Part shown: positions 1 to 64,000 of the stretch, piece after piece
How the letters are laid out: every line of letters starts with the position of its first letter
How positions within the stretch are numbered: position 1 is the stretch's first letter
From: Haliotis rubra
Lineage: Eukaryota
Direction of reading: 5' to 3'
Assembly: GCF_003918875.1 (NCBI RefSeq)
Contig: NW_025767028.1
Span: forward strand, 930,001-994,000
DNA length: 64,000 nt
Translations under genes and position numbers: made by a program
The notes under the pieces: model-generated
Database searches by the model: none
The model's input: only the letters and a program-made list of their open reading frames with translations
Told to the model about the DNA's origin: nothing

Positions 1-268
1 GCTTTTCAGCAATTTGATGCATGATCCTCGTGCAATTCATCTGCATAATGTTTGCAGTTGGTTCCCCCAAGTTTGTGGAGAAATTCATCTTCGATGTAAC
101 CATAGTACAGTGTGTTTTAAGTGAGTCTAAACTTTTGAAGAGAAGTATATATCGGCAGCTCGTTGTTCATTACACTTGTTTACATGTCTGTGTATGATTT
201 ATAACTTCCATCATCAATACCGATATCAATAATTACAATAAGACACTTTACGGTTGACAGACAGCCTC

Positions 269-526
269 TTTATTATATTATGATTCAACGTTTCGGTACA
301 GGTTCGTATACCATTGTCACAGTTGCTTGACTGGGGTTTATAGATCATATATTTATTATGTTATGATTCAACCTTTCGGTACAGGTTCGTATACCATTGT
401 CACTCTTGCTTGACTGGGGTTTATAGACCATATATTTATTATATTATGATTCAACGTTTCGGTACAGGTTCGTATACCAGTGTCACTCTTGCTTGACTGG
501 GGTTTATAGACCATATATTTATTATG
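269..526. repeat. Three 83-bp tandem copies of a Penelope-like terminal junction
   Basis: Units start at 269, 352, 435, 518. Confidence 0.8.
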
Positions 527-825
527 TTACCTTCGTATTACTCATCAACTTCTACAGCCAATCAAACAGAGCCATTGATTAGCTGTGTTTGTAGAAGTAC
601 TGACGTAATTAAACGACATGTGTCTACACGGTTAAAGGGAACTATCGGTTGATTCCTACGATCATAAAGTGTTCAGGGGCATGATATTTAATGGTAACTG
701 AGATAGCGGGATGTCCAAGAGGTCAAAGTGATCACTCGAGACGCCAGAGGACCCGGTTTCATTCCCAAGATAGGTACAATGTTGGAAACCCGTTTCAGAT
801 ATCCCTATCACGACAGTATTGGCAT

Positions 826-1467
826 AATGTCACGGCAGTGTTGACAAAAAGTCACGACAGTGTTGGTTTGATGTTACGATAGCGTTGGTTTAAAGTCATG
901 ATAGTGCTGACATAATGTCACGTCAGTGCTGACATAATGTCACGAATGTGGTGACATAATGTTGACAAAAAGTCGCGACAGTGTTGGTTTCATGTAAAGA
1001 CAATGTTGGTTTTAAGTCACGATAGTGCTGACATAGTGTCACAACAGTGTCGACAAAATGTCACGACAGTGTTGACAAAAAGTCACTACAGTCTTGGTTT
1101 AATGTTACGACAGTGCTGACATAATGTCACGACAGTGTTGACAAAAAGTCACGACAGTGGTGACATAATGTCACGGCAGTGTTGACAGAAAGTCACGACA
1201 GTGTTGGCATAATGTCACGGCAGTGTTGACAAAAAGTCACGACAGTGTTGGTTTGATGTTACGATAGCGTTGGTTTAAAGTCACGACAGTGCTGACATAA
1301 TGTTGACAAAAAGTCGCGACAGTGTTGGTTTCATGTAAAGAAAATGTTGGTTTTAAGTCACGATAGTGCTGACATAGTGTGACAACAGTGTCGACATAAT
1401 GTCACGGCAGTGTCGACATAATGTCACGACAGTGTTGACATGTCATGGCAGTGTTGGCATAATGTCA
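826..1467. repeat. ~21-bp degenerate minisatellite (gtcacgacagtgttgacataat)
   Basis: Visible periodicity. Confidence 0.85.
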
Positions 1468-1710
1468 ACAGAGGTGTCAAACCAGTTCAGTCGTTCAGTC
1501 TGTCTGGAATAAAGAGACCTTCCCTCCAGGATTACTTGAACTCAGTTAACTGAGGGCAGTAACCAAACATGTGGCATATATCCCACCAGATGATTGAACA
1601 TCCTGTACCCAATACTCCAACTGGCAACTGATATACGCTTCACTGATCAATACCTGGCGAGATATCAGCCAACGCTGACACATATACCTCAGGAAATATC
1701 TCTAAGTGGA

Positions 1711-4457
1711 GGTACGTACACACATACAACACCTTGATGTAATAAATAACACGTATCACATTCGGTAGATGTACGTACACACATACAACACCTTTATGTA
1801 ATAAATAACACCTATCACATTCAGTAGATGTACGTACACACATACAACACCTTGATGTAATAAATAACACGTATCCCATTCAGTAGATGTACGTACACAC
1901 ATACAACACCTTGATGTAATAAATAACACCTATCACATTCAGTAGATGTACGTACACACATACAGCACCTTCATGTAATAAATAACACGTGTGACGTTCA
2001 GTAGATGTACGTACACACATACAACACCTTGATGTAATAAATAACACGTGTGACGTTCAGTAGATGTACGTACACACATACAACACCTTCATGTAATAAA
2101 TAACACGTATCACATTCAGTAGATGTACGTACACACATACAACACCTTCATGTAATCAATAACACGTGTGACGTTCAGAAGATGTACGTACACACATACA
2201 ACACCTTCATGTAATCAATAACACGCATCACATTCTGTAGATGTACGTACACACATACAACACTTTCATGTAATAAATAACACGTATCACATTCTGTAGA
2301 TGTACGTACACACATACAACACCTTCATGTAATAAATAACACGTCTGACGTTCAGAAGATGTACGTACACACATACAACACCTTCATGTAAACAATAACA
2401 CGTATCACATTCTGTAGATGTACGTACACACATACAACACCTTCATGTAATAAATAACACGTGTGACGTTCAGTAGATGTACGTACACACATACAACACC
2501 TTCATGTAATCAATAACACGTGTGACGTTCAGTAGATGTACGTACACACAACACCTTCATGTAATAAATAACACGTATCACATTCAGTAGATGTACGTAC
2601 ACACATACAACACCTTCATGTAATCAATAACACGTGTGACGTTCAGTAGATGTACGTACACACATACAACACCTTCATGTAATAAATAACACGTATCACA
2701 TTCAGTAGATGTACGTACACACATACAACACCTTCATGTAATCAATAACACGTGTGACGTTCAGTAGATGTACGTACACACATACAACACTTTCATGTAA
2801 TAAATAACACGTATCACATTCAGTAGATGTACGTACACACATACAACACCTTCATGTAATCAATAACACGTATCACATTCAGTAGATGTACGTACACACA
2901 TACAACACCTTCATGTAATCAATAACACGTATCACATTCGGTAGATGTACGTACACACATACAACACCTTCATGTAATAAATAACACGTATCACATTCGG
3001 TAGATGTACGTACACACATACAACACCTTCATGTAATAAATAACAAAATCACATTCGGTAGATGTACGTACACACATACAACACCTTCATGTAATAAATA
3101 ACACGTATCACATTCAGTAGATGTACGTACACACATACAACACCTTCATGTAATCAATAACACGTGTGACGTTCAGTAGATGTACGTACACACATACAAC
3201 ACCTTCATGTAATAAATAACACGTATCACATTCAGTAGATGTACGTACACACATACAACACCTTCATGTAATCAATAACACGTGTGACGTTCAGTAGATG
3301 TACGTACACGTACACACATACCTACCACCTTAGATGTACGTACACACATCAACACCTTTATGTAATATGACACGTATCACATTCGGTAGATGTACGTACA
3401 CACATACAACACCTTAACACGTAATCAATAGATGTACGTATCACATTCGGTAGATGTACGTACACACATACAACACCTTTATGTAATAAATAACACGTAT
3501 CACATTCGGTAGATGTACGTACACACATACAACACCTTCATGTAATCAATAACACGTATCACATTCGGTAGATGTACGTACACACATACAACACCTTCAT
3601 GTAATAAATAACACGTATCACATTCGGTAGATGTACGTACACACATACAACACCTTCATGTAATCAATAACACGTGTGACGTTCAGTAGATGTACGTACA
3701 CACATACAACACCTTCATGTAATAAATAACACGTATCACATTCAGTAGATGTACGTACACACATACAACACCTTCATGTAATCAATAACACGTGTGACGT
3801 TCAGTAGATGTACGTACACACATACAACACTTTCATGTAATAAATAACACGTATCACATTCAGTAGTTGTACGTACACACATACAACACCTTCATGTAAT
3901 AAATAACACGTGTGACGTTCAGTAGATGTACGTACACACATACAACACCTTCATGTAATAAATAACACGTGTGACGTTCAGTAGATGTACGTACACATAC
4001 AACACCTTCATGTAATAAATAACACGTATCACATTCGGTAGATGTACACATACAACACCTTCATGTAATCAATAACACGTGTGACGTTCAGTAGATGTAC
4101 GTACACACATACAACACTTTCATGTAATAAATAACACGTATCACATTCAGTAGTTGTACGTACACACATACAACACCTTCATGTAAGAAATAACACGTGT
4201 GACGTTCAGTAGATGTACGTACACACATACAACACCTTGATGTAATAAATAACACGTATCACATTCTGTAGATGTACGTACACACATACAACACCTTTAT
4301 GTAATAATGACACGTATCACATTCGGTAGATGTACGTGCACACATACAACACTTTCATGTAATAAATAACACGTATCACATTCAGTAGATGTACGTACAC
4401 ACATACAACACCTTCATGTTATAAATAACATGTATCACATTCAGTAGATGTGCGTAC
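1711..4457. repeat. 59-bp minisatellite, about 46 copies
   Basis: agatgtacgtacacacatacaacaccttcatgtaataaataacacgtatcacattcagt. Confidence 0.95.
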
Positions 4458-6733
4458 ATGTACACATATAGAAGACATTAATGTAATATAACCCATATCA
4501 CACCCAGTGGTCCAGCTATGGGAGCCGAGTTCACACCTGCAGCCACTGTGGGCCTATGGGGCACAGTTCAACACTGAAGTTTGTATTGATCAGTTTTATT
4601 GTACGATACTCAACAGGCAGAAACGGACAACCAACAGTATGAATACACTTCTGTATGTTCTCGAGATTTTGCTAATCTAATATTTTCAAATTACACAGTC
4701 GTAAAAGGTTTTGAGAAACAGTCATGTCACATGCGGGAAATGTGTGTGCAATGTTACAATCGTCAGTCTTCATTTATTATTCAGATTAATGGCGGATTAA
4801 ACTTACATGCCATGCTTGGGTTATCGTCTGATGAAGTCCCTCTCGAAAATATCGTCTGCTTCAAAAGTCGTCTGCTAACGACCTTCGTCAGTCAACGACA
4901 CCCACGATTCCAGAGTCCAGGAATACAAAATACGAAAACAAATCCGTGTCCGAACCACCACGTCACGAGAGCTGTGTACAACCTCCGATATGTATGCCGT
5001 ATGTGCGCCCAAATCAGTTTAAACGGGCGGGTCCATGACACAAATTCGCCCCCGGGAGGTGGTGATATAGGCAAGCATAAGCAATCGCCCGGGTTCAGCC
5101 CTGTATTCACAGCCGTGTTTGGATGAAGCAAACGGTTGATTCAGCGGAGACGTGGACACGGGTGAATGAATGACCTACAGTCTGTTTCAGAATGTGTCGC
5201 TCTCGCTGTTGTCGCTGGGAATATCCAACATTCCGAATCATTGATTATGCACACTACTGGTTTATGGTGTGGTTAGGAAAAGTGGTAGGTATTTCAGTGA
5301 GGGTAAAAATGTACGAAACCCCCGTGTTACCTTTAGTTTAAAGTTAATATTCCCCGCATGCGGCATAACACAAAGGATGTGCTATGGAGTGTTTCAGTAT
5401 TTCTTGTCGCGGGTCGAATTTAGTCAAGTCACGTTCAATATGTGTGTGTGTACTGAATAAGTTATATTGGAATAATAGTGTTGCGATATTGTATGTATGT
5501 ATGCATGCATGCATGCATGCATGCGCGTGCGTACATGTATGCATGCATGGATGGATGTGTGCGTGTATGCATGTGTGCGAGTATGTACACTTAGTATACC
5601 GTTTTGATTGACACCTCAGCCAACTAAGAAACCATATCGTTTTCTAACATGAACACCACACTGTGACGTAGTATGGCTCTGAACCGATCAGTAGCTAATC
5701 TGTCTCTTTATCATCGCGCTAGACATGGCAACAACATGTACCACAATTTAACGTCTTTAGTGACAGTACTCAGGGACATTGGTTGATGAAGCGGCCCGAG
5801 CAATGACAGGAGGCGAACACAGATCTTTGGCGTAACGGGTAAAGGAAGCAATGTGGTATCGTAACACTACAAGTGAACTAATTCAGCTTCAGGTTCAGTT
5901 GGGACATAACTTTTCAGTACATTGAAGCAAGTGAACTATTTACTACCTCACATGTTCATGTTTCGGAACTTCGTGAGACACTGGACTCATAGCGCGAGTT
6001 TTATTTAACTATGCATTCAGTGTGTTCAGAATCATTGAAGCAGAACTTCAATTACTGATCATTGAAGCAGAACTTGAACATGTACAAGAGCGACACCAAC
6101 TACCCAGTGAGATGTGCGGTGGGAATGTTGATTCATGCCATGGAGACCCGCCGAGGTTAATACCGTTGCTCTTGGTAACACCTGGTAATTTCTAAAACTA
6201 ATTCCCATGGCATATACTGGTAGATGGTTGGATGTCTGCAGTACCTAGGAAAGCAGACTGTTTGTTTGAAGAACGTAATGCGATGTATATAACACGTGTG
6301 ATAAACACATTAACTGTCACCCTCCTCATACAACATCCGGGTGTGTGTCACCATCTGGTCGTCACTAGCGGACATCCAATGCACAATAGATAGCTACAAT
6401 CTATTAACCAGGGGATACAGTGTGCGTTGTCTGCACGAGCTGGAGTGTTTACAAAATACATTAACAACGTTGTTCAACCTTTCTGTTGCTAGGTAACGTC
6501 CAAACAATGATGATATTTGATACGTTCATCATTGGTAGGTTAACATCACTGTGTACAGTTGTAATCATCCAACAATTGATATTAGATATGCTTATGTTAT
6601 TAATGGAGATTGGTCTGCGATGAATTCAAAAATCATTAAACGCACCCCCGTTCGTCACAGATACAGAGGAACCTACAGTAAACTCAAGACTGATGATTGG
6701 ATCCAAAGTTGGCATGTATACTGATTGGTGAGA

Positions 6734-7129
6734 ACATAGAGATTTTTTCTGGGTTACATCTTCTTTTTATTCTCGAGTACAACGTTTCAGGGCTTGTTCT
6801 GGCCCCATCATCAGGTAAAACTGAACATCCGGATTGGTGGATGCCAGCAAGTTTATTGTTGGACTAGACAAACCTGTGGAGGAGGGGATGAACACTGACA
6901 TGGGTCACGGAGTTGGAGAACGAGGACGGGTTATCACCATGGTTACAGTACAGTGGGATAATCCGTACGTCACTATTAAATGACGTCAATAATATCACTG
7001 TTCAGTTTTACCTGATGATGGGGCCAGAAGAAGCCCTGAAACGTTGTACTCGAGAATAAAAAGAAGATGTAACCCAGAAAAAATCTCTATGTTCATCAAA
7101 TATCATCTTCTAAAATGCCAATCAAGCAT
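6734..7129 (+). mobile_element. Penelope-like insertion with inverted terminal segments bearing hammerhead motifs
   Basis: 96-bp inverted repeat (6732-6827 / 6999-7094, one mismatch) containing CTGATGA..GAAACGTT; flanks ctgattggtgaga / ctaattggtgaga resemble a TSD. Confidence 0.7.
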
Positions 7130-8024
7130 CTAATTGGTGAGAGTTCGGAAAAGGCAGATTTGACTTGAAAAACCTAAATTTGATATCTGTTTGTCATCCT
7201 ACACGGGGTGATATCGCCGTAAAACTTCATCACAAACGTTGCAAACCATTGTGACAACCATCTGTTACGTCACAATTGAATGACGTCAATAATCTCTCGG
7301 ACACAGCAGGCACTGTTATTTTGTGTGTGTTTAGGGTGTTGCAATAATGGCTTTAGTGATAGATTTGATCTCCACGTCGTATATTTTATATAAAAAACAC
7401 CAACACTGGGTGATAAGGTCATAACTGTGATTGAAGTGATCAAGTGAATGTAACTGAATGGTTTTGGTTTTAAGTGATACATTTATATCCCGGTCGTCTA
7501 TGTGATATAGAAAATACCAACATTAGCTGATAAAGTTATAATTGTATGAAGTGATCGAGTGTAATGTAGCTGAAATTGTCTTAAATTGTAGACCAGGCTC
7601 TCGATGGAAGGCAAGCCATGGAGGTTTAAGCTTTCTTGTCGAATCGTTGCCATATTACATGTCAAAAGTCGTGTGAATATTTTCCTCAACACTTTGTGGG
7701 CAGTAAATGTCATCTCGTCCATAATGTGTCCCTTAAACAGAACTGCTATGGACCGTCACCGTGTTGTCGGAGTCGTAGGACATCCACGTCAACAGTTTCG
7801 TCAGCTAAACAGACCTAGGTGGCATGAACCCCACTGTACTGTAACCATGGTGATAACCAGTCCTCGTTCTCCGACACCGTGATTCATGTCAGTATGCTTC
7901 ACATCCTCCTCGTGTTTGTCTAGTCCAACAATAAACAGGCTGGCATCCAGCATCATGCAGCCTGACTAATTATTACCTGCACAAACTGTGCGTGTGATTG
8001 TGAAGTGTTGATGTCCGTTTATCA

Positions 8025-8270
8025 GAGAGTGAGTGAGTTTAGTTTTACGCCGTACTCTGCAATATTCCAGCTAAATGGCGGAGGTCTGTAAATAATCGAG
8101 TCTGGACCAGACAATCCGGTGATCAACAGCATGAACATCGATCTACGCAATTGGGAACCGATGACATGTGTCAAGCAAGCCAGCGAGCCTGACCACCTGA
8201 TCCCGTCAGTCGCCTCTGACGACAAGCATGGATTACTGAAGGTTCTATCTAATCCGGACCTTCACGGGCC
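8025..8270 (-). mobile_element. Retroposon family A (tRNA-less, ~245 bp), full length
   Basis: TSD TGTCCGTTTATCA; (CACT)n tail; multiple homologous copies in the window. Confidence 0.85.
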
Positions 8271-8875
8271 TGTCCGTTTATCAAGTTGTTTTTAACTTGT
8301 TGTTTGAAATCACGCAGAGCGGAACAATGTGACTCGTGACGCATGCCAACAACAGTAAACGCGTAGTACAACAAGGTGCGTCCCCTCCCACCGGTGGTTA
8401 TGTCGTAACCCGTTGGGTATATGTCATTTATTGATCACTGATACAGATAGATATGCTTCAGCGATCAGCCGGACCCTGGGGTGAGATGCTATAAATAATG
8501 CCTTGTTTGTGTTTGTGACTGTTTATTGGGGGGCGGGGCATCTTCAGGCGCTGTCCACATGAACCGAATGTTACTTAGCAGGGGCGGATATAGCATTTTT
8601 AGAAAAATGGTGCACAGTTCAGAAAGATTGGCGCACAGTTCATCGTCACCCGTTTTCACGAGAGTTTCAATAATCATTTAATACGCTTAGGACGACCAAA
8701 GACGATGCAGGTACCAGCAAATTTGTCATCCAACTCGAGGGAGAGTGTCGAGTGAATAAAGGAGAGAAGAGAGAGGGAGAAAGAGAGACAGGGGGAGATT
8801 GAGGGAGAGAGAGTGAAAAGGAGAGACGAGAGACACAGAGAGGGGCAGATAATGAGAGATAGAGAGAGAGGGAGG

Positions 8876-9121
8876 AGTGAGTGAGTGAGTTTAGTTTTAC
8901 GCCGCACTCAGCAATATTCCAGCTATATGGCGGCGGTCTGTAAATAATCGAGTCTTGACCAGGCAATCCAGTTATTAACAACATGAGCAACGGTCTACGC
9001 AATTGGGAACAGATGACATGTGTCAACCAAGTCAGCGAGCCTGACCACCCGATCTCTTTAGTCACCTCTTACGACAAGCATGGGTTACTGAAGATCAATA
9101 TTCTAACCCGGACCTTCACGG
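8876..9121 (-). mobile_element. Retroposon family A
   Basis: Homologous to 8025-8270; runs into an N gap. Confidence 0.85.
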
Positions 9122-10456
9122 NNNNNNNNNNNNNNNNNNNNNNNNNNNNNNNNNNNNNNNNNNNNNNNNNNNNNNNNNNNNNNNNNNNNNNNNNNNNNNN
9201 NNNNNNNNNNNNNNNNNNNNNNNNNNNNNNNNNNNNNNNNNNNNNNNNNNNNNNNNNNNNNNNNNNNNNNNNNNNNNNNNNNNNNNNNNNNNNNNNNNNN
9301 NNNNNNNNNNNNNNNNNNNNNNNNNNNNNNNNNNNNNNNNNNNNNNNNNNNNNNNNNNNNNNNNNNNNNNNNNNNNNNNNNNNNNNNNNNNNNNNNNNNN
9401 NNNNNNNNNNNNNNNNNNNNNNNNNNNNNNNNNNNNNNNNNNNNNNNNNNNNNNNNNNNNNNNNNNNNNNNAAGACTGACAGGGACAGAGAGGATACGAG
9501 AGAGACTGACAGGGATGGAGTGAGAAGGAGAAAGAGAGTCTGAGATAGCGAGATCACAGTCTTGTTACACAGGAGTATCTTCAATATCACCACGGTTACG
9601 GTGGCAGGTTTGTTTACCAAGTGGAGGGTTTGGACAGGGAGATCGACGAGTGTATCATGGTCAGCTTCCTGAAACAGACTATACACCGCAGTTAGTCTGC
9701 TTGTGTTCACGATTGATCTCTGAATTTCAATGTATGGATTTCTTGCAACATCTGCCCAGCCCCACCTGTAGACAGACTCTTACATTACGGTGCTGCTTGA
9801 GCCGGCGGAGCCTTTGTCCTGTCACCCGGTTCCGAATGGACAACGCCTCGCCTGTATATTACACATTCAATATTGTATGTTTCTTTAGTTTGGTGTGTCA
9901 AGAAACGCAGTCACGTTTATACACGCCCTTCAATGTTGTCGGCTGAATCAGGGCTTGTAAAATTTGTGAGGACTTTGAGCGGAATATATGTCAGTTGGAC
10001 TAAACCCATACATCTGATAATTGGTGGAACGGCCGAAGTGATGCAGGTTTTAAACGTCTTCCTTGTTTTGGGTCAAACCTACGATCATGGGCGGGGTACT
10101 AACAAACCTAGATTCATAATATGAGTAAATCTGGGATTCGAACTGCCTATCATATCAAAGGTACGTAACTCTCTGGACTATGCTTCCCTTTGAACGATCT
10201 TCCGATAACTGATCAGTGGGATCGAGTGGTGAAAGCCAGCAATACTCGCTCGCTCACTCACTCACTCACTCACTCACTCACTCACTCACTCACTCACTCA
10301 CTCACTCACTCACTCATCAGAGACTAAGAGTCTGACCAGTCACGTGATACCTGGAATGTCAATTGTACTATAGCAGCCATGCCGCCTACAGCGATTTGCC
10401 ATAAACCATCCCTTTGCATATTCAAGATCAAAGATTCCATTTCGTCATGCTGCATT

Positions 10457-11084
10457 GACAAACAAACTGAATGTCTCCTATCTGCCTGTAATTAAACAAA
10501 GACTCATTCATCACGCTTTTCAGTTTACTGGAAGTCAACTGTCTAGTTTCACTAAGTGCAGATTGTATAAACATATTATTGATACTTTCACTTTGCAATA
10601 TTATCTTCAAAAATCAATTCCTGCAATTTATACAAATAAATATTTGACTTAATTTCGACTCTCTTCACATAACTTATATATTGAAACAGGAAGGTATAAT
10701 AATATTCACATGAACAATAGAACATGTCTGTCCTGTCTCAATGATATAGAGGATGAATTCCATTTTGTATTAAAATGTCCAGTTTATCAAGATTTAAGGA
10801 AATTGTATATTAAGCCTTACTATTGGAAAAATCCATTAGTTTTCAAACTTGTCCAGCTCTTGAGTATCCAAAATGTTCAGCAACTCTGTAATCTGGGTAA
10901 TTTCCTATTCAAGGCTTCACAGTTAAGACTAACTTTACTGTAAAATGTGTTTGTATATTCTCCTTTTGTTTGTTTATATATTGTACCAAACCAACCACCG
11001 TGTCTGTACTAAGAATGTATATTTTCATGTCTCACAACCGATTAGCTGTACAGCTAAAGGTAAATAAAGAATTGAAATTGAATT
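10457..11084 (+). mobile_element. 5'-truncated LINE (RTE-X-like) 3' end
   Basis: FRLSSHNLYIETGRY...RTCLSC..DIEDEFHFVLKCPVY CCHC knuckle; AATAAA plus (GAATT)-type tail; flanked by 123-bp direct repeats. Confidence 0.8.
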
Positions 11085-11597
11085 GACTAGTCACGTGATA
11101 CCGGGAATGTTAATTGTACCGTAGGTGCCATGCCGCCTACAGCGATTTGCCATAAACCATCCCTTTGCTTATTCAAGATCAAAGATGCCATATTGTCATG
11201 CTGCATTTACACACAATGCCAGTACATATAAGCCTACGTCTTCATATGTTCTTTTCAAACTAGGAAAGAGAACATCGTGGCTTGAAATACAAAACGAAAA
11301 TACCGCGCACTTCCAGCGCCCATTGTCTGCGTATTCCAATAAAATAGATATTTAGGTGGATATGTGAGAATTGGTGACGACACCCGGTGTATGTGAACAA
11401 AAGCCTGTCGTAGGAACTTAATGGTTGGAATACCTTTGGACTGGACAATGCAGACATGTCTCTCCGCAGATATGTTTTCGTACAGGTATTTAGGTTACCT
11501 CTATCTGAGGTTAACTCCACCGCAGATCACTAATGTATAGGGAGTGGCGGAGTGTTGGAAACTTTGGTTCAACACAATCATGGTCCAGTGTCGATTG

Positions 11598-12601
11598 GGG
11601 TGGGAAGCCATCGGGGTGGGTGGGAAGCCATCGGGGGTGGTGGTGGGAAGCCATCGGGATGGTGGTGGGAAAGCCATCGGGATGGTGTGGGAAGCCATCG
11701 GGGTGGTGGTCGGAACTTGGTGGGAAGCCATCGGGATGGTGATGGGAAGCCATCGGGATGGTGGTGGGAAGCCATCGGGACGGTGGTGGTGGGAAGCCAT
11801 CGGGATGGTGGTGGGAGAGGTGGTGGTGGTGGAGGGATCGGGTGGTGGTGGGAAGCCATCGGGACGGTGGTGGTGGGAAGCCATCGGGACGGTGGTGGTG
11901 GGAAGCCATCAGGGTGGTGGTGGGAAGCCATCGGGACGGTGGTGGTGGGAAGCCATCGGGATGGTGGTGGGAAGCCATCGGGGTGGTGGTCGGAACTTGG
12001 TGGGAAGCCATCGGGATGGTGGTGGGAAGCCATCGGGACGGTGGGAAGCCATCGGGATGGTGGTGGTGGGAAGCCATGGACGGTGGTGGGAAGCCATCGG
12101 GATGGTGGTGGGAGGGGTGGTGGTGGGAAGCCATCGGGACGGTGGTGGTGGTGGGAAGCCATCACGGTGGTGGTGGGGACGGTGGTGGTGGGAAGCCCAT
12201 GGTGGGAAGCCATCGGGTGGTGATGGGAAGCCATCGGGATGGTGGTGGGAAGGGAAGCCATCGGGACGGTGGTGGTGGGAAGCCATCGGGATGGTGGTGG
12301 TGGGAAGCCATCGGGACGGTGGTGGTGGGAAGCCATCAGGGTGGTGGTGGGAAGCCATCGGGATGGGAAGCCATCAGGGTGGTGGGGGAAGCCATCGGGA
12401 TGGTGGTGGGAGGGGTGGTGGTGGGAAGCCATCGGGATGGTGGTGGGAAAGCCATCGGGATGGTGTGGGAAGCCATCGGGACGGTGGTGATGGGAAGCCA
12501 TCGGGATGGTGGTGGGAGGGGTGGTGGTGGGAAGCCATCGGGACGGTGGTGGTGGGAAGCCATCGGGACGGTGGTGGTGGGAAGCCATCGGGGTGGTGGT
12601 G
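11598..12601. repeat. G-rich 22-25-bp minisatellite (gggaagccatcggga[tc]ggtggt)
   Basis: Visible periodicity. Confidence 0.95.
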
Positions 12602-13102
12602 TCAGGTGAAAGCAGTGTTGAGACCTGCTTGGATTTATATGCCGGAAAGATGCACATAGGCACGTGTCAAATTCCCATTTAATCTTAGCGTATTTGAAGG
12701 AAATTAAACTATATGATAGAAGTAAATTTTTCTGAAAGTCAGGTTTTACTGTTTACTGTGAAAAGGACCGGCGTTTTAGTGATCTTTGTCATCACTTTTA
12801 TTCTTATTAGTATATACAGGGAAATATATGCTTTCTAACCTCGAATAGCTGCAAATCTGCTGATGCGGCCTTAAGCAACATTTACTCACTACCCTCACCT
12901 GTTGGAGATTTGACCAAGAAAACAAACAAACAAGCAGCCCGATTATGTCTCTTTCCTCTAAGTTTCAACACCTGATTCAACATGACTTGAAGCACCACAA
13001 TGTGTGACTTAATGTTCTTGTGTACATTAGGCTTGACATAAATCTTGTAGTAAATTATTATTAATAGAGCAATCATATTGTGTATAGGCTAATCTTCGGG
13101 CC

Positions 13103-14491
13103 AGCGAGATACCTATATTATTAGCGAGATACCTATATCATCAGCGAGATACCTATGTCATCAGCGAGATACCTACATCATCAGCGAGATACCTATATCA
13201 TCAGCGAGATACCTATATCATCAGCGAGATACCTATATCATCAGCGAGAGACCTATATCATCAGCGCGATACCGTTATCATCAGCGAGATACCTATGTCA
13301 TCAGCGAGATACCTATATCATCAGCGAGATACTCATATCATCGAGATACCTATATCATCATCATCGAGATACCTATATCATCGAGATACCTATATCATCA
13401 GCGAGATACCAATATCATCAGCGAAATACCTATATCATCAGCGAGATACCTAAATCATCGCGATACCTATATCATCAGCGAGATACCTATATCATCAGCG
13501 AGATACCTATATCATCACCGAGATACCTATATCATCACCGAGATACCTATCATCAGCGAGCTCGAGATACATATATCATCAGCGAGATACCTATATCATC
13601 AGCGAAATACCTGCATTATCAGCAAGATACTTATATCATCGAGAAACCTGTATTATCATCGAGAAACCTATATCATCGAGATACCTATATCATCATCATC
13701 GAGATATCTATATCATCGAGATACATATATCATCAGCGAGATACCTATATCATCAGCGAGATACCTATATCATCGAGATATCTATATCATCGAGATACCT
13801 ATATCATCAGCGAGATACCTATATCATCAGCGAGATACCCATATCATCAGCGAGATACCTATATCATCAGCGAGATACCTATATCATCGAGATACCTATA
13901 TCATCAGTGAGATACCTATATCATCAGCGAGATACCTACATCATCAGCGAGATACCCATATCATCAGCGAGATACCTATATTATCAGCGAGATACTTATA
14001 TCATCAGCCAGATACTTATATCATCGAGGTATCTGTATCATCATCATCGAGATACCTATATCATCGACATACATATATCATCAGCGAGATACCTATGTCA
14101 TCAGCGAGATACCTATATCATCAGTGAGATACCTATATCATCAGCGAAATACCTATATTATCAGCGAGATACCTATATCATCACCGAGATACCTATATCA
14201 TCACCGAGATACCTATGTCATCAGCGAGACACCTATATCATCATCAAGATACATATATCATCAGCGAGATACTTATATCATCAGCGAGATACCTATATCA
14301 TCGAGATACCTTTATCATCATCGAGATACCTATATCATCATCGATATACCTACATTATCAGCGAGATACCTATATCATCAGCGAGATACCTATATCATCG
14401 AGATACCTATATCATCAGCGAGATACCTATATCATCAGCGAGATACCTACATCATCAGCGAGATACCCATATTATCAGCGAGATACCTATG
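13103..14491. repeat. 20-bp minisatellite (cagcgagatacctatatcat)
   Basis: Visible periodicity. Confidence 0.95.
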
Positions 14492-14562
14492 TTATCCATT
14501 CCCACGCTTGAGTGATGCTGCATGACACCACCGTACACCGAATACACAAAAGAAGATCTACC

Positions 14563-14835
14563 CATTGTGATGTTTGTGTCAACCATTGTGATTTTTCAAT
14601 GTCAACCATTTCAATATTTCTGTGTCATCCATTGTGACGTTTTGTGTCAACCATTGTAATATTTCTTTGTCAACGATTGTGACGTTTTTTGTGTCAACCG
14701 TTGTGATGTTTCTCTGTCAACCATTGTGATATTTCTGTGGCAACCAGTGATATTTCTGAGTCAAACAGTGTTATATTTCTTTGTCAACCACTAAATGTTT
14801 CCATGGCAATCATTCTGGTGTTTCCGTGTCAACAA
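14563..14835. repeat. Degenerate ~21-bp repeat (tgtcaaccattgtgatatttc)
   Basis: Visible periodicity. Confidence 0.75.
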
Positions 14836-15005
14836 TTGCGTTTTTTTAAATCTGCCCTTTCATTAAGAATGAGTCAAAACCAAGAGGACGTGAAATGTCA
14901 AGGACATGAGATGTTCCGTGGTCTGCAGATTGTTGGTTTCTACATACAGGCCTGTATAATCACTCAGCATTAGTAAATATGCCACCATCGTATTAGACTA
15001 ATGCT

Positions 15006-15638
15006 TAGTCTCTGAATATATATAATTTTGATAGTAACAAACAAGTCCATTTAAATTGAAAAGGAGCCCCAGGGAGACCAGAGATTCAGAGACTAAGAAC
15101 ATCTGCATTGGGGCTACACGTGCTGGGGTCATTACCAATTAGAAGTCACATCATACAACCATCAGATAACGGTATAAGTGACAGGCATATTTATTGACCC
15201 TCTGGTTAAGCCCTGTCCATCTCTATGCTGTCATCACCTCATGTGAGTCAGTCAAGCCCCCCTACTGCCTAACAGTTTACAGTTTGGAAACTTGCAGCCC
15301 ACAATGTCACTTAAAGACTAGATGACCAAAGTGCAAGATCTATCTGGAACACCAACAAAATTATTTATGAATTTGAACTTAACTCAAAATTCAAAAGTTT
15401 TCATTTGTATAATATGAGAAGAGGATATAGACAAACCCCTTTTTTGAAACAAACTGTTCAATGGAAGTAAAAAGACGAGCCTCTGTCGTATGCTTGAAGA
15501 TGTTCTGGATATTTCTTGACACATGTCATCGTATCCTGAACCTGAGGAATCTAGACTTGCTTTATTGAGAGCTTTGGCACTGCAGAGAGGCTTGGCAGTA
15601 GGGAAAATAGTGTGGTTCAGGGACTGTGAGACAGACTA
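15006..15638 (-). mobile_element. Non-autonomous element with TAGTCT..AGACTA ends (Academ-like?)
   Basis: Both ends are the reverse complement of the shorter copy at 49282-49473. Confidence 0.55.
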
Positions 15639-16799
15639 GCATCGTATCTGTGGAAGTGCTCAGCCTTCAACAAACAACGGAGAGAGTGGAGTGAATTAAA
15701 CAGCGCAACCTGCCATGACGATTTTAATCGATCATGATGGTTGGTTTGTCGGCCCGCAGGCTTCAGATAAGGGCCGTATCGGCGTATGTACGGATACAAA
15801 AAATATGCATGAAACGGTAAGAAATAATTTAGAAAACGTAGCAGATACGCACCACAGCAATGGTGTACGGTCTTAGAATCATTTACAGACGTATTTATCT
15901 GAAAAAGTATTGTTTTATTGTTCATTGACCTGTTTACACAAGAGTTCCAATGTTGTGGTGCATATATGAAACGAAATACAAGATTACTGATACTCCATTA
16001 AATTCCATTCAGTACCCTAAATGTACACTTAGGTTTTCCAGTACTCCTGTGTTGGAGTACGTACTCCAGACGTTATCTGGAGCCCTGCGGCGCGTGTTAG
16101 ATCTCGATGGTTTTACGAACGGTAAAGGTGGGTGACACTATAGCTTTAGGTTTGTTATGTTTCCAAAGGTTCATATTACTGAAGGTCATGTGAGCTACTC
16201 GAAAAACATTCATCTTAATCATTTTTGACATTGCATAACTCTTTGTTTTACTTCTGATAACATCGTCTTCCGTTATCTGTTCCTCAGTATCCATGCTTGA
16301 GGGGACACACGTGCTGCCTCGTTATCACATGACTCACCTGGTTTAAACAATAACCGTCATCTGGATGATCTGTAAATATTATAAACGGGCAGGACACACG
16401 CGATAAGGGGTCATCTCCTGGTCAAGACTGTCCTCCTCGGGGCACCAGCTATCACACGTGACCATCAATTACCCAGTGAGCCCCGATGGTGCGTGTGTAC
16501 GACAACAGCAGGTGCTTGGTATATGTGGCGGTGTCTGTGCCAGCACAGGACAGGGAACGGCAACCGTGACACCATCTCAGTTGTCACCTGAGGACGTGTT
16601 ATAATGTGTCTCTTATGACGCTATGCGCAAGAAAAACAGCTTTGAAAAGTGACTGTCAGAGACTTCGGAGCCCAAATCTAATGCTCCCCTCACCCAACAT
16701 GTAACCATGAAGGTTCTCTATTGGCGCACAGGGCTTGTATTGCTGAAGAATATACGTCCTAGGTCTGACACTCGTTCACTGACTGTCATCTGCATACAT

Positions 16800-18170
16800 A
16801 TAGTGGTTGAAATAAACTACAATGAACAACTATCTCAGATTGAAAGGCAAATGAACATGTGGTCAGCTTGTACCATAACCCTGTATGGAAGAAATACTGT
16901 TCTTAAATCACTTCTACTACCTAAGCTTGACCACCTATTCTCAGCTCTACAAAAAGTGTTTAACTTCATATGATAAAAACAGACCTGATAAGATTGAGAG
17001 ATGTAATTATGCTAAATCCGGAGCATGTTTGCGTGTGTGTGTGCGGGTGCGTGCGTGCGTGTGTGTGTGGAAACTTCAAACAATAGAAAAAGAATAAGTG
17101 GCCATAACGTAACTCGAGTGGACGTTTCTCTGTACCAGTCAATTCTATAATCAGGACTCCACTTTTGCTTACGGATAGTTGATGCATACAAAATGCAACA
17201 ATTTTCCTCAACTAACTGCTTTTGGAAAGACATACTTTAAGAATGGTCAAACTATATATCCATGCGTAAAAGATAAATTGCAAATGAAGAAGAGATACAA
17301 TGCTAATCCTTATGGAACAACGACAATATTAGAATTGATAATCATCTCTATCTGCATCTTGAATGGTATAAACAAGGTGTTGTTTTGTGAATGATTTGCT
17401 TCAATGAAGAAGGCAGACTGTTTACATATGAAGAATTGTCCAATACGTTCAATAAAACTTTTTTTAACGTATTTTTTGAATCGGTGAAATGAGTCATTAT
17501 GACATATGCTCGAATACTGGACATAAAGCAGTTTAAAAAGAAATTATGCGTTCCCAATTTATCCCTTTAATTTCTTAAGAATTAATACTATAAATGGGAG
17601 TAAAACTCTATATGCCTCCCTCTTGAACGCAAAATTTATTCCCTTTCCAGGCTTTTCCAAATGGGAAAGAGTTATACAGAGTGATTTTACTGAAAATGAC
17701 TGGAAATGTTTTTACATTATCATGATTATTGCAAATATACATGTTCGCGAAACATAGACTTGGAATGGTTCCGATATAGAATTATTCACAATGTCCTCCC
17801 AACAAGACGATTACTTTATAAAATGGGATATACATCTTCAATAAAATATTGAATATATATCGGTCTTTAAATTATGGAAAGAAATAGAATCATGGCTGAA
17901 CTCAGTATAGTTACAACTGGAATTTACAAATATATTTTGTCCGTCACTATGACATATCAAGATATGTTGGTTTTTTTCTCCTATCAACGGGAACTGAGCA
18001 ATTTATTTTTTTTCAATATTGGTCAATTTGACATGTATTGCTTGGAAAACACTCCTGACTACAACCTAAGTGGAATGTATCAGCCAATTGTACATTGTAT
18101 ACATGTACCATTGTATTATCCTGACTCTTTTCTATACATGTTTGCCTGTACCTGAAATATCGAAAATAAA
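16800..18170 (+). mobile_element. Degenerate L1/Tx1-clade LINE ORF2 3' relic
   Basis: WSACTITLYGRNTVLKSLLLPKLDHLFSAL and WFRYRIIHNVLPTRRLLYKMG peptides; many stops and frameshifts. Confidence 0.7.
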
Positions 18171-18939
18171 AAAATGTATTATTTTCTACAATACAAGCCC
18201 TGTGTATTGGCATGGGTGAAGGCATATTTTTGTTTGGATGCTTCGATGAAACTGGTGCAATCGTTCGATGAAAGATGGTCCAATCGCCCTGGACCATTAT
18301 ATCGTTGATGTTCATTATCCACTGTACCACGGTGTCATATCCCAATTGCGTAGATCGATGTTCATGCTGTTGATCCCTGGACTGTCTGATCCAGACCCGA
18401 TTATTTACAGACCCCCGCTATATATCCTGAATATTGCGTGGGGCGTAAAACTAAAGTCACTCACTCAGTGTACCACGTGGGCGCTCTTCCCTCTTACTGT
18501 AGCATGTCTCTTGAGACGTCGTCGCCTACTTCTTTCTTACTTTCCCGTTGTTCGGTTCGCTAGAGTATGAGTTTATGTTGTCAAATTGGCAAGTAAATCA
18601 CGGTAAAACACTGCAAGCCTGACTGGCTGGTTGTTGAAGGTATTGTTGGATGAAAGCATTGGAATCCTGAGTACCTGTGAATCCACGTGGGCAGCCCGGA
18701 TCCTCGGACAGGTTGATACGCCACGGGGCGATACGTTGATACGCCATATTATTAAAACCAATAAATTCACCCAAATCGATATGTGAAGTGTTTACACACA
18801 GATAGCACACATGTACAGACAGACAGGGGTCAGGGGGTCAGGGGTCAGGGGGGGGCCGTGCCGTTAGCGGCCGGCAACTCGCTTTCATTGGGTGTTCTTG
18901 TAGCAATACGGCAGCCACACTTCATTTTGATGATTGGTC

Positions 18940-19160
18940 GACCCGTGAACATTCGGGATAGAACTGATCTTCAGCAACCCATGCTTGTCGGAATATACCC
19001 AGACTCACTAACTTGGTTGACACATGTCATCGTATCCCAATTGCGTAGATCGATGTTCATGATGTTGAACACTGTTTTGCCTGGTCCAGACTCAATTATC
19101 TACAGACCGCCGCCACATAGCTGCAAAACTGCTGAGTGCGGCGCTAGGCACTGATCAATC
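18940..19160 (+). mobile_element. Retroposon family A, internally deleted (another partial copy at 18320-18465)
   Basis: Starts gacccgtgaa; homologous to the other copies. Confidence 0.7.
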
Positions 19161-19164
19161 AATT

Positions 19165-20043
19165 AGTGAGTGAGTGAATGAGTATGGTTTTGTGCCGCTC
19201 TGAGCAATATTCCAGCAATATCACGGCGGGGGCCACCAGAAAGGGGCTTCACACAGTGTATCAATGTGGGAAATCGAACCCTGGTCTTCGGCGTGACGAG
19301 CCAACGCTTTAACCATTAGGCTACCCCACCGCCCCAGGGACAAAAGGACTGACAGGGCAATTTCTTTAAAACAATCCTCATGTCACTAGACTACCACAGC
19401 GCCCCTAATCAATCTACGCTGGTTCGAGGCGACTAACGGGGTTGGGTGATGAGACTCAGATACTAGGGTAACCTAGTGGTTAAAGTGTTCGCTCGTGACG
19501 CAGACGACCCGGGTTCGATGCCCACATGGGTACAATGGGTGAAGCCTCTTTCTGGTGTGCCCCGAGGTGATATTGCTGGAATATTGCGGTGTAAAACAAA
19601 ACTCACTCACTCACTTAGATACTTGGTTGATGCATTTAATCATTTTGTAATGCGAAGACCAATGCTCATGATGTCCATCACTGGATTGTCGGATTCAGAC
19701 TATCAGAGATAGAAGAGTGTTGAGTAAGACAATAACCACACCAGCAAAGTCATTTTCGATAAAAGGGTCAAACTGTAATATTATTTCTCTTCTGAAATAT
19801 AATTTAAGATATATATTTAGCTCCTCTGGAAACTGGGTCATGTTGTTGTTTTGAGGAGTGAATCATGCAAAGAGTGAGTGAGTGAGTGAGTATGGTTTTA
19901 CGCCGCTTTTAGCAATATTTCTAGCAACATCACGGCGGGTGACACCAGAAATTGGCTTTACACAATGTACCATGTGGGGATTCGAACCCGGGTCATCGGC
20001 GTGGGAAGCGAACGCTTTAAACACTAGGCTACCCCACCGTCCC
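19165..20043. mobile_element. Cluster of three tRNA-derived SINEs, family B (19165-19337 -, 19465-19612 +, 19873-20043 -)
   Basis: tRNA-Asp-like head with A box (TAGCCTAGTGG) and B box (GGTTCGATTCC); (CACT)n tail. Confidence 0.85.
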
Positions 20044-21551
20044 TGAATTATGCATAGAGATATGCAACGTATGACATCATCTCGAAGTTAAAGCCGCCAT
20101 ACTATTCTGCTTGTCAACGATCAGCCAGCTCCCGTGGAACGTGCGTCACAGTGACGTCAGGTGTCACATACCAATAGAACGGTGCCGGGGACATTATCGC
20201 CATCTTACATTCTCCAGCATGTGGGTATTAACTCGATTCATGGCGGCTGGACATGCGCACAACGGTAACAATCAGTGTGCCCCTGAGCATCGTTGTGTGA
20301 CTTGAGAAATCTCTGTTTGTGTAAAATGTATAAGTATTGTCTAAAATAACTTCATACCAACAAAGAAAGAAACAAATAAAAATGCAACAACATATAAATC
20401 GAAAACACAGCTCTTGAAAGTTCTTGAGAGGCATTTAGAAGTTGGACGAACATGAAAAATACATGACACGCTTTATAGAGAAAAAGTTCTTGCTGTTCTT
20501 TGTACGACGTTTCAGAGGTAACTCTTGTCCGTTCATCAGGTGAATGCTGAACAATTAGTATCCCAAACTCTTCTCCTGGAGGTTGTTATGCATTAGGAAC
20601 GCACTATGGTTGAGGAAAACAGTATACTTTTGATTGTGTGAATGTTTCGAGATTGTTTTCTTCCACCAAACGTCAGGCAGGGTAACATCAAGTACCATAT
20701 TTTAATGCATTTTGGTATGAAAGAGACAAAGAGACAATTTATGTGCTTTCACATTTGAAACATGTTCAGTTTAAATGTAAGCTGGAAATGTCAAGATACA
20801 CATAATTGTCACCAAGCATTTGTCAGAAACCCTGATGAAGAGTGAACGCGCCTTAAATTCAATAAAACAGGTGAAGGATCAGTCACATATATAATCATTT
20901 ATTTGCCGGTATTTGTTACAATGTTACTAATGTCTTTGAGTGGATACTCGTCATTCGCTGTTACAACTTGTTGCGGGGCATGGCAGAGCTACCTCCCTTG
21001 CTGTGGAACGGCTTGAGAGGGCTGAATCCCACGATAGTAGGTGTCTCCCAGAAAACATGTCTGGTCAATATCTTTTACATGTACCACAGCCTTTCGAATA
21101 TACTATAAAACATAGATAGCATATTTTCATGAAGATTTTAAGCAAACGTTAAAAACTGCAAAACTGAATGTTGCATGACATAGACAAACATAATGGATAG
21201 CAACTTCTTTGTTTCTTTATTTCGTGAATGTAACGTTTGTATACTACATTATTGTACAGTTATATCGGATCTGCATCGAAACATTGCCCTCACGAAACTA
21301 ACAAGTTTGCATCCACAAAGTTTGTCTTTATTGTAGCTTCCTGCTTCTAGGAAGTGAATGTTGCATTGTGGGAAGGGACATGTCTTTATCTGTGTAGAGG
21401 CTTAAACCCGATTTAACGTGGAGAACAGGGTAATGGAGTGAATAATCAGTATAACGAAGCGAATATAATCAGTTACAGCAAGGCGAATAGTCAGTTATAA
21501 CGATGCAAGAATAACTTCTTCAAGAGGTATTTTAGAAGTTGTATAGATGAA

Positions 21552-21712
21552 GGAAAACCAAGTTCTATAGATAGTCAACTTCTATATTGCAAAAAGTTCG
21601 ACGTTTAACGGAAAACTTTGTATCACTTGCTTGATAACGGTGTTAGTACCTACGTTGAAACGTTGCACTCATTGCTATAAATAAGCTGACTATCCATATA
21701 ACTTGGGTTTCC
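21552..21712. mobile_element. Diverged inverted Penelope-like terminal relic
   Basis: Imperfect inverted repeat 21552-21606 / 21658-21712 with a UUGAUAA..GAAACGUU motif. Confidence 0.5.
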
Positions 21713-21724
21713 TTGATTCGAGAA

Positions 21725-22370
21725 TAGCCTGTTATAACGATGCGAGAACATTCCGTTATAACAAAATGAGAGTAGCCTGTTATAACAAGTGAAAACATTC
21801 GGTTATAACAAAATGAAAGTAGTCGGTTATAACAAAGTGAAAGTAGTCAGTTACAACAAAATGAAAGTAGTTGGTTATAACAAGTGAAAGTTGTCAGTTA
21901 TAACAGAGCGAAAGTAGTCGGTTATAACAAAGTGAAAGTATTCCGTATAACAGAGTGAAGGTAGTCGGTATAACAAGTGAACGTATTCCGTTATTACAAA
22001 GGGAAACTAATCGGTTATAACAAAGTGAAAGTAGTCAGTTATAACAAAGGGAAAGTAGTCATTATAAGAAAGTGAAAGCAGTCGCTTATTACAAAGTGAA
22101 AGTAATCGGTTATAACAAAGTGAAAATAGTCCGTTATAACAAAGTGAAACTAGTCCGTTATAACGAAGTGAAAGTAGTTATAACAACGTGAAAGTACTCC
22201 GTTACAACAAAGCGAAAATAGTCCGTTACAGCAAAGCGAAAATGGTCCGTTACAGCAAAGCGAATAGTCAGTTATAGCGGGCGAAATAGACAGTGACACG
22301 AATAGTGAGTCTCATCGATGATAGAATGTCAGCTATAAGGAGCGTAAAATGGTCCGTTATAACGAAGCGA
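21725..22370. repeat. Degenerate ~24-bp repeat (gttataacaaagtgaaagtagtc)
   Basis: Visible periodicity. Confidence 0.85.
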
Positions 22371-22480
22371 AATTAATATGGCGAAACTAAATGCGTACGT
22401 GTGGGAATGAACCATTGGAGTTCGATATAATGGGTCAACACAGTGACCCAGCCTTTCCCATATTGTTACCAACGCATTTC

Positions 22481-22486
22481 TTTATT
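22481..22486 (-). terminator. Polyadenylation signal of the membrane-protein gene
   Basis: AATAAA on the minus strand about 67 nt after the stop. Confidence 0.5.
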
Positions 22487-22552
22487 GGTTGAAATGAACA
22501 CAAAGTCGCTGAGAGTGATGACATGATCTAGGCAGGAGGGGTGCACGTGAGC

Positions 22553-22646
22553 TTAAACCCTGGCCAGCCCGCTGCTTTCTGTGAGGTATCTCCTGTAAGC
22601 GTTGTACAGCTTCATGAAGTTCTGTGGGTTGGTGATGTTGAATTCT
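22553..22646 (-). CDS. Membrane-protein gene, terminal exon (EFNITNPQNFMKLYNAYRRYLTESSGLARV*)
   Basis: tttctttcAG acceptor, phase 2, TAA at 22555-22553. Confidence 0.8.
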
Positions 22647-23211
22647 CTGAAAGAAACCCAAGGTGTATGAAGCGACATATACGNNNNNNNNNNNNNNNNN
22701 NNNNNNNNNNNNNNNNNNNNNNNNNNNNNNNNNNNNNNNNNNNNNNNNNNNNNNNNNNNNNNNNNNNNNNNNNNNNNNNNNNNNNNNNNNNNNNNNNNNN
22801 NNNNNNNNNNNNNNNNNNNNNNNNNNNNNNNNNNNNNNCTGGTGTGTGTGAGAGAGTGTGTGTGTTGGAGCGTGTGTGTGAGAGAGTGTGTGCTGTTGTG
22901 TGTTTGTGTGTGAGAGTGTGCGTGCTGGTGTGTGTGTGTGCATGCGCGCTGGTGTGTGTGTGTGTGAGAGAGAGAGAGAGCTCGTATGTGCTATCGCTTT
23001 TACGGAATCAGCATACTTATTCATTGTTTTCATTTACAGGGCAAATTGTGTGAATCTCAAGTCACGATAGCGTGTTATTAATTCACTACTGACCTGACGG
23101 GAACTTGCATATAAGTTATATTCAGACCGACAGCTGGGACGTACACACTATATTCAATCCTTACACTAACACGGCCTATTGCCAGCACGTTCAACCTTCT
23201 ACATATCTCAC

Positions 23212-24429
23212 CTCTGTACCTCCCTCTGGAACAGATAGTCTCCAGTACCTCCAGTCATGCCTCGTCCGAGCTTCCCAGTAGACACTGTAGCCACGCCCCC
23301 TCCTCCACCAGAACTCGACATCATCGACATGGCTCCTCCCCCTCCAGAGCTTGACATCATGGCTCCTCCCCCTCCAGAGCTTGACATCATGGCTCCTCCC
23401 CCTCCAGAGCTTGACATCATGACCCCTTCCCCTCCAGAGCTTGACATCATGGCTCCTCCACCTCCAGAGCTTGACATCATGGCCCCTTCCCCTCCAGAGC
23501 TTGGTATCATGGCTCCTCCCCTCGGGACATGGTGCCGCCTCCTACGGCACTAGTTATCAAGCCGGAACCACCGGAATTTGACATCTTTCCACCAGAGCTC
23601 GACCTCATTGAACTGCGGACTTCGGATCTCGACGTTGTATTAGCACCTCCTCCAGAACTCGACATCACAGAGCCCAGTCCGCCAGCATTTGACAGTATGT
23701 TCATGCCACTTCCCCCTCCAGTAGTCTTGATGACGATTCTGCGAGTGGAACCAGATCCTGAAGAGCCTTGTCCACCAGTTGCCAAGAATTGTCTCCCCTT
23801 TGTTCCTCGAATCGAGAGATTTCTGCCCTCCATCATGTTCGAAGAGATTTGACTTTCTTCCGCGAGATTGGACATGAATCTCTCTGTTCCGCCGGAGATT
23901 GTCTGCCTCCCAAGTGTACCACTTGATAATTGTCGAAGGTGTGTGCCACCTGACGCTGTTTGTCTCCCTTTAATTGACAGTTGTCTGCCACCAGAGGCCG
24001 CTCCAAAACCTGTTATTCCTTGGATCATATCCAACAACCTTGACCCAAGCCCACCGGAAGTGTTATAGCTTGTTGTTGTTGACCTTGTTGTGTTCTTGTT
24101 GCCGGCTTTGTCAAACGTCGTTGTGGTTCTCTGATTTGTTTCCTTCACAACCTGAATCTTCTTCAGTTTTCCCATGCTTCCTGTGTCCAGGGCAACTCTC
24201 CTCAGGGTTCCACCACTAACAAGAGCGGACGATTCGTCATGTTTTCTCCGAACCAGGGTAGTGGAGGTTGTATCCCCTCCGTGACTATATCCGCCAGACC
24301 TGTCATAGGAACTGTTATTTTCCGCCACAGAGGTCATCACCCTTGACTCCTGGCTGTTGAATCCCGAATCACCTGTTGCATCGTGCTTGGCGCTCCTGGA
24401 CATCGCGTCTCCATGGAAGAAGAAGTCCC
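23212..24429 (-). CDS. Membrane-protein gene, large Gly/Ser/Thr-rich exon with a 1-nt frameshift near 23520
   Basis: atttcAG acceptor, GTGAGA donor; joins ORFs 23507..24403 and 23208..23510; contains 30-bp coding repeats (MMSSSGGGGA). Confidence 0.8.
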
Positions 24430-24564
24430 CTGAAATGTTCCCTCATGTTACTGGATATTCCAATATCAAAGTATAGTATTCTACAATATAATTCCATCTT
24501 TCATCGATATCAGTGTTTCTTTTTATTGTGGGTTCGAACCCCGGTTAACCCTTTTGATTTTACG

Positions 24565-24931
24565 ATGGTTTAACTAGCCTGTTAATGTCTACATTATGGT
24601 TTAACCAGCCTGCTAATGTCTGAGAGCTGCACCCCGCCTATGTTATGGTTTAACCAGCCTGCTAATGTCTGAAAGCTGCATCCCGCTTACATTATGGTTT
24701 AACCAGTCTGCTAATGTCTGAGAGCTGCATCCCGCCTACATTATGGTTTAACCAGCCTGCTGATATCTGAGAGCTGCATCCTGTCTACATTATGGTTTAA
24801 CCAGCCTGCTGATATCTGAGAGCTGCATCCTGTCTACATTATGGTTTAACCAGGCTGCTAATGTCTGAGAGCTGCATCCCGTCTACATTATGGTTTAACC
24901 AGCCTTCTGATATCTGAGAGCTGCATCCCGT
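24565..24931. repeat. 49-bp intronic minisatellite, about 7 copies
   Basis: tggtttaaccagcctgctaatgtctgagagctgcatcccgcctacatta. Confidence 0.9.
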
Positions 24932-25014
24932 CAAATCAGAATACAACATTCTCATACAAGTTTAACTCCAGGATCTGCACAATGACACAGTGAGGCCTCT
25001 ACAAGAACACGCAC

Positions 25015-25274
25015 CTGTTGCATCTTCCACGCCACTGCTGACTCCACCTCCCCGCATCCTGGTCCCAGTGTGCTCCTCGGCCGACGACATCTTGTAGTAC
25101 CCCCCGCCATATCCTATACCTGACCCTGAGGCAAGTCCTTCTCCGCCAGATCGTCCCCCGCCTGAACCGAGCCCGCGTGACCCAGCACCGTATCCAAGTC
25201 CATCAGATGACATCCCGGCCCAGCCTCCCGTCTCCAGCTCCTTGATCTTGGCATCAAACTGGTCCTCGGGGATG
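25015..25274 (-). CDS. Membrane-protein gene exon (IPEDQFDAKIKELE...GVEDATG), Gly-rich
   Basis: tgtgtAG acceptor, CAG|GTGCGT donor, 260 nt, phase 2-1; lies in ORF 24962..25330. Confidence 0.8.
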
Positions 25275-25853
25275 CTACACATAAAACCATCGAGTGTCAA
25301 GGAGTGTTCGTTTGTCGTGTGGCACAACACTGAGTAATATCACAGCTATATGACGGAGGCATGTAAAGGATTGTTTTTGGACTAGATAATAGATAATACC
25401 AGGTTAAAATAGACGCTCTCGTGGACGATAAAGCAAATTCACGTTCCCGGGCCTGATCACTGCATCCTTTACTTAGGACCAGCACGTTGTGCCTATAGCT
25501 ATTCTAACAAAGAATAACTTTGATCTAACCATGTTAAGAATGGGCTTAAAGTTTGTACGACGTTCGAGGAGAATAGCTAGCCAGTTCCATAAGTGCCGAT
25601 TTCACCCGGGGCCGGGGCTGTAGCCCATGGCCAGTGGTTAAAGGGCTCGCGCGTCAGGCCGTTGGGCCGTGTTTCTATTGTAAAATAATTAACTGGCTTG
25701 ACATGACGCAGCTAGTCACGTTGTGAATTATGAAAGTTTGAGAAAAGAAAAGTTTTGATGATAATAAAAGCCAACAAAATAACGCATGCCGCTTCCCTGA
25801 CTAGTATATATGCCCATCACAATACAGCTTCCCTCTGTAGCCTAGTAGCCTAC

Positions 25854-25895
25854 CCTTTGAATGTGTCCAGCCATGCACGGGGAAGCTTGTAGTCT
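25854..25895 (-). CDS. Membrane-protein gene exon (DYKLPRAWLDTFKG)
   Basis: tgtttcAG acceptor, GTAGGC donor, 42 nt, phase 2-2. Confidence 0.75.
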
Positions 25896-26232
25896 CTGAA
25901 ACATGCCAGAAAACACATTAATGATACTTTGAAATGTTGAAGTATATAACATGATGGACATTATTACCTCGGATAACCCGAGCTGACTGTGAAGAGCTAG
26001 AAGGTCAATAGTTTTGGACCTATCACCATCGGGTACCCACTTTCTGCTGGGTGAATAGAGGCATTTACCTAAGATTAAATTTCATTTGTGACGTCGTTCC
26101 ATTGTCTGCTCGCTCCATTACGCAGAGGTTAATTTACATTTGTGACGTCATTCCATTGTTTGCTACGATGTGTACCAGTTTCAAATGTATGACTTCATTT
26201 TGTCATTTTGACATTTAATTTTGATAACACTA

Positions 26233-29200
26233 TAGTGCAGTGCAGTGCAGTGCAGTGCAGTGCAGTGTAGTGCAGTGTAGCGCAGTGTAGTGTAGTGTAG
26301 TGCAGTGTAGTGCGGTGTAGTGTAGCGGTGCGGTNNNNNNNNNNNNNNNNNNNNNNNNNNNNNNNNNNNNNNNNNNNNNNNNNNNNNNNNNNNNNNNNNN
26401 NNNNNNNNNNNNNNNNNNNNNNNNNNNNNNNNNNNNNNNNNNNNNNNNNNNNNNNNNNNNNNNNNNNNNNNNNNNNNNNNNNNNNNNNNNNNNNNNNNNN
26501 NNNNNNNNNNNNNNNNNNNNNNNNNNNNNNNNNNNNNNNNNNNNNNNNNNNNNNNNNNNNNNNNNNNNNNNNNNNNNNNNNNNNNNNNNNNNNNNNNNNN
26601 NNNNNNNNNNNNNNNNNNNNNNNNNNNNNNNNNNNNNNNNNNNNNNNNNNNNNNNNNNNNNNNNNNNNNNNNNNNNNNNNNNGTGTAGTGTGTGTAGTGT
26701 AGTGTAGTGCAGTGTAGTGTAGTGTAGTGTAGTGCAGTGTGGTGTAGCGCAGTGTAGTGCAGTGTAGTGTAATGTAGTGTAGTGTAGTGTAGCGTAGCGC
26801 AGTGTAGCGCAGTGTAGTGTAGTGTAGAGTAGTGTAGTGTAGCGCAGTGCAGTGTAGTGTAGTGTAGTTTAGTTTAGTTTAGTGTAGTGTAGTGTAGTGT
26901 AGTGTATGAAGTGTNNNNNNNNNNNNNNNNNNNNNNNNNNNNNNNNNNNNNNNNNNNNNNNNNNNNNNNNNNNNNNNNNNNNNNNNNNNNNNNNNNNNNN
27001 NNNNNNNNNNNNNNNNNNNNNNNNNNNNNNNNNNNNNNNNNNNNNNNNNNNNNNNNNNNNNNNNNNNNNNNNNNNNNNNNNNNNNNNNNNNNNNNNNNNN
27101 NNNNNNNNNNNNNNNNNNNNNNNNNNNNNNNNNNNNNNNNNNNNNNNNNNNNNNNNNNNNNNNNNNNNNNNNNNNNNNNNNNNNNNNNNNNNNNNNNNNN
27201 CGTAGCGTAGCGCAGTGTAATGTATTGTATTGTATTGTAGTGTAGTGTAGTGTAGCGCAGTGTAGTGTAGTGTAGTTTAGTTTAGTTTAGTGTAGTGTAG
27301 CTGACGCAGCGCAGTGTAGTGCTGTGTAGTGTATTGTAGTGTAGTGTATTGTATTGTATTGTAGTGTAGCGCAGTGTAGTGTAGTGTAGTGTAGTTTAGT
27401 TTAGTGTAGTGTAGNNNNNNNNNNNNNNNNNNNNNNNNNNNNNNNNNNNNNNNNNNNNNNNNNNNNNNNNNNNNNNNNNNNNNNNNNNNNNNNNNNNNNN
27501 NNNNNNNNNNNNNNNNNNNNNNNNNNNNNNNNNNNNNNNNNNNNNNNNNNNNNNNNNNNNNNNNNNNNNNNNNNNNNNNNNNNNNNNNNNNNNNNNNNNN
27601 NNNNNNNNNNNNNNNNNNNNNNNNNNNNNNNNNNNNNNGTGTAGTGTAGTTTAGTGTAGAGTAGTGTAGTGTAGTTTAGTGTAGTGTAGCGCAGTGTAGT
27701 GCTGTGTAGTGTAGTATAGGGCACTGTAGTGCAGTGTAGTGTAGTTTAGTGTAGTGCAGTGCACTGTAGTGTAGTGTAGTGTATTGTAGTGTAGCGCAGT
27801 GTAGTGAAGTGTAGTGTAGTGTAATGTAGTGTAATGTAGTGTAATGTAGTGTAATGTAGTGCAGTGTAACACAGTGTAGTGTAACGTATTGTAGTGTAGT
27901 GTTGTAGTGCCAGTGTAGTGTAGTGTAGTGTAGTGTAGTGTAGCGCAGTGTAGTGTAGTGTAGCGCAGTGTAGTGCAGTGTAGTGTAGTGTAGTGTAGTG
28001 TCGCGCAGTGTAGTGCAGTGTAGTGTAGTGAAGTGTAGCGCAGTGTACTGTAGTCTCACGCAGTGCTGTGTAGTGCAGTGTAGTGTAGTGTTGCGCATTG
28101 TAGTGTAGTGATGCACAGTCTCGTGTAATGTAGCGCAGTGTAGTGTGATTTAGTGTAGCTTAGTGTGGCGCAGTGCAGTGGAGGTCAGAAGATTAAATCC
28201 CAGGACGGATCACGGAGCTCTTATGACCGCTACACATGCCTTAGTGTAGTGTAGTGTAGTGTAGTGTAGTGTAGTGTAGTGTAGTGTAGTGTAGTGTAGT
28301 GTAGCGCAGTGTAGTGTAGTGTAGTGTAGCGCAGTGTAGTGTAGTGTAATGTAGTGTAGTGTAGTGTAGCGCAGTGTAGTGTAATGTATTGTATTGTAGA
28401 GTTGGGGTGCGCAGTGTAGTGTAGTGTAGTTTAGGGTAGTGTAGTGTAGTGTAGCGCAGTGTAGNNNNNNNNNNNNNNNNNNNNNNNNNNNNNNNNNNNN
28501 NNNNNNNNNNNNNNNNNNNNNNNNNNNNNNNNNNNNNNNNNNNNNNNNNNNNNNNNNNNNNNNNNNNNNNNNNNNNNNNNNNNNNNNNNNNNNNNNNNNN
28601 NNNNNNNNNNNNNNNNNNNNNNNNGTGCAGTGTAGTGTAGTGTAGTGTAGTGTATGTAGTGTAGTGTAATGGAATGTAGTGTAGTGTAGCGCAGTGTAGT
28701 GTAATGTATTGTGGTGTAGTGTCGTAGTGCGCAGTGTAGTGTAGTGTAGTTTAGTGTAGTGTAGCGCAGTGTAGTGCTGTGTAGTGTAGTGTAGTGTAGT
28801 GCAGTGTAGTGTAGTGCTGTGTAGTGAAGCGTAGTGTGGTGTAGTGTAATGTAGTGTAATGTAGTGTAGTGTAGCGCAGTGTAGTGTAATGTATTGTATT
28901 GTAGTGTTGTAGTGCGCAGTGTAGTGTAGTGTAGTTTAGTGTAGTGTAGCGCAGTGTAGTGCCGTGTAGTGTAGTAGTGTAGCGCAGTGTAGTGTAGTGT
29001 AGTGTAGTGTAATGTAATGTAGTGTAGTGTAGCACAGTGTAGTGTTGCGCATTGTATTGTAGTGTAGTGTTGTGTTGTAGTGCGCAGTGTAGTGTAGTGT
29101 AGTGTAGCAGTGTAGTGTAGTGTAGTGTAGTGTAGTGCAGTGCAGTGTAGTGTAGTGTAGTGTCGCGCAGTGTAGTGCAGTGTAGTGTAGTGCAGTGTAG

Positions 29201-29427
29201 TGTAGTGTCGCGCAGCGTTGTGTAACGCAGTGTAGTGTAGTGTTGCGCAGTGTAGTGTAGTGTCGCGCAGTGTAGTGCAGTGTAGTGTAGTGTAGTGTAG
29301 TGTCGCGCAGCGTTGTGTAGCGCAGTGTAGTGTAGTGTTTCGCAGTGTAGTGTAGTGTTGCGCAGTCTCGTGTAATGTAGCGCAGTGTAGTGTGAATTAG
29401 TGTAGCTTAGTGTGGCGCAGTGCAGTG
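26233..29427. repeat. (GTAGT)n pentanucleotide microsatellite with four N gaps
   Basis: Direct reading. Confidence 0.95.
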
Positions 29428-29704
29428 GAGGTCAGAAGATTAAATCCCAGGACGGATCACGGAGCTCTTATGACCGCTACACATGCCTTAGCTAACACCC
29501 CCGCCTTAGTCGCCAGGTATGACAAGTGTTCTACCGACCAATTATAACCCCGGTGTTCACGAGGCTTGACGAATGTCTCTGAGTACGTTTTGAATACAGC
29601 AACAGAGAGTGGGTGATAACAGGCGTCGCCATTATTCTATACACCTGGAGCCCTGTCTTTATTGGTAGGAAGTGTTTGTTGATTACATAACGTTGTTTAC
29701 TTAC

Positions 29705-29755
29705 ACCTGTGTTAAATGTTCCGATTTCTTCAGGCCGCTGGCGCCATGCTTTGAC
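29705..29755 (-). CDS. Membrane-protein gene exon (SKHGASGLKKSEHLTQV)
   Basis: ttcttcAG acceptor, GTAAGT donor, 51 nt, phase 2-2. Confidence 0.75.
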
Positions 29756-30447
29756 CTGAAGAACACAAGTATACACACATGGGCACGGGGATGAGACGTC
29801 TGTGAAGAGTTACCTCCCCTGTTCGTGTCGTCAATCAGTAACTGTACCTTATGCTTGTATTAATGAAGTTTACAGGTTTCTCTGCCACGTTGTTTACCAG
29901 ATGGTAGTGAGGTGGGGCTTTCCTCATCTGCCGTAATATCAGTGAAACACTTCTTACAGAGTGATAAAACTCACCCACTCACCCATCCACTCACTTATTA
30001 ACTCACTCACTCACTTACCGTCCCACCCATCCACTCACTCACTCACTCACATATAGAAGTATAAGCCAGAAGCTACAGAAGTATAACAAACTTGGAACCT
30101 GGATAGGTGCCAAGACGATTCTACCGACATGTATACCAACGACAAACAACCCTCGTTTATTGTTTACCACGAGAGTTCACGATTTAAAACGAGAGCGCTA
30201 AGGAAAACAACGTGTATTTTGCATTATGTGCATAAACATTTTGCGTTTTCAGATTCGATTGATACTTTTATCTGTGTGCTGAATATTCTATATTTGAAAC
30301 CTCTGAATCCGGGCATCAAACATTCAGTAATACCAGCTAATCTGAACACACAAAGAGTGCACCTTCCGAATAACTGAACTGATAGTTGGCGTTGATCTAT
30401 AGAATCTGCTGTGCGAGTCACGGCTGAAGAAATGTAATGTATGTTAC

Positions 30448-30634
30448 CCGCAACACACGCCCTTCCTCCACCAAGGGCAGAGGAGACAGAAGATGAAGAA
30501 CATGAGGAAGAGGAAGAAGGCTAGAGCCAGGAGAATGGCGGCCAAGATGGCAGTCTCGTCACGCGACAGGCCAGCCAGAGGTACCAGACCCATCCCGTGG
30601 ACGTGAGGCACGTGGCGAAGTCCATTGACTGCAA
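30448..30634 (-). CDS. Membrane-protein gene, transmembrane exon (AVNGLRH...AILAAILLALAFFLFLMFFIFCLLCPWWRKGVCCG)
   Basis: ctcttcttgcAG acceptor, GTAACA donor, phase 1-2. About 25-residue hydrophobic helix followed by RK and a Cys cluster. This frame is absent from the ORF track. Confidence 0.85.
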
Positions 30635-31082
30635 CTGCAAGAAGAGACAGTCATATTCGTTGTTATGCAAAATATTGAAGTTATCTTTGATACCGATGTT
30701 CGCCTTAAAAAGTAAGTACAGCAAGTAGCAGGTAAATGTGATAGAGCTAATGTACCAAAAATCTCCCTCAAAATTCAATTTATTGTAAGGTCATTTGTAC
30801 ATATTGACCCGATGGTGACACGTGTTTTGTTTGGTTGTTTGTTATGAATATACCTGCTGTTAGACGTCCGTGTGTAAGTACTCGAGCTAACTAATGTTTC
30901 TGAATATACAGTATATAAAAAGCAATCCTTCTACATTAAAAAGGAGCCCCATTGAGAAGGGAGAATCAGTACATGATGAAATCTAGACTTGCCGCATGTA
31001 TGGCTTTACAATGGGAGAAAGGTCTAGACAGAAGGGACAATAATGCGGTTCAAGGACAGTGATCAAACTACTTATCCGGATC

Positions 31083-31213
31083 AGACATATCCGACACTTC
31101 ACTAGCCCTTTGGACAGACATATCCGACACTTCACTAGCCCTTTGGACAGACATATCCGACACTTCACTAGCCCTTTGGACAGACATATCCGACACTTCA
31201 CTAGCCCTTTGGA
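31083..31213. repeat. 33-bp tandem repeat, 4 copies
   Basis: gacatatccgacacttcactagccctttggaca. Confidence 0.9.
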
Positions 31214-31379
31214 TTGAAGTTTTTTCGAGTAAAACAAAATTGGCATATGGCATTTGTTATTCTTTGCTATTTGATAAATAATGTTTAGACCAATCAAACG
31301 TTTAGACTCAATTCAAGCACCCACTATGTTATGTATATATATACGCACAAAATGTCCAAAATAGTACAGGTGTTCAGTC

Positions 31380-31740
31380 AAAAATATTGCATAGATAAAT
31401 AAAAACAGAATGCCTTTTTCTCCAACATGTTTCGTTCTTTACTCTTCAGGGAGATTGTAACGGTTACAGTATGACGTCATTACATATATATATTGTGACG
31501 ACACAATAGGGACAACATTCTAGAGCGACAAGGTCACAGCTTGCAATGGTTTAACATTGGTTTGAACTTGTTTATGAAGTAGTGTTCTTTTAAAGTTCGT
31601 TTTACTTTGTCCGAATTTTGAATTTGATAAAAAGCAAATATTGTAAATTAAACATCGCTTCCTTTCGCATTTAACATCTTTTCCTTTTAACGATGTTAAA
31701 TTTACAATATTTCCTTTTTATCAAGTTCAAAATTCGGACA
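31380..31740 (-). mobile_element. Penelope-like 3' fragment with inverted 5' piece
   Basis: FTIFAFYQ...KEHYFINKFKPMLN..* (31534-31646), downstream hammerhead, 50-bp inverted repeat 31608-31657 / 31691-31740. Confidence 0.7.
31420..31453 (-). ncRNA. Minimal type I hammerhead ribozyme motif
   Basis: CUCC-CUGAAGA-G(UAAAGAA)C-GAAACAUGUU-GGAG: 4-bp stem I, canonical core, palindromic stem III. Confidence 0.65.
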
Positions 31741-32204
31741 TATATATATAACATATATATGTTACATTGAACATGAATATCTCCACTAATTTGGGGGAAA
31801 CAACTGCAAACTGCAGATAGATTGCACGATGATCATGCATCAAATTACTGAAAGCATGTGCAGATATCGTGCATGTGAACAGCTGGGTTTTGGTGTAAGG
31901 TTTTGTTAAGAATTCGCCAATTTTCACTGAGTTTCATCGCTTATTGAACTCTTGACAATAATATTTTCAACGTTACGATTCTGTTTTACAATACAAGACG
32001 TAGGGGGAACAGAATCTTAACCCACATTTTGTGATTTTCTGAGATATCTATTTTAGTGGGTTGCCAGACCATGAGGAATCATCTGAAATCTAGTTACCTC
32101 CCCTATCTCTACCAGTTTGTTCATTGCATCATCTCCCTAAATAAATATCACAATCCACATTCCCAGAGACCAATTTCAGAAAGAAAGTAATAACCCACAA
32201 AAAC

Positions 32205-33814
32205 ATGGCGGAGCACATGTTCACGGATCAGGAAGTTTTAGATCAATTGTGAGCAAACACAGAGGATGACGACAGCACTGCAGATCCAACATTTGTAGAA
32301 TCTGATAGGGAACATGATGTCAGCACTTCTGATTTGGTGAGTTTTAATTTCTTTGTGATTGTGACATTTTTTATGTCTTTTGTTGGTTATCATGTTGTTT
32401 CCCAAACACCTATTTCACAAGCCCTCACAACCCTCATGTTGTATAACGTGGAAACAGTCTAATACTGACAGACTATTTTAATGAGAAATGTAAGTGGTCT
32501 AAATAATAATCCATATTTTAAGTGTATGGTTTGTTTTCCAAAAGAGAAGGCCATAGAAAAAGATCTCAATAGGGTTATCACATTCTTTGTGAAATGAAAG
32601 TAAGGCATGCTGTGGGGTACGATGCATCGGAATATCAATGGAAATTTTAAATTAAAGGTACTGAATGAGGTTTTTAATGTTGACATTTGTTTTCTTTTAT
32701 AGATAACCCTGATAGATCTGCCTGAAGAAATAATAGTCAGAATCTTGGAATATGTTGAAGTGGAGGACTTAATCACATCTATCACCCTTGTCTGCAAAAC
32801 ACTTTACAATATTGTCCATGGAAACAGTATTCTCTGGAGCAAGATAGAAGAATTTTCCGTTGATTTTTTCCAATTCAAAATGAACCACCTACAAAACATT
32901 ATGAGTCATTCAGCATGTTTTAGATACTTTGAGGTACCATATGCTGACGATCTGTTTTCATCCACCTGTGCAAGTGATATGTTGTGTGAGTGTGAGTGAG
33001 TTAAGATTTAGAGTCACATCGGCAATATTTCAGCCGTATCGTGACTAAATCAAGATATAAATATAGTAAGAATTAAAGGTAAATTATAAAATTCTGTCAC
33101 CGAAGGACAGTAAAACAACTAGATTATCACAGATATAAATATAAAACTAGTAACTTAATCTAAAATATTTTAACTATACATGGCAATACAATATAAAAAC
33201 AGGCTAGAGATTGCTAACGACTAAAGGTAGATCACCATACTAGGGACCATGGGGACTTACAGTACATTTGCTTCCTGCATGGGCCCTAGCTGGATTTACA
33301 CCATCCCCTCAGCCGTTAGCAATTTAGACACATCTAGATATGTTGTGTGAAAACCATGTCCCTCATCATGTCCAGTTTGTTTACACTTCTGAACACTGGA
33401 GAGAAGTCATCAGACAGTCATCCCCAAAGCTTCAAGTGAATGAGATGTCATCAAAAGAGTTCTACAGACTGAGTGACCTCAGAGAAATGTTCACTGTGAG
33501 AACAAAAGCAGCAGACGGGTCCCATTTGAGGTTCAAGGATGTAGTTCGGTTCAAAATGGAGTCTGGTGAGAACGTCGGTATGATTGAGACCAGCACCTCC
33601 TTCAACTCTGATCTGTGGACTGCCATATCCGTTAAAAAACGTGGAGCACAAAAGGACATCAGTGCATTTCAATTCAAAAACAAATATTTGGCTCCAAGGA
33701 AAATTGACAAAGCAAAACATGCTGCCCTACATACCCCCAGTCCAGCACCTGTTCTACATGTCTCTGAAGGAAGCCTCAAAGGGTCAAGACACTGAGGACG
33801 TTCTCTATGCATAG
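32205..33814 (+). pseudogene. Disrupted spliced F-box/transposase-fragment fusion gene
   Basis: Exon 32205-32336 (aaaacATGg, in-frame TGA at 32250, GTGAGT donor); exon from 32703 (LIDLPEEIIVRILEYVEVEDLITSITLVCKTLYNIV..ILW); interrupted by an insertion at 32990-33336; frameshift near 33725. Confidence 0.7.
32990..33336 (-). mobile_element. 5'-truncated non-LTR retroelement 3' fragment
   Basis: 14-bp TSD GATATGTTGTGTGA (32976-32989, 33337-33350); ends in aatattgcc...aactcactcac, resembling the SINE tails. Confidence 0.75.
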
Positions 33815-33815
33815 A

Positions 33816-33959
33816 ATGAAGAGTTCAGCTATTCTTACAATCTTGGGATATTTTGAAATTGGGGATTTAATTAAGTATGCCACCCCTGTCTGTGAAAGAC
33901 TTCACAGTATTGTTCATGTTACTGAGTTTGAAGAGTTTCAACTACAAATCAAAGATTGA
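33816..33959 (+). pseudogene. Second, truncated F-box-like segment
   Basis: ILTILGYFEIGDLIKYATPVCERLHSIVH aligns without gaps to the first F-box at protein and DNA level. Confidence 0.6.
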
Positions 33960-34734
33960 TTTTCACAATGTTAAGTACAAGTTTACTGGGTTTTGAATGT
34001 TGAAGTCTTCAAAATTGTTGACTTTTAATCTTGAAGGTTTGATTCTCTAGCAAACTTGACAGTAAAGGATTAGTGTTTTGGGCAGTACACTGATTCCACT
34101 GTGCATATGGTATGTGTGAGATGAAACTGAATCAGTTTGGTCACAAACACTTCAAGGTATGAGCTTGGATAGTCTGGCATTTCTATACATCATTTCGTTG
34201 AAGGGAAAATTGTTTTAATTTATTTGTTATATGAATTTTGAACAAATATAAATATATTTTTAATTCTGTCAACCGTGTTTTGTTGTTTCTAGTAGGCACG
34301 TGATCAAGTAAATCTGATAATTTTAGAAAGACAATGACAACACTATTTCAGAAAAAACGTAATAATCCACACAGTCGTCAGAGGTGGTGTAATTTCAAAT
34401 GTCTTCAAAACAACTTACTGTGGTTATATATGGCCAAATATTTGTCATTTGGAAAGGACATGGATCAACTACCAAATAAATACAAATTTGTGCGATAATA
34501 ATAACTTAGGGATTTATCAACTGAATTAAATAAATCAAATGCGTTTTTCTCGAAATAACAGTAGTGTGGGTTATGGTTATGTTCTCCTGGGGTCTTCAAT
34601 ACATCAGTTCATGTGTAACAACACATTTAAACGGTATGAAACATTGTGCAAAATCTACTTTAGAACCGTTGACTGAAGTAAGTGGCTACATTTACACTAG
34701 TGAGTCTAAACTTTTGATTGGTAATATACATAGA

Positions 34735-35308
34735 GTGGCTAGCTAGTAGAGGCTAGCACCCCTAGTACAGTGGCTAGCTAGTAGAGGCTAGCACCCCTAG
34801 TACAGTGGCTAGCTAGTAGAGGCTAGCACCCCTAGTACAGTGGCTAGCTAGTAGAGGCTAGCACCCCTAGTACAGTGGCTAGCTAGTAGAGGCTAGCACC
34901 CCTAGTACAGTGGCTAGCTAGTACAGTGGGGGCTAGTAGAGGCTAGCACCCCTAGTACACAGCTAGTGGCTAGCTAGTGGGGCCAGCTAGAGCACCCCTA
35001 GTACAGTGGCTAGCTAGTAGAGGCTAGCACCCTAGCACCCCTAGTACAGTGGCTAGCTAGCTAGCTAGGAGGCCAGCACCCCTAGAGGCTAGCACCCTAG
35101 TACAGTGGCTAGCTAGTAGAGGCTAGCACCCCTAGTACAGTGGCTAGCTAGTAGAGGCTAGCACCCCTAGTACAGTGGCTAGCTAGTAGAGGCTAGCACC
35201 CCTAGTACAGTGGCTAGCTAGTAGAGGCTAGCACCCCTAGTACAGTGGCTAGCTAGTAGAGGCTAGCACCCCTAGTACAGTGGCTAGCTAGTAGAGGCTA
35301 GCACCCCT
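34735..35308. repeat. 35-bp CTAG-rich minisatellite (one more unit at 37242-37272)
   Basis: agtggctagctagtagaggctagcacccctagtac. Confidence 0.9.
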
Positions 35309-35309
35309 T

Positions 35310-37160
35310 ACATACCCCCCAGTGCAGCACCTGTTCTACACATACCCCCAGTCCAGCACCTGTTCTACATACCCCCAGTCCAGCACCTGTTCTACATACC
35401 CCCAGTCCAGCACCTGTTCTACATACCCCCAGTCCAGCACCTGTTCTACATACTCCCCAGTCCAGCACCTGTTCTACATACCCCCAGTGCAGCACCTGTT
35501 CTACACATGCCCCCAGTCCAGCACCTGTTCTACATACCCCCAGTCCAGCACCTGTTCTACATACCCCCAGTCCAGCACCTGTTCTACATGCCCCAGTCCA
35601 GCACCTGTTCTACATAGCCCCAGACCAGCACCTGTTCTATATATACCCCAGTCCAGCACCTGTTCTACATATAGCCCCCAGTCCAGCACCTGTTCTACAT
35701 ACCCCCCAGTCCCAGCACCTGTTCCTACATACCCCCAGTCCAGCACCTGTTCTACATACCCCCAGTCCAGCACCTGTTCTACATGTACCCCCAGTCCAGC
35801 ACCTGTTCTACATACCCCAGTCCAGCACCTGTTCTCACATACCCCAGTCCAGCACCTGTTCTACATGCCCCTCAGTCCAACACCCTTGTTCTACATACCC
35901 CCAGTCCAGCACCTGTTCTACATGTCTCTGAAGGCTGCCCTACATACCCCCAGTCCAGCATCTGTTCTATTATAGCCCCAGTCCAGCACCTGGTCTACAT
36001 ACCCCAGTCCAACACCTGTTCTACATATCCCCAGTCCAGCACCTGTTCTACATACCTCAGTCCAGCACCTGTTCTACATACCCCCAGTCCAGCACCTGTT
36101 CTCATACATAGCCCCAGTCCAGCACCTGTTCTACATACCCCCAGTCCAGCACCTGTTCTACATGCCCCCCAGTCCAACACCTGTTCTACATACCCCAGTC
36201 CAGCAACACCTGTTCTACATATACCCCAGTCCAGCACCTGTTCTACATACTCCCCCAGTCCAGCACCTGTTCTACATACCCCAGTCCAGCACCTGTTCTA
36301 CATGCCCCCCAGTCCAACACCTGTCTCTACATACCCCCAGTCCAGCACCTGTTCTACATACCCCAGTCCAGCACCTGTTCTACATACCCCAGTCCAGCAC
36401 CTGTTCTACATACCCCCAGTCCAGCACCTGTTCTACATACCCCCAGTCCAGCACCTGTTCTACATACCCCCAGTCCAGCACCTGTTCTACATACCCCCAG
36501 TCCAGCACCTGTTCTACATACCCCCAGTCCAACACCTGTTCTACATACCCCAGTCCAGCACCTGTTCTACATACCCCAGTCCAGCACCTGTTCTACATAC
36601 CCCCAGTCCAGCACCTGTTCTACATACCCCCAGTCCAGCACCTGTTCTACATGCCCCCAGTCCAACACCTGTTCTACATACCCCCAGTCCAGCACCTGTT
36701 CTACATACCCCCAGTCCAGCACCTGTTCTACACATACCCCCAGTCCAGCACCTGTTCTACATGGGCCCCCCAGTCCAGCACCTGTTCTACATACCCCCAG
36801 TCCAGCACCTGTTCTACTATACCCCAGTCCAGCACCTGTTCTACATACCCCAGTCCAGCACCTATTCTACATACCCCAGTCCAGCACCTGTTCTACATAC
36901 CCCCAGTCCAGCACCTGTTCTACATATACCCCTGATCAGCACCTGTTCTACATACCCCCAGTCTGCCCCATGTCCAACACCTGTTCTACATACCCCAGTC
37001 CAGCACCTGCATGCCCCTGCAGCACCTGTTACATACCCCAGTCCAGCACCTGTTCTACACATACCCCCAGTCCAGCACCTGTTCTCAGTCCATACCCCTG
37101 TTCTGCATGCCCCAGTCCAGCACCTGTTCTACATACCCCCAGTCCAGCACCTGTTCCAGC
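35310..37160. repeat. 25-27-bp minisatellite derived from transposase coding sequence
   Basis: cccccagtccagcacctgttctacata, identical to 33728-33759. Confidence 0.9.
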
Positions 37161-38033
37161 ACCAGGGGGCATTTAATTAAGTATGCCACCCTCTGTTCAG
37201 AAAGACTTTACAGTATTGTTCATGTTACTGAGTTTGAAGAATAGCTAGTAGAGGCTAGCACCCCTAGTACAGCTTTGGCGTTTGTGTCGATCCTAGCTAG
37301 TAGAGGGCTAGAACGGTGATAGTCGTCATAAGCATCGATCTACGCAATTTGTGATATGACGACAGGCATGAAGCAAGTCGACGGGTCTGGCCACGCACTT
37401 CCGTTAAACCAGTTGTAACCTGGAGCTTCATAGAGGCTTGTGATGGGACGGGACGGTGATTGATGGCTACGTGCATCTGAATCAGACCCCACCGCCAATC
37501 ACGTGGAGGTGTGTCAGCGAGCCTCCCATGACACGCACCTGTAGGACGTCACAGCTAATGCTTTAACCAATCGTACATCTTACTATCTCTCCACTCGAAC
37601 AACATTTGTGTACTGAATAATGAGTAACACATTAAACTAGTCATACCGGTTAAATACGCAGCATGTATAACTCGAGACAAAAAAAAAGTTACGTTGAAAA
37701 AATTGTTATATTTTTCTCAGAATTGAGCAGGGGGGAGCAAGCTAAGAATATATTACTGTATTATGTGACGCATTTACAAAACTCAAACATTAATTAATAT
37801 ATAACGTGATTCTAATACGCCAAGCGACTTCATAAGGGATATCACTTGATGATAATGAGCGAGTTACATCCTGGTTCTAATATACTTCCCAGAACCTTCT
37901 CCCGTAAGTAACCGACTTGAGAGGTGACAGGTCAGCATTAACCACCTGTAATGTCCAGCGTGTTACTGTTCGACAAAACACAGTCAACAAAATACCGAAT
38001 CTGACGATCACATCCATTTTCATGTAAAAGGAC

Positions 38034-38190
38034 ACGGTTGCCTAGTGATTAAAACGTTCGCTCGTCATGCCGAAGACCCAGGTTCGATTCCCTTCTTGGG
38101 TACGTGTGAAGCCCATTTCTGGTTTCCATCATAGTGATATTGTTGAAATATTGCTATAAGCGGCGTAAAGACATACTCACTCACTCACTC
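38034..38190 (+). mobile_element. tRNA-derived SINE, family B
   Basis: A/B boxes and shared tail. Confidence 0.8.
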
Positions 38191-38481
38191 TTACAAAAGG
38201 ATGATTCTTCATGGCGGTTTTACAGACATGCCACAAGGTATCAGATCAGTTCTACATAACTTCTAGCTTGTCGGGTTTTCGGTTACCCGCACGAAAAGTG
38301 CCGGAACCTCGTTCATCCGGACTCTTTATACATGGACCACGTTTATCCAGACATTACTGCTGATCGTGAAATCACTCAATAGCCACGATTTTTAATCATG
38401 ACACTTATTAATCTGGACGATATAGCCAGAGGGCTACTGTCCGCACTACGGGGTGTGAGTGTAGGAAGGTGTGGTACTTAC

Positions 38482-38532
38482 ATAACGCCGCGCCATGACA
38501 GTAGCAGTATGGCTTGGTGACCCAGTACTCGC
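38482..38532 (-). CDS. Membrane-protein gene exon (xEYWVTKPYCYCHGAAL)
   Basis: cttcctgcAG acceptor, GTAAGT donor, 51 nt, phase 1-1, open and in phase with the TM exon. Confidence 0.6.
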
Positions 38533-38579
38533 CTGCAGGAAGACAGGATGAACATAGTCAGTAAACAACACCTTAAAAC

Positions 38580-39136
38580 GGGAGACGGTGATTTCGTAGA
38601 CAAAACCAGTTCGTAGACGCGGTGAATTCGTAACCCAGACCGGTTCGTAGACGGTGATTTCGTAGACGTGTATAAATAATTGAATATATAGTGTATATTA
38701 AGTTTGATTTTTACTTACATGTTACTTAGAATGTTTATAACGAAGTTGTTATGCTTTGTTTTCAGTGATACTTCTCTGCTGGTCTGCATAGTTAAACGTT
38801 GAATGACGATACTTACCCAATACATATCTTTTAATTTTACACAACTGAATTTAATATATTAGCGGCCTATGATTTGTCGGAATTTGTGACATGGACCACT
38901 TTGAAGCATATTTTGTTATTTTATTATTTAAGGATATTTTCACCGCCGATCATACTTACCTGATATATTTTATTTATTTCACAAAATGCAAACACTTTTC
39001 GTCGATTTTCTTCATCATTGAGGTTGAACTATTCCCATTTTAATAACGTCTACGAATTCACCGCTCAATCCGTCTACGAATCCACCAGATTTCCACGTCT
39101 ACGAACCGGTTTTGGTTACGAATTCACCTACAGCCC
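38580..39136. mobile_element. MITE with internally repetitive TIRs (MULE/Merlin-like)
   Basis: TIRs built of ttcgtagac/gtctacgaa repeats, GG..CC ends, 8-9-bp TSD (C)CTTAAAAC. Confidence 0.7.
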
Positions 39137-39610
39137 CTTAAAACATCAGTAACTAAATATCTATTGTAAAATCAGCCTGCAGCAAATTGTTAAGGAGGTA
39201 GGGTTTATCTCGAGCTGTGTTTATTAGTTGTTTACTCTCGCAGTCATTAATATTCCAGCTGTATGACAATGATTTGTACTTTATTCAAATGGTTTGGTCA
39301 AAACACCGTCCAGCGTCATCTATACTCGACGAGGGGCACTCAGCCACCGACCACCCGACCAACTAATATTCCTTGCTAAGGGGTAACTGTTACAGTAGGC
39401 ACGGCTGGTGCAAGATTATGGCTTCCAAACTGTTGACAATCTCTCTCTCTCTCCCCTTCTGCTTGAATATTGCTACAGATAAGTGGCTTAGACCTATACT
39501 CACTCATATCGCAGAGATTAAGTGCTGAAAGTGAGTCCCGTCACAAATCAACCTCACTACCAGACTAAAACCATGCTATAAAGCATCGGCCGTGGTGTTC
39601 CTGAAATAGT

Positions 39611-39763
39611 GGGCAATGGGCTGGGTTAAAGCGTTCGCTCGTCACGCCGAAGACCCGGGTTCAATTCCCCACATGGGTACAATGTGTAAAACCCATTTCT
39701 GGTGTCCCCCGCCGTGATATTATTGGATCATTGCTAAAAACGGCGTAAAACTAAACTCACTCA
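39611..39763 (+). mobile_element. tRNA-derived SINE, family B
   Basis: B box, shared tail, TSD-like CCTGAAATAGTG. Confidence 0.8.
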
Positions 39764-39952
39764 CCTGAAATAGTGCTAGGGCGGCGTAAACTTTCACTTA
39801 CCCTTTTAAAGGTGAACGTCCATACAAACGCGTGATGAGCGAACTAAAGTCCTTAAGACGGAATCATGTTGCATAATAAACACGAAAAGCTGCTGTATTC
39901 AACAAGCACCACACCAACTTTTCATAATAATTTTCAAATAGATTATATTTAC

Positions 39953-39962
39953 CTCTCTTCAT
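39953..39962 (-). CDS. Candidate first coding exon (MKR/G) of the membrane-protein gene
   Basis: ATG AAG AGA G|GTAAAT; the phase-1 donor matches the next exon. Too short to be sure. Confidence 0.25.
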
Positions 39963-40485
39963 CTTCAGTGAATATCCACAGCGAAAGGTTCCAGCATTCA
40001 CGAAGAAATGAAATGCTCCTGTACGATGTACTTCGTTCACCAGTCCATCACACCCCAGCCTTAGGACATCACGACCAGATAATCATTAATTAATCTTGTA
40101 CTAACGACTTAAGTCTTGTCGGCACTGTCTTTGAACATCCCCGAACAAGACAAGCTACTTCTGTGATCGTGTCCTGCATTAATTTAACTACACGGATCCG
40201 CCCGGTTAATCCGGTTTGACGGGACTGCTCGGCTTTTAGGTGGACGACAATGGCGAAATGAAGCGGTAGATCTCTGTAACGTGTTGTATCAGGGGGCAGC
40301 GTGATGAACGTACATTAGTAGAACAGGGAATTATATCACAGGGTTAAGTGTGTGTTACATAGGATTGTATAATTCTACAGCTGACGCCTGTCCCGTATTC
40401 CGTGGGGTCGGGTACTAGAGGTAGTTATAACGGACAGACTGGCGCACCTGTCGTTGACGTTGTGGTTCGTCTTCCTTGATTGGCA

Positions 40486-40682
40486 TTCTAGAAGTTGAGG
40501 ACTGGGAACTATTTTTATGGATATACTAATGCTAATGATACTGTTTGTGCGCTTCGAGCATGCACTGTGCACGGAGAAATGTGCATGATAAATGGACTAT
40601 TGTTATTATTATTATATAAAACTTCTTCATCTGTATAGGCGACGTTTCGACATTGATTGCAATGTCTTTGTCAAGCAAGTGG
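40486..40682 (-). mobile_element. Penelope-like terminal repeat relic
   Basis: Variant hammerhead at 40639-40676 and the same cttcta(g)aatgccaatcaa end seen at 7107 and 55236. Confidence 0.6.
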
Positions 40683-40731
40683 CGATACCTCATATTACGT
40701 GGCACGTCCATGTCTGTCTCATTAGTTTCAT

Positions 40732-40977
40732 GACCCGTGAAGACCCGGGTTAGAATTGAACTTCATTAACCCATGCTTGTCGTAAAAGGCGACTAACGGG
40801 ATCCGTTGGTCAGGCTCGCTGACTTGGTTGACACATGTCATCGGTTCCCAATTGCGTAGATCGATGCTCATGCTGTTGATCACTGGTCTGCCTGTTCCAG
40901 ACACGATTATTTACAGACCGCAGCCTTAAAGCTGGGATATTGCTGAGTGCGGCGTAAAACTAAACTAACTCACTCTA
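40732..40977 (+). mobile_element. Retroposon family A, full length
   Basis: TSD TAGTTTCAT. Confidence 0.85.
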
Positions 40978-41549
40978 TAGTTTCATTATTAACTACTCGA
41001 GTGATATACAACTGAACCGGTTTTAACTCACTCTATAGTTTCATTATTAACTACTCGAGTGATATACAACTGAACCGGTTTTAACTCACTCTATAGTTTC
41101 ATTATTAACTACTCGAGTGATATACAACTGAACCGGTTTTAACTCACTCTATAGTTTCATTATTAACTACTCGAGTGATATACAACTGAACCGGTTTTAA
41201 CTCACTCTATAGTTTCATTATTAACTACTCGAGTGATATACAACTGAACCGGTTTTAACTCACTCTATAGTTTCATTATTAACTACTCGAGTGATATACA
41301 ACTGAACCGGTTTTAACTCACTCTATAGTTTCATTATTAACTACTCGAGTGATATACAACTGAACCGGTTTTAACTCACTCTATAGTTTCATTATTAACT
41401 ACTCGAGTGATATACAACTGAACCGGTTTTAACTCACTCTATAGTTTCATTATTAACTACTCGAGTGATATACAACTGAACCGGTTTTAACTCACTCTAT
41501 AGTTTCATTATTAACTACTCGAGTGATATACAACTGAACCGGTTTTAAC
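40967..41549. repeat. 58-bp tandem repeat, 10 identical copies
   Basis: aactcactctatagtttcattattaactactcgagtgatatacaactgaaccggtttt. Confidence 0.95.
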
Positions 41550-41861
41550 GAACTCCTGGCCATTCCGGACACGTCGGACATAATTCTTTTATGATCTGAC
41601 CTGGTCATCGGACAACAGGCACTGCTAACAGTCAACATCCGCCGTAGGTGGAGGCTATGACGTTGCAAGCAAGGAGGTTGTACCCAACTCAGCTGATCTG
41701 AAACTACTCGAATCAGTCTTGAAACGCTGAACATTCTTCCAAGTGTGACTTTTGAAGTCACTAAATATACTACTGTCGGGGACTGACTAGTGTTAATGCT
41801 ACTGTTGGTGTCCGCGTCATCACATGTGTCCACGTCATTGTAGGTGTCCTGGTCAGCGCCG

Positions 41862-42062
41862 GTGTCCACGCTCAAGGAATTTACCAGGACGTCGCTGGTG
41901 TCCCCGTTGTGTTGGTGTCCACGCAAAAGGAATTTACCAGGACGTCGCTGGTGTCCCCGTTGTGTTGGTGTCCACGCAAAAGGAATTTACCAGGACGTCG
42001 CTGGTGTCCCCGTTGTGTTGGTGTCCACGCAAAAGGAATTTACCAGGACGTCGCTGGTGTCC
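41862..42062. repeat. 53-bp tandem repeat, about 3.7 copies
   Basis: gtccacgcaaaaggaatttaccaggacgtcgctggtgtccccgttgtgttggt. Confidence 0.9.
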
Positions 42063-42280
42063 TTGCCTTGGGGTCCACGTCAACGCTGGTGTCTACGACA
42101 GCTCTTGTCTCCATGTGCCCGTTGGTGTCTACGTCAGCTCTAGTGTTCACGCCTCAGTTGGTGTCTACGTCTCAATTTCCATGGTAACTGGTATTTGTAT
42201 TCAGTGAAGATGTCGGATTAGAACTGTTTTTCAGCATCATATGGTTGCCGTCAGAGGCAACGAATTGTGGCCAGGCTCGC

Positions 42281-42534
42281 AGTGAGTGAGTGAATTTAGT
42301 TTTACTCATTTCTTTTCACTCAGCAATATTTCAGTTATATGATGGCGGTTTGTAAATAATGGAGTCCGGACCAGACAATCTTGTGATCAACATCATGATC
42401 ATCGATCTGCGCAATTGGGAACCGATGACATGTGTCAACCAAGCCAGCGAGCCTGACCACCTGATCCCGTTAGTCGCCTCTTACGACAAGCATGGGTTGC
42501 TGAAGGTTCATTCTAAGCCACACCTTCACGGGTT
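42281..42534 (-). mobile_element. Retroposon family A nested in an older opposite-strand family A copy
   Basis: Homology; the flanks 42200-42280 and 42535-42660 continue a degenerate copy. Confidence 0.75.
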
Positions 42535-42708
42535 CTAGGTTGATGCATTTCATCATATGGGTAGATCGGTGCAGTGTGACGTCAGTGACTGGTTTGTTTT
42601 GTGCAGTACGGACATTAACAGAGCGCCATCATGTAGTTGGAATATTGGTGAGTACAGCATTAAACAACGACCGGTGTAAGTATCCATGAGCTGCCTGTAT
42701 TTGCGTAC

Positions 42709-43135
42709 CGCCTCCGTGGTGTAGTGGTTAGAGCGTCCGCCCTGAAAGCGGAAAGTCGTGGGTTCGATCCACGGCCGCGTCATACAAAAAGACGTTAAAA
42801 TATGGTACTTGTTGGTCCCTACTGACGCTCTGCGTTAATGGGTACAACAAGGACTGGTGGTCTTGGAGTCGCCCGCCGTGATGTTACTGGAATATTGCTA
42901 AAAGCGGCGTAAAACCATACTCAGTCAGTCGTCTTGGAGTCAGTATAATGTTTTCTGAGTGGAGTATTCATGCTTAACTGGGGCATGGTATCTCAATGAG
43001 CTAGCACTATAAAACCAGCTTAAGTCTGGGCTAGTACATACAGCCATACGTACACACGCATGCACGTCGTCATATGAGCGAAATATTAAGTACGACGTTA
43101 AACCCCATTTCACTTCACCTCACCTTACCTCACCT
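42709..43135 (+). mobile_element. tRNA-derived SINE family C (Meta-domain-like) with a nested truncated family B tail
   Basis: tRNA head, gtcatac.aaagac.ttaaaa.atggtac body; nested piece 42871-42930 with TSD GTCTTGGAGTC. Confidence 0.65.
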
Positions 43136-43423
43136 GTATTTCGGTTGGCGACAGAATACTGTCAGAATAATTTCTTTGAAAGAAAGTTCTAAATATTTTT
43201 CAAACCGACAAAAACATCATTTTCACGAACGCCCACCTACACTGATCTGTAATCTAAATAAAAATGATCACACGTGTACTATGCCTATCTTAACTGTGGC
43301 GATTGAGGTAGTTATAATCTAAGAAAAAATAATCACCACTGCTCATAACAGTATATTTATTACAAATTACAAATCACTACCATCTGCAATGAGAACAATG
43401 GCTACTCTGGTCGCAATCTCCTG

Positions 43424-45531
43424 AAACAGTCATTGTTGTATGACGTGTACACTGTAATGTAAAACATACATTGTTGTATGACGTGTACACTGTAATGTAA
43501 ACAGTCATTGTTGTATGACGTGTACACTGTAATGTAAACAGTCATTGTTGTATGACGTGTACACTGTAATGTAAAACATACATTGTTGTATGACGTGTAC
43601 ACTGTAATGTAAAACATACATTGTTGTATGACGTGTACACTGTAATGTAAAACATACATTGTTGTATGACGTGTACACTGTAATGTACACATTCATTGTT
43701 GTATGACTTGTACACTGTAATGTAAACATTCATTGTTGTATGACGTGTACACTGTAATGTAAAACATACATTGTTGTATGACGTGTACACTGTAATGTAA
43801 AACATACATTGTTGTATGACGTGTACACTGTAATGTAAACAGTAATTGTTGTATGACGTGTACACTGTAATGTAAAACATACATTGTTGTATGACGTGTA
43901 CACTGTAATGTAAACAGTCATTGTTGTATGACGTGTACACTGTAATGTAAAACATACATTGTTGTATGACGTGTACACTGTAATGTAAAACATACATTGT
44001 TGTATGACGTGTACTCTGTAATGTAAAACATACATTGTTGTATGACGTGTACACTGTAATGTAAAACATACATTGTTGTATGACGTGTACACTGTAATGT
44101 ACACATTCATTGTTGTATGACTTGTACACTGTAATGTAAACATTCATTGTTGTATGACGTGTACACTGTAATGTAAAACATACATTGTTGTATGACGTGT
44201 ACACTGTAATGTAAAACATACATTGTTGTATGACGTGTACACTGTAATGTAAACAGTCATTGTTGTATGACGTGTACACTGTAATGTAAAACATACATTG
44301 TTGTATGACGTGTACACTGTAATGTAAAACATACATTGTTGTATGACGTGTACACTGTAATGTAAAACATACATTGTTGTATGACGTGTACACTGTAATG
44401 TAAAACATACATTGTTGTATGACGTGTACACTGTAATGTAAAACATACATTGTTGTATGACGTGTACACTGTAATGTAAACATTCATTGTTGTATGACTT
44501 GTACACTGTAATGTAAAACATACATTGTTGTATGACGTGTACACAGTAATGTAAAACATTCATTCTTGTATGACGTGTACACAGTAATGTTAAACATTCA
44601 TTCTTGTATGACGTGTACACAGTAATGTTAAACATTCATTGTTGTATGACGTGTACACTGTAATGTAAACATTCATTCTTGTATGACGTGTACACAGTAA
44701 TGTTAAACATTCATTCTTGTATGACGTGTACACAGTAATGTTAAACATTCATTGTTGTATGACGTGTACACTGTAATGTAAACATTCATTCTTGTATGAC
44801 GTGTACACAGTAATGTTAAACATTCATTCTTGTATGACGTGTACACAGTAATGTTAAACATTCATTGTTGTATGACGTGTACACTGTAATGTAAACATTC
44901 ATTCTTGTATGACGTGTACACAGTAATGTTAAACATTCATTCTTGTATGACGTGTACACAGTAATGTTAAACATTCATTGTTGTATGACGTGTACACTGT
45001 AATGTAAACATTCATTCTTGTATGACGTGTACACAGTAATGTTAAACATTCATTCTTGTATGACGTGTACACAGTAATGTTAAACATTCATTGTTGTATG
45101 GCGTGTACACAGTAATGTTAAACATTCATTGTTGTATGACGTGTACACTGTAATGTAAGCATTCATTGTTGTATGACGTGTACACTGTAATGTAAAACAT
45201 TCATTGTTGTATGACGTGTACACTGTAATGTAAACATTCATTGTTGTATGACGTGTACACTGTAATGTAAACATTCATTGTTGTATAACGTGTACACTGT
45301 AATGTTAAACATTCATTGTTGTATGACGTGTACACTGTAATGTTAAACATTCATTGTTGTATGACGTGTACACAGTAATGTTAAACATTCATTGTTGTAT
45401 GACATGTACACTGTAATGTAAACATTCATTGTTGTATGACGTGTACACTGTAATGTAAAACATACATTGTTGTATGACGTGTACACTGCAATGTAAAACA
45501 GTCATTGTTGTATGACATGTACACTGTAATG
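43424..45531. repeat. 37-38-bp minisatellite
   Basis: cattgttgtatgacgtgtacactgtaatgtaaaacata. Confidence 0.95.
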
Positions 45532-46695
45532 TCTCACGATACCTGAACCATATCATAAGGATAAACACCTTCGCTCTAGTGACCTAGCCTGTCTCACGGT
45601 ACCTGAACTATATCATAAGGATAAACACCTTGGCTCTAGTGACCTAGCCTGTCTCACGGTAACCAGAACCATATCATAAGGATAAACGCCTTGGCTCTAT
45701 TGACCTAGCCTGTCTCACGGTACCTGAACCATATCATAAGGATAAACACCTTGGCTCTATTGACCTAGCCTGTCTCACGGTACCTGAACCATATCATAAG
45801 GATAAACACCTTGGCTCTAGTGACCTAGCCTGTGTCATGGTACCTGAACCATATCATAAGGATAAACAACTTGGCTCTAGTGACCTAGCCTGTCTCACGG
45901 TAACCAGAACCATATCATAAGGATGAACGCCTTGGCTCTATTGACCTAGCCTGTCTCACGGTACCTGAACCATATCATAAGGATAAATACCTTGGCTCTA
46001 GTGACCTAGCCTGTCTCACGGTACCTGAACCATATCATAAGGATAAACACCTTGGTTCCAGTGACCTAGCCTGTCTCACGGTACCTTAACCATATCATAA
46101 GGATACACACCTTGGATCTAGTGACCTGGTCTGTTTCACCGTACCTGAACGATATCATAAGGATAAACGCCTTGGCTCTATTGACCTAGTTCGTCTCACG
46201 GTACCTGAACCATATCATAAGGATAAACAGCTTGGACTCTAGTGACCTAGCCTGTCTCACGGCACCTGAACCATATCATAAGGATACACGCCTTGGCTCT
46301 ATTGACCTAGTTCGTCTCACGGTACCTGAACCATATTATAAGGATAAACAGCTTGGCCCTATTGACCTAGCCTGTCTCCCGGTACCTGAACCATATCATA
46401 AGGATAAACGCCTTGGCTCTATTGACCTAGTCTGTCTCACGGTACCTGAAGTATATCATAAGGATAAATACCTTGGCTCTATTGACCTAGCCTGTCTCAC
46501 GGTACCTGAACCATATCATAAGGATACACACCTTGGCTCTATTGACCTAGCCTGTCTCACGGCACCTGAACCATATCATAAGGATAAACACCTTGGCTCT
46601 ATTGACCTAGTCTTTCTCACGGTACCTGAACCATATCATAAGGATAAACACCTTGGCTCTATTGACCTAATCTGTCTCACGGTACCTGAACCATA
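45530..46695. repeat. 60-bp minisatellite, about 19 copies
   Basis: tgtctcacggtacctgaaccatatcataaggataaacaccttggctcta[gt]tgacctagcc. Confidence 0.95.
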
Positions 46696-46914
46696 GGTTT
46701 ATAAACTAGTCATATTTCCTTCTACAAAGACCGTTAAGTAGTGAAAAGGACCAATTTGGGGAAACAATACCAAAATTGTATATGTTCAGAGACTAAGCGA
46801 ACTGGCTTCGTTTTGGGAATTAACACCCTCGTCGCTGCAGGCTCTTGCTGAGCACAGAGTTTCCCCAGAGTTAAAATAATATTTATTGATTCCCAGTGTA
46901 TTTTGCAGGAAGTT

Positions 46915-47156
46915 AGTTGGTTGTATTCTTTAACGCCGCACTCAGCAATGTCTCAGCTATATGGCGGCGGTCTATCAACAACAGAGTCTTGACCAGATAA
47001 TCCAGTGATCAACAGCATGAGCATCGGTCTACGCAAATGGGATACGATGACATGTGCCAACCACGTCAGTGAGCCTGACCAACGGATCGCGTTCGTCTCC
47101 TCTTACGACAAGCATGGGTTGCTGAAGACCAGTTCCATCCAGGACCTTCACGGGTC
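46915..47156 (-). mobile_element. Retroposon family A
   Basis: Homologous to the other copies. Confidence 0.8.
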
Positions 47157-47977
47157 TTGAAGGACGAATGATGGGGCTCAGGCTGTTGTGAATTGGTCCA
47201 CGGAACCTGCTTTTACAGAACCGGGTCCTAGTACACTATATAGACTAAATAGACTAGACAACCCCTGATTACCAGAAGGACAACATTGATAGGCAACAAG
47301 CAAAGCATTTGAAAACAATTCGCAAAAAATCCCTGAAGTTTTATTCAAATTACGGCAGTGGTTTAGCATTGTGGTTACAGCGTTCGCTTGTCTCGCCAGA
47401 AACTCACTAACTCTAACACATCTAAGTAATGACTGATAACACATGACACACATTCCACGACAACACTGAGGTAATGTGCATAATTTCTAAAGCTGGATAT
47501 TTTTAACACCGCGCTCAGTAATATTTATGGGTGATTGTGAATAATCTACCCTGACAATCCGATTGTCTAGAGCTCATTATGTACAGACAGTCGCCGTATG
47601 GCTCGGATACTGTTATGGGATGTAATATTACAAAGCTGGGTTAACAATCATGGCTACATGGGTACACTTTACATGTCTTGCAAATGAAAACATAAACATA
47701 AACCAAGGCATCTCGTGATGTACTGAGCACTGACCTATCGGGCCGTCCAGTAATGTTTTACTAAAAACGTTTTTGTGTCAACCCGTGATAATAACCTGAC
47801 AAGACATATATACTCACTTACCACCTAACGACGAATCATTGTTGTAGGTGTTCAATATTCAAAACTTACGGATCAGACCATTTGAATTTCCGGCGTCATA
47901 TGTATTGTGGTCTGTCCCTATCTTACAAAACCTTATAACTTCACAAAACAACGAATCTACACAGATAGTATAACACA

Positions 47978-48808
47978 CTAAAGTTCCTTTGTGTCACGTG
48001 ATCTAAATGAAAGCCCGTCGCCAGGCAACTTGGACGGTATCCATGGCGCAAACCACACCAAATACCAGTTCTTGCCTAAGGCTTCGACAAGATTATGTTT
48101 TAGTCCTAGATTATAAGTGGAAATATTTTTCTTCCGTTCGTGCATCGTTTGTCCTTTGAATATCTGTATCACCTGGTTAATGAAGAGCCAGGCGAAACAA
48201 TACGTGACGAGGAAGCCGACAGATGTCACGGAGGTAATGAATGACACGTACAAGCTTTCAAACCCAAACATGAATCCGACATGTGGAGCACAAAATGAAA
48301 TGAGTCGCCAAAATGAAATTCCTCCTTTCACTTCGAGCACGAAGGACAGGTTGAAAATATTTCCATAGATCCCTGCTATCATCATATACGTTACCATGAC
48401 AACGTAGTATCGGTAGTTATGGTAACCGATACAGTATCCAGAGAAAAAGCAGTGGTGGTCGCGTTTTAAGACACAGACGTTGCACAACTTGCAGTGATGA
48501 GATCTCGGGGGGTAGTTACAGACGCACACGTCACAGTAGCGCCACCCTTTGGGGGCGGGGCCGGTTGGCATGATGAGGCCCGACCCGCTGATGTCCGTTG
48601 TAGCAAGCATGAGCATGTTTCCATATATACTGGAAGAAAACACAGCCGCAAGTACACAGTGCACGTAAGCTGCAGTCGTCCATTCCGGGTAGAACGTCGG
48701 CAGGACGTGGAAGACCTCGTACCACAACGCAAACACTCCGCCGAAAGTAAACACACCCAGCGCGACTTGATCCCCACGCCTGGTCGGTAGTTTCCATCGC
48801 CTGACCAT
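47978..48808 (-). CDS. ZDHHC24: DHHC palmitoyltransferase, ZDHHC24-like, single coding exon, 276 aa
   Basis: Intact DHHC-CRD (CDVC..PPRSHHCKLCNVCVLKRDHHCFFSGYCIGYHNYRYY), hydrophobic TM segments, QTMHE (TTxE-like) and YNLG..HN motifs. First ATG is at 48808 (the track start is a TTG). Subfamily assigned by recognition, not by search. Confidence 0.9.
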   Translation of the reverse strand: MVRRWKLPTRRGDQVALGVFTFGGVFALWYEVFHVLPTFYPEWTTAAYVHCVLAAVFSSSIYGNMLMLATTDISGSGLIMPTGPAPKGWRYCDVCVCNYPPRSHHCKLCNVCVLKRDHHCFFSGYCIGYHNYRYYVVMVTYMMIAGIYGNIFNLSFVLEVKGGISFWRLISFCAPHVGFMFGFESLYVSFITSVTSVGFLVTYCFAWLFINQVIQIFKGQTMHERKKNISTYNLGLKHNLVEALGKNWYLVWFAPWIPSKLPGDGLSFRSRDTKEL

Positions 48809-48899
48809 GATCGACAACTGTTATCGGCCTGTTGGTTACACTCACGCTAGTCTAAGGCATAAACGTTACTTCGGTCAGCTAAAAATGTCACCAGTTTGG

Positions 48900-49035
48900 T
48901 AAAGATCGGTCTGGACACGAACACGCGCGTGTAAACAAGTCGCTGTAACCTGGCTTCCGGGTAGCGGTTATGTCCCTTTCCTTTGCTGAATAATAGAGTA
49001 GCCTCCCTTTGAAAACTGTCGAAGCGGAAGTAAAA
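48900..49035 (-). promoter_or_regulatory. Probable TATA-less promoter of the ZDHHC gene
   Basis: CpG-rich stretch just upstream of the ATG with ETS-type sites CTTCCGG (~48954) and GCGGAAGT (~49024). Confidence 0.4.
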
Positions 49036-49281
49036 TGTAAATTATCACGAAGTTATTAAATTCGCAAACGAGAAGCTACATACGTTGGTCAATCATACCC
49101 TATCATAAACCAGTTGATAACCAGCACAGATTAACTGGGATTTCAGCTTACGTTCATTTTAATGACAGTTATTCTTTTAAGCAAAAAAACAAAGCGCATA
49201 CTTTCATATCGTGCTTCACAGGTTAGGGGCATGTAATTTTAGTACATCTACTTAAATGATTACACACGGACTATATACAGC

Positions 49282-49473
49282 TAGTCTGTCTCACAGTCCC
49301 TGAACCACATTATTTTCCCTACTGCCTAGCCCCCTCTGCAATATTAAAGCCCCAAATAAAGCAAGTCTAGATTTCCTCAGGTTCAGGTTCTGAATATCTG
49401 GTCTCCCTGGGGCTCCTTTTCAATATAAATTGGCTTGTTTGTTACTATCAAAATTATATATATTCAGAGACTA
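49282..49473 (+). mobile_element. Internally deleted copy of the TAGTCT..AGACTA element
   Basis: Short TIRs, AGC on both sides, homology to 15006-15638. Confidence 0.55.
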
Positions 49474-49977
49474 AGCCTTAGTCTAATATGCAACCTGTAC
49501 TCTATCTTAAGCCAAATACTGGCTACATGGCGCGGTACCAGGGGGCAAGCAATGGTTCCGCCAAACAATGTTCAGGGTAGATCCCTCAGTGTCACCTGTA
49601 TCCACACGTGGGAGGGGGTAGTGGTGCATGGAAACCCGTCGCTGTCTCAAGCTGGGTTCGAACTCGATCCCAAGATTCGTACTGAGCTAAATCTTAATTT
49701 ATCTTGATCTTAACAGGTAACAGTGGGAATGTTACAATAGTTTTTCATACTACTTTTCTTTGTGTGCATTGCATATTTGATGACAAGGTACGTGCTTTTC
49801 GCTGTGTCCTATATGCTTTCGGGGTTTTTTCAGTAAAATCCTTTCCCAACGCATCTAAACCCCGCTGCATGCAAAAAAAAAGAGAGAAAAAAGACACATT
49901 CGCCTTGACATTCGAACAAAAAGCCCAATGTAAATTGTCAGGAAAAGTAGGTCCCCGTGTTGTTGATCAATGTATTG

Positions 49978-51830
49978 GAGTGTCTGGGAAATTAAACACA
50001 TTAATCGGGTGGAGTGTCTGGGAAATTAAACACATTAATCGGGTGGTGAAGATACTGGGACTGAATGAATTGGCTGGTCAGGATAATTGACTGCATGAAT
50101 CGGGTGGTCGAAATAATTTACTAATTGAATCGGGTGGTCAGGATCAATTTAACTGGATCGAGTGGTCAGGGCAATTGACTGATTGAATCGAGTGGTCAGG
50201 GCAATTGACTGATTGAATTGGGTGGTCAGTGTAAATGATTGAATAGGGTGGTCAGGGTAATTGACTGCATGAATCGAGTGGTCAGGGTAATTGACTGATT
50301 GAATCGGGTGGTCAGGGTAATGGACTGATTGAATCGGGTGGTCAGGGTAAATGATTGAATCGGGTGGTGTGTCTGGGAAATTAAACACATTAATCGGGTG
50401 GTGAAGTAAATAATTAACTAACTGAATCGGGTGGTCAGGATCAATTTAACTGGATCGAGTGGTCAGGGCAATTGACTGCATGAATCGAGTGGTCAGGGCA
50501 ATTGACTGCATGAATCGGGTAGTCAGGATAATTCACTGATTGAATCCAGTGGTCAGGGTAAATGATTGAATCGGGTGGTCAGGGCAATTGACTGATTGAA
50601 TCGGGTGGTCAGGTCAAATCACTGCATGAATCGGATGGTCAGGTTAATTGATTGAATCGGGTGGTCTAGGTAATGGAATGATTGAATCTGATGGTCAGGG
50701 TAAATGATTGAATCGGGTGCTCATGGTAATTGACTGAATGAATCGGGTAGTCAGGATAATTGACTGCATGAACCGAGTGGTCGGGGTAATTGACAGCATG
50801 AATCGGTTGGTAGGTGTAATCGACTGCATGAATCGGGTGGTCAGGGTAATTCACTGTATGAATCGGGTGATCAGGGCAATTGACTGCATGAATCAGGTGG
50901 TCAGAATAATTGACTGATTGAATCGGGTAGTCAGGTTAATTGCCTGCATGAATAGGGTGGTCAGGGTAAATGACTGATTGAATCGGGTGGTCGGGGTAAT
51001 TGACTAATTGAATCGGGTAGTCAGGATAAATAATTGAATCGGGTGGTCATTGTAATTGACTGATTGATTCGGGTGGTCAGGGTAATTGGCTGATTGAATC
51101 GGGTGGTCAGGATAAATGATTGAATCGGGTGGTCATGGTAATTGACTGAATGAATCGGGTAGTCAGGATAATTGACTGCATGAACCGAGTGGTCGGGGTA
51201 ATTGACAGCATGAATGGGTTGGTCAGGGTAATCGACTGCATGAATCGGGTGGTCAGGGTAATTCACTGTATGAATCGGGTGGTCAGGGCAATTGACTGCA
51301 TGAATCGGGTGGTCAGAATAATTGACTGATTGAATCGGGTAGTCAGGTTAATTGCCTGCATGAATAGGGTGGTCAGGGTAAATGATTGAATCGAATTGTC
51401 AGAGCAATTGACTAATTGAATCTGGTGGTCAGGGTAATTGACTGATTGAATCGGGTGGTCGGGGTAATTGACTAATTGAATCGGGTAGTCAGGGTAAATG
51501 CATGAATCGGGTGGTCATTGTAATTGACTAATTGAATCGGGTGGTCAGGGTAATTGACTAATTGAATAGGGTGGTCAGGGTAATTGATTGAATCAGGTGG
51601 TCTGGGTAATTGACTGATTGAATGGGGTGGTCAGGGTAATTGACTGATTGAATCGGGTGGTCAGGGTAATTAACTGATTGAATCGGGTGGTCGGGGTCAT
51701 TGACTTCATGAATCGGGTGGTGCTGGTAATTGAATGCATGAATCGTGTGGTCGGGGTAATTGACTGACTGAATCGGGTGGTCGGTGTAATTGACTGATTG
51801 AATCGGGTGGTCAGGGTAATTGGTTGATTT
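49978..51830. repeat. ~30-bp degenerate minisatellite
   Basis: gaatcgggtggtcagggtaattgactgatt. Confidence 0.9.
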
Positions 51831-52075
51831 GTCAGTGTATTGCAACGGTCCGGTTGATGTGGTCTGGTCAAGACGCGATTAACATTCTATAATGATACCC
51901 TTTGTTAATCAACAAAAAAACAAATCGTTGTGTTAAATATTATCCTTAGCAAATGAAGAATAGAATTAAGCCAACAAGTTTGTGTCCTGTACGTTGCTAT
52001 AGAGACCAGATGACAGATCCTGGAGAACGTTACACCCATCTATCATTCATACATTAGAGGACTCTGCTCAAACAA

Positions 52076-52240
52076 GGGTGGTGGGGTAGCCTAGTGGTTA
52101 AAGCGTCCGCTCGTCCCGCCGAACACTCGAGTTCGATTCCTCACATGGGTACAATGTGTGAAGCCAATTTCCGGTGTCCCCCGCCGTGATATTGCTGGAA
52201 TATTGCTAAAAATGGCGTAAAAACAAACTCACTCACTCAC
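52076..52240 (+). mobile_element. tRNA-derived SINE, family B
   Basis: A/B boxes and shared tail. Confidence 0.85.
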
Positions 52241-52498
52241 ACGTAACCTCCATCGACAACTAGACGATCAGAGTTGGTTGATGCGTGTAGGGGGCTACAA
52301 GATACACAAAGCCAAATGGTTTCCCATATACTTCATAGTAACGTTATATGTTCTTAAAAAATAACCAGGGCGTATCAAGCCATTACATGTCCATACATAC
52401 ACAGTATTGTCTTAGAGCTGCAATAAAGACACATTTGGACCAGGTTAAACCAATTCCTTTCCGAATACCGGAAGCTGAAGACACCAACTCCAGCTCCG

Positions 52499-53217
52499 CA
52501 GCATATGTCCTCGTGTTAAAATATCTGTGCACACATTCAGCATATGTCCTCGTGTTAAAATATCTGTGCACACATTCAGCATATGTCCTCGTGTTAAAAT
52601 ATCTGTGCACACATTCAGCATATGTCCTCGTGTTAAAATATCTGTGCACACATTCAGCATATGTCCTCGTGTTAAAATATCTGTGCACACATTCAGCATA
52701 TGTCCTCGTGTTAAAATATCTGTGCACACATTCAACATATGTCCTCGTGTTGAAATATCTGTGCACACATTCAGCATAGGTCCTCGTGTTAAAATATCTG
52801 TGCACACATTCAGCATATGTCCTCGTGTTAAAATATCTGTGCACACATTCAGCATATGTCCTCGTGTTAAAATATCTGTGCACACATTCAGCATATGTCC
52901 TCGTGTTAAAATATCTGTGCACACATTCAGCATATGTCCTCGTGTTAAAATATCTGTGCACACATTCAGCATATGTCCTCGTGTTAAAATATCTGTGCAC
53001 ACATTCAGCATATGTCCTCGTGTTAAAATATCTGTGCACACATTCAGCATATGTCCTCGTGTTAAAATATCTGTGCACACATTCAGCATATGTCCTCGTG
53101 TTAAAATATCTGTGCACACATTCAGCATATGTCATCTACTTACAATATCTGTGCACACATTCAGCATATGTCATTTACTTACAATATCTGTGCACACATT
53201 CAGCATATGTCATCGTG
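52499..53217. repeat. 39-bp minisatellite, about 18 copies
   Basis: cagcatatgtcctcgtgttaaaatatctgtgcacacatt. Confidence 0.95.
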
Positions 53218-54169
53218 TTTTAAAAGCCAGCAGTAGATATTTATAAATGTGGTCAGTTCTAATTACTGGAGTGAGTGAGTGAGTGAGTGAGTGAGTTTAG
53301 TTTTATCTCGTACTCAGCAATATTCCAGCTGTAAATAATCGTGTCAATCCAGTGATCAACAGCATGAGCATCCATGTACGCAATTTGGATACGATGGCAT
53401 GTGTCAAGTCTGACCAACCGATCCCGTTAGTCACCTCTTTACTGGATGGATGTACATTTAAAAAACATGATTATCTTTCGTAATATCATCCAATCACAGC
53501 TGCCACATACCTCCATCAGAACTGAAGTTTATTTACGATACTCGCTCAGGGAGCAACTGATATTGAATTAGTGAAGTTGAACTTGTACCAGACTGCCATA
53601 GTAAACAGGGTTGAGATAAATTAGTGTCCGAAGCATCGCAGTTACCGATACCCAAGACGAACCGTCAGGCACGCATAGCTTGGTGTGGTCAGCATCAGGT
53701 GGTTTGTAGGTACAGTATAGCCTGCTATCTCCCTCCCTCCCTCACTGACGACCTCACTCACTCTCTGTCTCACTCACTCACTGACAGACTGACTCATTCA
53801 TTGACTCGCTCACCAACCCACCCTCACTCACTTACGACCTCACTCACTCACTCTCTGTCTCACTCACTCACTCAGTCACTCACTAACTGGCGGACTCACT
53901 CACTCACTCACCAGCAAGTGGATGGACATATTTTCTATGTATCAAAGTACCTCAGCAATTTCAAACAGGAAAGGAATTTAAGTGTTCCAGAACAAAATAT
54001 GAAATATTGATCTGACACAATATAAAGATAAAATCCTTTTGAAACTGAGTTATACTGAATTACAAATAGTTTGAATGAGTCAAGTGTACTGTATATTGAT
54101 CACACAATCACCCGTACAGTGGTACATGGTATCTGTATAGGGTCCCCTGTATAGGGCGTTCTTCAAACA

Positions 54170-54406
54170 ATGTGTTCCCGGTACTTTCAAACTACAAGTT
54201 TATGGTTGATCTATTCTGTGGTGTGTTCACTAGGACCAGCACTGGGCTACGACAGACGTCCGTTTGGGCGCCAGATGTGTGAAGACCTGTGTGTTCATAT
54301 TGTAGGGTGTACTTCATACGTCCTCCTGATGGAGTCTCTCGCCTGCTACGTCACTGACGTGAACTCCATCAGCACATCTACCGAAACGACCTACACAGGC
54401 ACAACG
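54170..54406 (+). CDS. First exon of a putative secreted protein with a PAN/apple-like Cys pattern
   Basis: caaacaATG start context, hydrophobic leader (SLWLIYSVVCSLGPALG), CEDLC..IVGCTSY......CY spacing, phase-0 donor ACG|GTAATA. Confidence 0.55.
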
Positions 54407-54801
54407 GTAATATATGCTCCTATTTTATCTATGGAAGGATTAATATGAACACGTCACAATTTAATTGTGGAAACCCCCAAAGTCCAGAACCTCTCCGCAC
54501 TGGGACCAGATTTGACAAAACGTGCTATTATCATAAGCTGACGTACTAAAGAAAGTACACGCCTGATGCTTTGGTAAAATGTTTTACTAAAAACAGCGTA
54601 ATATTTAGAAAAGTGTTTTGATTGTGACTCACAAGTCACAAACATTGTGTACGTGTTGCAATAACACCATAGATATCGTACCCAATTGGAACATTGCTAG
54701 CAAAATATTTACGGTGTTTTAACAGTCACAAAGCACCAGGTGTGTACTTTCTTTTGTACATCAGTATATATATTTGCTCAGGATAAACTAAACGGAAAAT
54801 A

Positions 54802-55260
54802 AGAACGTAAGAAAGTTTATGGATAATGGTGTCGGAGGTAAAAACAAAATATACATGCTGATGAGATTAATTAACAATGATGGCTGAGGTGCTCTTATCT
54901 GTTGTTTTTATAAAATGATGGCTGATTAGAGCACCTCAGCCATCATTGTTAATTAATCTCATCAGCATGTATATTTTGTTTTTACCTCCACCACCATTGG
55001 CTTCCCTTTGTCACTACATTATTGCCACCGTGCCTTGTTGTTATTGTTAATCCCCCTGATTCAGTCCTACATGTTGTTATTACTTAATCCCTGTTCATGT
55101 ATATAAGTCTGTTGTGTGCTGTAGTACTTCACTCTTGCTTGACAACGGTATAAGAATCCATACCGAAACGTCGCATCATATATAATAAAGAAGTTGTTAT
55201 CCATTAGCTTTCTTACGTTGTTACTAGTCACCAACTTCTAAATGCCAATCAAACAGATAA
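54802..55260 (+). mobile_element. Penelope-like insertion with 70-bp hairpin and variant hammerhead
   Basis: 13-bp TSD TAAACGGAAAATA (54789-54801, 55261-55273); inverted arms 54825-54895 / 54928-54998; UUGACAA..GAAACGUC at 55136-55175; ends cttctaaatgccaatcaa. Confidence 0.7.
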
Positions 55261-55998
55261 TAAACGGAAAATACATCTTTCGAAAACTCACATTCTACTC
55301 TACCTCGCCAATGGACAGGCCCAAGAGATGAATATTTGCTCAAAATTCATTTTTGGATTTTGTATATAAATGAATGTAAACACATAAGTATCATGGCACA
55401 CAATTCATGTTTTTGAAGTTGTAAATGAATGAAAATAAGTTTATATAGTACGTATAAGGACACACAATTCAACCGATTTTAACCTAATTCGACTAATTTA
55501 GATCGCTTTAAAATATCTCGCTCAAGGGCAAGAAAATTTTTTTTTTGTTGTTTAATGCCGCATTCAGTGTCTATCTTTATAATAACGATCCATCAATATC
55601 GAGTCTGCACCAGAAAACCTGGTGGTCGACGAAGCGACTGACCTTGATCACGCGACCTTCTCCGCCTTGGCTTATGGTCAGCCAACTTTCCCGGACAGTA
55701 GTATTTGGAAATGCACAGGATCATATATGGGATGTGATAAGCAGTAATTGTATATCAAGCTTTACAAACACCCTTTGTTGAGTGAAAAGACAATCAGCAA
55801 AATCTCTGACATGATCGTAAGTATACTGAGTCGTCTACTCTGTAGAGCATTGGTGCATGAGGCGAACTGAGTGAGTGGGTGAGTGAGTGAGTGAGTGAGT
55901 GAGTGTGTGAGTGAGTGAGTGAGTGAGCAATATTGCAGCAATTACGTTGCAAAGGACTCCACAAATGGGCTTCAAACACGTAATCCTTGTTAATTAAT

Positions 55999-56158
55999 GG
56001 GAGGCGGTGGGGTAGCCTAGTGGTTAAAGCGTTGGCTCGTCACGCCGAAGACCCGGGTTCCAATCCCCACATGGGTACAATGTGTGAAGCCCATTTCTGG
56101 TGTCCCCCGCCGTGATGTTGCTGGAATATTGCTAAAAGCGGCGTAAAACCAAACTCAG
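55999..56158 (+). mobile_element. tRNA-derived SINE, family B, nested in an older minus-strand copy
   Basis: TSD TGTTAATTAAT. Confidence 0.85.
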
Positions 56159-56306
56159 TGTTAATTAATATGAATCGAACCCGGGTATTCGAGGTGACGA
56201 GCGAGACAGCTGCAGAAATCTGACAGATGACAGATGTCTGACTTTTATTTGTCGACAGACAGTGTCAGCTTTCAAGAGGTTTGAAGCTATATTCACTTAT
56301 GCACCT

Positions 56307-56566
56307 GACCCGTGAAGGCCCGGGTTAGAATATTGATCTTCAGTGACCCATGCTTGTCGTAACAGGCGACTAACGAGATTGGGTGGTCAGGCTCGCTGAC
56401 TTGGTTGACACATGTCATTGATTCCCAATTGCGCAGAACGATGCTAATTCTGTTGATCACTGGATTATCTGGTCCAGACTCGATTATTTACAGACCGCCG
56501 CCATATAGCTGGAATATTGCTGAGTACGGCGTAAAACTAAACTCACTCACTCACTCAATCACTCAC
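56307..56566 (+). mobile_element. Retroposon family A, full length
   Basis: TSD TCACTTATGCACCT. Confidence 0.85.
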
Positions 56567-56745
56567 TCACTTATGCACCTATATCAACAGTGGGAGGAGC
56601 GAGTTTGGAGTATTGTACATTGTACTTATTTCATGTCAGTCGAACAAAAAATACTCATCATCATTTTGTCGTTTTCGTAATAGCACGTAAACCAAGTATA
56701 ATGTTTACCAAAATGATGTACAGATATTTTCATGCTGTGTTACAG

Positions 56746-56892
56746 AAGGTCACGAGGAGGTCCCAGGTGATCAGCATGACGTGTCCAGCGGGTGCCATAC
56801 TACTCCTCACCAGGCGAACAACGCTCACATGTCTACAATGCACGTGTCGTTCCACGTGTTCTAGTCGTGCTACAAAAAGTATCAGTGAATAA
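56746..56892 (+). CDS. Candidate second exon of the secreted protein (KVTRRSQVISMTCPAGAILLL...)
   Basis: tgtgttacAG acceptor, phase 0 matches exon 1, GC-richer Cys-containing frame. 3' limit uncertain. Confidence 0.35.
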   Translation, partial: KVTRRSQVISMTCPAGAILLLTRRTTLTCLQCTCRSTCSSRATKSISE

Positions 56893-56952
56893 TATATAAT
56901 ATATAATATTCACTAAGAATCCAGTTATACTTTCCCGATTACATGCCACGTT

Positions 56953-58501
56953 TTAACAGGATAACTCGAACTGTTGTTAGTATCAATAGGATAACCCAAA
57001 TTGTTGTTAGTATTAATAGGATAACCCAAATTGTTGTTAGTATTAATAGGATAACCCAAATTGTTGTTAGTATTAATAGGATAACCCAAATTGTTGTTAG
57101 TATTAATAGGATAACTCAAATTGTTGTTAGTATTAACAGGATAACTCAAATTGTTGTGAGTATTAATAGGATACTCCAAATTGTTGTTAGTATCAATAGG
57201 ATAACCCAAATTGTTGTTAGTATTAATAGGATAACCCAAATTGTTGTTAGTATTAATAGGATAACCCAAATTGTTGTTAGTATTAATAGGTTAACCCAAA
57301 TTGTTGTTAGTACTGTTGTTAGCATTAATAGGATAACCCAAATTGTTGTTAGTATTAATAGGATAACCCAAATTGTTGTTAGTATTAACAGGATAACCCA
57401 AATTGTTGTTAGTATTAATAGGATAATCCAAATTGTTGTTAGTATTAATAGGATAACCCAAATTGTTGTTAGTATTAATAGGATAACCCAAATTGTTGTT
57501 AGTATTAATAGGATAACCCAAATTGTTGTTAGTATTAATAGGATACTCCAAATTGTTGTTAGTATTAATAGGATAACCCAAATTGTTGTTAGTATTAACA
57601 GGATAACCCAAATTGTTGTTAGTACTGTTGTTAGCATTAATAGGATAACCCAAATTGTTGTTAGTATTAATAGGATAACCCAAATTGTTGTTAGTATTAA
57701 TAGGATAATAAATTAACCCAAAGTTGTTGTTAGTATTAATAGGATAACCCAAATTGTTGTTAAGTATTAATAGGATAACCCAAATTGTTGTTAGTATTAA
57801 TAGGATAACCCAAATTGTTGTTAGTATTAATAGGATAACCCAAATTGTTGTTAGTATTATTAATAGGATAACCCAAATTGTTGTTAGTATTAATAGGATA
57901 ACCCAAATTGTTGCTAGTTAATAGGATAACCCAAATTGTTGTTAGTATTAATTAATGTTGTTAGTATTAATAACCCAAATTGTTGTTAGTATTAATAGGA
58001 TAACCCAAATTGTTGTTAGTATTATAGGATAACCCAAATTGTTGTTAGTATTAATAGGATAACCCAAATTGTTGTTAGTATTAATAGGGTTAACCCAAAT
58101 TGTTGTTAGTTGTTGGTATTAATAGGATAACCCAAATTGTTGTTAGTATTAATAGGATAACCCAAATTGTTGTTAGTATTAATGGGATAACCCAAATTGT
58201 TGTTAGTATTAGGATAACCCAAATTGTTGTTAGTATTAATAGGATAACCCAAATTGTTGTTAGTATTAACAGGATAATCCAAATTGTTGTTAGTATCAAT
58301 AGGATAACCCAAATTGTTGTTAGTATTAATAGGATAACCCAAATTGTTGATAGTATTAATAGGATAACCCAAATTGTTGTTAGTATTAATAGGATAACCC
58401 AAATTGTTGTTAGTATTAATAGGATACTCCAAATTGTTGTTAGTATCAATAGGATAACCCAAATTGTTGTTAGTATTAACAGGATAACCCAAATTGTTGT
58501 T
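56953..58501. repeat. 30-bp minisatellite, block 1
   Basis: aggataacccaaattgttgttagtattaat. Confidence 0.95.
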
Positions 58502-58790
58502 ACAATGAATAGGGCCATCCAAACTGTTTTTATCATTACAAAGTAAAATGACGCATAGTAGACGCACACACACACACCTTTTTATATTAGCTCCCACCTA
58601 CCTCGTCGGCGACATTGGCTACAGCCAGACGTCGACGTTAAACTTGTACATTCGTTGTTTCTGTTTCGTGTCCCAGTCATTTTAAAGATGTTCCAGTAAC
58701 GTACTAACAAAGTGTAATGCTAACCATATGACAGGTTACACTTTACGTGTCCTTACCTCATTGTGTACTCGTAGTCACTCTTCTGGAATG

Positions 58791-59037
58791 GACCCGTGAA
58801 AGTCCAGGTTAGAATGAACCTTCAGTAACCCATGCTTGTTGTAAGAGGCGACTAACGGGATCGGGTGGTCAGTCTCGCTGACTGGGTTGACACATGTCAT
58901 CGCTTCCCAGTTGCGTAGATCGATGTTCATGCTGTTGATTCTTGAATTGTCTGGTCCAGACTCGATTATTTACAGACCGCCGCCATATAGCTGGAATATT
59001 GCTGAGTACGGCGTAAAACTCAACTCGATCACTCACT
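58791..59037 (+). mobile_element. Retroposon family A, full length
   Basis: Starts gacccgtgaa; TSD-like CACTCTTCTGG. Confidence 0.85.
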
Positions 59038-59740
59038 CTTCTGGGTAAGAATGGGGAAGCCACAGAACCTTGGTGCGCCTAGTGGCTGCACGACTTGTAT
59101 GATCCCCAAGGAGTCGAGATGGAATACGATGTGCCGTTGAGATTAGCATTCATTGATCGAGGGATAAAAAACAATAGAGCGCTATAGTCCATCCCATCTA
59201 CATGCATGCTTAAAGCGCTTTTGTTTTTGTTTTTTTCGCTCAGTGAGCTATGTCAGCAGTAAATGGTCGGACATTGTCACGGCAGGTGTCCAGAGTGCCC
59301 GGTGTCACGGATCCAGCTGTAGCACGGACGACAACAACCGACACAGACTACAGCATGGGGAACAAGCCCCGAGAGGTAGGCGAGATGAAGTGACATATCG
59401 CGCCGATGCACGTGTATTCTGAGTGTGTCTGTGTATGAGTGTGGACGTGTCTCCGTGTGTAACTGTGTCTCTGTGTGTGATTATTTCTCTGTGTGTAACT
59501 GTGTGTATGCATGTGACCGTGTCTCTTGCCTGTGACTGCGTCTTTGTGACTGTGTGAATGTGTCTAACTGTAACTGTCTGTGTGTACGTATGTGAATGTG
59601 TCTCCGAGTGTGACTGTGTGTATGATTTAACAGTGTAGGAAAGATAGCCCGTCCCGACGTCCGAGACGGGTGAATTTTGTGGAGGACGGGTTAAAAAAAT
59701 ATCTAGTCTGTCCTCATGTCGGGTCAATTTTAGCAAACCA

Positions 59741-59999
59741 ATGAACATCCTAAATAAATTGAACAAACATTTACATTTTACCATGGACTCAAATTATTCT
59801 GAAATTCCATTTTTGGACATCATGGTAAAACTATGTGGACGTAATCTAGAAACAGATATATATTATAAACCTACAGATACTAAACAATACCTTCATTTTT
59901 CATCTTGCCACCCGAGTCATATAAAGAGAAGCATTCCCTATAACTTAGCAAGACGTATCTGCATGATTGTGTCACAAATACCGACAAGGAACATACGAC
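59741..59999 (+). mobile_element. Penelope-like element reverse transcriptase fragment
   Basis: FTM...IPFLDI....DIYYKPTDTKQYLHFSSCHPSHIKRSIPYNLARRIC; cut off by the 30-bp array at about 60000. Confidence 0.85.
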
Positions 60000-62528
60000 T
60001 TGTTGTTAGTACTGTTAGTACTGTTGTTAGCATTAATAGGATAACCCAAATTGTTGTTAGTATTAATAGGATAACCCAAATTGTTGTTAGTATTAACAGG
60101 ATAACCCAAATTGTTGTTAGTATTAATAGGATAATCCAAATTGTTGTTAGTATTAATAGGATAACCCAAATTGTTGTTAGTATTAATAGGATACTCCAAA
60201 TTGTTGTTAGTATTAATAGGATAACCCAAATTGTTGTTAGTATTAATAGGATAACCCAAATTGTTGTTAGTATTAATAGGATAACCCAAATTGTTGTTAG
60301 TATTAATAGGATACTCCAAATTGTTGTTAGTATCAATAGGATAACCCAAATTGTTGTTAGTATTAACAGGATAACCCAATTGTTGTTAGTACTGTTGTTA
60401 GCATTAATAGGATAACCCAAATTGTTGTTAGTATTAATAGGATAACCCAAATTGTTGTTAGTATTAATAGGATAACCCAAATTGTTGTTAGTATTAATAG
60501 GATTACCCAAATTGTTGTTAGTATTAATAGGATAACCCAAATTGTTGTTAGTATTAACAGGATTACCCAAATTGTTGTTAGTATTAATAGGATAATCCAA
60601 ATTGTTGTTAGTATTAATAGGATAACCCAAATTGTTGTTAGTATTAATAGGATACTCCAAATTGTTGTTAGTATTAATAGGATAACCCAAATTGTTGTTA
60701 GTATTAATAGGATAACCCAAATTGTTGTTAGTATTAATAGGATAACCCAAATTGTTGTTAGTATTAATAGGATCAATAGGATAACCCAAATTGTTGTTAG
60801 TATTAACAGGATAACCCAAATTGTTGTTAGTATTAATAGGATTACCCAAATTGTTGTTAGTATTAATAGGATAACCCAAATTGTTGTTAGTATTAACAGG
60901 ATTACCCAAATTGTTGTTAGTATTAATAGGATAATCCAAATTGTTGTTAGTATTAATAGGATAACCCAAATTGTTGTTAGCATTAATAGGATACTCCAAA
61001 TTGTTGTTAGTATTAATAGGATAACCCAAATTGTTGTTAGTATTAATAGGATAACCCAAATTGTTGTTAGTATTAACAGGATAATCCAAATTGTTGTTAG
61101 TATCAATAGGATAACCCAAATTGTTGTTAGTATTAACAGGATAACCCAAATTGTTGATAGTATTAATAGGATAAACCAAATTGTTGTTAGTATTAATAGG
61201 ATAACCCAAATTGTTGTTAGTATTAATAGGATACTCCAAATTGTTGTTAGTATCAATAGGATAACCCAAATTGTTGTTAGTATTAACAGGATAACCCAAA
61301 TTGTTGTTAGTACTGTTGTTAGCATTAATAGGATAACCCAAATTGTTGTTAGTATTAATAGGATAACCCAAATTGTTGTTAGTATTAATAGGATAACCCA
61401 AATTGTTGTTAGTACTGTTGTTAGTATTAATAGGATAACCCAAGTTGTTGTTAGTATTAATAGGATAACCCAAATTGTTGTTAGTATTAACAGGATAACC
61501 CAAATTGTTGTTAGTATTAATAGGATAATCCAAATTGTTGTTAGTATTAATAGGATAACCCAAATTGTTGTTAGTATTAATAGGATAACCCAAATTGTTG
61601 TTAGTATTAACAGGATAACCCAAATTGTTGTTAGTATTAACAGGATAACCCAAATTGTTGCTAGTATTAATAGGATAATCCAAATTGTTGTTAGTATTAA
61701 TAGGATAACCCAAATTGTTGTTAGCATTAATAGGATACTCCAAATTGTTGTTAGTATTAATAGGATAACCCAAATTGTTGTTAGTATTAATAGGATAACC
61801 CAAATTGTTGTTAGTATTAACAGGATAATCCAAATTGTTGTTAGTATCAATAGGATAACCCAAATTGTTGTTAGTATTAACAGGATAACCCAAATTGTTG
61901 ATAGTATTAATAGGATAAACCAAATTGTTGTTAGTATTAATAGGATAACCCAAATTGTTGTTAGTATTAATAGGATACTCCAAATTGTTGTTAGTATCAA
62001 TAGGATAACCCAAATTGTTGTTAGTATTAACAGGATAACCCAAATTGTTGTTAGTACTGTTGTTAGCATTAATAGGATAACCCAAATTGTTGTTAGTATT
62101 AATAGGATAACCCAAATTGTTGTTAGTATTAATAGGATAACCCAAATTGTTGTTAGTACTGTTGTTAGTATTAATAGGATAACCCAAGTTGTTGTTAGTA
62201 TTAATAGGATAACCCAAATTGTTGTTAGTATTAACAGGATAACCCAAATTGTTGTTAGTATTAATAGGATAATCCAAATTGTTGTTAGTATTAATAGGAT
62301 AACCCAAATTGTTGTTAGTATTAATAGGATAACCCAAATTGTTGTTAGTATTAACAGGATAACCCAAATTGTTGTTAGTATTAACAGGATAACCCAAATT
62401 GTTGCTAGTATTAATAGGATAACCCAAATTGTTGTTAGTATTAATAGGATAACCCAAATTGTTGTTAGTATTAATAGGATTACCCAAATTGTTGTTAGTA
62501 TTAATAGGATAACCCAAATTGTTGTTGT
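60000..62528. repeat. 30-bp minisatellite, block 2
   Basis: Same monomer as block 1. Confidence 0.95.
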
Positions 62529-62529
62529 T

Positions 62530-64000
62530 GAGATATACAGAAGAAGATATAGAGGAGATATACAGAAGGAGATATAGAGGAGATATACAGGAGATATACA
62601 GAAGGAGATATAGATGAGATATACAGAAGGAGATATACAGAAGGAGATATACAGAAGGAGATATAGAGGAGATATACAGGAGATATACAGAAGGAGATAT
62701 ACAGGAGATATAGAGGAGATATACAGAAGGACATGTACAGAAGGAGATATACAGAAGGAGATATACAGAAGGACATGTACAGAAGGAGATATACAGGAGA
62801 TATAGAGGAGGACATATACAGAAGGAGATATACAGAAGGAGATATAGAGGAGATATACAGAAGGAGATATAGAAGAGATATAGAGCAGATATAGAGGAGA
62901 TATACAGGAGATATAGAGGAGATATACAGAAGGACATGTACAGAGGAGATATACAGAAGGAGATATAGAGGAGATATACAGGAGATATAGAGGAGATATA
63001 CAGAAGGACATGTACAGAAGGAGATATACAGAAGGACATATACAGAAGGACATGTACAGAAGGAGATATACAGAAGGAGATATACAGAAGGAGATATAGA
63101 GGAGATATACAGGAGATATAGAGGAGATATACAGAAGGACATGTACAGAAGGAGATATACAGAAGGACATATACAGAAGGAGATATACAGGAGACACAGA
63201 AGGGAGGATATACAGAAGGACATGTACAGAAGGAGATATACAGAAGGAGATATACAGAAGGAGATATAGAGAAGGAGATATACAGAAGATATACAGAAGG
63301 AGATATACAGAAGGAGATATACAGAAGGAGATATACACAGAAGGAGATATATAGAGGAGATATACAGAAGGAGATACAGAAAGGAGATATACAGGAGATA
63401 TACAGAAGGACATATACAGAAGGAGAGGAGATATACAGAAGAAGGCCACAGAAGGAGATATAGAGGAGATACAGAGGAGGATATAGGAGGAGACATGGCT
63501 ATGAGGATAGAGGAGATCACAGAAGGACTATGTAAAGAAGGAGAGGATACAGAAGGAGATATACAGAAGGAGATATACAGAATGACATGCACAGAAGGAG
63601 ACATAGAGGAGACATACAGAAGGAGATATAGAGGAGATATACAGGAGACATAGAGGGATCAGACAGGAGATATACAGAAGGAGACATACAGAGATATAGA
63701 GGAGATATACAGAAGGACATATACAGGAGGATACAGGAATGACACACAGGAGAGGAGATAGAGGAGACCACAGAAGGAGACATAGAGTGTCTCATACAAG
63801 GAGAGATAGAGATATACAGAAGGACACGTATAGATGAGATATACAGAAGGACATGATACAGAATGGGGATGTACAGAAGGAGGACATACAGAAGGACATA
63901 CACACAGAAGGAGATATAGAAGGAGATATACAGAGATATAGGAGAGATGTATTAGAAGAGATGCACAGAAGGAGATATACAGAAGGAGATACACAGAAGG
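62530..64000. repeat. Purine-rich 11-14-bp repeat (aggagatatacaga)
   Basis: Direct reading; degenerates toward the window end. Confidence 0.9.

What the first reader, a model, noticed from the sequence alone, without database searches (positions are those of the whole stretch)
22553..39962. Hidden multi-exon gene for a single-pass membrane protein with a very large Gly/Ser-rich cytoplasmic tail
Seven exons (plus one tentative first exon) with GT-AG sites chain in consistent phase and end at a stop followed by AATAAA. With one base restored they total 1914 nt, or 637 aa. Architecture: short CYC-containing outside segment, TM helix, Cys cluster, DYKLPRAW motif, roughly 500 aa of low-complexity tail with RQxS-type repeats and recurring TGD(F/Y)xF motifs, and C-terminal LARV (possible PDZ ligand). 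I do not recognise the family. Inference: the tail resembles intermediate-filament-anchoring adhesion receptors (nematode MUA-3/MUP-4, collagen XVII), so it is a candidate epithelial or shell-attachment receptor. More ectodomain exons may exist that I could not find.
Basis: partly seen in the sequence, partly recalled or inferred. Interest (0 to 1): 0.7.

Follow-up and report, generated by a model that had tools for sequence, protein, structure and literature searches.

The report
Abalone orphan membrane-protein gene, real
It encodes a membrane-anchored protein with a long, floppy glycine/serine-rich tail that has no characterised relatives, and nothing supports the proposed role in filament or shell attachment.

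Summary
Confirmed. Eight minus-strand exons (39962 to 22553) have GT-AG borders and chaining phases. Every exon matches, in order, the 597-aa RefSeq model XP_067653786.1 of Haliotis asinina ("uncharacterized transmembrane protein DDB_G0289901-like") at 88-100% identity, including the tentative MKRG first exon. The genome is very probably Haliotis rubra.

All five N gaps lie in introns, and the orthologue is colinear across both gapped introns. The missing base maps to a G4 run (23521-23518) at the edge of a coding 30-bp repeat whose full units carry G5. This is either an assembly error or a recent 1-nt deletion.

The protein has about 45 aa outside, one hydrophobic span, a juxtamembrane CxxC and CC, and a roughly 550-aa tail that is 45% Gly/Ser/Thr. 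AlphaFold2 models the tail as mostly disordered, with two conserved islands.

No Pfam, PDB or Atlas relative turned up. Of 1.84 billion representatives, only the Haliotis protein and one 58%-identical exon-level ORF matched. The gene is single-copy.

It is a lineage-restricted orphan, closest in layout to palmitoylated transmembrane adaptors, by analogy only. The filament-anchoring adhesion-receptor idea and the "more ectodomain exons" idea are not supported.

The parts
39953..39962 (-). E0: start codon plus 7 nt (MKR and the first base of Gly), donor GTAAAT. The 5' end of this exon (the TSS) is unknown.
   Evidence: Sequence. It is the first ATG of its frame after a stop at 40085-40083. It equals residues 1-4 of P0002.
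38482..38532 (-). E1: 51-nt micro-exon encoding EYWVTKPYCYCHGAAL (the outside segment with CYC). Acceptor CTGCAG, donor GTAAGT.
   Evidence: 17 of 17 residues are identical to P0002. The DNA is unique in the genome, apart from a repeat end at 38573-38620 in the adjoining intron.
30448..30634 (-). E2: the rest of the outside segment, the single hydrophobic span, and the juxtamembrane CxxC...CC cluster.
   Evidence: 95% identical to P0002 residues 22-83. Kyte-Doolittle peak over residues 45-78. AlphaFold2 helix 45-85 with pLDDT above 80.
29705..29755 (-). E3: 51-nt micro-exon (SKHGASGLKKSEHLTQV), donor GTAAGT.
   Evidence: 88% identical to P0002 residues 84-100.
25854..25895 (-). E4: 42-nt micro-exon (DYKLPRAWLDTFK).
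   Evidence: 100% identical to P0002 residues 101-114.
25015..25274 (-). E5: short helix (IPEDQFDAKIKELE) followed by a Gly/Ser/Tyr-rich stretch.
   Evidence: AlphaFold2 helix 117-129 at low confidence.
23212..24429 (-). E6: 1218-nt main tail exon. It holds the conserved central island (beta hairpin, helix, RQxS cluster), the Gly/Ser/Met repeats and the TGDYLF end.
   Evidence: 92.8% identical to P0002, and 58% identical to P0001, which reads through in a single frame.
23518..23521 (-). G4 run where the reading frame slips by one base. The full repeat units carry G5 at this position. The switch must fall between 23549 and 23513.
   Evidence: Both relatives read straight through here.
23328..23521 (-). 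Coding 30-bp tandem repeat, 6.5 copies, each unit encoding GGGGAMMSSS. It is longer than in H. asinina and absent from P0001.
22553..22646 (-). E7: last exon, from EFNITNPQNF to SSGLARV, then stop TAA (22555-22553).
   Evidence: 96.8% identical to P0002 residues 567-597.
22481..22486 (-). AATAAA, 66 nt after the stop codon.
   Evidence: Its use as a polyadenylation signal was not tested.

Best explanation
This is the single-copy orthologue, in what is very probably Haliotis rubra, of the RefSeq-predicted H. asinina gene for XP_067653786.1. The gene is lineage-restricted (abalone plus at least one more distant relative) and has no characterised homologue.

Shown:
- The eight-exon structure.
- Orthology to the H. 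asinina model.
- One hydrophobic span.
- The composition of the tail.
- The conserved islands in the tail.

Inferred:
- The protein inserts without a signal peptide as a type III membrane protein, with about 45 residues outside (including CYC) and the C-terminus inside.
- It is S-acylated on the CxxC and CC cysteines that follow the span.
- It carries a roughly 550-aa, mostly disordered, Gly/Ser/Thr-rich and net basic cytoplasmic tail.

The mechanism I think most likely is a palmitoylated membrane scaffold that has no enzymatic activity and is not a receptor. Its tail would present conserved short motifs to cytoplasmic partners. These motifs are a cluster of basophilic-kinase-type sites (RQxS, RQxxS, RNxS), three TGD[FY]xF-type aromatic motifs, a beta hairpin plus helix island, and a helical C-terminus ending in ARV. 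The intervening Gly/Ser/Met repeats would act as an expandable spacer.

The one-base frame defect in this assembly is most likely a homopolymer error of the Nanopore/Illumina hybrid assembly.
For: Gene and orthology:
- Exon borders, phases and the 1913-nt sum.
- Colinear match of P0002 to every exon.
- P0002 is XP_067653786.1 of H. asinina.
- G000 has 1,378,282,171 bp in 2,855 contigs. H. rubra GCA_003918875.1 has 1,378,265,264 bp in 2,854 scaffolds (PMC6774278).
- The gene is single-copy.

Restricted distribution:
- Only P0001 and P0002 are real hits among 1.84 billion representatives.
- Nothing else appeared in the word searches.
- No Pfam, PDB or Atlas match.

Topology and acylation:
- One hydrophobic span.
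- Flank charges of -1 on the N side and +3 on the C side.
- Cys70-x-x-Cys73 and Cys81-Cys82.
- The charge-difference rule for signal-anchor orientation is established knowledge.

Tail:
- Gly 20.6%, Ser 15.2%, Thr 8.9%, Pro 0.6%, no Cys, net charge +17.
- 457 of 597 residues have pLDDT below 50. The exceptions are a hairpin at 295-323 with a helix at 329-339 (block-mean pLDDT 76-80 over residues 301-320) and C-terminal helices at 554-590.
- The same islands are 65-80% identical to the distant P0001. The repeat region is absent from P0001.

Frame defect:
- A G4 run where the repeat units carry G5.
- The downstream frame stays open and conserved through E7.
Against:
- The RefSeq orthologue is itself a computational model.
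- Topology, acylation, phosphorylation and partner binding are all inferred from sequence rules.
- The tail has few tyrosine motifs, so it differs from the vertebrate adaptors that inspire the analogy.
- The six NxS/T sequons and the Thr-rich runs would also suit an extracellular tail.
- AlphaFold2 was run on a single sequence, so low confidence is weak proof of disorder.
- The frame defect could be a real deletion.
Confidence: 0.45

Rival explanations
1. The protein is an adhesion receptor that anchors intermediate filaments (like MUA-3/MUP-4 or collagen XVII) at epithelial or muscle-shell attachment sites.
For: It has a long cytoplasmic tail rich in Gly/Ser with GYGGGYY-like stretches reminiscent of keratin end domains. 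Abalone do have strong muscle-shell attachments (general knowledge). No test run here speaks for this reading.
Against: The ectodomain is about 45 aa with no adhesion module. Pfam finds nothing at E<=1. No relative of these receptors appears in any search. The orthologue shows that no further ectodomain exons exist.
Confidence: 0.05
2. Opposite orientation (type II). The short N-terminus is cytoplasmic and the Gly/Ser/Thr-rich part is extracellular, forming a membrane-tethered mucin-, proteoglycan- or matrix-like protein.
For: The tail has six NxS/T sequons, Thr runs and many Ser-Gly dipeptides, and no signal peptide is present.
Against: The flank charges (-1 N side, +3 C side) and the long hydrophobic span favour N-out. 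A CxxC plus CC cluster right after the span is typical of cytoplasmic S-acylation. The tail has no cysteine at all and only 0.6% Pro.
Confidence: 0.12
3. In this genome the gene is truly frameshifted. It would be a null or truncated allele, or a young pseudogene, ending about 130 residues early at the TGA at 23512-23510.
For: The assembly as given has a 1-nt shortfall and an in-frame TGA. The site borders an unstable 30-bp repeat.
Against: The downstream frame stays open for 113 codons. It is 88-97% identical to H. asinina through E7, with an intact donor, acceptor and stop. The defect sits in a G homopolymer of a Nanopore-based hybrid assembly (PMC6774278).
Confidence: 0.15
4. There is no functional protein. 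The chain would be a gene-prediction artefact shared by two pipelines, over low-complexity and repeat DNA.
For: The composition is low-complexity, introns are full of minisatellites, and there is no RNA evidence here.
Against: There are seven consensus GT-AG introns in consistent phase. Protein-level conservation follows an island pattern down to a 58%-identical relative that keeps the acceptor position and the exon end. Four tiny coding segments (10, 51, 51 and 42 nt) are conserved at 88-100%.
Confidence: 0.03

Closest known systems
XP_067653786.1, 'uncharacterized transmembrane protein DDB_G0289901-like' [Haliotis asinina] (P0002)
   Same: It has the same eight coding segments in the same order, at 88-100% identity per exon. 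The start (MKRG) and the end (SSGLARV) are the same.
   Different: The window has more GGGGAMMSSS units (637 against 597 codons) and a one-base frame defect at 23521-23518. The orthologue is only a predicted, unstudied protein.
P0001, a 311-aa exon-level ORF from an unnamed ENA contig of 8,013 bases
   Same: It is 58% identical over exon 6 and keeps the same acceptor position before GDFFF and the same exon end (TGDYLYQREIQR). The central and C-terminal islands are 65-80% identical.
   Different: It lacks the Gly/Ser/Met repeat block.
Vertebrate transmembrane adaptor proteins (TRAPs: PAG/Cbp, LAT, NTAL)
   Same: The layout matches: a short ectodomain, one span, a juxtamembrane CxxC, and a long tail with no enzymatic activity that carries docking motifs (PMC3342071; PMC2213442).
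   Different: There is no sequence similarity, and no hit to any Pfam family at E<=1. The tail carries Ser/Thr-type motifs rather than tyrosine motifs, is much richer in Gly/Ser, and has a 45-aa ectodomain. This is an analogy of design only.
MUA-3 / MUP-4 (C. elegans) and collagen XVII
   Same: They are single-pass proteins with a sizeable cytoplasmic domain (from memory, not tested here).
   Different: They have large modular ectodomains that bind matrix. This protein has none.
Dictyostelium DDB_G0289901 (the source of the RefSeq name)
   Same: Presumably a Gly/Ser-rich low-complexity composition. The name was given automatically by the annotation pipeline.
   Different: No Dictyostelium protein reached E<=0.001 with the exon-6 profile among 1.84 billion representatives. 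The name does not show kinship.

Membership tests
Orthologue group of H. asinina XP_067653786.1 | Colinear match over the full length with the same exon order | tested here: met
   tblastn of P0002 on the window, and search of the own genome. E1 to E7 map in order at 88-100% identity and there is no other locus.
Orthologue group of H. asinina XP_067653786.1 | Intact open reading frame | tested here: inconclusive
   One base is missing at the G4 run 23521-23518. Reads could not be examined.
IF-anchoring adhesion receptors (MUA-3/MUP-4, collagen XVII) | Large ectodomain with matrix-binding modules (EGF, LDLa, SEA, VWA or collagen repeats) | tested here: not met
   The ectodomain is about 45 aa. 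Pfam gives 0 families for P0002 at E<=1.
IF-anchoring adhesion receptors (MUA-3/MUP-4, collagen XVII) | Binding to, or co-localisation with, intermediate filaments | not testable with these tools
   Needs microscopy or biochemistry.
Transmembrane adaptor proteins (TRAPs) | Short ectodomain, single span, and a cytoplasmic tail with no enzymatic activity | tested here: met
   Hydropathy and flank charges and no catalytic domain. The definition is from PMC3342071. The orientation is inferred.
Transmembrane adaptor proteins (TRAPs) | Juxtamembrane CxxC palmitoylation motif | tested here: met
   Cys70-L-L-Cys73 at the end of the span, plus Cys81-Cys82. Acylation itself was not tested.
Transmembrane adaptor proteins (TRAPs) | Several tyrosine-based SH2-docking motifs in the tail | tested here: not met
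   Only one Yxx[LIMFV] match in the tail. The conserved motifs are Ser/Thr- and Phe-based.
Transmembrane adaptor proteins (TRAPs) | Sequence homology to LAT, PAG, LAX or SIT families | tested here: not met
   No Pfam family at E<=1.
PDZ-ligand-bearing membrane proteins | C-terminal class I/II motif conserved and bound by a PDZ domain | not testable with these tools
   ARV-COOH is shared with H. asinina. No more distant C-terminus is available, and binding was not tested.

The most novel reading that the evidence does not exclude
The gene would be a vetigastropod-specific invention: a palmitoylated membrane anchor whose glycine/serine/methionine-rich repeat tail forms a membrane-tethered, phosphorylation-controlled condensate or filament-like meshwork. 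This could sit, for example, at the cell cortex of attachment or mantle epithelia. Copy number of the 30-bp coding repeat would tune its length between species.
Probability: 0.07. Interest if true: 0.55.

Novelty: new member of a known kind. Interest (0 to 1): 0.25.

Why it matters
The result shows that reading raw sequence alone can recover a complete eight-exon gene, including a coding segment of only 10 nt and three micro-exons of 42-51 nt. It also flags a probable homopolymer error in a public abalone assembly.

Biologically, the gene is one of many lineage-restricted mollusc genes of unknown function. Its clean layout makes it easy to test: a tiny ectodomain, a CxxC span, and a disordered tail with a few sharply conserved islands and a variable coding minisatellite. 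There is no sign yet that it answers an open question.

Tried and rejected
- Pfam on each exon, and on P0002 and P0001, gave nothing. The only hits were sub-threshold noise (MRAP 13.6 bits, Spore_YtfJ, FtsH_ext).
- PDB sequence search: 0 hits.
- ESM Atlas, whole protein and residues 270-420: best score 0.77, which is below the noise level, and then nothing.
- Word searches: exon 6 found only P0001. P0002 residues 1-140 found only itself. The TM exon found nothing. These searches are limited by candidate length.
- The full HMMER search with the exon-6 profile returned two further hits, P0003 and P0004 (E 1e-8 and 3e-4). They are long bacterial repeat proteins matching about 55-65 profile positions each. 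I rejected them as compositional matches.
- JGI metagenome contigs: no relative.
- Paper search for DDB_G0289901: only unrelated insect and louse papers.
- Own genome: no paralogue.
- I did not run a fold search on the AlphaFold2 model, because mean pLDDT is 41.7 and matches would be meaningless.
I searched the exons one by one by reference and used the natural H. asinina protein P0002 for whole-protein analyses.
- No N stretch was filled in or looked up.


Full report
**What is in the sequence.**
Reading the DNA at their ends gives eight coding segments:

| Exon | Coordinates | Length | Content |
|---|---|---|---|
| E0 | 39962-39953 | 10 nt | ATG plus 7 nt |
| E1 | 38532-38482 | 51 nt | CYC segment |
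| E2 | 30634-30448 | 187 nt | TM span, Cys cluster |
| E3 | 29755-29705 | 51 nt | |
| E4 | 25895-25854 | 42 nt | DYKLPRAW |
| E5 | 25274-25015 | 260 nt | |
| E6 | 24429-23212 | 1218 nt | main tail exon |
| E7 | 22646-22553 | 94 nt | ends LARV, TAA |

All seven introns begin GT and end AG, and three donors are GTAAGT. The split codons at each junction complete sensibly. AATAAA lies 66 nt after the stop.

**The gaps.**
The program's note asked for continuity across the N runs to be tested first. None of the five runs touches an exon. Four lie in intron E3-E4 (1018 N in all) and one lies in intron E6-E7 (155 N, ending 38 nt before the E7 acceptor). So no reading frame is carried across a gap. Only two splice joins span gapped introns.

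Both joins are confirmed by the orthologue, which passes from ...SEHLTEV to DYKLPRAW... and from ...QREVQR to EFNITN... with no extra residues. Intron lengths there remain estimates. No N stretch was filled in or looked up.

**Independent confirmation.**
A word search with exon 6 found one protein, P0001. It is a 311-aa ORF from an unnamed ENA contig and is 58% identical. It begins in intron-like sequence, enters the match at the same acceptor position before GDFFF, and runs in a single frame to TGDYLYQREIQR, which is the same exon end.

A profile of the two sequences was then scored against 1.84 billion representatives. It returned P0001, a 597-aa protein P0002, and two bacterial repeat proteins that I take as compositional noise.

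P0002 is XP_067653786.1, "uncharacterized transmembrane protein DDB_G0289901-like" of Haliotis asinina. Laid on the window, it matches E1 to E7 in order at 88-100% identity, and its first four residues equal E0. No additional N-terminal exons exist in that model.

**Which genome.**
G000 has 1,378,282,171 bases in 2,855 contigs. The Haliotis rubra assembly GCA_003918875.1 has 1,378,265,264 bp in 2,854 scaffolds and was built from Nanopore and Illumina reads (PMC6774278). The difference of about 16.9 kb and one record would fit an added mitochondrial genome; this last point is my inference. The window is therefore very probably from blacklip abalone.

**The one-base defect.**
The frame used from 24427 ends at a TGA at 23512-23510. 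The frame that continues to the exon end opens after a TAG at 23552-23550. The slip must therefore lie in 23549-23513.

That interval holds the first, degenerate unit of a coding 30-bp tandem repeat (23328-23521, 6.5 copies). Three of its units read GGAGGGGGAGGAGCC, with five G. The unit at the slip has four G, at 23521-23518. Both relatives read straight through.

Downstream, 113 codons stay open and E7 is 97% identical to H. asinina. A homopolymer error in a hybrid long-read assembly is the simplest reading. A recent or heterozygous 1-nt deletion cannot be excluded without reads.

**RNA evidence.**

**The protein.**
Exons were searched one by one by reference, and whole-protein analyses used the natural orthologue P0002.

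- **Membrane span.** P0002 has one hydrophobic span (Kyte-Doolittle peak over residues 45-78). Fifteen-residue flanks carry net charge -1 on the N side and +3 on the C side. Cys70-x-x-Cys73 sits at the end of the span, followed by Cys81-Cys82.
- **Topology.** There is no signal-peptide-like N-terminus. By the charge-difference rule for signal anchors (established knowledge), the N-terminal 45 residues, including CYC, face outside and the rest is cytoplasmic.
- **Tail composition.** The tail is 514 aa in H. asinina and about 554 aa here. It is 20.6% Gly, 15.2% Ser, 8.9% Thr and 0.6% Pro, has no Cys, and has net charge +17.
- **Structure prediction.** AlphaFold2 on the single sequence gives the span as a helix with pLDDT above 80. 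It gives a beta hairpin at 295-323 with a helix at 329-339 (10-residue block means of pLDDT 76-80 over residues 301-320), and two C-terminal helices at 554-590 (59-67). It scores 457 of 597 residues below 50.
- **Conservation.** The pattern agrees with the prediction. Against the distant P0001, residues 280-419 are 65-75% identical, except 50% over residues 360-379. Residues 520-567 are 75-80% identical. The first part of the tail is 35-55% identical, and the Gly/Ser/Met repeat block (about residues 436-520) is absent from P0001.
- **Motifs in the conserved islands.** They contain RQLS, RQTAS, RQLSS, RQTIS and RNLS within about 60 residues, and three TGD[FYS]xF motifs, one of which is formed across the E5/E6 junction.

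**Relatives and families.**
- Pfam finds no family for P0002, and only sub-threshold noise for P0001 and the single exons.
- The PDB sequence search finds nothing.
- The ESM Atlas gives nothing above its noise level.
- The N-terminal 140 residues find only P0002 itself, and the TM exon finds nothing, within the length limits of that tool.
- JGI metagenome contigs hold no relative.
- The own genome has no second copy.

The gene is thus a single-copy, lineage-restricted orphan. It is present in at least two abalone species and in one more distant organism of unknown identity.

**How it most likely works.**
The layout is a very short ectodomain, one span, a juxtamembrane CxxC, and a long tail with docking motifs and no enzymatic activity. 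This is the definition given for vertebrate transmembrane adaptor proteins (PMC3342071; PAG has 16 aa outside and a 397-aa tail, PMC2213442).

I therefore favour a palmitoylated membrane scaffold. The conserved islands would bind cytoplasmic partners. The RQxS cluster would be regulated by a basophilic Ser/Thr kinase (R at -3, the CaMKII/PKA/PKD type; this rests on my own knowledge). The repeats would serve as a spacer of variable length.

This is an analogy, not membership. There is no sequence similarity, and the tyrosine motifs that define those adaptors are lacking. Every functional step is inferred.

Intermediate-filament-anchoring adhesion receptors bind matrix through large modular ectodomains. 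This protein has about 45 extracellular residues and no such module. No search linked it to them. The idea is not excluded as a cytoplasmic linker role, but nothing found here speaks for it. The PDZ-ligand reading of ARV-COOH is untested.

**Verdict.**
The gene is already present as an uncharacterised RefSeq model in a sister species, so interest is modest.

Noticed in passing
window 47978-48817 (-): One uninterrupted 279-aa ORF encodes a DHHC palmitoyltransferase domain (PF01529, E 3e-26). It lies on the same strand about 8 kb upstream of the start codon of a gene whose product has a juxtamembrane CxxC/CC cluster. This is probably coincidence.
   Followed up: partly
window 26234-29413 and 35309-36963: The introns are crowded with minisatellites. 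These are 5-bp GTGTA-type arrays (hundreds of copies, interrupted by four N gaps) in intron E3-E4, and a 27-bp array of about 60 copies in intron E1-E2. A 49-bp array of 7 copies lies at 24587-24932 in intron E5-E6.
   Followed up: no
window 38573-38620 (-): About 40-48 bases just upstream of the E1 acceptor region match at 92-100% the same end of a highly repeated element. Forty or more places were scored out of 123 candidates in the genome. Similar tRNA-like-looking translations occur at 39629-39727 and 38052-38153, which suggests SINE copies.
   Followed up: partly
window 38482-38532, 29705-29755, 25854-25895: E1, E3 and E4 are micro-exons of 51, 51 and 42 nt. Each is a multiple of three, so each could be skipped without breaking the frame. 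They are possible cassette exons.
   Followed up: no
   Followed up: no
window 11500-12660, 13155-14525, 43540-44640, 50100-51900, 52380-53250, 56900-63600: Long tandem arrays give very long spurious ORFs in several frames on both strands, up to 1033 aa. They are not genes.
   Followed up: no

Follow-up and report, generated by a model that had tools for sequence, protein, structure and literature searches.

Positions 31994–34597 of the window (the whole 64,000-nucleotide stretch of Haliotis rubra contig NW_025767028.1 analyzed here) are best read as the dead remnant of a DNA transposon of the Sola1 superfamily, a non-autonomous copy shortened by internal deletion. The F-box that it carries is what remains of an F-box/LRR gene that sequence comparisons show to be an old, conserved and selected companion gene of a large Sola1 clade in molluscs. 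Taken as a whole, this explanation, which comprises the Sola1 deletion derivative, the F-box/LRR companion gene and an SCF-based mechanism, is probably correct. The window's own family is extinct in this genome, where all four of its copies are broken.

The ends of the element are marked by a left terminal inverted repeat at 31994–32027 (forward strand) and a right one at 34564–34597 (reverse strand), flanked by identical AATA target-site duplications at 31990–31993 and 34598–34601. A first-pass annotation had proposed TIR-like ends with a 4-bp AATA duplication, and both are indeed present. In a repeat search the arms were delimited as 32 nt that are 75% complementary (31995–32026 and 34565–34596). 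Similarity to two further copies, C1713 and C2224, stops exactly at 31994/32003 on the left and at 34597 on the right, where all three copies end in GGTCTTC. Because C1713 and C2224 break at the same points and have unrelated flanks, these are real transposon ends rather than a chance resemblance. C1713 is flanked by ATTG/ACTG, a duplication matching at three of four positions. Perfect 4-bp duplications (AAGT, CTTT and AACT) were found at three of the four copies of a second family, that of C156, in which the TIR is perfect and 24–25 nt long, compared with an imperfect 32–34 nt in the window's family. For the C156 family a 2-bp duplication was also considered and rejected, as counting the terminal T/A with the flank gives 4 bp. 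For the window copy a 6-bp duplication (CAATAC) is possible when that copy is taken alone, without support from the other copies.

Inside these ends, the forward strand harbors a 44-codon exon 1 (32205–32336), which starts with an ATG at 32205 and encodes M..F.D.EVL..L, the motif of the transposase N-terminus, with an acidic tract after it. The putative intron (32337–32702) runs from a GTGAGT donor, with its GT at 32337, to a polypyrimidine-TAG acceptor, with its AG at 32701–32702, such that exon 1 would be joined in phase 0 to a second exon starting at 32703. This F-box exon (32703–32989, forward strand) is truncated, with the F-box itself at about 32715–32846 and the LRR part deleted after 32989. 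Searches with 32703–32996 matched Pfam F-box-like PF12937 (E=1.5e-9, 37.9 bits against a cut-off of 24.3), and the F-box exon also matched PF00646 (E=5.4e-7). Thus, the phase-0 splice to an F-box that had been predicted at first pass is present in the sequence, and its F-box is Pfam-significant. The exon is followed by a nested interspersed repeat of about 347 bp (32990–33336, no strand assigned), which has thousands of candidate copies at 90–95% identity and is bordered by an exact 14-bp duplication (32976–32989 and 33337–33350). Neither a tRNA nor an Rfam search of the repeat gave a match, and we therefore term it retroposon-like only. Downstream of the repeat lies an internal deletion junction with TGAA microhomology (33347–33351, forward strand), as read from the alignment to C1713, at which the F-box exon is joined to the transposase C-terminal region.

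The transposase remnant (33351–33814, forward strand) is 91% identical to C1713 and corresponds to the region downstream of the catalytic core, which is missing in its entirety from the window copy. Its C-terminal K..D...M/L motif corresponds to the conserved K681, D684 and M688 of the transposase, and its original stop codon, TAG, is located at 33812–33814. A degenerate second partial copy of the F-box exon (33839–33918, forward strand), 76% identical to 32741–32820, lies in the 3′ untranslated region; the same fragment is found in C1713, and a Pfam F-box search of it returned no match. All three lesions by which the copy had been called dead were seen: the TGA in exon 1 (32250–32252, TGG in C1713), the insertion, and a frameshift from a 17-nt deletion after 33725. 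The nested insertion with its duplication was likewise reproduced, and taking out 32990–33350 joins the F-box frame in frame to the transposase tail. Searches were made with the exons and frame pieces one by one, and not with the protein that results from joining exon 1, F-box and tail.

Comparison of the window with C1713 accounts for this join. The alignment between the two stops at window position 32989 and restarts at 33348, and at this junction C1713 contains about 2.2 kb, a figure in C1713 coordinates that includes a 511-bp MITE unique to C1713. There, LRRs follow the F-box within the same exon, which is closed by a TAA stop codon; a second splice acceptor, TTTCAG, then starts the transposase exon with its core. 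The F-box is thus in frame with the transposase tail because of an internal deletion at TGAA, which bears out the earlier suspicion that the join could be a chance product of deletion. In the history of the window copy, the deletion at the TGAA microhomology came first, removing the LRRs and the entire catalytic core; the retroposon-like repeat then inserted at the deletion junction, and the TGA and the 17-nt deletion completed the inactivation. A sister family, C2072, has the same order of exon 1 (with a GTAAGT donor), F-box exon and transposase exon. In all related families, the ORF of the transposase begins with the M..F.D.EVL..L motif. The families examined that show the F-box motif all have a polypyrimidine-AG acceptor 5′ of that exon. 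These arrangements, with splicing predicted from sequence, indicate one transcription unit with a shared first exon and two products. Exon 1 spliced to the F-box/LRR exon, which has its own stop, would give a protein of the FBXL type, about 290 aa long, and exon 1 spliced to the second acceptor, located right after the F-box/LRR stop, would give a DDD transposase of about 700 aa.

The transposase can be assigned, by its sequence, to the Sola1 type. The Sola superfamily was reportedly described in Bao et al. 2009, with Sola1-1_AP as the Sola1 reference. The only Pfam match of the transposase is DUF7869, from which the superfamily could not be named, and a literature search found no paper naming this domain. 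However, in a by-eye comparison the core motifs FDL, FY.RKL..YN, GYC..W.E...RGS.EI, SD.C.GQN.N and GH. are the same in the Sola1-1_AP row of the supplement of Majorek et al. 2014 (PMC3985635). Aligned by eye, the C1713 and C156 core agrees with E.10_Sola1-1_AP at about half of the first 68 columns, and the Sola2 and Sola3 rows of that supplement are, again by eye, unlike this core. Three aspartates (D430, D508 and D551) do not vary among 20 aligned homologues and are 99–100% conserved among 71. E549 and E558 are also invariant in the 20-sequence alignment (E549 is 93% conserved among the 71), and because they are there as invariant as the aspartate, sequence alone does not settle the third catalytic residue. 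The 4-bp, non-TTAA duplications of two families, the window's and that of C156, are in line with the definition of Sola (PMC10741241), and the element sizes of 4.5–4.7 kb are compatible with the mean of 5.4 kb for bivalve Sola1 elements (PMC10294476). TIRs, 4-bp duplications, the three invariant aspartates and the core motifs are thus all shared with Sola1, and the Sola-like TIR transposon of the first-pass annotation can be placed more narrowly in Sola1. A literature search made without Repbase or Bao et al. 2009 yielded no report of Sola elements that carry an F-box/LRR gene.

The F-box/LRR gene is widespread among related elements. Related loci were gathered with a transposase alignment, and F-box/LRR homologues by exhaustive HMMER search; in a word-based search of proteins, the F-box/LRR frame had no match and no annotated orthologue. 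In the abalone genome, 31 of 42 F-box/LRR profile loci lie 0.2–1.6 kb upstream of Sola1 transposase matches on the same strand, and the 11 without a nearby transposase match are mostly broken fragments. The pair is intact in C156, where the F-box/LRR frame is 242 aa and the transposase 710 aa long. It is also present in Haliotis asinina, in Mytilus galloprovincialis and in seven environmental contigs (L084, L086 and five metagenome loci). An F-box/LRR relative is also present in an annelid, where it was read without its genomic surroundings. The pair is contained within one TIR-bounded, TSD-flanked unit at unrelated loci in several species, the paired elements are multi-copy at 97–98% identity, and the linkage is kept across families and species at 23–42% protein identity. 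In most of these families, the F-box/LRR gene sits directly in front of the transposase gene, its stop and the transposase start being less than 20 nt apart. Of the 12 loci with a placeable start, 11 have the ATG of the transposase at −19 to +12 nt relative to the F-box stop, in arrangements such as ATGA and TAAnnATG. The proposal that the family carries an F-box as cargo thus holds more widely than it was made, extending to many families and several species under purifying selection. The resulting family of ~240-aa proteins has been largely missed by genome annotation because its exon lacks an ATG of its own.

Selection on both genes was estimated from a single pair, C156 and its H. asinina counterpart, and gave dN/dS values of 0.24 for the F-box gene, a check proposed at first pass, and 0.23 for the transposase. 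These values are indicative of purifying selection, and the non-coding parts of the two elements are more diverged than the genes. The F-box and transposase trees have their major groupings in common, and most Sola1 lineages are without an F-box/LRR gene. In the transposase tree, the window's family has a long branch and falls outside the main clade of F-box-bearing elements (support only 0.69), beside an F-box-less Pinctada element. L168, the closest public relative of its transposase, has no F-box upstream, and L167, another relative, is interrupted by a retroelement. The tree position and the lack of an F-box in L168 suggest that the F-box may have reached the window's family separately from the main clade.

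The predicted protein resembles cellular FBXL receptors. PF12937 is matched above its gathering score in C156 (6.6e-11) and C284 (2.4e-9) as well as in the window; Pfam LRR_4 matches on the F-box/LRR frames are sub-threshold. An AF2 model of the F-box/LRR protein (pLDDT 95.5, pTM 0.90) contains alternating strand/helix repeats, and the model and Foldseek support an LRR solenoid for the family, which is deleted in the window copy. The best Foldseek matches in the PDB are FBXL2, SKP2, FBXL17, KDM2B, FBXL3 and TIR1, each of them solved together with SKP1. Cellular F-box/LRR proteins mark other proteins for destruction, and the transposon protein shares with such receptors (SKP2, FBXL2, FBXL17, KDM2B and FBXL3) the order of an F-box followed by an LRR solenoid. 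In contrast to the solved FBXLs, it is short (~240 aa, with six or so LRRs), has only 13–21% identity to them and is encoded inside a transposon. Structural matches were also obtained to F-box/LRR proteins of giant viruses, entomopoxviruses and nudiviruses. Polerovirus P0 and Agrobacterium VirF are degraders of host or coat proteins, and common to all these cases is that an invading or selfish entity encodes its own SCF adaptor; the carrier here, however, is a cut-and-paste DNA transposon without an extracellular phase.

The companion-gene reading must be weighed against other explanations of the F-box. That the family makes a native in-frame F-box/transposase fusion, as the first-pass annotation had supposed, is contradicted by C1713, with its stop after the LRRs and its transposase starting from a separate acceptor. 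Moreover, no single frame through the F-box and a catalytic transposase was found, the F-box/LRR frame being closed by a stop in all fuller copies and all families (C1713, C156, C284, Mytilus, L084, L086 and others), and the F-box/LRR module is present in none of 154 homologous transposase proteins. A true fusion, with the F-box, with or without LRRs, spliced onto the transposase, would find support in the join of the window copy, in the abalone copy C247, where a 371-aa open frame joins F-box/LRR to transposase tail, and in the Mytilus coruscus gene model P0155, which splices F-box/LRR to the transposase N-terminal region. However, the window copy and C247 both arose by deletion and have no catalytic core, and P0155 is an unverified, truncated prediction. 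We consider a fusion improbable as the native product; a minor fused isoform, as modeled in P0155, may exist. The in-frame "fusions" of decayed copies are instead recurrent artefacts of deletion, which calls for caution.

It is very improbable that the F-box is a functionless host gene fragment captured once by the window's family through Pack-MULE-like transduplication. Host fragments do get captured by DNA transposons, and the family is low-copy and dead and has the degenerate second F-box fragment in its 3′ region. As in Pack-MULEs, host-like coding sequence lies between transposon ends. Yet the gene is full-length and intact in other families, occurs in the sister family C2072, and stays linked to the transposase in a fixed relative position, and under purifying selection, across diverged families and species. 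A close host parent is absent from the abalone genome, the best transposon-unlinked matches being weak (for example, C2313 at E=5e-10). The capture of a single host locus by this copy only, against which the first-pass annotation had set its proposal, thus fits neither the lack of a close parent nor the many families and species. Hardly credible is a pairing that reflects insertion preference beside host F-box/LRR genes, or a domesticated host gene pair. The 11 of 42 loci without a nearby transposase could be taken to favor it, but these orphans are mostly broken, the copies are multiple and near identical, and the TIR and TSD boundaries enclose both genes at unrelated loci in several species.

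Under the companion-gene reading, the F-box would bind host SKP1, and the six or so LRRs would recruit a target for the SCF ubiquitin ligase. We tentatively favor as target a host factor that restrains transposition. That the protein acts instead on its own transposase, by limiting its dosage or by clearing it from the integration complex after integration, seems to us rather unlikely, and some other target slightly more so. Action on the transposase would fit the way in which the two genes are tightly coupled genetically and probably also in translation, the N-terminal 44 residues common to both products in the window's family, the purifying rather than arms-race-like selection, and the agreement of the two trees; such agreement, however, is predicted by linkage alone, and most Sola1 lineages manage without the gene. 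In the stop/start families, the transposase would probably be produced by termination-reinitiation or by an alternative splice, either of which would make it scarce relative to the F-box protein. In SART1 ORF1/ORF2, influenza B M1/BM2 and calicivirus VP1/VP2, the downstream ATG likewise overlaps or abuts the upstream stop; for the elements described here, splicing, bicistronic translation and expression are all deduced from the genomic sequence. To our knowledge, no stop/start bicistronic expression has been described for eukaryotic DNA transposons.

We tentatively propose that a deep lophotrochozoan Sola1 lineage encodes an FBXL-type SCF adaptor, translated ahead of and coupled to the transposase, by which a host restriction factor or spent transposase would be ubiquitylated. 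If true, viral F-box proteins would have a counterpart in a transposon, and a eukaryotic DNA transposon would be using a bicistronic stop/start strategy that is as yet undescribed. A DNA transposon is usually pictured as two repeats with a transposase between them. An F-box/LRR gene that is conserved and selected, and kept in a fixed position at 23–42% protein identity across gastropods, bivalves and eukaryotic DNA from environmental samples, would mean that these elements interfere with the turnover of host proteins, in the manner of many viruses, and they may exploit the host protein-degradation machinery.

The element at 31994-34597 is a mobile element. It lies between two copies of the target-site duplication AATA (31990-31993 and 34598-34601, positions checked by script) and ends in an imperfect terminal inverted repeat with arms at 31995-32026 and 34565-34596 (32 nt, 75% complementary). 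Reading the sequence inward, exon 1 starts with an ATG at 32205, carries an in-frame TGA at 32250 and is followed by a GTGAGT splice donor beginning at 32337, and a polypyrimidine-TAG acceptor with its last base at 32702 leads into an open frame from 32703. The first 48 residues of this frame match the F-box-like family PF12937 in Pfam (E = 1.5e-9; score 37.9 bits, cut-off 24.3), and the frame also matches PF00646 (E = 5.4e-7). A separate, highly abundant repeat of 347 bp is nested at 32990-33336 (thousands of candidates in the genome search, scored copies 90-95% identical) between exact, script-checked 14-bp duplications (32976-32989 and 33337-33350). Excision of 32990-33350 keeps the frame into a downstream ORF at 33340-33795. 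The first-pass annotation had listed these features, including the in-frame join, and a reading of 31700-34900 shows each where it was placed; its F-box call agrees with the Pfam result, the pieces of the gene having been searched one by one. The copy is also frameshifted by a 17-nt deletion after 33725, and its original transposase stop is the TAG at 33812.

A search of the 1.38-Gb genome revealed two further copies of this family. The 4.5-kb copy at C1713:968066-972581 is 91-95% identical to the window element and also carries the F-box. C2224:181719-182775 is a 1-kb derivative that keeps both ends and lacks the F-box. In both, the alignment stops exactly at the termini of the window element and the flanking DNA is unrelated. 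The duplications are AATA/AATA in the window and ATTG/ACTG in C1713, and are ambiguous in C2224. Just 3′ of the element, a 35-bp satellite (34734-35308, and again from about 37243; window 34734-37270) encloses a 27-bp minisatellite of ~61 copies (35309-36963, degenerate to 37156). The minisatellite unit is taken from the 3′ coding region of the element itself (33727-33760), and next comes a 74-bp fragment (37167-37240) 92% identical to 33861-33934; thus, a piece of the transposon was amplified into a tandem array. Another short interspersed repeat farther downstream, at 38020-38195, contains the tRNA-like box GGTTCGATTCCC, has (ACTC)n as its tail and bears no relation to these findings.

The defining traits of Sola elements are a DDD transposase and 4-bp duplications (PMC10741241), and sequence comparison supports filing the element under Sola1, in line with the Sola assignment made at first pass. 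The best match of the transposase is a Haliotis asinina protein (90% identity), and its only Pfam domain is DUF7869, a name not found in the literature. An intact relative, C156, encodes a 710-aa transposase in which D430, D508, and D551 are 99-100% conserved across 71 homologs; these residues, as well as E549 and E558, are invariant in a 20-sequence alignment. The C156 family element measures 4683 bp, with a perfect inverted repeat of 24-25 nt, and three of four copies are bounded by perfect 4-bp duplications (AAGT, CTTT, and, in H. asinina, AACT). Compared by eye with the RNase H-like core of Sola1-1_AP shown in the supplement of Majorek et al. 2014 (PMC3985635), the abalone transposase has FDL, FY.RK..YN, GYC..W.E...RGS.EI, SD.C.GQN.N, and GH. 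blocks that correspond one for one, with about half of the residues identical across the first 68 columns; by eye, the Sola2 and Sola3 rows do not resemble this core. One Sola1 transposase homolog, P0135 (942 aa, JGI/Logan), is listed with PF04843, a herpesvirus tegument N-terminal, deubiquitinase-type domain, besides DUF7869; this domain may be another ubiquitin-system module joined to this transposase family.

The first-pass annotation took the element to encode a spliced, in-frame F-box/transposase fusion, with the reserve that the join might come from internal deletion. Comparison with C1713 sustains the reserve: as read from these sequences, the fusion is a decay artefact. C1713 holds ~2.2 kb at the position that the nested repeat takes up in the window. 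There the F-box frame runs on through leucine-rich repeats (LRRs) to a TAA stop, after which TTTCAG opens a phase-0 transposase exon with a basic KRKR stretch and then the catalytic core. The window sequence picks up again immediately 3′ of the last catalytic motif, and TGAA is common to both breakpoints, so the LRRs, stop, acceptor, and entire core were lost in one deletion. The 14-bp target duplication of the nested repeat, a later arrival, stops exactly at this junction, a coincidence with odds of ~1 in several hundred if the events were independent. A native fusion is contradicted by the stop and separate acceptor in C1713 and by the 154 homologous transposase proteins, none of which carries an F-box/LRR segment. 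Such joins recur as decay products: in C247 (C247:42597-46112, minus strand, frame 1006-2118), an independent deletion derivative of another family, an open frame of 371 aa runs from a complete F-box/LRR module into the C-terminal region of the transposase, paralleling the window copy. The C1713 transposase is broken too, by frameshifts and a 511-bp MITE (locus L054, about 7486-7996, minus strand; inverted ends of ~70 nt, 9-bp duplication AATAAGAAC) within the GQN.N motif of the core. Two public gene models, P0155 (Mytilus coruscus CAC5384821) and P0160 (Tegillarca granosa KAJ8302248), take in the transposon F-box/LRR exon, one attaching it to the transposase N-terminus, the other merging it with a host kinase gene labelled "low quality"; both are likely annotation chimeras.

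The F-box/LRR gene is a conserved partner of these transposases. A profile built from eight F-box/LRR frames gave 70 matches at 42 abalone loci, 31 of which have a Sola1 transposase match 0.2-1.6 kb downstream on the same strand (C2733 and the window itself counted from translation and alignment). Between families, F-box/LRR protein identity falls to 23-42%. No such frame was found near Sola1 copies 31-36% identical to C156. In H. asinina and Mytilus galloprovincialis, an unannotated open frame (242 and 251 aa) lies immediately 5′ of the annotated transposase gene and matches the abalone-only profile (E = 2e-97 and 7e-46); no upstream frame was found in the Pinctada and Bradysia relatives. An exhaustive HMMER search with a threshold of E ≤ 1e-30 returned 63 representative clusters, most of which measure 220-260 aa and align over their full length; those with names come from M. 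coruscus, T. granosa, and the annelid Owenia. Two matches adjoin transposases of 747 and 766 aa (identity to C156, 43% and 42%). Of 80 metagenome loci carrying a Sola1 transposase, 5 have the frame directly upstream, and in 28 with at least 1 kb of upstream DNA it was not found (31 once Pinctada, Bradysia, and Mytilus locus L076 are included, although L076 does have the frame by the abalone-only profile).

The dN/dS comparison suggested for the F-box, run on one pair (C156 and the H. asinina copy), gave similar values for the two genes (F-box/LRR frame, 0.24; transposase, 0.23); identity is 92-93% in coding and 84-86% in non-coding 5′ and 3′ parts. From a 53-sequence alignment, AlphaFold2 predicts an F-box of three helices followed by an LRR solenoid (pLDDT 95.5, pTM 0.90). 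The closest solved structures are FBXL2, SKP2, FBXL17, KDM2B, FBXL3, and TIR1, all SCF ubiquitin ligase receptors solved with SKP1, and among viral proteins the top matches are F-box/LRR proteins from giant viruses, entomopoxviruses, and one nudivirus. Gene content, conservation, and predicted fold strongly support the original proposal of an SCF adaptor as cargo of this family, its expression and adaptor function being putative. A transposon-encoded F-box was not found in the literature on Sola/Sola1 and animal DNA transposons, an earlier annotation in Repbase or Bao et al. 2009 being possible; the nearest paper describes the reverse direction, capture of a Tc1/mariner HTH domain by nematode F-box genes (PMC12062965).

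The transposase tree groups every F-box-positive tip except the window family, 13 in all, into a single 21-tip clade (support 0.69) that contains no F-box-negative tip. The rest of the tree holds 21 negative tips, and the window family, on a very long branch beside Pinctada, is the only positive there. No F-box gene was found in L168, the public sequence closest to this family. A deep branch apart is also formed by the window family and its sister family C2072 in the F-box tree. From these trees, the module may be ancestral or may have arrived in the window family separately.

Gene organisation, as predicted from sequence, differs between the main clade and the window family. In every family showing the F-box LP motif, a polypyrimidine-AG acceptor sits 5-10 codons 5′ of it; no ATG occurs in this interval in C156 or H. 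asinina, which share a conserved ATG abutting a GTRAGT donor ~290 nt upstream. Within the main clade, the F-box stop and the transposase ATG, which is followed by a conserved M-S-x-F-x-L-x-E/D-V-L motif, are -19 to +12 nt apart at 11 of 12 loci with a placeable start, with overlapping ATGA arrangements among them. This closeness suggests that the transposase is made by termination-reinitiation or via a nearby alternative acceptor. Unlike the main clade, the window family and C2072 have the transposase N-terminal motif as exon 1, upstream of the F-box exon, so that two products would share 44 residues, and alternative splicing would choose between the F-box/LRR product and the transposase.
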